A stretch of 63,593 nt of DNA, filler included, from Craspedostauros australis (Eukaryota): assembly GCA_030167865.1 (NCBI GenBank). It is 15 parts of 15 records of this genome, joined end to end, with 100 filler letters (N's around TTAATTAATTAA, not from the genome) between each part and the next. Parts side by side here need not be neighbours in the genome. Positions count along the whole stretch, not along the records: positions 10,383 to 19,273 come from JALAGF010006514.1; 14 more parts are not named here. One strand, given 5' to 3'. Position numbers and translations under genes: made by a program. Below, one piece after another: positions 1 to 63,593 of the stretch (positions are counted from its first letter, which is position 1; each line of letters opens with the position of its first letter). The notes under the pieces are model-generated. The model saw only the letters and a program-made list of their open reading frames with translations, ran no database searches and was not told the DNA's origin.

Positions 1-439
1 GCTTGATGGTGGATCGGATACTGTCGTGGGCAGGTATTGTGAGAAGTAGTTGATTCGGTTGCTTGCACGTGATTGTTGGCTGTCATTGTTGTTGACGTCA
101 ATACTTTGTTGGCACCAGGCGGCATGTGAGTTGTTGTCGAGGTGCAGCCGATGGCCATCGCACATTGATGCTGACATCTCGAGAAGCAGAGTCCGCCATT
201 TGCTGCATTGCACAGCAATCACTTGCAATACACGGTGATGCAGAACACAAGGATTTCCGTGTTTGTCTCCGCGATCTGTTGGCTGGTGGGAGTATTCGCG
301 CGCTGTTCTCTCAACGCGAGTTGGTCTTGGGTCATGTTCCTCGGCTTCCTCAGACATTCCACAGAACACTCACTGNGATCGACATCATTCACGAACATCC
401 ATGCAAGGTGTCCGTAAGACAAATCGAGGCTTATGACAT

Positions 440-1141
440 GGATACATATTCAGTCCCTTTCCGCGCAAGCCATCCATTTGTTTGAAACATAGTTTATCAA
501 TGACACAGGAGCGTTCCGATCCATACAAGCCCTCCATTTGGTTCCGACGGCGTTCATGACAGGGACAGATTCGCTCTTGTCCGTACAAGCCCTCCATTTA
601 GTGGAAAGAGCGTTTATCAATGACACAGGAGCGTTCCGATTCATACAAGCCCTCCATTTGGTTCAAANNNNNNNNNNNNNNNNNNNNNNNNNNNNNNNNN
701 NNNNNNNNNNNNNNNNNNNNNNNNNNNNNNNNNNNNNNNNNNGCACAGATCTATCAATAGCACAGATCAGTTCTTATCCATACAAGCCCTCCATTTGGTT
801 GAAAAACATTCACTACCGGATAAGATTGTTTCTTATCCGTATAAGCCATCTGCTTGGTTCATAGAGCATTCACTACCGGATAAGATTATTTCTTATCTGT
901 ATAAGCCCTCTGCTTAGTTCATAGAGCATTCACTACCAGATAAGATTATTTCTTATCCGCATAAGCCATCTGCTTATGTTCATAGAGCATTCACTACCAG
1001 ATAAGATTATTTCTTATCCGCATAAGCCATCTGCTTATGTTCATAGAGCATTCACTNNNNGATAAGATTATTTCTTATCCGCATAAGCCATCTGCTTATG
1101 TTCATAGAGCATTCACTACCGGATAAGATTTGTTCTTATCA
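440..1141. repeat. 60-61 bp tandem minisatellite with dyad motifs
   Basis: CAAGCC(C/A)TCCATTT recurs at 466, 526, 586, 646 and 783. It grades into a unit with CACTAC at 811, 871, 931, 992, 1053 (partly N) and 1114. Later units contain GATAAGA-TTATT-TCTTATC and CATAAGC-CATCT-GCTTATG inverted repeats. Confidence 0.9.
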
Positions 1142-1715
1142 TGCTATTCATATGGATTAAACTGCGCCTATCACATAAACATAGGTGCAAATCTGCCCTT
1201 ATAAGCCCGCGTTAAAGCAATATTGGCGGCTATGGGCCAGAATCAGATGCATTTCTGGCCCTTATGCGCTAGCCATAAGGACACGATGAGTCTTATAACA
1301 TAGACACAATTTGGTATCGTCCTCACAGCAGTTATGCATAAGACGCAAATAGTGCTTTTGAAGCCGTCCATAAGGCCAAAAAAGCGCTTATAATTCTATC
1401 CATAGAGGTGTTTTCGACACTATGGAGCCATCATAAGACTGAATTGGATGTTACGACTAATTCGACTCAATATGAAGCGCTATGCCTATCCAATGTGACC
1501 AACATGCCGTATTCGTAAGGACAATACATTCCTTATCACACAGGCATCAATTTAAGTGCTTCATGACACCAATCCAAACNGTGAATATTGCCCTTATGGA
1601 GTGGTCATAACGCAATTTTCACCCTCAAAAAGTGATTCATAAGGCCAANTTAGCCCTTGTGANCCCGGCATAGACGTTAATTCATCCTTTCCCGCGCTCC
1701 ATACACTCAAATATT

Positions 1716-2720
1716 GCGTTATGATCGTAGGACCGATTATGCCTTCAACAGAAGCGCAAAAGTGCGTTATGATCGTAGGACCGATTATGCCTTTAACATA
1801 AGCGCAAAAGTGCATTTTGATCGTAGGACCGATTATGCCTTTACCAGAAGCGCAAAAGTGCGTTGTGATCGTAGGACCAAGTATGCCTTTACCAGAAGCG
1901 CNNNNNNNNNNNNNNNNNNNNNNNNNNNNNNNNNNNNNNNNNNNNNNNNNNATCATAAGACTGAATTGGATGTTACGACTACTTCGACTCAATATGAAGC
2001 GCTATGCCTATCCAATGTGACCAACACGCCGTATTCGTAAGGACAATACAGTCCTTATCACACAGGCATCAATTTAAGTGCTTCATGACACCAATCCAAA
2101 CGGTGAATATTGCCCTTATGGAGTGGTCATAACGCAATTTTCACCCTCAAAAAGTGATTCATAAGGCCAAATTAGCCCTTGTGAACCNNNNNNNNNNNNN
2201 NNNNNNNNNNNNNNNNNNNNNNNNNNNNNNNNNNNNNNNNNNNNNNNNNNNNNNNNNNNNNNNNNNNNNNNNNNNNNNNNNNNNNNNNNNNNNNNAGGAC
2301 CGATTATGCCTTTAACAGAAGCGCAAAAGTGCGTTATGATCGTAGGACCGATTATGCCTTTAACAGAAGCGCAAAAGTGCGTTATGATTGTAGGACCAAT
2401 CATGCCTTTAACAGAAGCGCAAAAGTGCGTTATGATCGTAGGACCAAGTATGCCTTTAACAGAAGCGCAAAAGTGCGTTATGATGGTAGGACCGATAATG
2501 CATTTAACAGAAGCGCAAAAGTGCGTTGTGATCATAGGACCAAGTATGCCTTTAACAGAAGCGCAAAAGTGCGTTGTCACCGTAGGACCAAGTATGCCTT
2601 TACCAGAAGCGCAAAAGTGCGTTGTGATCGTAGGACCGATTATGCCTTTAACAGAAGCGCAAAAAGTGNGTTGTCACCGTAGGACCAAGTACGCTTTCAA
2701 CGCAAGCGCAAAAAGTGCCT
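1716..2720. repeat. 39-bp tandem minisatellite (two blocks, 1716-1901 and 2296-2720)
   Basis: Unit GCGTTATGATCGTAGGACCGATTATGCCTTTAACAGAAGCGCAAAAGT-type repeated with point variants. The intervening 1951-2187 duplicates 1431-1666. Confidence 0.9.
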
Positions 2721-2870
2721 TGTGAACGAAGGACCGATGCTGTACCTACGCATTGTGGTTCCAAAGACGAACATTGGCCCTCCTTCGCGTTGTCGCCATC
2801 CCGCGAATGACTTTTCACGCTTGCAGCAACTTGGTTACGCCCCTTTGACATCGGCCATTATTACAGTTTG

Positions 2871-3582
2871 TGATAATCAGCAATTACACACAGGACAAGA
2901 GGGGAGCACCAAACACTGCACTTACTACGCCGCCAGGGTGATCAAGCCAAGAGGTGGAGTTGGTGTGTTTGGTGTTGTTGTTGTTTCTATTAGTTGGTGT
3001 GTCAATTGATGATTGAGTTTGGATTATGAGATGATGATCTCCTATTTCTAATGATGGTGCCTAATGCACGGTTGCTAACGTGCTGCTCGATTACCTCGTG
3101 GTTTNTCTCNCAGTCTTTCCTAAAACATTGCCCAAGATGGCATGTTGATTTACACGATATCCCGTGTTATTCTCGCCCTTGGGTCTTTCTTCATCTCTCC
3201 TGGTCTTGCCTAATCTTGATCTCTGTTTGATCATATATGGATTGATCCGTCTACATTGGCGGAGTGCATGCATCACCCCTGACGATGTTGTTCTGAATCC
3301 TAAATGTTGTTGCCACGTGCTTGATGATGCACTCGGCTAGGCTAGACAGGTCAGCATACCATGACTAAAATATAATCTCGATTCCGAGGATCACAATGAC
3401 CGATCCTCTGACGTCATACGATGATGTCAGTGCCTACGTCATGTTCGATGACCGTAGTGACCGAATATCAATCGTGTATCAAGACTCACTCGACTATACT
3501 CTCATATCGAGTCGAATCAAAAATAGTGAATCACGTTTCAGTCATGGGAGATGGGTACCTAATTTCGATCTAGATGTTGATA
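2871..3582 (-). mobile_element. 3' LTR (family C) of a CoDi-type Ty1/copia element
   Basis: On the minus strand it follows the pol stop (3607) and the polypurine tract ATAGGGGAG (3583-3591). It starts TATCA and ends TTATCA. A second copy lies at 24402-25056. Confidence 0.75.
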
Positions 3583-3606
3583 CTCCCCTATAGTCGGGAG
3601 TCTTGT

Positions 3607-4858
3607 TCATCCACCCAGAGTTTCTCCTTTCCAGAATAGAAGCGGCCTCACTAACGGCCAGTACTTCGCCCATGGAAGGAACTTGGTCATGACGTCGGCG
3701 ACGTTTTCCGTTCCGTCTATCTTGCAGAAATGCAGGATCTTTGCAGCTACTGCGGCACGCACGCGGTGGTACGCCAATGCGTTGTGTCGTTTGGACAACA
3801 CACTGTTGGGAATGGTGGAGGATGTGATCACGCTCTGGTTGTCTCCGAACATCCANNNNNNNNNNTCCAGTGGAATCCCCATTGCACGAAGAGTGAGGCG
3901 CATCGCAATCACTTGCTCTGTTGCCTGTCTTGCCGCGACGAATTCCGATCCGTAGGTTGCAGTCTCTACGGTGGTCTGGCGCTTGCTGAACCATTCGATG
4001 GGTGTCTGGTTGAGCAGATGGAGAACACCAGTTGCAGACTTGCCTGTCACTTTGCAGTGCATGAGGTTGGCATCTACAAACGTCGTCATACGAACTGCCT
4101 TGCCCTTGGGTGTTGGGTCGTCGTCCGCGGTTTCCTCTTCGGCATCACCATACACAGAGTACATCCATTCATGGTCAGGAACCTTGAAGAAGCGCTCGTG
4201 ATCTGGAATCCCCGTTCTGAACCTGATNGCGGCGTCAGAACGCTTTCGGAGGTATCCATACACACGTTTAGCNCGGTCCATGTGACCAATCCTGGGTTGN
4301 GCTCTGAATCTAGACAAAGTCATCACAGCTGCAGCAATATCAAACCGTCCCAATGTGATGCACCATTGAAGGGCGCCGATGAGTGATTGGAATTGTCTGG
4401 TCTCTACAGGATTTAGTTCGCGTGATGTGTCTAGTTCGGGGGCGTCGTTGTGTTCCATGGGACTGGTGTAGGTCCGAGGAAGCTCCCCATGCACCTGTTC
4501 GTAATTCGCCAGCATCCGTTTGATGTAGGATTGCGGGCTCATAGTCAGGGTTCCGTCTTTGTCNNNNNNNNNNNNNNNNNNNNNNNNNNNNNNNNNNNNN
4601 NNNNNNNNNNNNNNNNNNNNNNNNNNNNNNNNNNNNNNNNNNNNNNNNNNNNNNNNNNNNNNNNNNNNNNNNNNNNNNNNNNNNNNNNNNNNNNNNNNNN
4701 NNNATTCCCAGCATCTACCAGCATCCCTCATCCACACATCCGGGTCAGCTTTGCACTGAAAGAACTTCATGTCACGGAGTGTGTCGGCCAGAGACTCGTG
4801 GAATCGAGCACCAGACGTGCGTAGTCCGTAGAGCGCTTTCACAATGATCATCATGTGA
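3607..4858 (-). mobile_element. CoDi-type Ty1/copia pol fragment (RT C-terminus + RNase H)
   Basis: Motifs KALYGLRTSGA, ADPDVWMR, FVDANLMHCKVTGKS, VETATYGSEFVAAR, FGDNQSV, NVADVMTK and terminal PLLFWKGET. 5'-truncated by the scaffold end. Confidence 0.93.
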
Positions 4859-4958
4859 NNNNNNNNNNNNNNNNNNNNNNNNNNNNNNNNNNNNNNNNNN
4901 NNTTAATTAATTAANNNNNNNNNNNNNNNNNNNNNNNNNNNNNNNNNNNNNNNNNNNN
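4859..4958. other. Artificial scaffold-joining linker N44-TTAATTAATTAA-N44 (first of 14)
   Basis: Identical 12-mer with stops in all six frames at 4903, 10327, 19318, 21787, 25101, 27981, 35831, 40536, 42415, 45902, 50281, 54992, 58587 and 60641, always embedded in N runs. Confidence 0.98.
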
Positions 4959-6134
4959 AAAAAGAGACTAAACAATTCAAAATCGGAACAACCTTGCTGA
5001 AACGAAGAACAGCAAAGGGTTAAATTGAATCGATGTAGTCGGCTGTCAAAGGCTGAGTCCCTAAAGCAGTCTAAAAATTAGCACCTTGATGGGCCCATAA
5101 AACTTAAACTAAGGTCTAACCGGAAAGTAATTTGAATCAGTATTTGGTTTTAGAATATGGGGATTATGAATATGTGATTTGTTTGGATATCCGAGGAAAA
5201 AGATGTTGAGTCCCAGGACAAAGTGCAGGTCGACTCACTCGGGGGGCTCTTAGAACTTATTTTAAGTTTTATGGGCAGTCCAATGTATTCTAAAGTCGTA
5301 TGGGTCGAACCCCATAATAATTTTTGTTGTTTCGTGGAAAGTTCTATGATATTCCGCATATTTATCGGAAGGTATCCAGTCACAGAAGCGATGCCCAAAA
5401 TGTCGTTCGGTTGGTAGGCGTTAAATACAAGTCAGGAATCGAGGGCACGACTTTTCAAGGTATAAGTTATTGCCGCACCTACCAATACATCAATCACGAC
5501 TGAGTAAAATCGAGTCTTGTTGAACACACTCGTGACCCGTTGCAAACGTGCCCGCTCTCAGTCGTACCAAGAAGGTAGCCTGTCCTCCTTTGGTCTGAGA
5601 ACAATGACTATGTAACACAGCAGGTCCTGATGCGAACCGACAAAACTACAACCTAGTCGGTGAGGTCTGACCAGAAGGGGCGCAGGGGCAGTGGGCAGGA
5701 GTCGTATCCCACCTGAAGAAACAGAAACTAACATATAGTGCTCCTGACGGACAAGATCAATCATATGCTTGTACTGCCGATAAGAAAACCTCAGAAAGAG
5801 GAACCAAACTGATCAATCGTAAGAACAGGATGAAGATGCAACAAACAAAAAGGTGGATTGCCAAGTGACACGATGGTCGCGCAAGGCGACAAGAGACAAT
5901 CAACCCATGCACAAAATACTGTGGAATCAAGGATGGCACAGGATCAAGACAAAACCTGTGACAAGATGATTGCATGACTACGGAACGTACTGCAGGAATG
6001 TAGACGAAAGTGAGTGTGCAAAAATGCATGATGAGATGCCATGATGAGGGCATCATGAGATACACACAACAATGTATGAGGCAAAGAATGATGGCAACAG
6101 GAGATGGCAACCATGAATACAGTGGTGTTGCATG

Positions 6135-6936
6135 TGTCGAGATTTATATGCGTGTATATGTCAAGATGTACGTGTATATGTGCATCGTTCACCCGTTATT
6201 CTCTCATACGTACTTGGACGGTACAACTACACTAGTGTAGATAGTATGATGTGATTTGTCAGAATCACAGTGAAAATGGAAACACACGAAAATGAGCAGG
6301 ATTTCTGGAGGAAATTTGGAATCAACGATTTCTGAGAGAATCCGGAATATCGTCCGTCCAACCATCAATGGAAACGTATGGAATCGAGCGAAGCTCGAGG
6401 TGCCTCCCAACTAAACCCCAGATGACGATATCATCTGACAGACCATCGCATCATTGATGGAACGTGACATCTGGAGAGCAGAAGGATGACAGCTGACGTT
6501 GACAAGATGTCATCATGTCACCACGTCGACATCTGTCTCCATGTCAGAAGCAGAAGGTAAAGATTCGATGACTGAAGGGCATCGAGATCATGGATGCATG
6601 AAGAGGAGTTCAAGTGGAAAGTACTCAGGGAGTAGGAACCAGTAGTGAACAAACAGAGTATCAAATGTGGAGTACGCATCAAAATGGAGTATCATGTAAC
6701 ATGAACATGCAACATTGAGGAGAGAGAGAATACGAATAGCAGCGAGAGAGCATCTTGCATACCAACTCATAGTCGGAGACCTAATCTACAAGACAGACAG
6801 ACGCGCTGAGAGCATCGGGCAAGAGAACGGACACTGAGAGAATCCGAGTGCCAACAAAATGAAACAGCAAACAGATCGACTATCAACAACACCGTCTTCC
6901 ACGATCGTAGGCATCCAATCATGGAACTTGCCAACA
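6135..6936. mobile_element. Solo LTR, family A (~800 bp, TGTCGAGAT...CTTGCCAACA)
   Basis: TG..CA ends. Homologous to 14431-15221, 34403-35213, 35214-35786, 55048-55553 and 19862-19910. Flanks TGCATG / AGCATC look like a degraded 6-bp TSD. Confidence 0.85.
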
Positions 6937-6989
6937 AGCATCACAAAGAGATGCAGTGGAAGCTCGAATGAACAAAAGATTTGCAAATG

Positions 6990-7210
6990 TGGTGGAATAT
7001 AGTACTAGAGCTCTATCGTAAAATCACAAGGGGTGAGCAAAAGCAAAGTACCATGCCAGGATTCGAACCCGGAACCTCAGTTAGAATTACTGGTGCTCTA
7101 CCATTGAGCTACAGGCGATGCGATTGCTGAACCGAACACAAGTGAAATTTACAGATAGTGGGGGCTACGGGAGTAACGTACTTAGCACTATTCGGTTTTG
7201 TGCTGATACA
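6990..7210 (-). mobile_element. Short LTR-like element (family T) carrying a tRNA-like cassette
   Basis: Reverse-complement homolog of 16057-16275. Ends ...GTGCTGATACA exactly as the partial copy at 19374-19458 does, with unrelated flanks. Confidence 0.8.
7048..7118 (-). tRNA. tRNA-like (pseudo-tRNA, TTC at the anticodon position) inside family T element
   Basis: Minus strand reads GCCTGTAGCTCAATGGTAGAGCACCAGTAATTCTAACTGAGGTTCCGGGTTCGAATCCTGGCATGGT. A box, D arm, B box and T arm are present. The acceptor stem is bulged and the anticodon loop lacks U33. Confidence 0.7.
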
Positions 7211-7499
7211 TAGTCGCAGTGGGAGACAAGTCAAAAGCAAACGCAAACGCATCCACTGAGAAAAAACTGTAACTTGGATGAGACCAAGCTTGTTGGACAG
7301 TAGACACACAGTAGCATGGTTTTGTTGACGCAGCAGGAGACGAAACCAGAACAAGCAAGTACTGTGATGCACGTGGAGGTCCGCCAATGCCCGGAACAGG
7401 CGCACATGGAAGAACGGAGCAAATGACACCAGCCACAACACGATGAATTGTTGTGACACTCATAATTTGTGTCGTGCATACGTGTTCGAGGAAGTCAAA

Positions 7500-7639
7500 C
7501 GCAAAAAATAATGTCCTCAGGAGGACAGATAAGTTTTCTGTCCTCCTCAGGACAGTTGTGGGAAAAACATTGACAGGAAGCGATAAATGTCCTCCTCAGG
7601 ACATTTACGAAAACGCCCACACAAACTTTTCCTTACGGA
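7500..7639. mobile_element. Right end of a TA-flanked MITE-like DNA transposon
   Basis: Three imperfect palindromes TGTCCTC(A/C)(G/T)..AGGACA (7512, 7539, 7588), ending TTTTCCTTACGGA followed by TA. Left boundary not found. Confidence 0.55.
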
Positions 7640-7641
7640 TA

Positions 7642-8390
7642 TCCCTAATGACGTTTTGCTTGCGTCCGGACACTTTCTCTACGTAGCATGCGTCCCGACG
7701 CAAATTGGGCCAATTTGCGTCCGGACGCAAATGTAAGGTCGCCGAAAATACCACTTGTACTACTTAAGTCCCNNNNNNNNNNNNNNNNNNNNNNNNNNNN
7801 NNNNNNNNNNNNNNNNNNNNNNNNNNNNNNNNNNNNNNNNNNNNNNNNNNNNNNNNNNNNNNNNNNNNNNNNNNNNNNNNNNNNNNNNNNNNNNNNNNNN
7901 NNNNNNNNNNNNNNNNNNNNNNNNNNNNNNNNNNNNNNNNNNNAGCACGGCGTCATTGGTCATGTCTCAGGGGTTCCTTTCCGTGCGCCTGTCTTGCTTT
8001 TCTGACGTCATGGGATCTGAGGTAATGGTTTTTTAATTTTTGATTTCGATGTCATCCACCACGCTCCTGACAACAACACCAAAATCCTGGCAAGGGTGTA
8101 ACACAACAAGGAGGGTGGAGCACGAATCATGATTATTGTTTGTTCAATTACCGCAACTGCAGCGATTATTATCGATGTAAGACATGAGTCATGTCGTGAG
8201 TCGAGATGGCCAGCGAAAAAGGGTTTAAAAAAAAACGGCTTCTCGTAAAGCGTATTTGGGCTAGTCCTTTGAGTCGCCGATTGCGTCCGGACGCAAATTG
8301 GCCCAATTTGCGTGGGGACGCAAACTGCACCTCCAATTTGCGTCCGGACGCAAGGTACGTAGGCCAGTACCAGGCCAAAATCATTACGGA
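7642..8390. mobile_element. MITE with TIR TCC(C/G)TAATGA and TA target duplication (Tc1/mariner-like)
   Basis: TA|TCCCTAATGA at 7640-7651 and TCATTACGGA|TA at 8381-8392. Subterminal block 7689-7729 is the near-exact reverse complement of 8282-8322. Repeated palindrome TTGCGTCCGGACGCAA. Confidence 0.8.
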
Positions 8391-8392
8391 TA

Positions 8393-8535
8393 TAGTTCCT
8401 GGGGTGCATTGATCTCGGTGACTCAAGTGAGTTTTGAGTCAGCAGTGATTCATGAGTAAGAGCGGGAGAAGGAGGGAAAATAGGGGTTTTCCATATTGGT
8501 AGGCGACAGGTTTCGCGCCAAAATTGACGCGCAAC
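8393..8535. mobile_element. Terminal segment of a dispersed repeat (family Z) with an E2F-like site
   Basis: Its reverse complement aligns by eye with 63204-63350 (TTTTGGCGCGAAA...TTTTCCCTCCTTCTCCC...CATGAATCAC..CTGACTCAAA...GGAACTAT). Homology ends at a TA dinucleotide. Confidence 0.6.
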
Positions 8536-8928
8536 AACAATGTCATGGTGCGACATGGAATACACTAAGTGGAAAGTAGTCTGTCCTTTAGATGAACTTC
8601 AACTGTTTATGTCTAATCAAGTACCTAGTCTTGCCAATTCCGACATCAAGAGTCAGCTTTTCTCCTTTTCCGACAACTCCATGGCGACCAGCCACCATCA
8701 TACAATGTTCTCACAGGAAGAGAGACGATTAGTCGTACGCACCCGTCGACAAAGTGCACAGTGCGTCTGTTTTATGGGAAAAGCTCAACAGATGCAAACG
8801 CTAACCAGCGGGCCATCCACCATACTTCGACCTTGCACAACTTTCGGGCGCTCATCTCAATCACATAAAAAGCAATTTCAAGCACAACAACAACTCACAA
8901 CACAACAACATCAGATTGAACGCAAATC

Positions 8929-9885
8929 ATGACATCTATCGACGCAAGCAATACGAGCCTCGGCGAGGTCACCGCATTCCCCAACACAGGATCAGTTACC
9001 ACCAACTTCGAGGTGTTTGTCTGCAAGCAGGCATTCAAGTTCAACGCTGCCCACTTCGTTGCCTTCAGGGGATTCCGCGAGGCCTTGCACGGTCACAACT
9101 ACGCCGTCTCCGTGCGACTCCTGGGAGCACGGAATATCTCCCATGACGGATATTTGATCGATTTCGGCGATGTCAAGCAATCCGTCAAGCGCATCTGCAA
9201 GAGATTGAACGAGAATTTTCTCTGCCCCATGTACTCTGACGTCATGAAAGTCAACGTGGATGAAGGAGTTGATGGCGGGCATGCCACCGTCTCGCTAGAG
9301 TGCGAAGATGGTGCCAAGTTCCTCTTCCCCAAGGCCGATTGCGCCATGTTGCCGATCGTTCATGCCACGACCGAAGAACTATCCATCTATCTTTGGAGCG
9401 AGCTCTTGGCCGACATGGACCATAAGTACCTTCTGCAACGCGGACTTCATACCATGGAAGTCAGCGTGGCGGAAGCGCCCGGTCAAGAATCCGTCTTTCG
9501 TTTGGGCTTGCCAAAGACTCTCGATCATGGACGCGTCACGTTGGACGTTCGAACCTTCATCCAGCAGGGCAAGATCGTTCCAAAGCCGTGCGAGGTGGAA
9601 CCGTCGTCTACACCCAAGGTCGGTGCTGTCACCGTTGAAAAGGTGGACGAGAAGAAAGAAGAACCAGAGGCCGTGCCATCGCCAATGTCGACGGTGAAGA
9701 CATGCGAAGGTGGCGATGGTTGTGTCTCGTGCAAGATCTCATTCTCAAAGCAGCTCGAGAAGCTCGTGCTTGCGATTAACACCAACCAGCTGTGCCTGCC
9801 AACATCCGACAACGCCAAGGCCGTATCCATCGAGGATCTTCAAACAGCAATCGAGAAGCAGAACAACTCGATCATGAGTCAGTAG
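8929..9885 (+). CDS. 6-pyruvoyl-tetrahydropterin synthase family protein (PTPS-III type) with C-terminal extension
   Basis: Intact 318-aa ORF. Motifs FKFNAAHF, REALHGHNY, GYLIDFGDVK, TTEELS and final VAEAPGQ match the T-fold PTPS/QueD family. Confidence 0.9.
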   Translation: MTSIDASNTSLGEVTAFPNTGSVTTNFEVFVCKQAFKFNAAHFVAFRGFREALHGHNYAVSVRLLGARNISHDGYLIDFGDVKQSVKRICKRLNENFLCPMYSDVMKVNVDEGVDGGHATVSLECEDGAKFLFPKADCAMLPIVHATTEELSIYLWSELLADMDHKYLLQRGLHTMEVSVAEAPGQESVFRLGLPKTLDHGRVTLDVRTFIQQGKIVPKPCEVEPSSTPKVGAVTVEKVDEKKEEPEAVPSPMSTVKTCEGGDGCVSCKISFSKQLEKLVLAINTNQLCLPTSDNAKAVSIEDLQTAIEKQNNSIMSQ

Positions 9886-10799
9886 GGCTCCTGAATTGGG
9901 ATTGACAGCATGATGATGATGATGATGGCCATGCTGCGCGGGAAGAACGCCTGTGGAGTGCAGCCTTGGTCACTCATGAATACCACATAGGTACATGTCC
10001 ACATCAGTGAATAAATGAGAAGTTTATGAAATCGGTGTAGAGTAGGCTAGCTCGCGCAAACGAGTACTATGGTGTTGTAGATAGGTTTCGTTGGCTGGGG
10101 ACCTCAGCGACAGGGAGGCAAGGGACTGCCTACCAGCGCAACAATGGCGCTGTGCTCGGTGCGAAACTGTCATGGGTCGATGTCCTCATCTCCACGTTCA
10201 TCAACACAAACAAAGAAACAAACAAACAAGTCCGAACCGAAAACATGAAAGGCCGCCAAACGCCCTCCCGACATGTATCGAANNNNNNNNNNNNNNNNNN
10301 NNNNNNNNNNNNNNNNNNNNNNNNNNTTAATTAATTAANNNNNNNNNNNNNNNNNNNNNNNNNNNNNNNNNNNNNNNNNNNNGCAAATGGATGTGCCCTT
10401 CCAACAGAGCAGGAGCAATAATGGTCTACAAAGCAAGCAACTGGAGAGGTCGGTTTGCAAGATGAAGGGATACAACAGAACTGGAGACGAAGATGCTTGA
10501 CTCTTGCCTGCTCGATCCCATAGCAAGCAAGTACAGCAACAGTTAGACAACACCATGCATATATTATGCAAGATCTATGTCATTCATATGCTCTGCAGTG
10601 AGTTGTTTAGTCAGATATGCAACAAAGCCAACATATCACTGCTGATGGTCAAAAAGCACGGGAAAAGTACNCAGTATTTCTCTTGTTGGTCNTGNAAGCA
10701 CAGGAGACAATTGAGGTTTTGGGTGTTGTTGTTTTTNGTTTTACTCGATTGAGTCNGCTGTCTTTCGGTTCCGTGTTAATTTACCACACTAATTTTGAG

Positions 10800-10902
10800 T
10801 TTGTCTCCTGAGACAACATTCTTGGTCCACATCCGGGTGCCTTGTCTCAGGAGACAAAAAGGCCCAATTTTGTCTCCTGAGACATGAAAATTTCCTCATG
10901 GA
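10800..10902. mobile_element. Right end of a MITE-like element related to 7500-7639
   Basis: Three TGTCTC(C/A)(T/G)GAGACA palindromes, then TTTCCTCATGGA followed by TA, paralleling TTTCCTTACGGA|TA at 7639. Confidence 0.5.
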
Positions 10903-10942
10903 TATAGATCTTCCGACTCCTGGTGTGAACTACTCTGCAAAT

Positions 10943-11300
10943 GACCCCATTCAGGGTTCGCACGTACGCAAATGCGGATTTTTTATTTTATTATCTATAT
11001 CATCCTATTATATTGTAGAGATTATATGTGTGAAGTTACAAGCTCTTGGGCCCTGTAGTTAAAAAGTTTATATTTTTCGCATTAATCTATAACTAAAAAC
11101 GTTGAGCATGCGGACGCAGAGGGGCAACTTGGATTCGCAATCGCCAGTCGTGCTTCGGCTTGCTGTCCAGTCGTGCCCATCATCGACACACTAACATTTC
11201 GCGTGGGGAAGGCGGTCGGTTTCGATGAATTGTTGAGGATTGCGTGGTAGCGGTAGGCACGCTGAGGCTTCTGCTTCGTCTGGACCGTGGATCAGTTGTC
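10943..11300. mobile_element. Terminus of a dispersed DNA-transposon-like repeat (starts GACCCCATTCAGG)
   Basis: Collinear homolog at 40132-40491 (shared TAGTTAAAAAGTTTATATTTTTCGCATTAATCTA and CCAGTCGTGCTTC.GCTTGCTGTCCAGTCGTGCCC). Homology begins abruptly at GACCCC in both copies. Confidence 0.7.
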
Positions 11301-14300
11301 AAAATTCAGAGTTGTGGGTTGGTGGATAATCCAGATCTTGACCCCCAGCTTGACTGTCACACTGTCTTGTTCTCGGTTCTGTCGCCGTTTATGTCCCAGG
11401 ACGTTGAGCTTCGTCCCTGTCTCAATCAGCACACACTGACTTCCATCTACATGCCCAATCTATTCTGTGGCCTCATCCTTGCTTCAGGTCTATTCTCTGG
11501 TTGTTCCTTTCGACCTCCTCTCTGCTCGTCGTCGCCAACAGCCATCGTTGGCTTCTGGCCGTTGTTCAGCTGTTCTCCTATGAGCTTCTTATTTCGGTGT
11601 CGATCAGTTTATTCTTCCGAATTGAAGGCATTTTCGCGTGTTTTCCCATTTCTGGAGACGCATGATTTTCTTGGTCTCAACGTATTTCACGTTTTGGACC
11701 AGAACGAAGGCCTGACGTCATCATATTTTGATTCCAAATTTCTGATTTCTGATCTAACTTCGGTGAGAGGTGTTCTCCATGAAACTGTTTGAATTTTCAG
11801 TGACCAATCATTTCTTCTCGGTGACGCACAACATCGTCACGATAGATGGACAGACCTTGTATTTGGCAGCGAATACCTGTGGCGATTGGGATCTTGGTGC
11901 GAGAGAGTTCAACCCGTGATCCTGTTGTGTTGGGTGCAATCTCCCCAAGATCGCCAACCTCTACCACGCCCACACACCATGAGCTGCAATGACAACAACA
12001 ACAACGGCAACAATAATCTAACCACAAAAGCAGCTCCTTAACAATCCACGTTGCAACCGCCAATTGTCATGATTGGACATCGTGCAATGGCAGCCATCGA
12101 AAGCGCAACCGGCATCCATTTCTGAATTTGTCGTGGGGGGCAACACGTATCTCGCACACTCAAAATTTGTCACTCTGCCTGGGCAAGCTTTGACCGCGCA
12201 AGATGTTTGTGCTCCATGCACGTGCGCGACACTTGTGATGTTGACATCTGTCGAAGGCCCGCTTTCGATTCGCATTGTCCATGTCGCGTGCAATGATTGA
12301 TGCAAAAAAGGAGTCCATCCGGTCTAGGATCGTGACATGTTGGTGATTCCTTCAGTCTCTCTTGGGTCATTCATCCAAGGACTGTTGGATGAAGGAGCAG
12401 GCACGTGCCGCTGGGGATTGATCCGTGTTTGCAGATCGAGATGATGGCGTTCAAGTATCAGATCGGTGTTGCCCCCGGCATCTGGCCTAGCACAATTATT
12501 CATTTGGTTTGCATTCTTTCCATGCTTTGTGACCGATGGCGAAGGTATGAGCTTGACGACCGACTCGATTGTGGCCGACAATGATGACAGTGATAGAAGT
12601 GTTCAATGACATGAGAGTCACTGGATGGTCCAAGTATTGAGGGTTTGCACACAGCAGTATAGCATGATGCATACCATGCAACAGAGCTGAAGAACAACTC
12701 CAACGCAATACCCACCATGTGGTGTCAGAGTCTGAGCCACGAATGCAATGTTCCAATACACGCACAATGCCATCACCGCTGCACTTACCTGGTGTGGGGC
12801 ACCCCATCTTCTGCATGGTTTTCGCAATCTTCGCATCGATTCTTCTCCGATGTCGCCTTGCCCATGTGAACGACTGGCCCGAAGAAGTGGCATCTGCATG
12901 GTGTAACTGATCTCACAACCAGCGTACTCCACCAAAAATTGACCCCGCACAACAAGGTAGTGAGCAATCATCTCCCCTCTTCCAATATCTTTGCCTCAAT
13001 TAATTCCATTGCCAGGCGCACCCCCAAAACGAAGCCTTCATTGGTCACAATTTTGGCATATGCCAATTGGCTGCTGTCAGCATGGCCAGAGTAGGAAGGC
13101 ATATGATGGCCAAGGTCCAAGATCCAACTGTGTAGCAACCAACTTGCGTATGTCGATGCTGGATATTCTGGTGTACGCAGAACCTGGCAGGACTGTTCTC
13201 AAAGCTGTACCAAATGCTGATCGCCGGACTCACTGGCACACTGCCACCAGTGTGTGTGTGTAGAGGCATCATCTGTGCCCAGTCGCCAACAGCCAAACTC
13301 TCGCAACCTGGGAAGATTCCGCACAGATATACAAATGCAATGCATCGCTAGTCTCATGCATTGTCACCTCCTCAACATGCTTGTAGCCCATGTCAGAACA
13401 CACCTCACCTCTTCCACTTGTTCAATGCTGCCGTCATAGAGACCCCGGACGGCCAAAGCGCTCTTGTGGCATGCTTGTTGCTCGTTGCATGTAGCCGTTG
13501 CTGAGTTCCTGCAAAGTAATAGGACGGATTGACTGATGACGACTGTGAACCAAAAGAATGGATTCTGATGATGCAGAGGCCGTCAGCAATGAACCGCAAC
13601 CATGCTCATGACGTACCGTTTCACTGTCGCCATTGCCCTCGTCATGGCGCATTCGACATGTTCCATTCTCCAATGTTGCAGGTTGGGCACAAAGCCCAAT
13701 GTGCGGATTTGCACCAGCAATCTGGTCACCACCCATATTCGAATGAGCTCGGTTGTGATGTGCTTCCCTCAACTCTCGAGTCGTTTTGTATTGCATTTCT
13801 TTTGGCTGTGTGTCACCATGGTGGAATCCTGGCGCAATGGACATCGCAGCTGGTACTTGAGCTTTGTTCTACTGGTGAGGTGGGGTTGGAGTAGAATGGA
13901 GATGGAGGGATTCACAACAACCGCTTTGAAGATAGACGCGAATTCCAGTTGCGAATCTCGCCGTTTTTGCTTGTGGGATGACCAGTCAATAGTGAGAGCC
14001 TCCATTTTGGTTTGGTGCACTTACATCAACTGCCTTGGCCCCATGTGCCCATCTGCATCCTTGGGGGCATCGTCTTTGCTTTCTTTGTGGGTTACTGCCT
14101 GTGCTTTCCTTGTCCCCACTTCCCTCTTCCACCTTCTTTGCAATCTTTGCTTTCAGCTCCTCCATAGGCTGTTCTGAATTTTGGAGGTCAATGAAGGTGT
14201 TCAGATGATCTTGTGCATGTGTGTGGATGGTTTTGCTCTACTCGTGAACGCATCCTGAGATGACCTGTCTGGATCCTTCAAGATGGTATGTAACGTTTTT

Positions 14301-14430
14301 GGAATTCCCTCCGCGTTGATTGTTGTTGCTGAGCCAAGGCTGATTCATCCAAAAGAAGAAATATTTCAAAGAGGATAGGCTTGTTGGGTTTGGTGTTTTG
14401 GAGATGATGCTGGACAAGGGGCAGTGGAGA

Positions 14431-15221
14431 TGTTGGCAAGTTCTGCTCACGGTAACCTACGATCGTGGAAGATGGTGTTGGTTGATAGTCGTCTGTTTGC
14501 TATTTCATTACTTGGCTACTCCGATGCTCTCGGTGTACGCCCGTTCTCTTGCCCGATGCTCTCGGTGATTCGATCTGTTTCGTAGATTCAGTCTCCGACT
14601 ATGAGTCGGTACGCGAGATTCTCTCGCTCCTCTCTGTATTCTCTCTCTCTCTCTCTCTCTCTCTCTACATCGTGTGCTCGTGCCACACGATACTCCGTGC
14701 TCGATGCATACTCCGCATTCGACACTCCGTTTGTTCAGTACTGGTTCCTATTCCATGAGTACTTACCATTTGAAGTTCACCTTCAGTATCCATGATCTTC
14801 ATGGGTCATCGGATCTTTGCCTCCTGCTCTGACTTNNNNNNNNNNNNNNNNNNNNNNNNNNNNNNNNNNNNNNNNNNNNNNNNNNNNNNNNNNNNNNNNN
14901 NNNNNNNNNNNNNNNNNNNNNNNNNNNNNNNNNNNNNNNNNNNNNNNNNNNNNNNNNNNNNNNNNNNNNNNNNNNNNNNNNNNNNNNNNNNNNNNNNNNN
15001 NNNNNNNNNNNNNNNNNNNNNNNNNNNNNNNNNNNNNNNNNNNNNNNTCCAGAAATCTTGCCCCTTTTCGTGTGTTCCGTTTCCCCTGTAATTCTGACGA
15101 ATCACAGTATACTATTGACACGAATGTAGTTGTACCGTCCAAGTGCGTATGAGAGAATGACGGGTGAACGATGCACATATACACGTACATCTCGACATAT
15201 ACTCACATGTACATCTCGACA
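14431..15221. mobile_element. Solo LTR, family A (opposite orientation to 6135-6936), perfect 6-bp TSD TGGAGA
   Basis: TGGAGA|TGTTGGCAAG...CATCTCGACA|TGGAGA (TSD at 14425-14430 and 15222-15227). Internal N gap. Confidence 0.9.
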
Positions 15222-16056
15222 TGGAGAGAGGATTTGAACTCATCTTCCATGCTGTGACCATTGAGGTTGGGATCAGCAGGGAAGATGTGAGCTGATGCAT
15301 CCTGGCAGTATGGGTGGAAGACGGCATGGCCAGGGGTATGTGTGAAACGGAATGGCACTGTCCCTAATAGTTTATCATCGTGCACCTGGAATGGAAAGTT
15401 GTTGTGCGGGTCGCCATTGGAGGCAATCAACTCCTTGGCGGCAATGGGCATCTGTATTTCGTTCCCTGCACGACCTCATGCTATAATGCTACCAACAGAT
15501 ACCAAGAGCATTGCGAACAGTGTTGGCGTTTTAATTGCCCATGGACCAATTTCAGAGGTCGTACATGGGGGAGCATCCAATTTGCAGTGAGATCTTGACA
15601 CGGTCGCAAGTTCGCAGCCACCTTGGTTGCGGAGTCTGGGACCCAGTGCGCTCAAAGGTCGCCAACTTGTTGTTGCAAGGCGGCTCAAAGCCATTTCAAT
15701 CGGCACTCCTTCCTTGCAGCTGTTGGAACCTTGATGACATTGTTGGTTGCAGGAGTATCAAACCTTGTTTTGGCACTTGGTGTCCTGGGTGTGCATTGTG
15801 CATGGTCCCTGGCCACTGCCGCAATACTGGTGGCAGGATGAAGAGGTGCAGCTGCAAGGAATCATGCACACTGCCTCCTGCCTCCTCTTCTTGTTCCCGT
15901 TCCGCTGCTGCTGGAGTTGTCATGCCCTCTGTTGCGGATTGAATCGGTACTGCTGATCCTGATGTAATCGAGGATCCTGGTGCTGCCAAAGATATCGGGA
16001 TTTGTACCAGTCAAGGCGCACAGTTCATGCGGGAACCATGTGGCACTGAAGACCAC

Positions 16057-16275
16057 TCTATCAGCACAAAACTGAATAGTGCTAAGTACGTTACTCCCGT
16101 AGCCCCCACTATCTATAAATTTCACTTGTGTTCGGTTCAGCAATCGCATCACCTGTAGCTCAACGGTAGAGCACCAGTAATTCTTACTGAGGTTCCGGGT
16201 TCGAATCCCAGCATGGTACTTTGCTTTTGCTCTCCCCTTGTGATTTTTACGATAGTGCTCTAATACACTCCAACA
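16057..16275 (+). mobile_element. Short LTR-like element (family T) carrying a tRNA-like cassette
   Basis: T(C)TATCAGCAC...CTCCAACA; the other two copies give TGTATCAGCAC for this end. Inserted in the decayed gene. Confidence 0.8.
16149..16219 (+). tRNA. tRNA-like (pseudo-tRNA, TTC at the anticodon position) inside family T element
   Basis: A box TAGCTCAACGG 16156-16166, D stem GCTC/GAGC, stem CAGT/ACTG around AATTCTT, B box GGTTCGAATCC 16198-16208. Upstream TATAAA 16114 and CAA 16141; downstream TTTT 16225. Confidence 0.72.
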
Positions 16276-19200
16276 CCCAACTGACCGCAGGGGTCATGGT
16301 TGGATGTGCTGTACCCCAGACTTTGCCTGATGAAAGAGACCATGAGAATCAAAGCTGATCATGCTAGACCTTGTGGAATGGCATGCAGTGCCTGGAAGCA
16401 GCAAATGGCAACTCTTGCAGCTGCGGTTGCCAACAAGGCAATCCATAAATGGAAGGGGGCCTTCCAATGAGTTGAGAGAGTATGCAATCTTGACTTGTTG
16501 TCATTGGCGTACCAACTGGAGGACAATGCTTCTACTACTGTGGCTGGTGCTTTGGTTGATGCATCATCCTTGATCTTGGTGATGATAGTGATAGGTGTGA
16601 TTGATCCACAGGTCATCAATGTGTGGAGCAGGAAAGGGCGCTGATCAATGATGGTGGAAATGTTGGCGCTGTTGCAGTTTCCAGTGTTTCCGACTTGAAC
16701 CACAGAACTGGCATGTTGTGTTTGATCAGATTGATTTGCAATGCAGATGGTGCAGCCCCAGGAGTGGCAGAGGCGGTGGCAGAGGCGTCTACTGGAAGTG
16801 GTCTATTGGTGCGCAGCTGGCATTTGCCTGGCACATTGTGTACAATTGGAAGCTGCTGCACACTGCATGAGGTTTCCTGTACATATGGTGCAGTTGACTG
16901 GAATGAATTGATCGAAAGGGCTGGAGCAGTGCCTCCACGATTGGCAGTGAGTATCGGCTGGGTCCACATAACTAATGTGTTGTCCATCAATGACTCCTCC
17001 ATGTTGATACCTCTGGAATTGCTTCGAACTCATCCTGCAGGTGGTACGTTCACCAAGAATGAGACTCTGACAAGAGGCACCCTTTGAATCCGGTATCCAC
17101 ACTGTGTGCCCAGTCCTGTGGTGGTGCATTGTTGTACTCATATTCTGACATGATGTCGCACTTTCTGTTGGTGGATTGGTTGTGTCTGGTTGACCACCTG
17201 ACGCACGATGTTGCTGTGGCCATTCTCCTTCTCCCTTTTAACTTTGGCACACAATGTAGTTTTTGTTTGCCAGTTGGGTATTGTTGTTGTTGTTGTTGTT
17301 GTGGGATGTAGATTGATGTCTACATGTTATCTTCTACCTGTGTTGTGTTGCTCCCAAGTAGAGGTATGCATGCAACACAGATATGTGGTCGGCTCCCAAT
17401 GAATTCGCATAGGAGCGGTGATGTTGTAGTAGGGGACAGACTCTGCACTGGGCCCTTTGCTTGTTGCTTTCCAATTGCTTCTTTTTTCACTTGGAAGTAT
17501 CCGGACTTGCGCCATCCACACGAACTTGGCCAGTGGAGTGGATGGCAATCAATTCTCATGCCTGTTGCTTGCTTTGGCATCCGTCTTCTCTCGCAAATTG
17601 CATGCCACAGAAATGAAGCAAGTCATGCGTTCTATGCCCACATATCTGCAGTGTATACACTGTGGACAGAACCAGCATTGATGATGTCCTCATCTTCACT
17701 GGTGGGCTCCTTTGCTGTATTCATCCATGCTTGTCCAAACTGATGGACTGTGAATTGAACTGCTGGTGACAACGGGTTGGCTGTGCGTGGGTGAGTACTT
17801 GATGTATGCTCGCTTGCAGCATGTTGGTCATGCGCCTCTCTGTGAGTTGGAAGACAAGCTAAATGGAAAATGCTTCATGTCTTCTGTTGACATCAATTGT
17901 TCAACATCCAGGAACTCTCTCCAGTTTTGTACAGACTGCACAAAAGGGTGCATGGTTGATGTCTTGGTGTGTGCTCCATGACAGGAGTAGACAAGACAAT
18001 GCCACTACTTCTGCAGTTCAATCCTCTTGGTTCTTCTCCAGCAACTTCTGCTGTTCTGTGTCCATGAATATTCCCATGGCATTGGTGGTGGTAGGCTTTG
18101 GATATCCCTGGCATGACAGTCATGTCATCTCTTGTGGCCACCTGCTTGCCTGCTGATGGATCGATGAACAACTCCATCCGTTCATGTGACATGCAAGTCC
18201 ACAGGGGATGCTGTGCAAAGTGTGGACCCAATCTGGTGGAAGTATGATGGATTCGTACATGTGTGGGAGAGGAAAATTGCTGAGGGGTGTGCCTATAGAC
18301 AGATCATCCTCCAAGAATATGCTACGCTCAGCAACAACATTGTAATACATTCGGGGTGCACGCCAGTAGAGCACTTTAGTCTGTGCATGGATAAGTTGGT
18401 GGATGGATGGGCAAGCCCATGGTGCTAATGCTGGAGTAGTTTGCATTCCATGTCAAAGGTAATGATTGCAACAGTCGAGCAAAACTGTCGCACTCAACGC
18501 ACCCACCCCACAGATCAACAGATTCAGGAAAGGTCCAGCCGACCACCCGATGCGACCGTGGCAGCAAAAAACTGTTGCGACGAGTGGCAGTCCGCCTTCG
18601 ACTTTGCCCCCATGCAAAAGTAGGTACGAAACTCTCTTTGGCTGATCTTCACCACCACTGGTTGTCCGATTCTCAGCAGAATGGTTCGACAGCAGAGGCC
18701 GTTCTCGTGTCGTTTGTCTCTGTTCGATCCCTCAAATCGACAAATTCAATGTCTGTCCCACAACCAGGATCGGAAGGACCAAAACGTGCTCTGACGCCAC
18801 ATCGACCAAAAGGAACCAACAGAAAGGAAGAAATGTGGTCATTTGGTGTTTTCTTCCAGCCGAAATCGTGTTGCGATTTGCACAATGATGGCTGCCGCAA
18901 CAGGAAAGGTAAAAATGAACCCGCAAGCGCACGAATCGCAAAACGAGAAACAACAAGAGAAACAACGCGACCGCCATCAGTCAGCAAGGGGAGAAAAGCA
19001 GGTTGTGCAGGACTTTGTATTGACAAACTAAGCTTAGATTAAAGAGTAAAATATGTTGCATACCACAGGATAAGTCACTGTGCTCCATTACATTATATAA
19101 TACTGTGTTGTGTGGTATACGCAAGTGTTGCTGTTGCTGTTGCCGTGAACGTGGACGTGTCGGGAAGCCGCCACCAACGCTGCGCTGCTTGACACAACAC

Positions 19201-19373
19201 GCAAAAACGTGGAAACACCCAAATGGGCCAAATGACCAACAACGCGAGGAATCAACGCAACACCGAATCTGCCNNNNNNNNNNNNNNNNNNNNNNNNNNN
19301 NNNNNNNNNNNNNNNNNTTAATTAATTAANNNNNNNNNNNNNNNNNNNNNNNNNNNNNNNNNNNNNNNNNNNN

Positions 19374-19458
19374 GCTGATCCGAACACAAGTGAAATTTAT
19401 AGATAGTGGGGGCTACGGGAGTAACGTACTTAGCACTATTCAGTTTTGTGCTGATACA
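19374..19458 (-). mobile_element. Partial family T element (scaffold edge)
   Basis: Near-identical to 7126-7210, ending GTGCTGATACA. Confidence 0.8.
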
Positions 19459-19861
19459 GGCCGTCTCACACTTCGTGACATTGGCCTTCCTCCAGTACTC
19501 TTTTCTCATTGGTTGCGACATGGGGGCTGTAGTCGCTTGTATCGTGATGTTGGTCACGATTCCAACATCCCCGCCCCCTGCGACATACACGTGTGATTGG
19601 CATTCCTGCATTGAGGTCACGGACACCATAGTCCGGTTCGCATTCGGCACGTGTCGTTCTCCATCACAAAACACGTGCAGCTCACATTTTCCTGTCACAA
19701 AGATCCACAGGTGAGAGTTGCGGTAATGTATCATATCATGACATTCGACTCCTGACCCTTGACTTATTGGGAGGTGCGGTAATGTAGCATTCCACAATGC
19801 TCAACTCCACACTCTTGGGAGGTGCGGCAATTCGGTGTTTCACAACACCCGATTCCTGACA
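19459..19861. mobile_element. Partial LTR-like repeat, family B
   Basis: Homologous to 22181-22526. Both copies end CACCCGATTCCTGACA and then diverge. Confidence 0.7.
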
Positions 19862-19910
19862 AACACCATCTTCCACGATCGTAGGTTACCGTGAGCGGAA
19901 CTTGCCAACA
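19862..19910. mobile_element. Terminal 49 bp of LTR family A
   Basis: AACACCATCTTCCACGATCGTAGGTTACCGTGAGCGGAACTTGCCAACA matches the reverse complement of 14431-14479. Confidence 0.85.
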
Positions 19911-21400
19911 ATTCCGCGCCAGACTCGTGGCATGCGGATACTCGCAAATCTCAGGAGTCGACTTCTCAGCGCACCACGCACCGGTGATACATGACGCAAC
20001 CTACCGCATCATGCTCACCATGAAGATGATATTGAAGCTAGATAGCATCATCGTCGACTTCGAGACAGCATTTCTGCACGGTGACCTCGACGAGGAGATC
20101 TACATGCAATGCCCGAAAGGCATGAAGCACGAAACCGACGAATGTCTGCTGCTCAAGAAAACCATCTACGGACTCGTGCAGAGTGCCAGACAATGGAATA
20201 AGAAGCTTGTCGACATCCTATTCAAACTGGGGTTCAGGCAGAGTGAGGTAGACCCATGCCTACTGATTCGGAATCAGGAAGGGCAACTGCTTTTAATCGG
20301 CACCTATGTGGACGATTGTCTCTGCATTGGAGAAAAGCAGGAACTGGAGAAGCTTGTGAAGGATATCCGAGCGGAACGGTTTGGGGTCAAAGTGGAGGAA
20401 GATCTTGAAGACTACCTAAGCTGCAAGATCATATTCAACNNNNNNNNNNNNNNNNNNNNNNNNNNNNNNNNNNNNNNNNNNNNNNNNNNGAAGCACGAAA
20501 CCGACGAATGTCTGCTGCTCAAGAAAACCATCTACGGACTCGTGCAGAGTGCCAGACAATGGAATAAGAAGCTTGTCGACATCCTATTCAAACTGGGGTT
20601 CAGGCAGAGTGAGGTAGACCCATGCCTACTGATTCGGAATCAGGAAGGGCAACTGCTTTTNNNGAATCAGGAAGGGCAACTGCTTTTAATCGGCACCTAT
20701 GTGGACGATTGTCTCTGCATTGGAGAAAAGCAGGAACTGGAGAAGCTTGTGAAGGATATCCGAGCGGAACGGTTTGGGGTCAAAGTGGAGGAAGATCTTG
20801 AAGACTACCTAAGCTGCAAGATCATATTCAACCATGACAAGACAAACTGTTGGGTGAACCAACCACACATCCTCAAGAACATCATCGATACGTTTGGGAG
20901 CGATGTGCTGAAACTACAACGATACGGAACACCAAGAACACCAGGGCAGGGCATCCAAAGGAACAGCGATGCACCCAAGGTGGACGAACAGCGACACAGC
21001 AGATACCGAAGTGGAGTAGGCATGCTGCTATACCTGGTGAAACACTCTCGACCTGTCATCGCCAACGCAGTGCGAGAACTGACCAAGGTGTTGGACGGAC
21101 CAACAGCCGCAGCATACAAGGAAATGCTACAGGTCATGAAGTTCGTATGGGACACGAGAGAGTATGGACTGAAGATGAAACCAAGTCCACTGACTAACGA
21201 TGCATGGAAGATTGCAATATTCACCGACAGCGAATTCGCGGGTGACAAGGACAATCGCATCAGCGTAGGAGGGCACATCGTCCTTCTACAAGGAGTGCCG
21301 ATCATATGGAGATCAAAGGCACAACGCAGCGTAACACTCAGCTCAACAGAAGCAGAGTACGTCGCACTGTCAGAAGCAGGGAAAGAAATCCGCTTTATTA
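19911..21400 (+). mobile_element. Ty1/copia RT-RNase H fragment
   Basis: RARLVACGYSQ, DFETAFLHG, KTIYGLVQSA, YVDD, TDSEFAGD, LSSTEAEYVA. Internal duplications lie around the N gaps. Truncated at both ends by other sequence. Confidence 0.93.
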
Positions 21401-21842
21401 GCGCACGCTAAATCTCTAACAATAGCGACACCCGTCGACCAATCAGAAATCTCCACTTTTCTTACCTTTTCCGTTCCGAANGGAAATTTTGGTCGAAAAT
21501 CCGTTGTGTCAGATTTGTGTCGCATTTCGCGTCGCAAGAATCNTTTTCCCTCAATCACAGATCCAAAAATGTCGTGGAAATTGATTTCTTGCCAAGATGA
21601 GCCAATCTGCCCAATCAGGACAGACTTGGATCTTGGGTGTGACACGTGCGAATCTTGACCTGACCTTCTCAAGTGAATACGATCAATCGTGTGATCGTAC
21701 TACTAGCAACATCGTGAGAAGACGTAATTTACAACACGGGCTNNNNNNNNNNNNNNNNNNNNNNNNNNNNNNNNNNNNNNNNNNNNTTAATTAATTAANN
21801 NNNNNNNNNNNNNNNNNNNNNNNNNNNNNNNNNNNNNNNNNN

Positions 21843-22526
21843 CAGGCATCCATCTTGCATTCATCGCAAATTCATCATAGACATGCATGCACCACCGAGT
21901 ACCCCATGTTCGTGCACATTAGCACGGTGTCCTTCGCTGATAGTTTCCATGCCGTAGACATCAACCAGTCGTAGGCATGACACAGATCGGCTCAATCGAT
22001 CAGATCACGACATCTCATGTGTTGCGGGAACGCCTTGGTTGGGAGTTCGTTCAGCTCCTCAACCATCTCACATCTCCGATCATCTTCACATCTCCGATCG
22101 ACTCCGATCGTTTCTCTCTGTTTCTTCGCCGATCACTTCACCGGCTTCCTGGAGGTTCCTCATACCAGGTTCGTTCACAAGCCATCTCACACTTCGTGAT
22201 GTTTGCGTTCTCCCAGTACTCTTTTCTTATTGGTTGCGACATGGGGGCCGTAGTCGCTCGAATCGTGATGTTGGTCACGATTCCAACATCTCCGCCCCCT
22301 GCGACATGCACATGTGATTGGCATTCCTGCATTGGAGTCATGAACGCCAAAGTACGGTTCGCATTCGGCACNTGTCATTCTCCACCGCATGAACCGTGCA
22401 GCTCACATTTTCTGTGTCACAATGATCAAACGTGGGAGTTGCGGTAATGTAGAATATCCCGACGTTTGGTTCCTTACTCTTGGGAGGTGCGGCAATATGG
22501 TGTTTCAGAACACCCGATTCCTGACA
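21843..22526. mobile_element. LTR-like repeat, family B (left end in gap)
   Basis: Homolog of 19459-19861, ends ...GATTCCTGACA. Extent left of 22180 is inferred. Confidence 0.6.
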
Positions 22527-24401
22527 GATGAGATGCATGATGAGATGAACCAATACTGCAAGATGAGATGTACATGGAGTACATGCTGCATGCCATGATG
22601 AAGCAGGAGGACAGCACTGCATGAGCAAGGGCAAGACTGTGTGCTACTGTGGATTATGTATGCTTTGGCAAATGGAATNNNNNNNNNNNNNNNNNNNNNN
22701 NNNNNNNNNNNNNNNNNNNNNNNNNNNNNNNNNNNNNNNNNNNNNNNNNNNNNNNNNNNNNNNNNNNNNNNNNNNNNNNNNNNNNNNNNNNNNNNNNNNN
22801 NNNNNNNNNNNNNNNNNNNCCACCACCAACACTAGCCAACATCACCATCATCGACATGACCACCATCTACACTCAAGACCATCGCGAGTAATGGTCCCCT
22901 GTGTGAAGAGAGAGGAGAGCAAGCCGTTCTGGAGCATGATGCTCCTTGCCAATGGATGCCAAGATCGGCATGGTGACCCCCACACGAGCAACGATATCAA
23001 GACGATGATGATGATCGAATCGAGCACCACCGCGAGTCCACCAGCAGAGTGGAGACCGCAGCTGAGGCAAGTACAGACACTACATGTATTTCTGGAAGCA
23101 AGGAGGCGCTCGGAACACGCGCATTGGAAGAACTGTCCATGGTCATGGGACCATGAAGTCAAGGAAGGCACGGAAGCCTTCACGGCTGTGTTGGAGTACG
23201 AGAGCAAGCTGTACGCAAGAAGAGATTCGGACGCAGCAGACCACGCTCTCGGATGCATCGGATTCAGCAGACTGCGCCATGAGGGCGAGATAGCTGACAG
23301 AGCTCACCAAGATGCAATTGAGGTAGCAATGAGAGCTTCCAACTTACCCTGCAAGAACGGAGCTGCCTCATCAGCACTCGGTCGATATGGAAGCCGAGAT
23401 GGACGAGGAGCAACACTGGTCGCTGATGCTGAACGTCTGTGCGCATGGCGCGCGCGACGCAATCGAGCACGAGCATGCAGGCAGGGATGATAAGATGAAG
23501 AGCAATCAAGATCTACGCAGAGATGGGCATGGCCCACGGTCGCGATCACATCAAAGGGTGACGCGAGGAGCAGCAACGGAAAGCATCGAGATGATCACGT
23601 GGCACTGACTGCCATCATGTGATACATGCTCGAGGGCTGGGTGCGATTCCTACTGTGAGATGACCGAGATGGTAAGGATGCAACCTACCAGGCCAAGAAT
23701 TGGCAACAACAACGAAAATAGCAACACAGGAAGTGTGTGCTTTGGTGAGAAGGGAGAGCGCTGGAACAAGCTGGACGGGAGGTCCTTCCGCGCTTCGATC
23801 CCAGGCTCAATACGAAAGACGAGGAACAAGAGATGTCCTCGCCATCGGAGAAGACGATGATTCAAGACACCCGCAGAGCCATGAGCCTCATCTACGACCG
23901 CCACCGTATCAAACACGGTTATAAGTGCGCACGAGGCAATGGCAGTGAGAGAGTGAGAGATGGATGACACTGACAACGGATCGGTCGGTTCAGGAGCAGA
24001 TGCCCTAACCGCGATGCCCACGACAGTGAAATAAAGGAAGCTTGGTCGGCCAAGGTCGCGACAGACAAGATGGACGGGATGGATGACATCGCTCTCATCA
24101 CAACCGACGAGCCGATGTCCATGCCCATCAACGAAAATGTGGTCGGCATCAAAAATGTGACCAACACGAAATTTGTGGCCATCACCGAAATCGCGAACAA
24201 CGACCAAAAATGTGACCATGTGAAACCACACGATGATGCGCGACGACAACGCGATCACGAACAACATGGCACTCGTAACAATCAACAATGATGGGGTTTC
24301 CGACTTCGACAGCGGAACACCAGTCAACGACTATGAATGGACCAGGGAGGAGATAGCTGAGTACACTCCAGGAGTGTATAGCTACTACGGGTCTACGAAG
24401 G

Positions 24402-25056
24402 TGATAATCAGCAATTCAATACAGGACAGGCACCAAACACTGCACTTACTCCTCCGCCAGGGTGATCAATCCGTCAGGTGANNNNNNNNNNNNNNNNNNN
24501 NNNNNNNNNNNNNNNNNNNNNNNNNNNNNNNGTGATAATCAGCAATTCAATACAGGACAGGCACCAAACACTGCACTTACTCCTCCGCCAGGGTGATCAA
24601 TCCGTCAGGTGAAGCTGGAATGTTTGGTGATATTTGTTGCTAAGTTATTGGTGTATTCAATTGATGATTGAGTTTGGATTATGAGATGATGATCTCTTCA
24701 TTCTAATGATGGTGCCTATTGCACGGATTCCTAACGTGCTGCTCGATTACCTCGTGGTTTATCTCGCAGTCTTTCCTAAAACATTGCCCAAGATGGCATG
24801 TTGATTTACACGATATNNNNNNNNNNNNNNNNNNNNNNNNNNNNNNNNNNNNNNNNNNNNNNNNNNNNNNNNNNNNNTCTGTTTGATCATATATGGATTG
24901 ATCCGTCTACGTCGACGAGGTGCATGCATCACCTCTGACGATGTTGTTCTGGATCCTAAATGTTGTTGCCATGTGCTCGATGATGCACTCGGCTAGGCTA
25001 GACAGGTCAGCATACCATGACTAAAATATAATCTCGATTCCGAGGATCACAATGAC
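24402..25056 (-). mobile_element. LTR family C, partial
   Basis: Collinear with 2871-3400. The first 80 bp are duplicated across an N gap. Confidence 0.8.
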
Positions 25057-25156
25057 NNNNNNNNNNNNNNNNNNNNNNNNNNNNNNNNNNNNNNNNNNNN
25101 TTAATTAATTAANNNNNNNNNNNNNNNNNNNNNNNNNNNNNNNNNNNNNNNNNNNN

Positions 25157-27936
25157 GTTCGCGATGTCTGGTCGCGAGTGCTTGATGAGGAAGAGTAGCA
25201 TACCGACGCCTTGGCGGTATTCGGCATGTTCTTCCGGTCCAACCTTCTGCAGTCCGTTATCTTCGGATGGTCGTACGATGATTTGACCCGGGGTTCCCGG
25301 TGTCGCATAGCGTTGCATCTTCTCAACCTTGGTTCCGAACTCTTCGATGAGATGTCGGATGAGGTGTGGTTGACGCAATGTCGCTCTAGTCTTGTCATGG
25401 TTCAGTTCGATGTTGCAGCTGAGGTAGTCTCCGAGTCCGCGCTCGATTGTCACCTTGAATTTTCTGCCTTGGATGTCCTTTAGGAATGTCTCCAGTGCCT
25501 TGGAGTCTCCGCAGCAGAAGCAATCGTCCACGTAGATGGCCACGATCGTGCTTCCTTCGTTCGTCTTCCTGTAGAACAGGCACGGGTCTGCTGCGCTCTG
25601 TTCGAAGTTGATATTCTTGAGGGTCGACACCAACATCTTGAACCANNNNNNNNNNNNNNNNNNNNNNNNNNNNNNNNNNNNNNNNNNNNNNNNNNNNNNN
25701 NNNNNNNNNNNNNNNNNNNNNNNNNNNNNNNNNNNNNNNNNNNNNNNNTCGAGGTCTCCGTGTAGGAATGCCGTTACGACATCGACGAGTGCGCAGTCCA
25801 TCTTCTTGATCAGCATGATCACCATCATGACTCGATAAGTCACGTCATGAATTACGGGTGAGTAGTGTTCTTGGAAGTCCACTCCTGCGATTTGTGAATA
25901 GCCACATGCAACGAGCCGCGCTCGATGTGTGCCATCACGTTTCAGCTTGAAGACCCATTTGCATTTGCAGCATCTGCGGCCGCGTGGGATGGCGTCTCGT
26001 TTGATCTTGCTGTACACTTTGCGTGTNTCCATGGAGTCGAACTCCTTCTTGATGGCTGCTCGATATCCCTTTCGATGGATAGGGTCTGGATGATTGAAGG
26101 CTCCATCGAATGTCGTTGGTTCGATGTGCTTCTCTGGTTCTTTGTTCTTGTCCTGCATCGACAATCCGATGTCGATCGCTGGTGATTCGGTAATGATTGC
26201 ATTCATTCCGTACAGTCCTGTTGTGCTATAGTGAGTGATCTCAATCTCTCCTTCATCTGCAATTTCTTCGTCATCTGTAGTTTCGTTGTTGGAGTCGTCG
26301 ACCATTTCGTCGCTGAGTTCATCACTGTCTTCATTGGATGATGGATCGCTTTCATATCCTTCTTCCTTTCGACCTCGTTCGTTGAAGTCTGCGAGCTCAC
26401 GCAGAGCTCTAGGAATACTCTTTCCTGTAGTCGGTTTGGGATTAGCTTCTCCCTTCCTGCCTCGTGCTTCGTGACGTCGGATCCTCTCCTTTCTATCTAT
26501 ATATCACGTTTGCTTGGCTTACTCGGTGGAGGTCTGGATGGTGTACCTTGTGTAGACCTCGCTGGTGTGTTCGGAGGAGTAACGCCTGTGTCATCGTCGG
26601 CTTCGTCACTGGATGGTGTGATCTCGTCATCCTCATGATTGGATTCGCTCCGATCTTCCTCGTCGTTATGAACCAGTTGAGTTACTACTCCGTCGTCCTC
26701 ATTATCCTCATCGTCGCTGTCCGATAGGATGTAGTACCTGTTGCTGTCAGCGAAAGATACTCTCTTCGNTTCCGATGTTTGACGCGTTGCCGTCCTTGGC
26801 GTTGCTCCCTTCCGTCCGATGGTTGTGAAGCCGTCTGCGTCCGTTGTTCCTGTTTCGTTGGATATGTTCGGTGCTGGTGCCCAGCCACAGAACTGTCCGT
26901 ATGATTGGTTGAGCCACTTGATGTCGCGTGAGCAGACGAGTGACTTGGTCGATGGCCTGTACATGTTATAGACCCCTGATGCGTGTTGGTGTGCATATCC
27001 GATGAACACCATCTCTTCTCCTCTATTCTTGAGTTTGGCGNNNNNNNNNNNNNNNNNNNNNNNNNNNNNNNNNNNNNNNNNNNNNNNNNNGCCTCGTGCT
27101 TCGTGACGTCGGATCCTCTCCTTTCTAGCTATGTCACGCTTGTTTGGCTTGCTCGGTGGAGATCTGGATGGTGTGTCATGTGTAGACCTCGCTGGTGTGT
27201 TCGGAGGAGTAATGCCTGTGTCATCGTCGGCTTCGTCGCTGGATGGTGTGATCTCGTCATCCTCATGATTGGATTCGCTCCGATCTTCCTCGTCGTTATG
27301 GGTTAGTTGGGTTACTGTTCCATCGTTCTCATTATCCTCATCGTCGCTGTCCGATAGGATGTGGTACATGTTACTGTTAGCGAAAGATACTCTCTTTGCT
27401 TTCGATGCTTGACGCGTTGCCGTCCTTGGCGTTGCTCCCTTCCGTCCGATGGTTGTGAAGCCGTCTGCGTCCGTTGTTCCTCTTTCGTTGGATATGTTCG
27501 GTGCTGGTGCCCAGCCACGGAACTTTCCGTATGATTGGTTGAGCCACTTGATGTCGCGTGAGCAGACGAGTGACTTGGTCGATGGTCTGTACATGTTGTA
27601 GACCCCTGACGCATGTTGGTGTGCATATCCGATGAACACCATCTCTTCTCCTCTATTCTTGAGTTTGGCGGTAATCCCGCCGTAGGTAGTCTTCACAACA
27701 CCCACCTCTCCGAAAGTGCGGAGTNCATCCGCNTATGGTGGATCGTTGCCNAAGAATTGTCGATGTGGTGACTCCTTTTGATTCTTCGCTACGGTGATGT
27801 TGGCGATGGCGGTGGCAGTGCTAGCAGCTGCTGCCCACAGGCCATGTCTATGCTCTTCGTCGAGCTGTGCTCCGTTGAGCATGGAGCGGATCTTGGTGTA
27901 GAGGTACGCGAACTTGCGTTCTACTCTACCGTTCTG
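25157..27936 (-). mobile_element. Ty1/copia pol fragment (integrase C-terminus, SH3-like region, acidic linker, RT)
   Basis: LWAAAASTAT, LRTFGE, KLKNRGEEMVFIGYA, KWVFKLKRDGTHRARLVACGYSQ, DVVTAFLHG, YVDD, SRPDIAN. Two diverged copies of the linker region flank a gap. Confidence 0.92.
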
Positions 27937-28036
27937 NNNNNNNNNNNNNNNNNNNNNNNNNNNNNNNNNNNNNNNNNNNNTTAATTAATTAANNNNNNNN
28001 NNNNNNNNNNNNNNNNNNNNNNNNNNNNNNNNNNNN

Positions 28037-29210
28037 ACAAGGTCAACGACGACGAGTGCACCAACAACTGCAAACTCCCAACTTGCGGTGACGGCATCAA
28101 GCAGGACGGAGAGCAGTGCGACGACGGCAACAGCGTCAATAACGATGACTGCACCAACAACTGCAGACTCCCACGCTGCGGTGACGGCATCAAGCAAGCC
28201 AACGAGCAGTGCGACGATGGAAACGAGGACAACACCGATGGCTGCACTAACGCCTGCAAGCTCAATCAATGCGGCGATTTTTACAAGCAAATCCACGAAG
28301 AGTGCGACCTTGGGCCAAACAATAACAACGGCCCATACACCCGCTGCAAGACCGACTGCAAGCTCCCACGCTGTGGTGACAACCATGTCAGCTACACACA
28401 GGGTGAGGGCTGCGATCTCGGAGAACAGAACTCCAATGGTCCATACACTGAATGCAACGAGAACTGCAGGATCCCGAGCTGCGGCGATGGCCTTGTCAAC
28501 AAGAGGCTCGGCGAGGAGTGCGATCGTGAAGGACAGAACTCTAACGGCCCCAACGCCCTGTGCACCAAGGATTGCAAGCTTCCGGTGTGCGGCGACGGTA
28601 TCAGGCACACGGGTGAGGAATGCGATGACGGAAACAACGACAACAATGATGGCTGCACCAACAACTGCACGAGGGCGCGACAGCTGCACCAACCAATGCA
28701 AGAAAGCACGATGTGGCGACGGCATCCTGCAAGGCGACGAAGAGTGCGACAACGGCAACAATAACAACAATGACAGCTGCAGGAACGACTGCAAGAAAGC
28801 ACGATGTGGCGATGGTATCATCCAACCCGGTGAGGAATGCGACGACGGCAACAACAACAACAACGACGACAGCTGCACCAACCAATGCAAGAAAGCGCGA
28901 TGTGGTGATGGGTTCAAAGCCCCCAACGAAGAGTGCGACGACGGCAACAACAACAACTTCGACAGCTGCACCAATCAATGCAAGAAATCACGATGCGGCG
29001 ACGGCATCGTCGGACTTCATGAACAGTGTGATCTCGGACCTCACAACTCCAATTCCCCCGGTGCACCGTGCACAACCAAGTGCCAGAAGCCAAGATGCGG
29101 TGATGGCACCCATCACAATGGAGAGGAGTGCGACGACGGTAACACGAACAACTACGACAGCTGCACCAACAATTGCAAGACAGCACGATGTGGCGACGGT
29201 ATTATCAGAT
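28037..29210 (+). pseudogene. Cys-rich tandem repeat protein fragment (DUF4215 / Myxococcus-type CGDG...EECDDGN...C...C), frameshifted and truncated
   Basis: About 14 repeats such as CGDGIIQPGEECDDGNNNNNDDSCTNQCKKAR. The reading frame switches near 28680. The repeat stops abruptly into AT-rich sequence after 29210. Confidence 0.75.
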
Positions 29211-29528
29211 CAAAATTATATATTCACCTTAGTCTATGTCTAATCTTGTTCTCCATAGAATGCGTCAGGTCACACATGAGACTTTTGGTCATGAGCTGTT
29301 TTCTCTTTCTCTGTTGACCTCATTTCCCACAACCCTCGATGCACCTCAGATACCTGTCTTGGTGTCTGAGGATGGTAGCGAGCTAATACATGGACGTCAG
29401 GCCCTGCCTGCCATCGTCCTTATGTGTACATGAACATGTATGTCTGAATCCCTGTGAATCCACCTTCACAGGGCATGTCTACTGTCTTGTTGAGTGAATG
29501 TATCTGAGCATCTTGGCTCAGATACTGT

Positions 29529-30180
29529 TGATAATAGAGCTAAACTAGTAACCACCTTAGCGAGAGAGACTACGAATCATCCGACTCGTCAGCATTCCCG
29601 TAGGTCGAACGGACACTTCGCCGAACCCCACGTTTGGAGACAGATCCAGAACCTTGAAGCAGATCTTCGGAATTCGTGTCAGGGAACCAATGGGGTTCCG
29701 ATAACCAAGTTTCTGACACCCACCATCGCCAAAACGCCGACGCACGGAACCAAAGCCACAACAACGAGCATCATCGCCCATTGTCTCTCACAGAACCCAG
29801 ACAACAGATCTCGACCCACAGTACTTGGGCTACACAACCCACACGCATTGTCATACAGGACATCACAGGAGATTCCCCTCGAAGAGAAGAACCATAGCAC
29901 TAATNNNNNNNNNNNNNNNNNNNNNNNNNNNNNNNNNNNNNNNNNNNNNNNNNNACAACCCACACGCATTGTCATACAGGACATCACAGGAGATTCCCCT
30001 CGAAGAGAAGAACCATAGCACTAATCTCATAATCCGCATGTTTCTTCACCATCTACCAGTATTCTAAATTGACTACTTGTGGAACAGAAGACTCTCGTCC
30101 GGATCGCTTGCCAGTCAAGCCTCTGCCTACAGCTAAAGAACAGCCAACAAGACAACAGCCATTACGTTTGGGCTCTATTA
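29529..30180. mobile_element. LTR family D, copy 1
   Basis: Starts TGATAATAGAGC, near-inverse of the GCTCTATTAACA end of copy 2. Direct repeat of 31345-31869. Confidence 0.75.
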
Positions 30181-31344
30181 GTTGAAACAGGTCTCTCTTT
30201 GTAGCTCAACACTGACCCAGTAGACCCTGATTATATTGATGTTTTTTGTTTGTGTTGTCTGTACTAATAGTGGTTATTGTTGTCAGTGTTGTTGTCAGCT
30301 CATTGTGAGATCAATTTCATCTCATCTGCTTTCTGGGTCTTGATGTGCGATTCATCATCGCCTTTCACCACGTCTTATCCTGTCATTCTGACAGTTGCTT
30401 GGCCAGAATCAACTGCTTCATTCTTCAATTTCTACTCAGTGCACCGTGTTGTGACATGCCTTCATGTTTCTGCACGATTGGATGTCTTGCTTCTTGGTGA
30501 TCTGCTTGTTTCTCACACATGGTTGACATGTCACATAACATAGTCATCAGACTCCATCACATGGACTCTGAATCTCATCATGTGATCTCCAGACTCCATC
30601 ACATGATCTTGGTCAGTTCTTACCCATGGTGTCGGTCAGTCGTATTTTGGTCCCATATCTCAATTTCCATGTTCTCCGAATCATCCATTATTTTCTACTT
30701 AGAGTCACGATCAATCACACATTCGCCAATGACAGATCCAAGATTCTCATTTTGGACGACCGAACCCGGTCTCACATTTTCCAAAATAATCCGTCTGTCT
30801 CGACAAGATACAAGTTCATCAATCCCATCAAATTTGGCAAGATCACATTTCTGTAATGATCGGATTTGTTGCATGCATCGTTGTTGTTCCAAGAAGCAAG
30901 GTTGGAATTGGAGGCGCCATGAACCTCCTTCATTCTTGCAAACTCGACAACAACTTCATGCTCTGCAATTCATGCTCTGCAATTCATGCACTGCAATTCA
31001 TGCACTGCACTTCATGCACTGCTGTGTGCTGCAACACATGTTGCCTCAGCACCATTTACATCATCACATCTCCATCTGCTCACAATTCAGACTTCAACAG
31101 ATCTGAATTGGGCCAGCTATCCATCATCTAACATCTTATTAACAACTCAGAGCACACTGACAACTATCAACAGCTTCACTCTACTTCCTTTGACAGACCT
31201 GATCACTCCCAATTTCGAAGTAAGTGCCCATTATTGTCTGTGTTCTATCAGATTAACAGTCACAATCGCCTACATCCTGTGCTGAACGCGTGAACCATCG
31301 TCATTTCTCATTGTCATTGAGCATTCAAAAAATAACATCTAATT

Positions 31345-31869
31345 GAGCTAAACTAGTACCCATCTTAGAGAGAGAGACTACGAATCATCCGACCCGTCAG
31401 CATTCCAGTAGATCGAATGAATACTTCACCGGCCCCCACGTTTGGGGACAGATCCAGAACCTTGAAGCAGATCTTCGGAACCCGTGTCAGGGAACCAGTA
31501 GGGTTCCGATAACCAAGTTTCTGACACCCACCATCGCCAAAACGCCGACACATGGAAACAGAGCCCCAGCAACGCGCATCATCGCCCATTGTCTCTCACG
31601 GAACTCAGCCAACGGATCTTGACCCACGGTACTTGGGCTACACGACACATACACACTGTCATACAGGACACCACAGGAGATCCTCCCCGAAGGGAAGAAC
31701 CATAGCACTAATCTCATAATCCGCACGTTTCTTCACCATCTACCAGTATTCTCAATTGACTACTTGTGGAACAGAAGACTCACGTTCGGACCGCTTGCCA
31801 ATCAAGCCTCTGCCCAAAGCTATCAACAGCCAACAAGACAACAGCCATTACGTTTGGGCTCTATTAACA
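31345..31869. mobile_element. LTR family D, copy 2
   Basis: Direct repeat of 29529-30180, ends GGGCTCTATTAACA. It lies ~300 bp upstream of the gag ATG. Confidence 0.75.
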
Positions 31870-32170
31870 TCATCTTGCAACATCACATGACGACGTGAAG
31901 TTGATTCCATCTCTGTGATCACAGCTTTGCTGCACAGAACATCAGAGCCAATCGGCTTGTGCACACTCACTTCCATCACTATTAGACGCATTTGCCAGTG
32001 ATATCAATTGCCTTGTAACCTGAATACTCCATCAACACATCATCCATTTGGTATTGATCACATCCGATCTGCAAGCACATCATCCATTTGGTATTGATCA
32101 CATCCGATCTACCAACACATCAATCAATCAATCAATCAATCAATCAAGCACAATCAAACTACAACCCAAG

Positions 32171-34402
32171 ATGACTACTACTGTTTCCGAAGCTGAGATT
32201 TTCGCTCATGTGCTGAGCATCATCGGCATCACTGCAGGTACCAATCAACGCGACCTTCTGGAACATGAAGAGATCAACAACATGTCGGATCTCCTGCTCC
32301 TTGAGCGCGACGACCTTGTTGCAATGCGGTTCATGAGCGCTGATGAGGATGGAGAGCCTTTCTCGTCCCAACTCAATGGGCCAACCATCCGCAAGATCCT
32401 CGCCCTCCATCGGTGGTACCAACTTCAGGACAACCCTACGTTCGCCACCTGGTACCGCATCACCGGACATTCCCTCGCTGAGTCGATCGCCACCCCTCAT
32501 GTTGACCCATCGGTTGCAGCAGTTCCGCAAATCCCTGACAAGGCCACTTCGCCTGCAACAGCTGGAGCAGCATTCTCTCGCCTTCAGGACTTTCAAAAAG
32601 GGATGAAACGTGACAGCGGGCGGTTCCCGAAGCTCAAGGAGGACAAGTACTTCCTGTCCTTCAGACGCACATTCGCGACTGTCGCCGCATCCCAAGGCGT
32701 ATCCAATGTCCTGGACCCCGACTACAAGCCGCCAACTGAGGATCAAACCCTCTTCGATGAGCAGAACATCTTCGTCTACGGTGCTCTCGTCCTCAGCCTC
32801 AAGACTCAGAAGGGTCAAGGTTGTGTCCGGCGTTTCGAGGATTCCATGGATGGTCAGGCTGCCTACGCCACTCTGCTTGCAGAGTAAGCCTCTGGTGTGA
32901 CAGCTGCCAACTCCGCCAAAGCACTCCGCACATCTTTGGAGTCCCTCAAGCTGGACAAGGAATGGCAAGGTACCCAAGAATCCTTCCTTGATGCTTGGTC
33001 CAACAAGGTTCGCGACTTGGAGACAATCCAAGATCATGCCGTGTCCCCCGAGCGCAAGCGCGACTGGCTTGAGGAGTCTATCTCCCAGGACGCCGAGCTG
33101 CATCGACCACTCTTCGAGTCTCAGTACCTTGAGGCGTTCCTTGATGCCATGAGCATTGCCGGAGTCTCCAGAGACTTCACCCTCGACTTTGACAAGATCT
33201 TCTCACTGGTGCGCAGTCATGCGCAGCGCTTGGATCATGTCAAGCCCCGTGGACGTACCAATCGCAAGGTCCACAATGCCAAACACTCTGGCACCAATTC
33301 TGGTGCACATTCGTGGAGCAAGGACAAGGACTATTCGAAGGATCCTCGTCCCCATGTCCCTCATGATGAATGGACAAAGATGGACAAGGGCCAATGCCAA
33401 GCAATCCTCCAAGCAAAGGGGAAGTGGGATCCCAACCGTTCCAAAGACGGGCGCAATCAATCTGCCAACAAGACAGACAAGACTGCTCTCAAGACCGGAT
33501 CCGAGTCCGCATCAGGCAATGAAGATGCTGCGGCCAACGACTCTGCGCCGCGTGCACCACCAGGCGATGCCATCAGCCGCATGCTCGCCAACGCCAAGAC
33601 GACCAGATCATCTGACGTGCCTGCCATGTCCTACAAGGGGCAGACCTGGCGTCTCGCCAACCAAGCCGCGATTCGCTACGAATTTCATAAGACATCCCAG
33701 GAGCTACACGGATCTCTCGTTGACAGTGGAGCCAATGGTGGTCTCGCCGGAGATGATGTCGTGGTGCTGTGCAAGACCGGACACACCGCTGATGTCAACA
33801 GCATTGGAGATTAAGCCATCGGCAACCTTGACATTGGTTCTGTTGCTGGACTCGTCCAGACCACTGACGGACCAATCATCGCCGTATTCCATCAATACGC
33901 GCTGTATGGGAAGCACAAGACGATTCATTCCGCCAATCAGCTCGCCTCCTTTGGCGTGGATGTCAACGAACGTCCCCGTGATCTACCTGGTGGCCGACAG
34001 ACCATCGTGACCCCTGGCGGTCATGTGATTCCATTGTCAATCCGCCAAGGCTTGTCGTACATGGACATGCGTCCTCCGACTCGTGCCCAACTCGATCAGC
34101 TCCCTCACGTCGACTTCACCGCCGATGATGAATGGGATCCTTCCTCACTTGACCATGAGCTTGATGTCGCCGACATCGCTCCACAAGATCCAGGACCTCC
34201 ATCGGATGACCGCAGCCATGCCATTGATGTCTTCGCTGTCGACCAACGCCCATCTGCGGACGACTCCATCGTCCCGACAGGCGGCATCCAACAACGCCCC
34301 TTGCCTATCGACTACGAGACACTCCGTCCGCACTTTGGGTGGATCCCTGCTCGCCGTGTGCGAGATACTCTTCGCTGCACATTGCAGTGGTACCGCACCG
34401 CT
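32171..34402 (+). mobile_element. CoDi-type Ty1/copia gag-protease region, defective
   Basis: Single frame with gag (FQKGMKRD..FPKLKED, VSNVLDPDYKP), protease LVDSGANGGLAGDDV, HQYA..KTIHS and GHVIPLSIRQGLSYMDMRPPT. In-frame TAA at 32885 and 33812. Cut at 34403 by LTR A. Confidence 0.9.
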
Positions 34403-35786
34403 TGTTGAGATGTACATGCGTGTATATGTCAAGATGTACGTATGTGTATGTGCATCGCTCACCCGCTATTCTCTTATACTCACATACGAACGGTACAACT
34501 ACATTCGTGTCGTAGTGAACTGTGATTTGGCAAAATCACACTACAAATGGAACACACGAAAATGAGCAGGATTTCTGGAGGAAATCTGTAAACAACGATT
34601 TCTGAGAGTATCAGGAACATCGTCCGTCCATCCATCCATGGGAACGTATGGCACCAAGTGAAACTTGGTATACGTCCCAACTAAACCTCAAATGACGATA
34701 TCCTCACCGAGACGTCGACATCATCGACGGAACGTGACATCTGGAGAGCAGAAGGACGACAACTGACGTTGACAGGATGTCATCATGTCACCACGTCGGC
34801 ATCTGTCTCCATGTCAGGAGCAGAAGGTGAAGATCAGATGACGGAAGTACATCAAGATCATGTAGCTACGAAGAGAGGTTCAAGTGGCAGGTACTCATGG
34901 AGTAGAAGCCAGTAGTGAATGAACGGAGTGTCGAATGCGGAGTACGCATCGAGCACGAAGTGTCGCGTAGTGCAAACACGCGACATCAAGAGAGAGAGAA
35001 TACGAGCAAGGGCGAGAGAGTATCTTGCATACCGACTCATGTCGGATCGAACCAGCCAATCTGTGAAGAGACAGACGCGCCGAGAGCATCGGGCGAGACT
35101 ACGGAGACACCGAGAGGATCGGAGTGCTTCAACTAATGAAATAGCAAACAGAAACAGTAACAACCATCATTGTCTCCACGATCGTAGGCTCCCAATATCG
35201 GGACTTGCCAACAAGATGCACGTGTATATGTGCATCGTTCACCCGTTATTCTCTTATACTCACGTACGAACGGTACAACTACACTCGTGTCGATAGTATA
35301 CTGTGATTCGTCAGAATTACAGCGGAAATGGAACACACGAAAAGGAGCAAGATTTCTGGAGGAAATTTGCAATCAACGATTTCTGAGAGAATTAGAATCA
35401 TCGTCCGCCCATCCATCAATGGTACCAAGAGAATCTTGAGGTACTTCCCAACTAAACCTCAGATGACGATATCATCTGACAGACTGCTGCATCACCAATA
35501 GAACGTGACATCTGGAGAGCAGAAGGACGCCTACTGACGTTGACAGGATGTCATCGTGTCACCACGTCGACATCTGTCTCCAAGTCAGAGCAGGAGGCGA
35601 AGATCCGATGACCGAAGGGCATCAGCATCATGGATACAGAAGGTGAACTTCAAATGGTGAGTACTCATGGAGTAGGAGCCAGTACTGAATGAACGGAGTG
35701 TCGAATGCGGAGTACGCATCGAACACGGAGTATCGTGTGCGACGAGTACACGATGTTGAGAGAGAGAGAATACAGAGAAGAGCGAG
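34403..35786. mobile_element. Two abutting LTR family A copies (full 34403-35213; 5'-clipped 35214-35786)
   Basis: TGTTGAGATG...CTTGCCAACA is directly followed by AGATGCACGTGTATATG, i.e. LTR A sequence starting ~30 nt into the unit. Confidence 0.85.
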
Positions 35787-36559
35787 NNNNNNNNNNNNNN
35801 NNNNNNNNNNNNNNNNNNNNNNNNNNNNNNTTAATTAATTAANNNNNNNNNNNNNNNNNNNNNNNNNNNNNNNNNNNNNNNNNNNNAATTGATCGACGCA
35901 ATGAGAGATGCCAGTTGAGATTGGGATGAAGCACTTCAGAAGATGAACGTGCTTGTGCATGATGCTCTTGGTTGAAAAAAGACGATGGCGAGCGAGTATG
36001 GTACTCGTGCGGTTGCCAAGCGATGCCGATGGAAATGGAAATGGCAACGGCGATGATGCGAAGCCACGCGACGCGATGTTTCCCACCAGTCAACACAGGG
36101 CCCCTTTCGTCTCTTGTGTTGACTTGTTTCTTGTCTTTGTTTGTCCAAGTCTGTCTCTTTGGATGGCTCGTGCGTTGAGATTCTCGACGAAGCCTTCACG
36201 CCAAGGCGCCAGGTTTTACTCAGCAGATATGACGTCTGTCCGGATACCAAGGTCACAATCGACAATAATCATTACTTTTCATTGGCGCCAAAGAGTTCAA
36301 AGGACGGTCTGGACGATACCTTCGATGAAACAAACTGTAAAAATTGTGAAATCGAATCAAAAACGCCGGAACGGCGGCCGTTGAAATGGATCGAAACAGT
36401 GCGGGAAGCAAAAAAGTGGGAGAAAAGCAAGAGTTCGCGACANNNNNNNNNNNNNNNNNNNNNNNNNNNNNNNNNNNNNNNNNNNNNNNNNNNNNNNNNN
36501 NNNNNNNNNNNNNNNNNNNNNNNNNNNNNNNNNNNNNNNNNNNNNNNNNNNNNNNNNNN

Positions 36560-36747
36560 TAGGGTTAGGGTTAGGGTTAGGGTTTGGGAGGTGGGAAGCA
36601 GTTGCTCAGGGCTAGAGTTAGGGTTAGGGTTCCGGCTGGGGTTTCGGCAACTTGGGAGAGACGAGGGAGGCAACTGCGTGTGGCTGACAGTACTCAGACA
36701 GAGCCATGAAGTTACTCAATGTCAGGGTTAGGGATGGGGTTAGGGGG
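36560..36747 (+). repeat. Interstitial telomere-like (TTAGGG)n and degenerate copies
   Basis: TAGGG(TTAGGG)3TTTGGG at 36560-36588, TTAGGGTTAGGG at 36618, further variants at 36722-36747. Flanked by N gaps. Confidence 0.7.
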
Positions 36748-37795
36748 CCAGAGGGTCAAGACTTGGATTAGATGNNNNNNNNNNNNNNNNNNNNNNNNNN
36801 NNNNNNNNNNNNNNNNNNNNNNNNNNNNNNNNNNNNNNNNNNNNNNNNNNNNNNNNNNNNNNNNNNNNNNNNNNNNNNNNNNNNNNNNNNNNNNNNNNNN
36901 NNNNNNNNNNNNNNNNNNNNNNNNNNNNNNNNNNNNNNNNNNNNNNNNNNNNNNNNNNNNNNNNNNNNNNNNNNNNNNNNNNNAAGAGGAACAAGGACCG
37001 TGCCTACCATCCTGGTTGACGGCCCATGGCACATCGCCCTGCATCACATTACATCACAATACATCACATCACTCTCCACACAACAAGAGTTTTGTGTCCA
37101 CACCAACGATTCTGTGTGAGCACAAGGTAGAGTCACTCTCCGGAAATTCAAGAATCGCGAACAAAGCCCAAACGATGGAAGAAAAAAGAACGTTTTGGGA
37201 CGAATGACCACTGCGACTCTATTGAAGCGCCAATGAGCACTGTTGCGTCTGTGCGTTATTCACCTAATAGGTAGATTCGACATGATTTTCAACCCTCCAT
37301 AACTTTAAAATGATTGGACGGAACAATTCTAGTTCTTGCCATATGATGTATTTGATGTAGGACAAGAGATATACGCAGTTATTTTTAACACAGAAACGAC
37401 GTTCCCGAGAAAGGTGTACTATTTTCACTCAGGCGGGTCATATATTACATCCTCGTGGCTCGTGCATAGTAGTAACGTCGAGGCATTTGGTTCTCGAGCA
37501 CCACTCCTTTTTCCTTGTTTTTGCCTACCTACATTTCTGTCCTTCGACCGGAGATTGAGTTGGTTGACGTCACAAGATCCAAGAATTCCACTTCTCGTCC
37601 ATTCTTCTTCGTGTTCCCTTTTCTTCTCTCCCCATCCACCCACCATCGTTGCCGTCGTGGTGGGGTTGGCGCAACTGGGGACAGCTCTCCGCGCACACAT
37701 CTTTTGGGCCTGGACGCAAACCCACACCACAATCCAAAATCGAATCATAGCCATACCAGATCAAACGCATCATAGCAAGCCAATTGATCATCACC

Positions 37796-39763
37796 ATGTT
37801 CGGACGCTTCGTTGCCAGCAACTTCACACGCCATGCTTCGCGCATGTCGACCAGATCTTTTCACGGATCGGCGATCCGCGATGCCCGCAAGATCACGACG
37901 ACCTTCGATCTTCCAGATCCAACCAGAGTCGCTTCCGCGGGAGGCGACGAGGCCACCAAGCCATCCCAGCTGACGAAGATCGTTGCCACCATCGGACCAA
38001 CCTCGGAGCAGCTTGAGCCGATGAAGAAGGTCGTCGATGCTGGAATGACGATCATGAGACTGAACTTCTCTCACGCCACGGTCGACGAGGTGGAACTGCG
38101 TACGAAGAACCTCGCTCTCTGTCAGGTGAGTTACCAAACATAGTATACCATACATACTATTATATGATACGTGCTACTCTCCCCTCTTTGATGGCACCAT
38201 GGTGAAATGATGATGGCAAGGGTGATGCACTTTGACGTGAGTAGACTCTCACCTATCTGCTGTCACTGCCACATTTGCTGATGCTCTGATGATAACACTA
38301 CTCTACTATTACATGCCCCACTCCACTCCCGTGCCATACCATACCATACCATTCATACGTACTCGTGCAACCGACAGGAAAAAATCGAGGGCGCCGCAGC
38401 TATCCAAAAGGACCAGGATGTGAAGGCAACGCTGTTGGACACCAGAGGGCCAGAAATTCGATCGGGAAAGCTGAAGAATGATCACTCTGGACATGAGACG
38501 ATCAGCTTGAAGAAGGGCGAGACTATCACGCTGAGAACCAGCAAGGAGTATGAGGACGAAGGATCCACCGAGACGGACCTGTTCATCAACTACGCTGGTC
38601 TGCACAAGTCGGTGCAACCTGGCATGAAGGTCCTGCTGGATGATGGCGCTGTTATTTTGACGGTCGTCGACGTCGAGGCCGATAAGGAATTTCATGGATC
38701 CGTCACTTGCACCATCGACAACTCCGGCGATTTGAGATCCCGCGCCGGCGTCAACCTCCCCATGGCAGAAACTGACCTCCCCGCAATGTCGGACAAGGAT
38801 AAGAACGACATCAAGTACGGAATGACCATCGATGTGGACTACGTCGCCGCCTCCTTCATCCAGAACGCCGAGGGCGTCCAGCAGATCCGACAGTACATGA
38901 AGGAATGCGCCAAAGAACTGGGCTGGGACGCCTCGGCGCCGCTCCCAAAGATCATCTCCAAGATCGAGTCCGCCTCCGCCCTGAAGCATTTTGACGATAT
39001 CCTCGAGGAATCCGACGGTATCATGGTCGCGCGCGGTGATTTGGGCGTGGAGATCCCTATCCAGCAGGTCACCAACGCGCAGAAGGAGATGGTGGCTGCC
39101 TGCAACGCGGCAGGCAAGCCCGTGATCGTGGCCACGCAAATGCTGGAATCGATGGGAAAGAATCCACGTCCAACCAGAGCCGAGGTTTCCGATGTGACCA
39201 ACGCTGTGTACGATGGAGCCGACGCCGTCATGCTGAGCGGAGAGACGGCCAAAGGCAAGTACCCATTTGAATCGATCAAGATGATGAACGAAATCATCTC
39301 TGCGGCCGAAGTCTACGCATCCTCCGGATCGCTCGGCAGCACGCACGTGCAGAGCAGCGGTACCGAGAGCATCTTCGAGGGTGAGAAGGACATGGATTCG
39401 GCCATCGCCAAGGGTGCGGTCGCAGCGAGCCACGAACGCGGTTCCAAGGCCATCCTTGTGATCACGGAGTCGGGGAATCTCGCCCAGCAGGTCGCTGCGT
39501 ACCGACCAAGCGTCCCGATCGTCACCTTCTGCCCGTCGGCCAAGCTCGCCCGTCAGCTGATCCTGCACCGAGGCATCTTCCCAATCGTTGGCCTCAATGG
39601 CATCTCGGAAGGCGCACGCATGCATGCTGCCCTGAAGGAGGCAACCGCTTTGGGATACATCAGCGAGGGCGATTCTGTCATCATCGTGAGCGTCGACAAG
39701 CAGTACGGCAGAAGCGCGAATCTCAAGATTGCCTGCGTCCCAGAGAACATCGATTCCGCGTGA
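37796..39763 (+). CDS. PK: Pyruvate kinase, predicted mitochondrial; exons 37796-38125 and 38378-39763 (571 aa)
   Basis: TKIVATIGP, RLNFSH, LLDTRGPEIRSG, ISKIES, GIMVARGDLGVE, ATQMLESM, RPTRAEVSDV, DAVMLSGETAKG. A phase-0 GTGAG..ACAG intron (252 nt) joins the frames. Arg/Ser-rich, acid-free N-terminus. Confidence 0.96.
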
Positions 39764-40131
39764 ACAGCTGCTGATGGGTTGAGAGTTCGAGAGGTTGGTT
39801 GGGAGTTGGAGGAGAATAGAGCACTCCTGGCCACGTAAGCACATGGGTGGGAGTATCGCAACAAGTCCTTGAAGCTATCCATGCTCTCTCTCTCTCTCTC
39901 TTTGGAGTGTTTGTGCTTCGGATAACCTCAATGTTTAAAGCAAGTGTGTTAACATGGACCTCCTTTGATTCCTGGCTAACTTCCCCCATCCTTGTTTGCA
40001 CACAACCACAGGTACCCAAAACAGTATCGCAGAGTACTGATTGTACTACATTTGTACTATGCAAGTGGTATTTCGAACGCCATGAAGCGTTCGTACTTCC
40101 ATTGTTGTTGGTGGCGTGCAGACGACTCTAA

Positions 40132-40491
40132 GACCCCATTCAGGATACGATAGTACATTCTTGCCGATTTTTACTTTGAGGGCCAATATTATCCTATTAT
40201 GTTGTGGAGGGTATATGTGTGAAATATTAGACGCCTGGACCTTATAGTTAAAAAGTTTATATTTTTCGCATTAATCTACGACTACAAACGAAAGGCATGC
40301 GGACGCAGAAGGGCANATTGTGTTGGGAATCACCAGTCGTGCTTCAGCTTGCTGTCCAGTCGTGCCCTTGATTGACAGACTCACATTTCGCGTGGGCAAG
40401 GCGGTTGGGTGCGAAGAGATGTTGAGGATTGCGCGGTAGCAGTAGGCAAGGTGATGATGATGCATCATCTGGGCTGTGGATCAGTGGTCGA
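40132..40491. mobile_element. Second copy of the GACCCCATTCAGG transposon terminus
   Basis: Homolog of 10943-11300. Immediately preceded by TAA (40129-40131), the PIF/Harbinger target trinucleotide. Confidence 0.65.
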
Positions 40492-41399
40492 NNNNNNNNN
40501 NNNNNNNNNNNNNNNNNNNNNNNNNNNNNNNNNNNTTAATTAATTAANNNNNNNNNNNNNNNNNNNNNNNNNNNNNNNNNNNNNNNNNNNNGGAAGAACA
40601 TGATGCGCCAACGGGGCATCCAAGACGCCCACAGCCAAGAAGAGCCCACCAAAACCTGTCCTGTTGCGCCTGGCATCAAGAAACAATTACGACAGTGAGG
40701 GTGTGGAAGTCAGCGAAAGTCCGTAGAATATGCTGCAACAGCAACAGCAGGGTTCGTTACAGGGAATGGCAGATGCGACAGCACATGGCCGCGATGCCGA
40801 TGGTCGAAATCAGCAGCAGGAACCGGCAGTGCTGGATTACACTGATGTGGATCACAGCGCCGCTGTCGAGAATGCTGGGACAAACGACAGGGCCTATCAT
40901 CACTGGCAGCAACAGCTGCAACAACGGGCACAGCAACAACCTCCGCAGAGCATCATCTGATTCTCTCGACTGTTGAGCCATGGAAACACACCGATGGATC
41001 AGAGCCATGGCAACCATTACCTGTCAACCTCATTTGATGAATCGTCGTACTACCACTGCAAGGACGGTTTCCAGAACCAGGGCGCTTTGTTCAACCAAGA
41101 TGTGCACGATGACATCTTTCGCATTCGTCGTGCCGTGTCGCGCAGACAACGAACATTCATTCATGCCAGGGATCATTGCCACAATGTCTGCACCCAATCT
41201 GGAAATGACGGAATATTCCTCTCATTATCCCTTGGATACCTCCACTATTGGCACACCGCGTGATCAGAAAACCCTCAGCCACTTTAATACGCAGCATTCC
41301 TGCCGCATGCGCGCTAACAACGGCCGCGACAACGGCGATGCTGATGACGACGACGATGACAACTACCAGGACGCTTCAGATATGTCATGTGTGCCAGAC

Positions 41400-42124
41400 A
41401 ATGAACGGTTGGACAGCTGGAACATCATGAAGGACGATTATGTGGACGGTTATGGAGGTGGTGGCATGTTGGGATTTTCCATCCTTGGCACATTGGTGGA
41501 CGATATGGCGGTATCGCTTCATGTCCTGAGCCCTCCGTTGATGGAATCGCTTCAAGGATTCTTCCCATTTTCCAAAAACAAGAAAACTTCTATCTGAAGT
41601 AATCCCTCGTCCGCAATGGTGCATCCCTTGGGTCCTTCCTTCAGCAAGCAAGAGGAGCTCAGTACACAATGCTGGCGCTGGAGACGATGGATGGCTAAGT
41701 GTTCAGCGCCTTCACCGGCCAGGCATGGCGCAAGACACGGAAGTACTTTGGCATGGGCGAATGCTTCCTGTGGCGGATGTGCAATCACCGCTTGGNNNNN
41801 NNNNNNNNNNNNNNNNNNNNNNNNNNNNNNNNNNNNNNNNNNNNNAGCAAGAGGAGCTCAGTACACAATGCTGGCGCTGGAGACGATGGATGGCTAAGTG
41901 TTCAGCGCCTTCACCGGCCAGGCATGGCGTAAGACACGGAAGTACTTTGGCACGGGCGAATGCTTCCTGTGGCGGATGTGTAATCACCGCTTGGTGCCGA
42001 AGAGCTGATCCGTTCTGGAGCAGGCGCGGCTGGAAAGCGGGATCGATGTCTTCCCGTGTGCCGGTGCCAACGACTACATCCAGCTCTGCACGAACGATTG
42101 ACTTGCGGTTGGATGGGGCATCCC
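41400..42124 (+). pseudogene. TLDc-domain (OXR1-like) protein pseudogene
   Basis: HVLSPPLMESLQ, then (frameshift) NFYLK*SLVRNGASL..ARGAQYTMLALETMDG*VFSAFTGQAW..YFG.GECFLWRM and NDYIQLCTND*LAVG. Stops at 41600, 41696 and 42099. Confidence 0.8.
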
Positions 42125-43539
42125 NNNNNNNNNNNNNNNNNNNNNNNNNNNNNNNNNNNNNNNNNNNNNNNNNNNNNNNNNNNNNNNNNNNNNNNNNGAC
42201 GATGACGATGACGATGACGATGGCGGCCAAGAAGCAGGTGAAAAGAAAGAGGAATATCCACGCACGGCCACCAACTACACATCAACTCACCTGGACACCA
42301 TTGGTAATCCAGCGACATGAGGCAGCGGCCTCAATGCCAACACCAGCAACAACAACAGTGATGGCGCACANNNNNNNNNNNNNNNNNNNNNNNNNNNNNN
42401 NNNNNNNNNNNNNNTTAATTAATTAANNNNNNNNNNNNNNNNNNNNNNNNNNNNNNNNNNNNNNNNNNNNATCCAGCTGAGGAATCTTTGCTCATATCCT
42501 ATTTCACCCGATACAACATCCGCGGCGTGTTCCTGATGCTCTGAGGATTAGTGTCGTCAGATACGACCAGGGACTTCGACCAACGCGCATTTTGCATCTT
42601 TTGGAGATCCTGACTGCCATATCGGAAGTCGTTGTTGGTCTCCAACCAACCCAACGNNNNNNNNNNNNNNNNNNNNNNNNNNNNNNNNNNNNNNNNNNNN
42701 NNNNNNNNNNNNNNNNNNNNNNNNNNNNNNNNNNNNNNNNNNNNNNNNNNNNNNNNNNNNNNNNNNNNNCAGAGCCTTGAACAAGCTATGAATCAGCAGG
42801 GACAAAGTGCTTGCGCATATGTTACCGGACCTCTGTTTGTGGCAAAGTTGAGACAGAAGAGATGGCAGCGAAACTCTCAGAACACAAAGCTCCTAAGAGA
42901 AGAAAGAGGGATGTGCGTTGCGTGCAACTCAGATCACACCCATTAATGATTCTATCAACCTTTGGTCTCAACAAGTGATGCAATAACATGCCAGGAGCAT
43001 TCATATCAGAGCAGTCTAAACTAGAGCTCTATTCTACAGAAGAGAAGCCGATTCAGTCATGTTGGTCGTCTTTCTGCGTAGGTCACGAACTAGTCACGAG
43101 TACCAATGTGAAATCCGAACGTGAGTGCCACATGTGACATGAACACAGGGGTGTGAATGTGAAATGCGATAGGCCTCTAATTGCGATGCCGGCATCTCTT
43201 TTCCGACAAAGGGGGAGAGATTCCCTGTGTGGTTCCTCCGTTCCTGGTACGCTACTAGTTCGAGTACACGCCCTCGTACAGAACACACCATGGGTCCATG
43301 CATCCTTTGCACTGCGGAGGAACGCAAAAACGCTGATTGCGTCGATTTTCTCACAAGACATCCACTGGCCTCACAATTCGCAGAGAACGACCAAGCTTCT
43401 TACAAAGGACATAAACTCTTCGATCCACCACACGAGACGCACAGAGACAGCAAGCAAACGAGCGACCGAGGCAACACCGCATCACCGCAACGCAACACCG
43501 CACTTCGCAATCAGCAACAACCTGCAACACTTCGCAGCC

Positions 43540-44583
43540 ATGGAAGTATCTCCCCCAAGACAGAAACGCCAACAACGACGGCGCTCAGAAATGGTGGACA
43601 CCATCACCATGACGACGCACGGCTTGGGCATGGGCATCGACCGATCCCGACAAGGATCGTCAAAACCGGTGATGCCTTCACCACCATGCAAGCGAAGGAG
43701 GTTTCTTTCACCCTCATCTGCAAGCACCAGGATCGGATGCCACCACTTCCGCAAAGACGACCTCATTCGCGGATCGCCACCGACATCGCTCATCATCCCG
43801 GATCTCATGGACGTCCCCTCGGTCGACCATGGTGATGAGGTGTGGGGCGGCACCGGCAAGGACAACCAGAAGAACGAAGGCAACAACGCACCGTCATTCA
43901 CGCTGAAACCAAGGTTCGACGGTCAGGCTCTTGGCTGTGTGTCTCGACTGGTTGGAGTCTGCAAATCCCAGTTCAAGGTAATCCCATCAAAGCCTTCGAT
44001 GGCGGCTCAACAACGTGCCACACTCACAGCGCGAAGGGCAGTGCCGCACCGTGTCAACGGACATAGGCATTCACCCGAATCGTTGCCAGTGTCATTGCCG
44101 AGGCCGGTCCCGATACAAGCCCCGATGCAGGCGCTGCCTTCAACGGCAATGGGGCCATTCAACTCTCTCGGACCTCGCGTGGTCTGCCCCCCTCAACATG
44201 ACGGCTGGAGCAAGCACCGAAACTATCATGGTCATCATGAACGCCAGCAGCAACAGCAACATCGAGTGGAGGTGCTTCAGCCGCTGATGTCCCAACACTG
44301 CAGCAGTAGCGGTTGCAGCAACAATGGCAACAACCTCGGGAGGACTGGCATGGTGACGCATCAATGCGGACCAGGAGGACTGACACGGTACCAAACACCC
44401 CCACACACACGCTCGCTGATGCGGGTCGATCCTCACCACAGTGGAGTCTTCACTTCACTGCCGGCGCGCTTCGTTTCTCCATCTTGCGAACAAGTTGGTA
44501 ACAACGACAGCAACAGCATCGACGGTCGCGAGTCTCTGCCTCCTTCGCATGAGTCCGCGATGCGAAGGTCCGACCTGCCTTGA
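43540..44583 (+). CDS. Hypothetical low-complexity (Pro/Ser/Arg/His-rich) protein, 347 aa
   Basis: Long open frame. ATG (GCCATGG) follows a CA-rich leader. No recognisable domain. Confidence 0.5.
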   Translation: MEVSPPRQKRQQRRRSEMVDTITMTTHGLGMGIDRSRQGSSKPVMPSPPCKRRRFLSPSSASTRIGCHHFRKDDLIRGSPPTSLIIPDLMDVPSVDHGDEVWGGTGKDNQKNEGNNAPSFTLKPRFDGQALGCVSRLVGVCKSQFKVIPSKPSMAAQQRATLTARRAVPHRVNGHRHSPESLPVSLPRPVPIQAPMQALPSTAMGPFNSLGPRVVCPPQHDGWSKHRNYHGHHERQQQQQHRVEVLQPLMSQHCSSSGCSNNGNNLGRTGMVTHQCGPGGLTRYQTPPHTRSLMRVDPHHSGVFTSLPARFVSPSCEQVGNNDSNSIDGRESLPPSHESAMRRSDLP

Positions 44584-45958
44584 CATCTCCACACCACTCC
44601 GCATCAATGGTAATACTTGAGTATAGCATGCAATACTATTCATGAGAGATGTACCTACTGTACATAGTACTGGCATTACTTGATCACTGCATCATAGAAT
44701 ATCACACTGACTGGAGTTCATTCCATGATACATAGCAAACGAGGAGCGAACTTTCCTCCCGCCTGCCCATCATATAATACGAGCAGAGAAGAAACATTGG
44801 GAGTGAGCGCGGAAGCATACGACTACTACCATAGTCATAGCTGCGAGCTATTACATGATGGAGTGGGTGCTTGGATACATCGTATGCTGGTGCTCCAGAG
44901 CGCTCTCTTTGACCCAACTCACATAACCAATGACTGATGACCAACAACCACTCGAAGCTTGACGCGTTGCCGCAGAGATAGTCTGCGGTGCTGGTCTGCT
45001 CTCATCAATTAGATCGTATGTTAAGATCAGTCTTTCATTTCGCTTTGTTGGAAAGTGTGACTTCTCGTGATTCCTACAAAGCAGTCGCAGCACAAGTACT
45101 CTTCCTCCGCTTCCTGGGGCCAGGCGGCACTTTCTGCGATCTGCAGGGTCGCACCATGCCAATGCATTCGATACGAGTGTGCTGTGCCCTCGCAGTATGG
45201 TCCATAGTCTCTTTGCGTAATGATACGACCACAGATACAATTGCCGATAGTGGTGGCAGAGGTCGAGGAGCTGGTCGGCAGGAGACAGGACTATGAAGCA
45301 AAACAACCGTATCCAGGATACTTGTTCGTTGCCCATGACCACGGTGCATCAACTCTTGTGTGATCCTTGCATCTTCGCATCATCGCCACAAACGTGACGG
45401 CATCAGTGCGCCTGCCGCGTCATCATCAGGGCCGCAGTCTCTTCCGTTGTCGCAGTATGATGACGTGAGGTCGCAAAACCCGGCTTGGGCCGCAGTTCAT
45501 CTCATCCACACGCATAGTTCCAGCTTCTGCTAAGTACTTGAGTGTACCGTACGAGCACGTACATACCAGGTATCGCGCGGTATCCACGTCGAAGAGAACA
45601 TTGATCTGTGAAATGCAAGTCGAACCGTGCACAATTTTTGTGGACACTGTCATGGACGTCATCGTCGTTGGTGTTGTCGTTGTTGTTGGCGGGTGTTGTA
45701 GTTGTTTGTTGTTGTTGTTGTTCTTCTTCTTCGAGATTGAAATTCAGCCATTGACATTCTCGCTTTGTGCCGTGGCTCATCACACCACGGACAAAGTGGA
45801 ATGAAGCGTCTGGAATCTCCGTCATTTGCGGACTGTGGCGCGGAGTTTGGATGTTCGNNNNNNNNNNNNNNNNNNNNNNNNNNNNNNNNNNNNNNNNNNN
45901 NTTAATTAATTAANNNNNNNNNNNNNNNNNNNNNNNNNNNNNNNNNNNNNNNNNNNNG

Positions 45959-48900
45959 ACTGCGGTCGCAGATGGACGAGTCCTCGCAGAGACAAGGTCT
46001 GGCACTGGCACTGATACTGGTATTGGCGCTGGTATTGGCGCTGGTATTGGCGCTGGCACCAGTACTATTACTACTGCTACTACTACTACTGCCGCTAGGA
46101 ATACACCACACACAAGGGATCCATCACAGGTGTTCACTTCAGGCAACGACTTCTACGATGATGGGTACAATGAGGAGGAACTCAGCGCCAAGCTCAAGAC
46201 CAAACTCAACCTCTCCAACATCCCATTGATGGGACGTCAGGCTGAACTCAAAAAGCTTCGCAATGTGTATCAGTACATGCTGGAACGGAGCAACAAGGCA
46301 GAGAATGGCAATAGCAATAGTAGCAACAGCAACAGCAACAGCAACAATGATGCCTACCCCAATTCAGGATCTCCATCCGCTGGCCAATCTACAAATACAA
46401 GTGAGGGTGTTTCGTGCTCCACCCCTGTGGTCTTCGTGCGAGGAGCCAGCGGAACCGGAAAGACGAAGATGATCAACCAATTCGTCAAGGATCTCCAACA
46501 CGATGCAGACAATGGAGACAATGGAGACAATACAGACAGTGGAGACATCCCATTGCTTCCTTACTTCATCCAAGGCAAGACCGATGAGCACATACAGGAC
46601 AGCGACCCTTTCTCCGCCATCATCCAGGCCCTGAACGACTTCTGCCGGCAGGTTGGGAACAGCTCCAGTGCAGAGCGACAGCGGATCCGACGCCGCATTC
46701 GCAAGCACCTCGGTTCCCAAGCAAACATCATCAGCAAGCTGGTCCCGGCTATTCACACCTTGCTTTCCTCCGGCAACGCCAAGATCAGCAGCGTGCCACA
46801 ATCCCAGTTGAACCCAGCCACTGACGAATCAGCTTCTCAGCAGCGCCCGTCGCAACCTTCAGCAACAGGTGCCTCGATTGATGACATCAAGCAACACCAA
46901 TCTGTGGCATCGGTGTCCGCCGGTGATGCTCCCGATTCCGCTCAGATGAAACGTCTAGTGGAACAGCTCGGGGCCAAGGCCGACGTCGCGTGGAATCAAC
47001 TAAGGTACACCTTGACAACGTTGCTNNNNNNNNNNNNNNNNNNNNNNNNNNNNNNNNNNNNNNNNNNNGATGACCTGCAATGGTCTTCGCAAGTCAGCAT
47101 CGATCTCATCTCGACCTTCCTCTGCGACAAGAATTTGAAGTACTTCCTCATGATCGGTGCCGTTCGCCAGGACACCAATCCTCACAGCCCAGGTGAGCTC
47201 TTGGATCTGAACGACGACAGCCCGCTCAGGAAGATGATTGAGACCTTGTGCACGCCAGCAGGCTCCAACCTTCGACATGAATCCGCGACCGAGACGTCTG
47301 CTTCCAAACATCAAGTATCCTCGCCATGGNNNNNNNNNNNNNNNNNNNNNNNNNNNNNNNNNNNNNNNNNNNNNNNNNNTCCAAACATCAAGTATCCTCG
47401 CCATGGACGGACCTGGTGCTGGCTCATCACACGAAGCAGGAGATTGCGGAGTGCCTCTCGATCCTCCTCAACCGCACCGTCGAGGATCTGGAACCGTTCA
47501 CGTCCAGGATCTACGGACGTGCAGAGGGAAACATCTTCTTCACCCTCCAGCTCGTGGAGCAGCTGCAAGAAACCAACATTCTTGCGTACAGCCACATCAC
47601 CTTCCAGTGGGAATGGCACTGGCCCCAAAGCAACGTCTCTAAAAGCAGCGCCAGCAGTGCCCGGAGTGTCGGCAGCGACAGCTACACCTTGCCTTTCGCA
47701 AGGAACATCGTCGAGCTCATGTCTCACAAGCTCAGTCGGCTCTCCCCGCAGCTCAAGGCAGCCCTTGCGTGTGCCGCTTACATCCGCGCCACATTTGACC
47801 TATCCACGCTCCGAATGGTCCTCAATGCGCAACCGGCTTCATTCATGTCTCTCGGGGACAACGCGTGCGCGACAGCTGAGCCGATCATCTCCGCGGAGAA
47901 GCTCGAGCATCTTCTGGAGGAGGCCGTGCTGCAAGGATTCCTGACCAATTTTACAGGAGGCACCACGTACTGCTTCGCCCACGATCGCATCCAGCAGGCA
48001 GCATACGAGTCGGTCCCGTTCGGGGAGGATCGCTGCAAGCTCAAATCAAGAATCGGCAAGTGTCTCTTCGAGTACTGCCGTCCATCTACGCGCTCCATTA
48101 TCAATACGGACGATGATACTGATGATGTGACCTCTGCTGATGAACTCGGTGACGACGAGTACAACGATGAGAACAGCAAGGGTTACCCATTGCTAAGCGC
48201 GGACGGCCAAGTCATCGATCAGACGCTGCTGTACGTTGCCGCGGATCATCTGAACAGCGTGCCAACAAAGGATCATCTCTTCATCGTCAAGCTCAATCTG
48301 CAAGCCGGGGACTTGGCTCTGTCCATGGCGGCCCTGGCGCAGGCCTCGGTGTACTACAGATCGGCATCTACTGCCATGAGGAAGATCCGTGAACCTTGGA
48401 ATTGTCAGTACAAGCTCAACCTTCGGCTGTATACATCCAGAGCGAGGATTGAGTTGGCGCTGGGTCGGTACGAGCTGGGATACGAATTGAGCCAAGCTGT
48501 GTTGGACCACGCTAAGACGCTCAATGAAAAGCTGCCGACCTACGCCTCCATGATCCAAGCCCTGGGAGCTCAAGACAAGCAGCACGAAGGCCTCCGATTG
48601 GGACGCAAGGTGACTCAGTCGCTGCGCAGCTACCCCAAAGGGTCGTACGGGCTGCACGTCCTGAGGAAGATGATGATGGTGCGCAGGTACACGAAGCGAG
48701 TATCGGATGAAGAGATCATGTGCCAACCCCTCGCGACCAACTCTACCGACATCCTCCCCCTCGTCTTTCTCCGCGAGGTATCCATCCGAAGCGTCTTCTG
48801 CCAAAACGCCGTTCACTTGCTTCTTTCCACCTTCAACATCATTCTTTGGTCGAAAAAGCACGGTATCACTGAGGATGTAGGCTTGGCATTCGCAAGCTAC

Positions 48901-50236
48901 GGTCTCTTCATGGGAAAGCTGGGAGACGAACAAAGCGCCTTGCGGTTCGGGAGGCTGTCAATGAAGATCATGGACAGGACGAAGAGTCCATCCATCAGAA
49001 GCCATGCACATGTCCTCCGCGCACTCTTTATCCATCCATGGAGCGAGCCAATAGGACCTCTCATCAATGACCACATCCCATGCTACATCTCCAGCATGGA
49101 GCACGGCGCCTTCCACGATGCGCTGACATGCTGGCAGACATTCAACCCCCTTGTGCAGTCCGAAGGTTATCCGCTCCAAGACGTCTATCGTTCCTACACC
49201 GACCTCGTCGATCAGATGCGACTGTACAAGATCTCATCAGCCACCGGCTTTGTCAATCAAAGTATGCGATTTTCATCCGTCCTGTTGGGTCATGAGGCCG
49301 TGGATTGGGAAGAGTTCAGAGATTTCGGCGAGTCTGGCGACATCAGCTCACTGGATCTTCTCGAACTTCGGATGGCTTTCACCGTACATTTACAGCTCTG
49401 TGTCATGTTCCACAAGTATGACATTGCTGAAGCAATCATCGCGAGACACAAGAAGGCTGTGGCTGGCGATAGCCATTACGCAAGGGCGGTCCAGCGCGTC
49501 GTGTGCGCTGGACTGACAGCGGCTGCCCTGTACCGTCAAACAAGGCAGAAGAAGTACATGAAGTGGCTAAAGGAGATGAGGAATATGATCAGAACGATGT
49601 GCCGCAAGAAGGGACTTTCAAGCATCAACCGTTCGTTGCTGCTTCGAGCGGAGCTGCTCTCAGTCACGAANNNNNNNNNNNNNNNNNNNNNNNNNNNNNN
49701 NNNNNNNNNNNNNNNNNNNNNNNNNNNCGTGTCTTCCATTGACTGCGGACACGTTCATGACGCGGCGTTGGCGTGTGAGTTGGCAGGTGAGTACATGCTG
49801 GCCAACGCAAAGATATGCAGGAAAAGTGACATCATCGAAATGTTCACTCGCTCCTACGAGTACTACAGGCAGTGGGGTGCTGTCCTCAAACTGGAGCATC
49901 TGAAACAAGAAAGAGGAGAGTTCATCAACGAGAAGCTATATGTNNNNNNNNNNNNNNNNNNNNNNNNNNNNNNNNNNNNNNNNNNNNNNNNNNNNNNCAT
50001 CATCCGGAATGCCATCACAGGCAAGGTGCTCCCAACGTTTGATTACCGCAGCCACTACAACTTGATCTACGCAAACCAAAAGACAATGGCATCTGCACAC
50101 AGCGGATCAGTTTACACGACGCCGACTGATGCATTGACACACGGCGAAAATGCGCACAGATCACCAAGGCCTGCCACAGAATTTGAACGTAGGAACGATG
50201 GCGACACTGGTGACGCCGAGGACGACGAGGTTTCCG
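45959..50236 (+). CDS. Large STAND-like AAA ATPase with helical/TPR-like C-terminus (COG3899-type ATPase core), partial
   Basis: LMGRQAEL, Walker A GASGTGKT (46442-46465), FIQGK..DPFSA, Walker B DDLQW, EGNIFF, FAHDRIQQAAY, DAALACELAG, YRQWGA. Open to both scaffold edges. The frame change at gap 47330-47379 is an unmerged overlap. Confidence 0.85.
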
Positions 50237-50450
50237 NNNNNNNNNNNNNNNNNNNNNNNNNNNNNNNNNNNNNNNNNNNNTTAATTAATTAANNNNNNNN
50301 NNNNNNNNNNNNNNNNNNNNNNNNNNNNNNNNNNNNCTCTCAATGTGCTGTTGTGATGACACTTTACTCTATTATCGTATTGTTATTCTCATTCGTAGTC
50401 GCAGTTGTCGTCGTCGTTGTTGTCGTCGTTGTTGCTGTCGTTGTCATGAA

Positions 50451-51620
50451 TCAGCACTCCTCCATGCGCTCGACGATCACGATGGTGCCACGATTGCCTT
50501 TCGAGACGCGCAGATCGTCATCGAGATACAAGAACTCCATCCATCCGATCGGCGACCGTTTCATCTCAAACTGGAACGATGCACCGGGATTGGCATCGGT
50601 TGGTAATCGCAATCCCAACACCAACTTCATCACGAACCACACGATGGAAGACACGACCGACTGTTGTGACGCGGCAGTTTCATACGCGGACGCAAAAGTG
50701 CGACGCCAAACCTCCTCATCCTCGCCATATGACGATGATGATAGCGTGCCACCGCGGAATTTCACTTTCAGTCGATTCTTCGACCACCAGCAGGTAGCAT
50801 GATTCGTCAATGTGGCTGGCAAATCGACGTTGTCATCTGTATGAATTATGATGTCGCAGATGATGTCGAAGGAATACTGTTTCTTGCCATTGTCACCACT
50901 ATGTTCAGTTTCATTGCTCTCGTTGTCATTGTTTTGATTGTCATCATTGTTTTGATTGTCACCATTGTCACCAATGTCACCAATGTTGTCATTGTCCGCA
51001 TCGTGTGCAACGATTTCGTTGCGAATACGTACCACAGAACATAGTAGACTCGCTGGTTGGAAGATATGAAAAGACAAGCGTCCCAACGTGTACTGAGGAT
51101 GCTCGTTGTCAGACATGGTCGCCGAGTCATTCACTTGGCCGGGAAATTGGGGCGCGGTCAAGGTATGGTACCTACCAACCAAAAGGTTATTGACAAGATT
51201 GGCAGTCACAGGAGTTGTGTTGGCACGTTGCAACTGATCAATGGCATCCAATACTTCCGGGTGGCTCGGCGAGCCATTGTGCTGCTTCAGCATGTCGTGC
51301 AAGTGCTGCTTGGCAGCTTGCAGTCGGTTCATTGGATTGCTATCTGCGTCGGGTTCTACTAGTAGTTGTCGTGGGCGTGGGGGTGATTTGCACGACGACG
51401 ACGACGACAATGATGATAGTGACGACGACGACGATGATGATACTGAACAACGACTGGATGTCTGAAGTATCGATAGTTGTGGGTCATGAAGATGTTGCGA
51501 TGCGATGCAGTCACCCGTTGAGCAAAGTTGCTGCGATGTAGTAGCCTCACCTGCAGTCAACCAATCCCGTTCTATCCTGCATAGACCTGGAGATGCTCTT
51601 CCCTGTATAACAATCTTCAT
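50451..51620 (-). CDS. PAP/fibrillin-domain protein
   Basis: C-terminal GWMEFLYLDDDLRVSKGNRGTIVIVER matches the PAP_fibrillin terminal motif. N-terminal helix LQAAKQHL..AIDQLQRAN. Start codon uncertain. Confidence 0.7.
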   Translation of the reverse strand: MKIVIQGRASPGLCRIERDWLTAGEATTSQQLCSTGDCIASQHLHDPQLSILQTSSRCSVSSSSSSSLSSLSSSSSCKSPPRPRQLLVEPDADSNPMNRLQAAKQHLHDMLKQHNGSPSHPEVLDAIDQLQRANTTPVTANLVNNLLVGRYHTLTAPQFPGQVNDSATMSDNEHPQYTLGRLSFHIFQPASLLCSVVRIRNEIVAHDADNDNIGDIGDNGDNQNNDDNQNNDNESNETEHSGDNGKKQYSFDIICDIIIHTDDNVDLPATLTNHATCWWSKNRLKVKFRGGTLSSSSYGEDEEVWRRTFASAYETAASQQSVVSSIVWFVMKLVLGLRLPTDANPGASFQFEMKRSPIGWMEFLYLDDDLRVSKGNRGTIVIVERMEEC

Positions 51621-52491
51621 TCTGTTCTGCTCTACTCTGCTCTACTCTGCTCGCACTTGGCTTGGCTCTATTTCACTTGGTTCACTCTACTCGTGGGGTG
51701 CTTGACTTGACTTGGCTTGACTCTTTTCGACTTGACATGACTCTAATCGAGTCGAGTTCCATCCACGGTTTGAGCACAAATAGCCGAGCGCGAGCTGACA
51801 TGCCCACTTGATCCGGCTGATGTGATGATGCCAGCATTCCTTCGTATTGGTGTCGTTGATGCGTTGCCTCCTATGCCGAATCGCATCGCGGCACATCACA
51901 CCACATCGGTTGATGGCCGCAGCAAGGTTCTGTCGACATCAACGAGATCCTTTCCTCGCACTGTGCTGGGCCGATCCTTGTGCAAGTACACAACACACGC
52001 CAGTACCGCACACGCTCGTCCCGATACTAGTTCTCACACAAAGCTGTGCCACATGAGCAGGGTAGGAACATCTAATCAAACGACAGTTTGAGAAGTCTTT
52101 TTGTGTGGACGTTGTTTTGTGAACACATCTACATCATTGTGGAAGAAACCTGATTGGTTGCATCCATTCGTGCCTACTAATTGGTGCAAGTGCGTCATGA
52201 GAATGGCGAAGCTGTGCGACAGCAATGACGAACGCAGCAGCACATAGAGCACAGCAACTCAACTTCGTATTTCTCGTATGTCATTCGCAAAAACGGTTCC
52301 CATGACAGCGATGGATCGGAATCCGAATACTTCCTGCTGACAAAAGCATTCCCAAACCAAGAACAAATCAATCAGACCACGCAGGTAGTACCGGAACATT
52401 CACAGTTGTTGTCGAAGGTATACTGGTACTCTCTACCAGTGTACATGATGGTACGTGCGATGTCGGTGCTTAGCTGCTTTGCTATTTTCCA

Positions 52492-53229
52492 TCACAAGTC
52501 AAATTGATCGGCAAAAGGTGCGATGGCTTTTTTGGTAAACCCATCGGTGGCAATTCTGGCCTTCTTCATCTTGCGCAAGACACCGCCCACATGATCAATC
52601 GTCTCCTTGTCCGACAATATGGGTGACGCCACGACCGCCCGCAGCACGGCATTGTAGGTCAGAACGGTGGGCCTGAGATGCCGGTTGGCGTTCATGGCTC
52701 CTAGCAGCTCGAGCGCCCGATCGGCCGCCTGCGTCTTGCGGCTGCGCGCCCAGGCCGCGATGACGGAGCTGTACGTGATGGTGGTGGGACGCAGATCGTG
52801 GCTCTTGTCGGATTGGCGGTACCGCTGCTGCAGGGTGGTCAAGAGGTCATCGGCACGTTGGGCGCCGTGCGGTCGGGCCGAGCTGGCCTTGGCCCAGCAA
52901 TTGATGAGGGTGTTGAAGCTGACCGTGTCGGGACGGTACGCGATGATGCCCTCTTCGTGGTACCTATCCATCTGTTCGAACAGCAATTCGGCGCGCTCCG
53001 GCGCATCGGGGGAACGCGACTTGGACCATGCGTCCAACGCCGTGTTGAAGGATATACGATCGGGCAGGACCGCGACGGTTGTGCTATCTGCCTGGTCATC
53101 CTGCAGCGCGCTTTGCATCGTGCCTTCAATCATATCCTGCAGCAACGATTCCGCCTTCTCGGCCTCACCCACTTTGGCGTAAGCTTTGAGGACCGCGTTG
53201 TACGTGATGGTATTGGGCTCCAGCAGATC
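52492..53229 (-). CDS. Pentatricopeptide repeat (PPR) protein, terminal exon
   Basis: Five PPR-like units (PNTITYNAVLKAYAK, PDRISFNTALDAWSK, PDTVSFNTLINCWAK, PTTITYSSVIAAWAR, PTVLTYNAVLRAV). Preceded by a CA-rich tract and TCACAG acceptor at 53230. Confidence 0.85.
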   Translation of the reverse strand, partial: DLLEPNTITYNAVLKAYAKVGEAEKAESLLQDMIEGTMQSALQDDQADSTTVAVLPDRISFNTALDAWSKSRSPDAPERAELLFEQMDRYHEEGIIAYRPDTVSFNTLINCWAKASSARPHGAQRADDLLTTLQQRYRQSDKSHDLRPTTITYSSVIAAWARSRKTQAADRALELLGAMNANRHLRPTVLTYNAVLRAVVASPILSDKETIDHVGGVLRKMKKARIATDGFTKKAIAPFADQFDL

Positions 53230-53440
53230 CTGTGATGATCGGGAGACGATACGGATGTGTTGTGTGTGTGTGTGTGATGTGAGATTATTATGGATACTCT
53301 GATTGTCTCCGCAGAGGCTGTGAACATGGGATTTGCTGCTGCTCCGTCTGTCATCCGACCGTGTACCAACANNNNNNNNNNNNNNNNNNNNNNNNNNNNN
53401 NNNNNNNNNNNNNNNNNNNNNNNNNNNNNNNNNNNNNNNN

Positions 53441-54947
53441 GGCACATTGCGACCCATAATGAGGTCGATGTGCCTGAAGAACAGTGTGACGGGCGTCTGT
53501 TTCGTGCAGATATCAGATGCGTTGAGCTCCGACGGCACGTCGGGATACGCTAAGAGATCGCGCTCCACCCAGTCAAGGACTGCAAACTCGCGGATTGCGA
53601 TATGTCGCGAGTTTCGGGTAGGCTGACTTGCTGTCGTCATCAGCCTTGCGCCGCGATTGTCCTCGAAGATGAGTGTGGCGAACTGTTGCTCCACGCCAAT
53701 CTCNNNNNNNNNNNNNNNNNNNNNNNNNNNNNNNNNNNNNNNNNNNNNNNNNNNNNNNNNNTCCGCCTCGGTGCTGCTCATGGACATGGTGGGCTGAACC
53801 CTGGTCTTCCATGCGATGGCACCTCCACCAAACATTTTCACCACGCCAGTAATGGACCGGCGGTGGCGAATATCCACGCCCCAGTCGGCGTCGACAAAGC
53901 CATACAGTGTGGCAGCGCCAACAGGTCGTGTCTGGTTGGCATCATGCACCTCGGTGTCAGGCGGTGAAAGCGGCCTTGGGGCTGGAATGTCAGGTAGATC
54001 CGCCAGCGGTCGGACTCGCCAGTAGGTGATGCCGTAGTCGCGAGTGCCCGCCACGTACCGAATGAGATACTTCACACCTTCGAAGTGCACCGCCGCAGGA
54101 CTGGTGGAGAACTGAGAAAGCTTGACCACTGGAAACGCAATGTCCGGTCGGCAAGAAATCATTGCCCAGATGAGCTCCCCAATGGCTTGTCGGTACTTGA
54201 ACTTGAACGTTGCAGCGATACTCTCGCGTTCCGCATCCGTGGCCGGTACTTCGGCGTTGTCAAGCGTCTTGACATACGTGTTCTCCGACCGCATAGGGAG
54301 CCGCTGAGTTGCCTTCATGCCTTGCCATTCGTATCGCTCAAGCATTTTGTCGATGTAGGATGTGCAATGAACACGCACATAATGTTGCGTTTGTGCAATG
54401 TCCAGACCATTGTAGTGCACCATCAGACCCTGACGAGTGATCGGTTGGAAGAGCCGCTTGTCCAGCATGTCGCAGAACTTGTCGAAGACGGTCTTGTTGA
54501 TCGCTGCCACAGCAAAGTCATCAACCTGTCGCAGCACAAACACCTTAGTACCATCAACGGACCCTGTGTAGAGGCATGGAGCATGGGTCGTCGGTAGGAA
54601 CCGCAAGTCCTTGAGGATGCCATTGATGTGCTTGCTCCATAGTCGCGGTGCCTCCGGATGGCCCTGCAAATTCTTGTTGACAGGGATGACGTGGCCTCGC
54701 GGTATGTCGGTGCCAAACTTGTGACGATACCAGGACGCGTACTGATCATCAACGTTCATGAAGTACCGTTGCTTGCCTGCTGGCGCCTCCGCAAAAGCAT
54801 TGGTGACATCGGAGCCATACACCTTGAGTCCACGGACAGCAGCGACCGCCAAGAGGAGACGAAACTCAGTCAGATCCGGCGTCGCCGCGTATGTATGCCC
54901 AAAGACTCTTGCATGCCCGCCTCTGGTCGAACCATCGCACACCGCTC
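53441..54947 (-). mobile_element. Ty1/copia RT-RNase H fragment with RQVDD catalytic motif
   Basis: DVTNAFAEA, LQGHPEAPRLW, LRQVDDFA, YRQAIGELIW, FVDADW, SSTEA, FEDN, NASDICTK. Confidence 0.9.
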
Positions 54948-55047
54948 NNNNNNNNNNNNNNNNNNNNNNNNNNNNNNNNNNNNNNNNNNNNTTAATTAAT
55001 TAANNNNNNNNNNNNNNNNNNNNNNNNNNNNNNNNNNNNNNNNNNNN

Positions 55048-55553
55048 CAAGTGCGTATGAGAGAATAGCGGGTGAACGATGCACATATACACGTACATCT
55101 TGACATATACTCACATGTACATCTCGACACCTGTATTCATGATCTTGATGCCCTTCGGTCATTGGATCTTTACCTTCTGCTTCTGACATAGAGACAGATG
55201 TCAACATGGTGACATGTTGACATCCTGTCGACGTCAGTAGGAGTCCTTCTGCTCTCCAGATGTCACGTTCCATTGGTGATGCAGCAGCCTGTCAGATGAT
55301 ATCGTCATCTGAGGTTTAGTTGGGAAGTACCTTGAGATTCTCTTGGTACCATTGATGGATGGACGGACGATCTTCTAATTCTCTCAGAAATCTTGCTCAT
55401 TTTCGTGTGTTCCATTCCCCTGTAATTCTGACGAATCACAGCATACTATTTAAACGAATGTAGTTGTACCGTCCAAGTGCGTATGAGAGAATAGCGGGTG
55501 AACAATGCACATATACACGTACATCTCGACATACTCACATGTACATCTCGACA
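55048..55553. mobile_element. LTR family A nested in another LTR family A copy
   Basis: One LTR end ...CATCTCGACA at 55129 is followed by internal LTR A sequence running to a second ...CATCTCGACA at 55553. Confidence 0.85.
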
Positions 55554-56592
55554 CAAGTTAACACACACATGCATTGTCATTGAGGGTTGCAAACCCAAAG
55601 GATTCAGATTATAAGGGTTATAGGGTCGTGTAGGATCGTCAGAGAGTACGCTACTCTTCTGTGGTTGGGCGATACCCGTGTTCGCATGTTAACCCCGTTT
55701 TAACCGTTTCACACGTATCCCTGTTTGTTGGTACCATGAGGAAACAAACAGTTTGATGGAACAGCGAGACAGGAAAGGAAGAAAGCGAATAGTGACGTCA
55801 CATGGGCATTGCAAAGACCCTAATCCTCACGAAAGTGGCTGTCTCTATTGTGCCCAGACGAGTCTCTATTGCGGGGCTCCCCTTGGCATTCAGTCAGCCC
55901 GGCGCGTCCCAGTACCCAAGTTCTGGGGCCGCTACAACTGCGTCATGTCAATGTTGACTGTCAAATTTGTCGCAAGAAGGCCCAAAATCTCACTCGGGAC
56001 ATCCCCAGTGAGATTTCTCCAAATCTGAAGAACAGGAACCCTTCGCTCGCGGCGGCAGAGCCAGGACAGCATGTGCATGATTGCTGAGCAGTATAGCTGC
56101 ACTGTGCTATAAAATGTATCAATGTTGGGGTGTTCACGCCAGGGCAACGCTCGCACAGGCACAGACCCAATTCAACTATTACGTATAGCAAGTCGCAAGA
56201 AGCGATACTCTACTCCAGGATACATTTCTCAGCACTAAACCGCATTCCCACCCACGCAAGGCCCAGCCAGAATTTGGAAACGTGTTTGATCCTGCAAAGC
56301 GCATTCAACTCTCGTTCTGTCTGAGCTTCTGTGACCTGATTGTGTTTGCATCACGGAGGCGATGATCACTGAAGACCCTTCCGCCCCAGGGAGTTGAGGG
56401 AAATATGCATATATGTCATTTATATGGAAAATACGTTGTATCACTGTTCTACCAACAAACCCCGTTCGGGTTTGATTTCTGCTCGTCAGTCCAATGTCGA
56501 ACGCATACTGTAGTCTACGAAAAGGCAGCGCAGCTGTTGACGACACGATGAAGTGATTGTGGCATTCAATAGGATGTGGATCACTCTTGACT

Positions 56593-57626
56593 CTAGTAAT
56601 TAACTTGGTATGGACTGAAGCCTCCAGATTGAATAGACAGTTGTGTGAGAAAGGCAATTGTTTTGAACACNNNNNNNNNNNNNNNNNNNNNNNNNNNNNN
56701 NNNNNNNNNNNNNNNNNNNNNNNNNNNNNNNNGCGCACGAGCATTGGACTTTGCTCGTCGGTTCGACTTCGACACATAGCTGGTTGGCTTCAGCACATGG
56801 GGCCCACCATACCCCCCATCAGCCTCAACACATTCTCCCTTCATCAGTCTGTTCGCGAGGAAGGCATTGAATATTTTCTGATCGGACCACCTGCCACAGG
56901 GAAAAGGACCGATTGCCCAAACAATGCTGCCTGTTTGAATTGAGATTGCTACTTCGTATCTTAATCCAGACGTCTTGAACTTGTGGCTGTACCACTTTGT
57001 GCTGAAAGGCGTTGGCTCGCGGATCCGAAAGTCAGTGCCATCCACAGTAACATGACAAGTTCGAGGTTTTGAAGAATTCAAGCGGTTTCGCCATTTGATC
57101 TGGAAGGAAGTGTGAGAAGATGTTGAATTCAATACAGGCATTGGGCACATTGCAGAAGGCAGAACGAGCGCAGCACAAAGTCACTTACCACTTCTTTGTA
57201 ACATTGCTGAATGCAGGCAATCATTTGCCAGATCCACTTTCGAAGTGTGTGTGGATCTGCTCCGAAAGTCGCCTTCAATACATCGTAGGTGGGGTAGTTC
57301 TTGAGAAAGTGGAGAGCCCAGAACAGATGCTTTGGTTGTGCCTTGGCTGGGAGCACGCATCGATTCCATACCTCCTTGCACAGCTTGGGCGTAATGCCAA
57401 ACCATGCAATGAATGCTCGTCTTGATGTTTCCGACCAGCCACCCTTGGGGGGCAGGCTCCCCATCAGGAAGAATCCTATGGATTCGAAGTCAGCAGAGGA
57501 GTGCTGGGACCGAAGCAACTGTTGTTGTTGCCTCGTCATCCTGATGGTCTCACTCTTGTCCTTCAGCCTTGATCTTCGATTGCTTGACTTGCCAGCCTTG
57601 CTGGCAGAGATGCTGTTGCATGTCAT
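56593..57626 (-). CDS. PIF/Harbinger/ISL2EU-type DDE transposase (DDE_Tnp_4-like); exons 57626-57189 and 57099-56593
   Basis: Exon 1 has an HTH-like region (FGITP, KHLFWALHFLKNY, TLRKWIW). An 89-nt phase-0 GTAAGT..TTCCAG intron follows. Exon 2 has VDGTDF, WYSHKF, GLRYEV, GPFPCG..SD and EADGGY. One N gap; start codon uncertain. Confidence 0.82.
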
Positions 57627-58642
57627 GGTGATGGCGATGGACGACGAACCAGCCAATGGGCGTTGACATCAAGACCGCGTGCGTTGGATGGAGCAGCACG
57701 TCTCTGATCGATTGCGGATGTTGATGGTTGTGTGTGTGTATGCGTGTGAACTAGTGGTGATGCCTCGGTTGATTGCCTTGGTGTTGCGAAGGTGCGGCGC
57801 TTGGTGATCATGCCATTTTGGTTTGATGGCGATGGCGGAAATTGGAATTGTGAGCAGAGTGTTGTTGTCGATGGCGTTGCATGGGTGTGACACGCTGCCA
57901 ACCGATGTCATGATTCGCGATACAGTTTTTTCACGTTGCGCTGCGAAGTGCAGCGAGTGGAACGACTCACGTCGGTTCTCACGCGCCAATACAACGTGTG
58001 GGGGGTTCTTGTGCTGTCACTTGTTCTGCTTGTTGTCAACCATCGGCCAGCAACCTCACCAAATCACAGTCTTCCCTCTTGCTCTCGAGCGTTCAAGCCC
58101 GGAGCTTGCCCTGCTGACTCGGCTTGGCGGATACATTTTCACGCCAGCACATATTCGCAACTACGGCGACGAAGCTATTGTATCTATGTTTCTGTAGTAC
58201 GGCAGGAGCATGCATCATTCAAATGCAGTATTGTACATGGAAACAAATGACGTTGATGTGTGTGATTCAAATTGTTACAAACGCTGCAATCAACGGTTGT
58301 CTCCTGTGCTCTGCTATACAAAATTAGTACGACCGCTTTGCATGAATCATAGTGGTTGCTCATGTCTGGTGCGCGGTATTGGCTCTGGTGCAACGCCTGT
58401 GCTCTCACAACGGAATTAGTGAATGTTTGGTACATCTATTGTCGTGTCCAGGCGTTACTCAATATGACAGAGACCGTTACTTGTCATGACCGGTTCGATG
58501 ACACAATCGTGAGGGAAAAAACGCTTTTGTGGGGGAAAAAACNNNNNNNNNNNNNNNNNNNNNNNNNNNNNNNNNNNNNNNNNNNNTTAATTAATTAANN
58601 NNNNNNNNNNNNNNNNNNNNNNNNNNNNNNNNNNNNNNNNNN

Positions 58643-60596
58643 GTGCACGTAGCACATGTATCGGAAAGCGTGGAACCATGCTTTTGGTGGTGCCCCTGTC
58701 CGGTCAATGAGCGTCGTGACACATCGTTTCATGTACAGGATGGCGTTGTGCTCGGCCGGGTTCTGTTGCTGGTTGTGCGGTTCTGTCAACCTTGATTTGA
58801 TGTGGAGGTCCCTAAGAAGCTTGAGGACCTTCTCTCCGGTCTGTTCCTTCGCGTTGTCGCTGTGGAAAGCCCATGGTGCACCCTCTGTCCTGATGAAATC
58901 CTGGAAGGCGACGAAAACTCCTTCTTTCTTCTTCAGGCCGTATGCGTTGATCATGTGGGAGGATGTNCCGTAGAAGATTTGNGCCATGGAGTATCCGTCT
59001 CCAAAAGACTTGACGTTGGAGAATATGGTGTCCGTCGCCACGATCTCCCGGATTCGTTGTCGTCGCATCCACTCGAATCTGGACTTCTTATGCCTTCGCA
59101 TAGGGTAAGTGATCACTGCCCGCATGAGTTGCGTGGTTCTGGCGAGGGTCTGCTTGATCACGTGCGTGGGTAGGTACCCAAGGTACGGTCGGATCTTGTG
59201 AAGATCGATGGACTTCCATTTAGCTCGGAACGGGAACCCTTGGTGGCTGTACTCGGTCATAGCTTCCGCAGGNNNNNNNNNNNNNNNNNNNNNNNNNNNN
59301 NNNNNNNNNNNNNNNNNNNNNNNNNNNNNNNNNNNNNNNNNNNNNNNNNNNNNNNNNNNNNNNNNNNNNNNNNNNNNNNNNNNNNNNNNNNNNNNNNNNN
59401 NNNNNNNNNNNNNNNNNNNNNNNTTGGGGATACGAAAAGTCTCCCGATTTCTCTGGAACGCCGGTTCGGATCCTACCGAGTGTAAGGATGAGATGACGCT
59501 GTCAGCCTTGTCATCTGGATCTGATACCTTTGTCGATGGAACGTCGGTTGGCTTGATGTATCCTATTTGGTCCGTTCCTACTGCGTTGGCCTCGCGATCG
59601 ATGCCCAGCTCCCTGTATAGGTGGTCGATGTCTCCCGCNNNNNNNNNNNNNNNNNNNNNNNNNNNNNNNNNNNNNNNNNNNNNNNNNNGAGGGTCTGCTT
59701 GATCACGTGCGTGGGCAGGTACCCAAGGTACGGTCGGATCTTGTGAAGATCGATGGACTTCCATTTGGCTCGAAAAGGGAACCCCTGGTGGCTGTATTCG
59801 GTCATAGCTTCAGCAGGGTGTCGGTCCATGGTGTCCATGGGATTATCCTTTCCCGGATCATCAATCCCAGCGGGGTTCTCGCCCTTGGTGTGCCTGTGGT
59901 ATTCAGGTGCGTCTCGCGGGTCTCCCCGGAGGGCGTCAACACGTGTTGCCTTGGTCACGCCGATTTCGTTGGGGATGCGAAATGTTTCCCGATTTCTCTG
60001 GAACGCCGGTTCAGATCCTACCGAGTGTAAGGATGAGATGGCGCTGTCTGCCTCGTCATCCGGGTCTGACACCTTGGTCGATGGAACGTTGGTTGACTCG
60101 GTGTATCCCTTTTTGTCCGTTCCTACCGCGTTGGCTTCGCGATCGATGCCCAGCTCCCTGTATAGGTGGTCGATGTCTCCCGCGGAGAGATTGTCCACCA
60201 GGTCGAAGAGGGTGTCTTGGATCGAGATGGCTGTGTCGGCAGCCGATTTCGCGAACGTTACCGTGTCAATTGCGTGTGTCATTCCGATGAGCTCCTCGAG
60301 ACTCAGAGTATCAAGGAATGCGTCCACCTTGGGGTACCCCTCGTGTACACGGTTGGGCTCTCCTGCGGCGTGCTCGACTGGGTGACGAGTGTTGGGTTTC
60401 ATGGGTTCTCGTCCTTCCATGGGATTATCCGGGATACCGTCCTTGGTCTGGCGTGTCCCGGGTTCCATGGGATCCTTCGATGCGTTGTGGGCGCTTGAAT
60501 CCATCGCTCCAACGTCATGCGGTGCATCAGGTTGGTCATTCCAGTTGACTACCTTGTCTCCTCCGATTGGGTCCCTGGTAAGGTAGCAACCCATGG
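58643..60596 (-). mobile_element. CoDi-type Ty1/copia integrase and upstream region (two collapsed copies)
   Basis: RPYLGYLP..VIKQTL..TTQ, HKKSRF, VATDTIFS, FQDFIR..GAP, SDNAKEQ, TEPHNQQQNPAE. Confidence 0.9.
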
Positions 60597-60696
60597 NNNN
60601 NNNNNNNNNNNNNNNNNNNNNNNNNNNNNNNNNNNNNNNNTTAATTAATTAANNNNNNNNNNNNNNNNNNNNNNNNNNNNNNNNNNNNNNNNNNNN

Positions 60697-62470
60697 CAAC
60701 AACTGCATCCCACAGAAGGATTGGGCCAACATCGAGCAACACGCATACTCCGTGAACATCATCGAGCCACAGCCAGATGCTACCAACTTCCCAGCTTATG
60801 TTGACTGGCAACTCATGAGCTACTTCGCCACAGGCGCCGACCTCGACATCTCTGAGCGAACGGCAGCGTACAAGGCTTCCACCTCCGACCCAGACACACT
60901 CTCCTTCGACGAGGCCATCCGTGATGATAATAGGGACGCATGGATGCAAGCAGCGAACAAGGAAATCCAAGATCTCACCGAAAAGGGTACATGGGAGGAA
61001 GTCGACAAGAACACCGTGCCCTATGGAGAAAGAATCTACCCAGGTACGTGGGTCTTCCGCCGCAAACGCCTCCCCGACGGTACAATCAAGAAGTACAAGG
61101 GTCGATGGTGCTGCCGCGGCGATCTCATCCTCGAAGATGCTTCGACTTATGCGCCAGTCGTGGCATGGTCCTCCGTCCGCATCTTCCTGATCACATCCAT
61201 CGTCCTGGGATGGGTCACGACATCAATCGACTTCACCAACGCCTTCGTCCAAGCCGAAATTCACAAACCGGTGTTCCTCCATCTACCACGAGGATTCAAG
61301 TCAAGCAAGGGGTCGAACACCTGTCTTGTCCTCAGAAAGAGTCTATACGGCCTCACCATCGCCCCTCGCCTGTGGTACGAACACCTCATTCGAGCTCTCC
61401 TTGCTGAAGGATTCACGGCCTGTGACCAGGAGCAGTGCCTCTTCATCCGCGAAGGCATCATGATAGTGCTCTACGTCGATGACGCTGGCATCGCATCCAA
61501 GACCAAGAAATTTGCAGACGACTTCATCCGCTCCATGCGAAACCGAGGATTCGAACTCACCCAGGAAGGAAGCTTCAACGAGTTCCTCGGTATCGAAGTC
61601 AACCGTGACCCACAAGCCGACTACATCCACTTGCGGCAGCCAGGGCTCATTCAAAAGGTGCTCGCGGCGACAGGCATGACGGAATGCGGCGGAGCTGCCA
61701 CACCTGCGGCTCAAACCGCACTCGGCAGGAACGAGCATGAGCCACCCATGGACGAAAATTGGAACTACCGCTCTGTGGTGGGCATGCTACTCTACCTCAC
61801 TACCAACACGCGTCCAGACCTCGCATTCGCTGTCTCCCAAGTCGCTCGCTTCGGAAGCGACCCTCGTCGCTCGCACGCAAAAGCGATTAAGCGAATTATG
61901 CGATACTTGAAGGCTACGCAGGACAAGGGCACCATCATACGCCCCACTGGACAACTGGACCTCACGTGCTTCGTTGACTCCGACTTCGCAGGACTCTACA
62001 GACAAGAGCCCGACCAGGATCGCACAGCGGTCAAGTCGCGTACCGGATACCTCATCAAACTAGGAGGATGTCCGCTCATCTGGAAGTCCAAGCTTCAAAC
62101 GGAGATCGCGCTCTCAACAATGGAGGCTGAGTATGCTGCGCTTTCCCTCGCAATGCGCACCCTCATTCCGATTCAACAGCTAATCCGCCAGGTCATCGAC
62201 AACGCAGGCACAGACATGCCTCTGCACACAAACCTTCAGTGCACTGTCTTCGAAGACAATGAAGCATGTATCTCACTCGCCACCAATCACCAACCCACTG
62301 CTCGAACCAAACACTTCCTCACCAAGTGGCACTTCTTCTGGTATTGGGTNAAGGCTGGGTTCATCTGTGTACAACACATCCCNACAGGCGAGCAGCTGGC
62401 CGATGTCTTCACCAAGGGATCAATCGTCCAGACCTTCCAGTACTTGCGATTCCAAATCATGGGATGGTAA
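60697..62470 (+). mobile_element. Ty1/copia RT-RNase H, uninterrupted frame, followed by a polypurine tract
   Basis: GTWVFRRKR..KYKGR, TYAPVV, DFTNAFVQA, KSLYGL, YVDD, VDSDFAG, LSTMEAEY, FEDN, QLADVFTK. PPT GAGAGGGAGAG at 62541-62551. Confidence 0.95.
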
Positions 62471-62617
62471 GAGAGGCATTCATACATCAACCACGGATGA
62501 AGTTTTCACCGATGTCATGATCTCACTGCGACTCAACACTGAGAGGGAGAGTTGAAGTTCATCTAAANNNNNNNNNNNNNNNNNNNNNNNNNNNNNNNNN
62601 NNNNNNNNNNNNNNNNN

Positions 62618-63175
62618 CAAGTCGCGTACCGGATACCTCATCAAACTGGGAGGATGTCCGCTCATCTGGAAGTCCAAGCTTCAAACGGAGATCGCGCTCT
62701 CTACAATGGAGGCTGAGTACGCTGCGCTTTCCCTAGCAATGCGCACCCTCATCCCGATTCAACAGCTCATCCGCCAGGTCATCGACAACGCTGGCACAGA
62801 CATGCCCTTGCACACAAACCTTCAGTGCACTGTCTTCGAAGACAACGAAGCATGCATCTCACTCGCCACCAATCACCAACCCACGGCTCGAACCAAACAC
62901 TTCCTCACCAAGTGGCACTTCTTCTGGTATTGGGTCAAGGCTGGGTTCATCTGTGTACAACACATCCCGACAGGCGAGCAGCTGGCCGATGTCTTCACCA
63001 AGGGATCAATCGTCCAGACCTTTCGGTACCTGCGATTCCAAATCATGGGATGGTAAGAGAAACATTCGCACATCAACCACGGATGAAGTTTTCACCGATG
63101 TCACGATTCTCACTGCGACTCAACACTGAGAGGGAGAGTTGAAGTTCATCTAAAGAACGGACTACTTTTCACTCA
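62618..63175 (+). mobile_element. Second, slightly diverged copy of the RNase H end, PPT and LTR start
   Basis: Duplicate of 62032-62567 with mostly synonymous substitutions. PPT at 63128-63138. Confidence 0.85.
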
Positions 63176-63203
63176 GTGTGTTCCTTGTCGCACCTTGAAA
63201 TTA

Positions 63204-63350
63204 TTTTGGCGCGAAATTTTGGCGCGAAAACTCCCACCAACAAATACGGAACAATCGCTCTTTTCCCTCCTTCTCCCACACTCATTCATGAATCACCACT
63301 GACTCAAACACTATCCGAAGTCAGTGGGATCAAGATACCCTGGGAACTAT
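63204..63350. repeat. Family Z segment with two tandem E2F-like sites
   Basis: TTTTGGCGCGAAA twice (63204-63230). Diverged inverse homolog of 8393-8535. Confidence 0.6.
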
Positions 63351-63593
63351 GTGCTCTCCTGAACTATTGTAATGCAGCCAACCTGAATTCCGTTGTCAGC
63401 TAAACAACCTGACAACCTTGCATGACAACAGCCAAGAGATCCTCCCTGCTTCAACACACGCAGGGAATCTTACATCAATTCCTGCGGCCTGACAACCTGT
63501 GTTCTCGACCCCAAACCTCAATCAAGGTGTCAAGGCTTAGTACTCGAACGTAGAACGACTACGATGAGATACTGGAGAAAGAGAGAAAGAGAG

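What the first reader, a model, noticed from the sequence alone, without database searches (positions are those of the whole stretch)
16057..16275. Mobile ~220-bp LTR-like element that carries a complete Pol III tRNA-like transcription unit (3 copies)
Seen: the same unit occurs at 16057-16275 (+), 6990-7210 (-) and partially at 19374-19458, each in unrelated flanks, with consensus ends TGTATCAG...CCAACA. Inside, in order, are TATAAA (16114), CAA (16141), a perfect A box (16156), a cloverleaf-like body with TTC in the loop, a perfect B box (16198) and TTTT (16225). The two T-arm 3' strands (CCCAG, CCTGG) are both single CpG-decay products of CCCGG, so the ancestor had a perfect T stem. The acceptor stem is bulged and U33 is absent in both copies: the promoter is kept but the decoding function is not. 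Established: non-autonomous LTR elements with small-RNA genes in the LTR exist (Cassandra, 5S; Helenus, tRNA-like). The tRNA sits internally and there is no A-rich tail, unlike a SINE. Inference: these are solo LTRs of a Pol III-transcribed TRIM-like parasite of the abundant copia elements; I know of no diatom example. Caveat: no clean TSD, PBS or PPT is visible at these copies.
Basis: partly seen in the sequence, partly recalled or inferred. Interest (0 to 1): 0.82.

Follow-up and report, generated by a model that had tools for sequence, protein, structure and literature searches.

The report
Mobile tRNA-like repeat in a diatom
A 207-base jumping-DNA unit that carries a worn-out tRNA gene with its promoter intact occurs three times in this diatom sequence and is most likely the leftover end-repeat of a small retrotransposon of a kind so far described only in fungi, animals and one plant.

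Summary
The repeat is real. There are two full copies (94.7% identical) and one copy cut by an assembly linker, all in unrelated flanks.

The unit runs TATCAG...CTA(A/G)TA: A is 16059-16265, B is 7208-7003 on the minus strand. With these ends both full copies have flanking target-site duplications. A has CACTC/CACTC. B has CTATG/CTATA, or ACTAT/ACTAT one register over. So it is an inserted mobile element with a 5-bp (possibly 4-bp) duplication, as integrases make.

It is not a working tRNA, not a SINE (box A starts 98 nt inside the unit, and there is no tail), and it fits no common MITE type.

Its layout matches the LTRs of Helenus, the tRNA-bearing TRIMs of Kojima 2024. It has about 90 nt upstream, then a tRNA-like body, a T4 run 16 nt after box B, and 37 nt to the end.

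I read the copies as solo LTRs of a Helenus-like element (confidence 0.5). No paired copy, PBS or PPT could be seen, the termini are TA..TA rather than TG..CA, and no genome, read set or metagenome copy was available. If the reading holds, this is a new member of a known kind, the first in stramenopiles.

The parts
16059..16265 (+). Copy A of the unit, complete (207 bp), TATCAG...CTAATA
   Evidence: BLAST and nhmmer; sequence read; ends set by homology with B and by the flanking duplication.
16054..16058 (+). Left target-site duplication of copy A (CACTC)
   Evidence: Identical to 16266-16270. Chance of a perfect flush 5-mer, allowing three registers, is about 0.003.
16266..16270 (+). Right target-site duplication of copy A (CACTC)
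16114..16119 (+). TATAAA in the upstream (U3-like) part. Copy B has TGTAAA, copy C has TATAAA.
   Evidence: alignment column 57. A role as a Pol III upstream element is inferred, not shown.
16148..16219 (+). Degenerate tRNA-like body. Box A from 16156 (TAGCT..CGG), box B 16198-16208 (GGTTCGAATCC). The loop TTC sits where the anticodon would be. The acceptor stem is mispaired.
   Evidence: Rfam RF00005 at 16154-16213, 29.2 bits. ARAGORN calls it only at an 80% threshold. Fold energy is no better than shuffles, z -0.66.
16225..16228 (+). First T4 run, 16 nt after box B; candidate Pol III stop. A second run lies at 16244-16248 (T5 in A, T4 in B).
   Evidence: Function inferred.
7003..7208 (-). 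Copy B of the unit, complete (206 bp). tRNA-like part at 7113-7054.
   Evidence: Rfam 33.6 bits.
7209..7213 (-). Left flank 5-mer of copy B (CTATG)
   Evidence: Four of 5 bases match 7002-6998. One register to the left, ACTAT/ACTAT matches 5 of 5.
6998..7002 (-). Right flank 5-mer of copy B (CTATA)
19374..19456 (-). Copy C: the first 83 nt of the unit, cut by the assembly linker at 19274-19373
22177..22526 (+). Paralogue (R3b) of the repeat that flanks copy C. It lacks the unit, so it is a possible empty-site homologue.
   Evidence: 19456-19783 <-> 22177-22496 at 83%. The homology stops within 1 nt of the unit's end. The other side of copy C is lost in the gap, so this cannot be completed.

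Best explanation
The unit is a solo long terminal repeat of a short non-autonomous LTR retrotransposon whose LTR contains a tRNA-derived RNA polymerase III transcription unit. That makes it a diatom counterpart of Helenus (the 'TRIMp3' class).

Proposed parts, in copy A coordinates:
- 16059 to about 16145 would be U3.
- The tRNA-like body from about 16146 to the T4 run at 16225-16228 would be R. Boxes A and B inside it recruit TFIIIC/TFIIIB, so that Pol III starts just upstream of box A.
- 16229-16265 would be U5.

Proposed life cycle: in a full element, an RNA running from R in the 5' LTR to R in the 3' LTR would be reverse-transcribed and inserted by the enzymes of an autonomous LTR element. 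This genome carries many copia-type elements. Insertion makes a 5-bp target duplication. Later LTR-LTR recombination leaves the solo LTRs seen here. The tRNA part keeps only its promoter and no longer decodes. The copies are decaying, largely by CpG transitions.

What is shown:
- The copies, their ends and the duplications.
- The tRNA derivation and the loss of tRNA features.
- The layout.

What is inferred:
- LTR status.
- Pol III transcription.
- The helper element.
For: 1. Insertion with short, sequence-unspecific duplications.
- A has CACTC/CACTC.
- B has CTATG/CTATA, or ACTAT/ACTAT one register over.
- A 4-nt core is perfect in both copies.
- The chance of a flush perfect 5-mer in three registers is about 0.003 per copy.
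- Five base pairs is the usual duplication of LTR elements (passages of Ou and Jiang) and of fungal and plant Helenus (Kojima abstract).

2. Box A begins at position 98 of the 207-nt unit. A Pol III start there leaves about 90 nt of the unit untranscribed. From general knowledge, only the LTR replication scheme restores such an upstream part in an RNA-mediated element.

3. The layout matches the Helenus LTR consensus sequences in part 1 of 10 of DataS1.
- Those LTRs are about 110-290 bp, with the tRNA-like part in the 3' half.
- In the four I measured by eye, a T-run lies about 16-22 nt after box B and about 13-38 nt remain to the end.
- Here the values are 207 bp, T4 16 nt after box B, and 37 nt to the end.

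4. [quoted passage not shown]

5. Rfam tRNA hits are at threshold, but the sequence is not a working tRNA. Kojima reports the same for most Helenus.

6. Copia-type reverse transcriptase ORFs are frequent in the window: 5 of the 17 long ORFs scanned.

7. TA..TA LTR termini are known. AtRE1 has them, and non-TGCA LTRs are mostly short copia LTRs. A few of the Helenus consensus LTRs I read also begin or end with TA.
Against: - No second copy in direct orientation near A or B, and no PBS or PPT next to any copy.
- Both complete copies stand alone, each with its own duplication. That is equally what a stand-alone 207-bp element would show.
- The termini are TA..TA, not the TG..CA of about 99% of LTR elements.
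- The ends form an imperfect inverted repeat (TATCAG / TATTAG, then CAC after a 2-nt shift), which is also compatible with a TIR element.
- There are only three copies, in 15 small assembly pieces. No genome, read set or metagenome copy could be obtained.
- There is no expression evidence of any kind.
- The unit shares no sequence with any other LTR or internal region in the window.
- The TATA-like box is mutated in copy B.
Confidence: 0.5

Rival explanations
1. The 207-bp unit is itself the whole mobile element. It would be a non-autonomous DNA (TIR/MITE-like) element, moved by a transposase that makes 5-bp duplications, which once captured a tRNA gene with its flanks. The Pol III module would be a passenger.
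For: - Both complete copies are stand-alone insertions, each with its own duplication.
- The ends are TA..TA with an imperfect inverted repeat.
- There is no paired copy, PBS or PPT in the window.
Against: - A 5-bp duplication with no sequence preference (CACTC, CTATG, and GCCTG at C) does not fit the common MITE sources. As I recall, those make TA, TWA, TTAA or 8-9 bp duplications.
- The inverted repeat is short and broken, no better than in ordinary LTR ends (one search shows similar ends in Helenus LTRs).
- No transposase ORF was seen. Pfam on 128 flank ORFs gave only PTPS, RVT_2 and two sub-threshold hits.
- The ordered set of TATA-like box, box A, box B and T-run at Helenus-like spacing would be coincidence.
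Confidence: 0.2
2. The unit is an LTR, but of an ordinary Pol II-driven LTR retrotransposon (autonomous copia or a large non-autonomous derivative). That element picked up a tRNA or SINE fragment, and the Pol III signals play no part in its life cycle.
For: - Kojima notes that 'not a few' Repbase LTRs contain tRNA-like pieces.
- Copia elements abound in the window.
- The 5-bp duplications fit.
- Short non-TGCA LTRs are typical of some copia elements.
Against: - No gag/pol ORF adjoins A or B.
- The tRNA-like part keeps both promoter boxes intact in both copies, while 5 of 10 A/B differences are CpG decay elsewhere in or around it.
- A T-run follows at the spacing seen in Helenus.
- With two copies, this conservation argument is weak.
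Confidence: 0.15
3. It is a tRNA-derived SINE mobilised by a non-LTR (LINE) retrotransposon.
For: - tRNA-derived Pol III promoter.
- Short length.
- Automated annotation has reported 'putative SINEs' in other diatoms (passages).
Against: - Box A starts 98 nt inside the unit, and all three copies share the same 5' end far upstream of any Pol III start.
- There is no A-rich or simple-repeat tail.
- The duplications are short and of equal length.
- No LINE-type reverse transcriptase was seen among the ORFs scanned.
Confidence: 0.03
4. It is not mobile. It would be a dispersed tRNA pseudogene family spread by segmental duplication, or an artefact of a fragmented heterozygous assembly.
For: - The window is 15 small pieces joined by linkers.
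- It holds many near-identical duplications beside gaps.
Against: - The flanks of the three copies are unrelated right up to sharp shared ends.
- The copies differ by 5%.
- Each complete copy has its own flanking duplication.
Confidence: 0.02

Closest known systems
Helenus (TRIM with tRNA-derived sequence in the LTR; 'TRIMp3'), Kojima 2024, PMC10886601. I read the abstract, Results 3.1-3.6, Discussion, figure legends and tables, and part 1 of 10 of supplementary DataS1.
   Same: - Short repeat of about 200 bp with a tRNA-like part in its 3' half.
- Box A (TRGCY..YGG) and box B (GGTTC) are kept.
- A T-run follows shortly after, then a short tail.
- 4-5-bp target duplications.
- The tRNA is non-functional.
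- It lives in a genome rich in copia elements (fungal Helenus are thought to depend on copia).
   Different: - LTR pairing, PBS and PPT, which define Helenus, were not seen here.
- The termini are TA..TA rather than the usual TG..CA.
- The host is a diatom (stramenopile), outside the listed range of fungi, six animal phyla and Selaginella.
- No sequence relation is expected or tested beyond the tRNA-like part.
Cassandra (TRIM with a 5S rRNA-derived Pol III unit in the LTR). Known to me from Kojima's account and from recall of Kalendar et al. 2008, which I did not read here.
   Same: Same principle: a small-RNA gene promoter inside an LTR, with the upstream part regenerated by the LTR cycle.
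   Different: Cassandra has 5S-type (box A/IE/C) rather than tRNA-type signals, is restricted to plants, and its transcripts have been shown experimentally. Nothing is shown here.
tRNA-derived SINEs (SINE2)
   Same: tRNA-derived internal Pol III promoter, small size, no coding capacity.
   Different: In SINEs the tRNA head is at the 5' end, and they have a 3' tail and variable duplications made by a LINE enzyme. Here the tRNA part is internal (from nt 90 of 207), there is no tail, and both copies have 5-bp duplications.
Non-TGCA (e.g. TA..TA, AtRE1) short-LTR copia elements, as described in the LTR_retriever preprint 10.1101/137141 (passages read)
   Same: LTRs that begin with T but lack TG..CA. 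They are short LTRs with 5-bp duplications and are mostly copia.
   Different: Those are autonomous plant elements without a tRNA-like module. Whether this unit belongs to any such element is unknown.
'Putative TRIM/LARD' (27 copies) and 'putative SINE' (13 copies) of Phaeodactylum tricornutum, Rastogi et al. 2018, PMC5859163 (passages and Table 2 read)
   Same: Small non-autonomous retroelement classes already annotated automatically in a diatom.
   Different: The passages I read mention no tRNA-like LTR. I could not compare sequences. Their supplementary tables were not opened and may bear on this.

Membership tests
Helenus / TRIMp3 | tRNA-derived sequence inside the repeat, with box A (TRGCY..YGG) and box B (GGTTC) | tested here: met
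   TAGCT..CGG (A) or TGG (B), and GGTTCGAATCC. Rfam tRNA scores 29.2 and 33.6 bits against a threshold of 29. Criteria taken.
Helenus / TRIMp3 | The repeat is an LTR: two direct copies flank a short internal region | tested here: not met
   No direct pair in the window. The window is only 59.8 kb of real sequence in 15 pieces, and the genome was not available. This is therefore absence in a small sample, not in the genome.
Helenus / TRIMp3 | PBS after the 5' LTR and polypurine tract before the 3' LTR | not testable with these tools
   Both complete copies are stand-alone with their own duplications, so no internal region is present to inspect.
Helenus / TRIMp3 | 4-5-bp target-site duplication | tested here: met
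   A matches 5 of 5. B matches 4 of 5, or 5 of 5 one register over. A 4-nt core is perfect in both.
Helenus / TRIMp3 | LTR termini 5'-TG..CA-3' | tested here: not met
   The termini are TA..TA. A few Helenus consensus LTRs in DataS1 part 1 also start or end with TA, so this feature is usual rather than strict.
Helenus / TRIMp3 | Pol III transcription from the LTR | not testable with these tools
   No sequencing run was listed. Kojima states this is unproven for Helenus too.
tRNA-derived SINE | The tRNA-related head lies at the 5' end of the element (element start = Pol III start) | tested here: not met
   Box A starts at unit position 98. All three copies share a 5' end about 90 nt upstream of the tRNA-like part.
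tRNA-derived SINE | 3' A-rich or simple-repeat tail | tested here: not met
   The unit ends ...GCTCTAATA / ...GCTCTAGTA.
MITE / TIR DNA transposon | Terminal inverted repeats of about 10 bp or more | tested here: inconclusive
   TATCAG versus TATTAG (5 of 6), then CAC after a 2-nt shift. Read by eye; no statistic was computed.
MITE / TIR DNA transposon | Duplication length and sequence typical of a transposase superfamily | tested here: inconclusive
   The 5-bp duplications have no common sequence. From recall, this fits none of the usual MITE sources, but I had no transposon library to test against.
Functional nuclear tRNA gene | Cloverleaf with a paired acceptor stem, U33 and a detector call | tested here: not met
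   ARAGORN finds 0 genes at default. Rfam aligns only positions 6-65 of 71. The loop reads AATTCT(T/A), without U33. Fold z-scores are -0.66 and +0.66.

The most novel reading that the evidence does not exclude
The 207-bp unit is the complete mobile element, not a leftover LTR. It would be an integrase-inserted, single-repeat retroelement with an internal Pol III unit that multiplies without a second LTR, PBS or PPT. It would then be neither a SINE, nor a TRIM, nor a MITE. A milder novel reading is that copia-type LTR elements of this diatom are drawn to these Pol III units. All three copies lie 0-837 bp from sequence of one copia LTR family, in the same orientation, as retrotransposons of yeast and Dictyostelium do at tRNA genes.
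Probability: 0.1. Interest if true: 0.8.

Novelty: new member of a known kind. Interest (0 to 1): 0.42.

Why it matters
- If the LTR reading holds, tRNA-promoter-bearing miniature LTR retrotransposons also exist in stramenopiles. That adds another independent origin to a class defined only in 2024.
- Diatom genome annotators would then have a concrete family that inflates tRNA or 'SINE' predictions.
- Dispersed Pol III promoters can act as TFIIIC sites, insulators or small-RNA sources, so a spreading family could matter for diatom genome regulation.
- As it stands, the practical result is smaller: a well-delimited mobile element with corrected ends and target duplications, ready to be searched for in the full assembly.

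Tried and rejected
SEARCHES FOR MORE COPIES (all blank)
- No whole genome is held for this window.
- No sequencing run was listed, and no RNA holder was listed.
- Exact-pattern scans with 20-21-nt stretches of the unit found 0 matches in metagenome contigs, prokaryote genome contigs and viral contigs.
- The scan's earlier findings held nothing on this genome or sequence.

IDEAS TESTED AND DROPPED
- The unit extends further 5'. Rejected: flank alignments equal shuffles.
- The downstream flanks are related. The match of one 12-mer with one mismatch was reached by 10 of 300 shuffles, so I treat it as chance.
- The unit is the leader of an internal region following an LTR, because its start resembles a primer-binding site and copy C abuts another repeat. 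Rejected: A and B have their own duplications and unrelated flanks.
- The unit and the neighbouring R2 LTR form one element. Rejected: the sequence beyond R2 differs between loci.
- A or B is the LTR of an intact element. Pfam on 128 flank ORFs gave PTPS and RVT_2 above the curated cut-off and two sub-threshold hits. The RVT_2 hit is in the copy C piece only.
- Removing the unit restores an ORF. The longest ORF across the junction is 94 aa at A and 145 aa at B, mostly on one side.
- The tRNA-like RNA folds unusually well. It does not.

WEAK FOURTH MATCH
- A match at 52361-52511(-) scores 10.5 bits, and 0 of 200 dinucleotide shuffles reach that score.
- It has many indels, a broken box B and no Rfam tRNA signal. 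I do not count it as a copy.

NOT READ
- Parts 2-10 of Kojima's DataS1, and its PDF figures S1-S3. These may list further end types or taxa.

Full report
WHAT THE WINDOW IS

The 63,593 bases are 15 small assembly pieces (1.8-8.9 kb) joined by 14 identical linkers of 44 N, a 12-base stop-in-all-frames word, and 44 N. There are many further gaps. Several stretches beside 50-N gaps are repeated at 92-98% identity, which looks like both haplotypes of a heterozygous genome having been kept.

The organism is a diatom. A pyruvate kinase ORF has its best named relatives in Cylindrotheca and Nitzschia at about 70% identity, with unnamed ones at up to 80%. Other ORFs carry PTPS, PPR, PAP_fibrillin and DUF4215 domains. 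Five of the 17 long ORFs scanned carry copia-type reverse transcriptase.

No whole genome is held for this window. Order and distance between pieces mean little. The three copies lie in three different pieces.

THE OBSERVATION

The repeat exists.
- Copy A (plus strand) and copy B (minus strand) align over 16059-16266 and 7208-7002 at 94.7% identity.
- Copy C aligns to A at 97.7% over 86 bases, then runs into a linker.
- A profile built from the three copies recovers them at E-values of 1e-76, 8e-78 and 4e-30.
- The 120 bases upstream of the three copies are no more alike than shuffled sequence.

The Rfam tRNA model scores 33.6 bits on B and 29.2 on A, against a curated threshold of 29. It aligns only model positions 6-65 of 71, so the outer acceptor stem does not fit.
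- ARAGORN reports nothing at default settings.
- At an 80% threshold it calls A as Glu(ttc). B gives a meaningless call only at 70%.
- The predicted folds are no more stable than shuffles, with z of -0.66 and +0.66.

The remark about CpG decay also holds. A and B differ by 10 substitutions and one indel, and five of the 10 substitutions are CpG to TpG or CpA. These include both changes in the T stem.

The ends are not TGTATCAG...CCAACA. The homology between A and B begins at TATCAG and stops at CTA(A/G)TA. With these ends the flanks are direct repeats.
- A has CACTC at 16054-16058 and again at 16266-16270.
- B has CTATG at 7213-7209 and CTATA at 7002-6998. One base to the left it has ACTAT and ACTAT.
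- A four-base core is perfect in both copies. In any single register, one copy is perfect and the other has one mismatch.
- I cannot decide between a 5-bp duplication with one later mutation and a 4-bp duplication.
- A perfect flush 5-mer in any of three registers is expected in about 0.3% of random flank pairs. Seeing it in both complete copies is not chance.

For copy C, the flank belongs to a repeat (R3) that has a second copy at 22177-22526 without the unit. The homology between the two R3 copies stops within one base of the unit's end. That is what an insertion into one R3 copy would give. The other side of C is lost in the gap, so this is only consistent, not proven.

The three target sites share no sequence. 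The unit is therefore a discrete inserted element of 206-207 bp.

WHAT KIND OF ELEMENT

It is not a SINE.
- Box A starts at unit position 98.
- All three copies share a sharp 5' end about 90 bases upstream of any plausible Pol III start.
- There is no tail.

It is not a working tRNA gene.

Neither complete copy is the LTR of an intact autonomous element. Of the 128 ORFs of 70 residues or more in the four pieces around the copies, only PTPS and one RVT_2 passed Pfam's curated cut-off. The RVT_2 lies in the piece of copy C, on the other strand.

Two classes remain: a solo LTR, or a stand-alone TIR-type element.

The following points favour an LTR.
- Short, sequence-unspecific 5-bp duplications are the mark of retroviral-type integrases. 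They are the rule for LTR elements (passages of the LTR_retriever preprint) and for fungal and plant Helenus.
- An RNA-mediated element whose promoter starts transcription 90 bases inside itself can only keep its upstream part through the U3-R-U5 scheme of LTRs. This rests on established retroelement biology.
- The layout matches the Helenus LTR consensus sequences in the first tenth of Kojima's DataS1. Those LTRs are about 110-290 bp, with the tRNA-like part in the 3' half. In the four I measured by eye, a T-run lies about 16-22 bases after box B and about 13-38 bases remain to the end.
- Here the unit is 207 bp, has T4 16 bases after box B, and has 37 bases to the end.
- Kojima's box criteria (TRGCY, YGG, GGTTC) are met.

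The following points count against it.
- No direct pair, PBS or PPT exists in the window.
- Both complete copies are solitary.
- The termini are TA..TA.
- The ends form a short broken inverted repeat.

TA..TA LTRs are known: AtRE1 has them, and non-TGCA LTRs are mostly short copia LTRs in which only the first T is invariable. A few Helenus consensus LTRs also start or end with TA. This weakens the objection but does not remove it.

My confidences are:
- 0.5 for a solo LTR of a Helenus-like, Pol III-driven miniature element;
- 0.15 for an LTR of a Pol II-driven element with a passenger tRNA piece;
- 0.2 for a stand-alone TIR-type element;
- 0.05 together for a SINE or an artefact.
The remainder is left open.

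HOW IT WOULD WORK (inferred)

TFIIIC would bind boxes A and B. Pol III would start near the CAA at 16141-16143 and stop at, or partly read through, the T4 at 16225-16228. In a full element the RNA would run from R in the left LTR to R in the right LTR. It would be copied and inserted by the enzymes of an autonomous LTR element, and recombination between the LTRs would leave the solo copies. None of this could be tested. No sequencing run was listed, so there is no evidence on expression either way.

SURROUNDINGS

All three copies lie close to sequence of one copia-type LTR family (R2, about 800 bp, starting TGTTGGCAAG), and in the same orientation.
- R2 lies 66 bp downstream of B (R2 at 6936-6135, minus strand).
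- R2 lies 837 bp upstream of A (R2 at 14431-15221).
- At C, about 50-60 bases of R2-like start (19910-19859) are followed by R3, right up to the unit.

R2 shares no sequence with the unit, and the regions beyond R2 differ between loci, so they are not parts of one element. With three loci in repeat-rich scraps this may be simple nesting. It could also hint that copia elements here integrate near Pol III units. I did not test this.

COMPARISON WITH WHAT IS KNOWN, AND NOVELTY

Helenus was defined in 2024 from fungi, six animal phyla and Selaginella. No stramenopile is listed. Four full-text searches found no diatom case:
- Helenus with LTR retrotransposon and tRNA-like;
- diatom with TRIM or solo LTR;
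- diatom with TE, SINE, MITE or tRNA-derived;
- TRIMp3.

Automated annotation has reported 'putative TRIM/LARD' and 'putative SINE' in Phaeodactylum and SINEs in two other diatoms. The passages I read do not mention tRNA-bearing LTRs. Their supplements were not opened.

The element works like a Helenus LTR. Membership is unproven, because the defining LTR pair, PBS and PPT were not seen. If confirmed it is a new member of a known kind in a new eukaryotic supergroup, which is of moderate interest. The corrected ends and the duplications make the claim easy to settle on the full assembly.

Noticed in passing
window 4859-4958, 10283-10382, 19274-19373 and 11 more: The window is 15 small assembly pieces joined by 14 identical linkers (44 N, a 12-base all-frame stop word, 44 N). 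Order and distance between pieces are not biological.
   Followed up: yes
window 1430-1665/1952-2187; 20124-20439/20490-20832; 26459-27040/27091-27670; 41647-41795/41846-41994; 62032-62567/62618-63154: Stretches on either side of 50-N gaps repeat each other at 92-98% identity. Most likely both haplotypes were kept by the assembler; they are not real tandem duplications.
   Followed up: partly
window 6135-6936(-), 14431-15221(+), 34403-35215 and 35212-35786(-), 55048-55555(+): A copia-type LTR family (R2) of about 800 bp starts TGTTGGCAAG and ends ..CGACA.
- One copy is preceded by a purine-rich run and followed by TGG..., which looks like a PPT and a PBS.
- Two copies abut head to tail at 35212-35215.
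- The copy at 6135-6936 looks like a solo LTR with a 4-of-5 flank repeat.

   Followed up: partly
window 6936-7208, 14431-16265, 19374-19910: All three tRNA-like units lie 0-837 bp from R2-type LTR sequence in the same orientation. This may be nesting in repeat-rich scraps, or a hint of integration near Pol III units. It was not tested statistically.
   Followed up: no
window 52361-52511 (-): A weak, gapped match to unit positions 54-174 scores 10.5 bits, and 0 of 200 dinucleotide shuffles reach that score. It lies just past the end of a PPR-domain ORF. Box B is broken and there is no Rfam tRNA signal. It is either an old relative or chance.
   Followed up: partly
window 19457-19861 and 22177-22526: Repeat R3 (about 400 bp, 83% identity) has an internal short repeat and is of unknown nature. 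In one copy, a stretch 13 bases past the point where the unit sits in the other copy begins with TGGTAT and looks like a primer-binding site.
   Followed up: no
window 764-1140 and 1700-2738: Two tandem arrays with periods of about 60 bp and 48 bp.
   Followed up: no
window 19885-21411(+), 25109-26503(-), 26497-27984(-), 52492-54999(-), 60653-62470(+): Copia-type reverse transcriptase (RVT_2) and integrase-SH3 ORFs, all truncated by piece ends or gaps. The ORF at 52492-54999 is an artefact that fuses a copia fragment and a PPR gene across N gaps.
   Followed up: no
window 27989-29317 (+): An ORF with repeated DUF4215 cysteine-rich modules and matching internal DNA repeats of about 93 bp.
   Followed up: no
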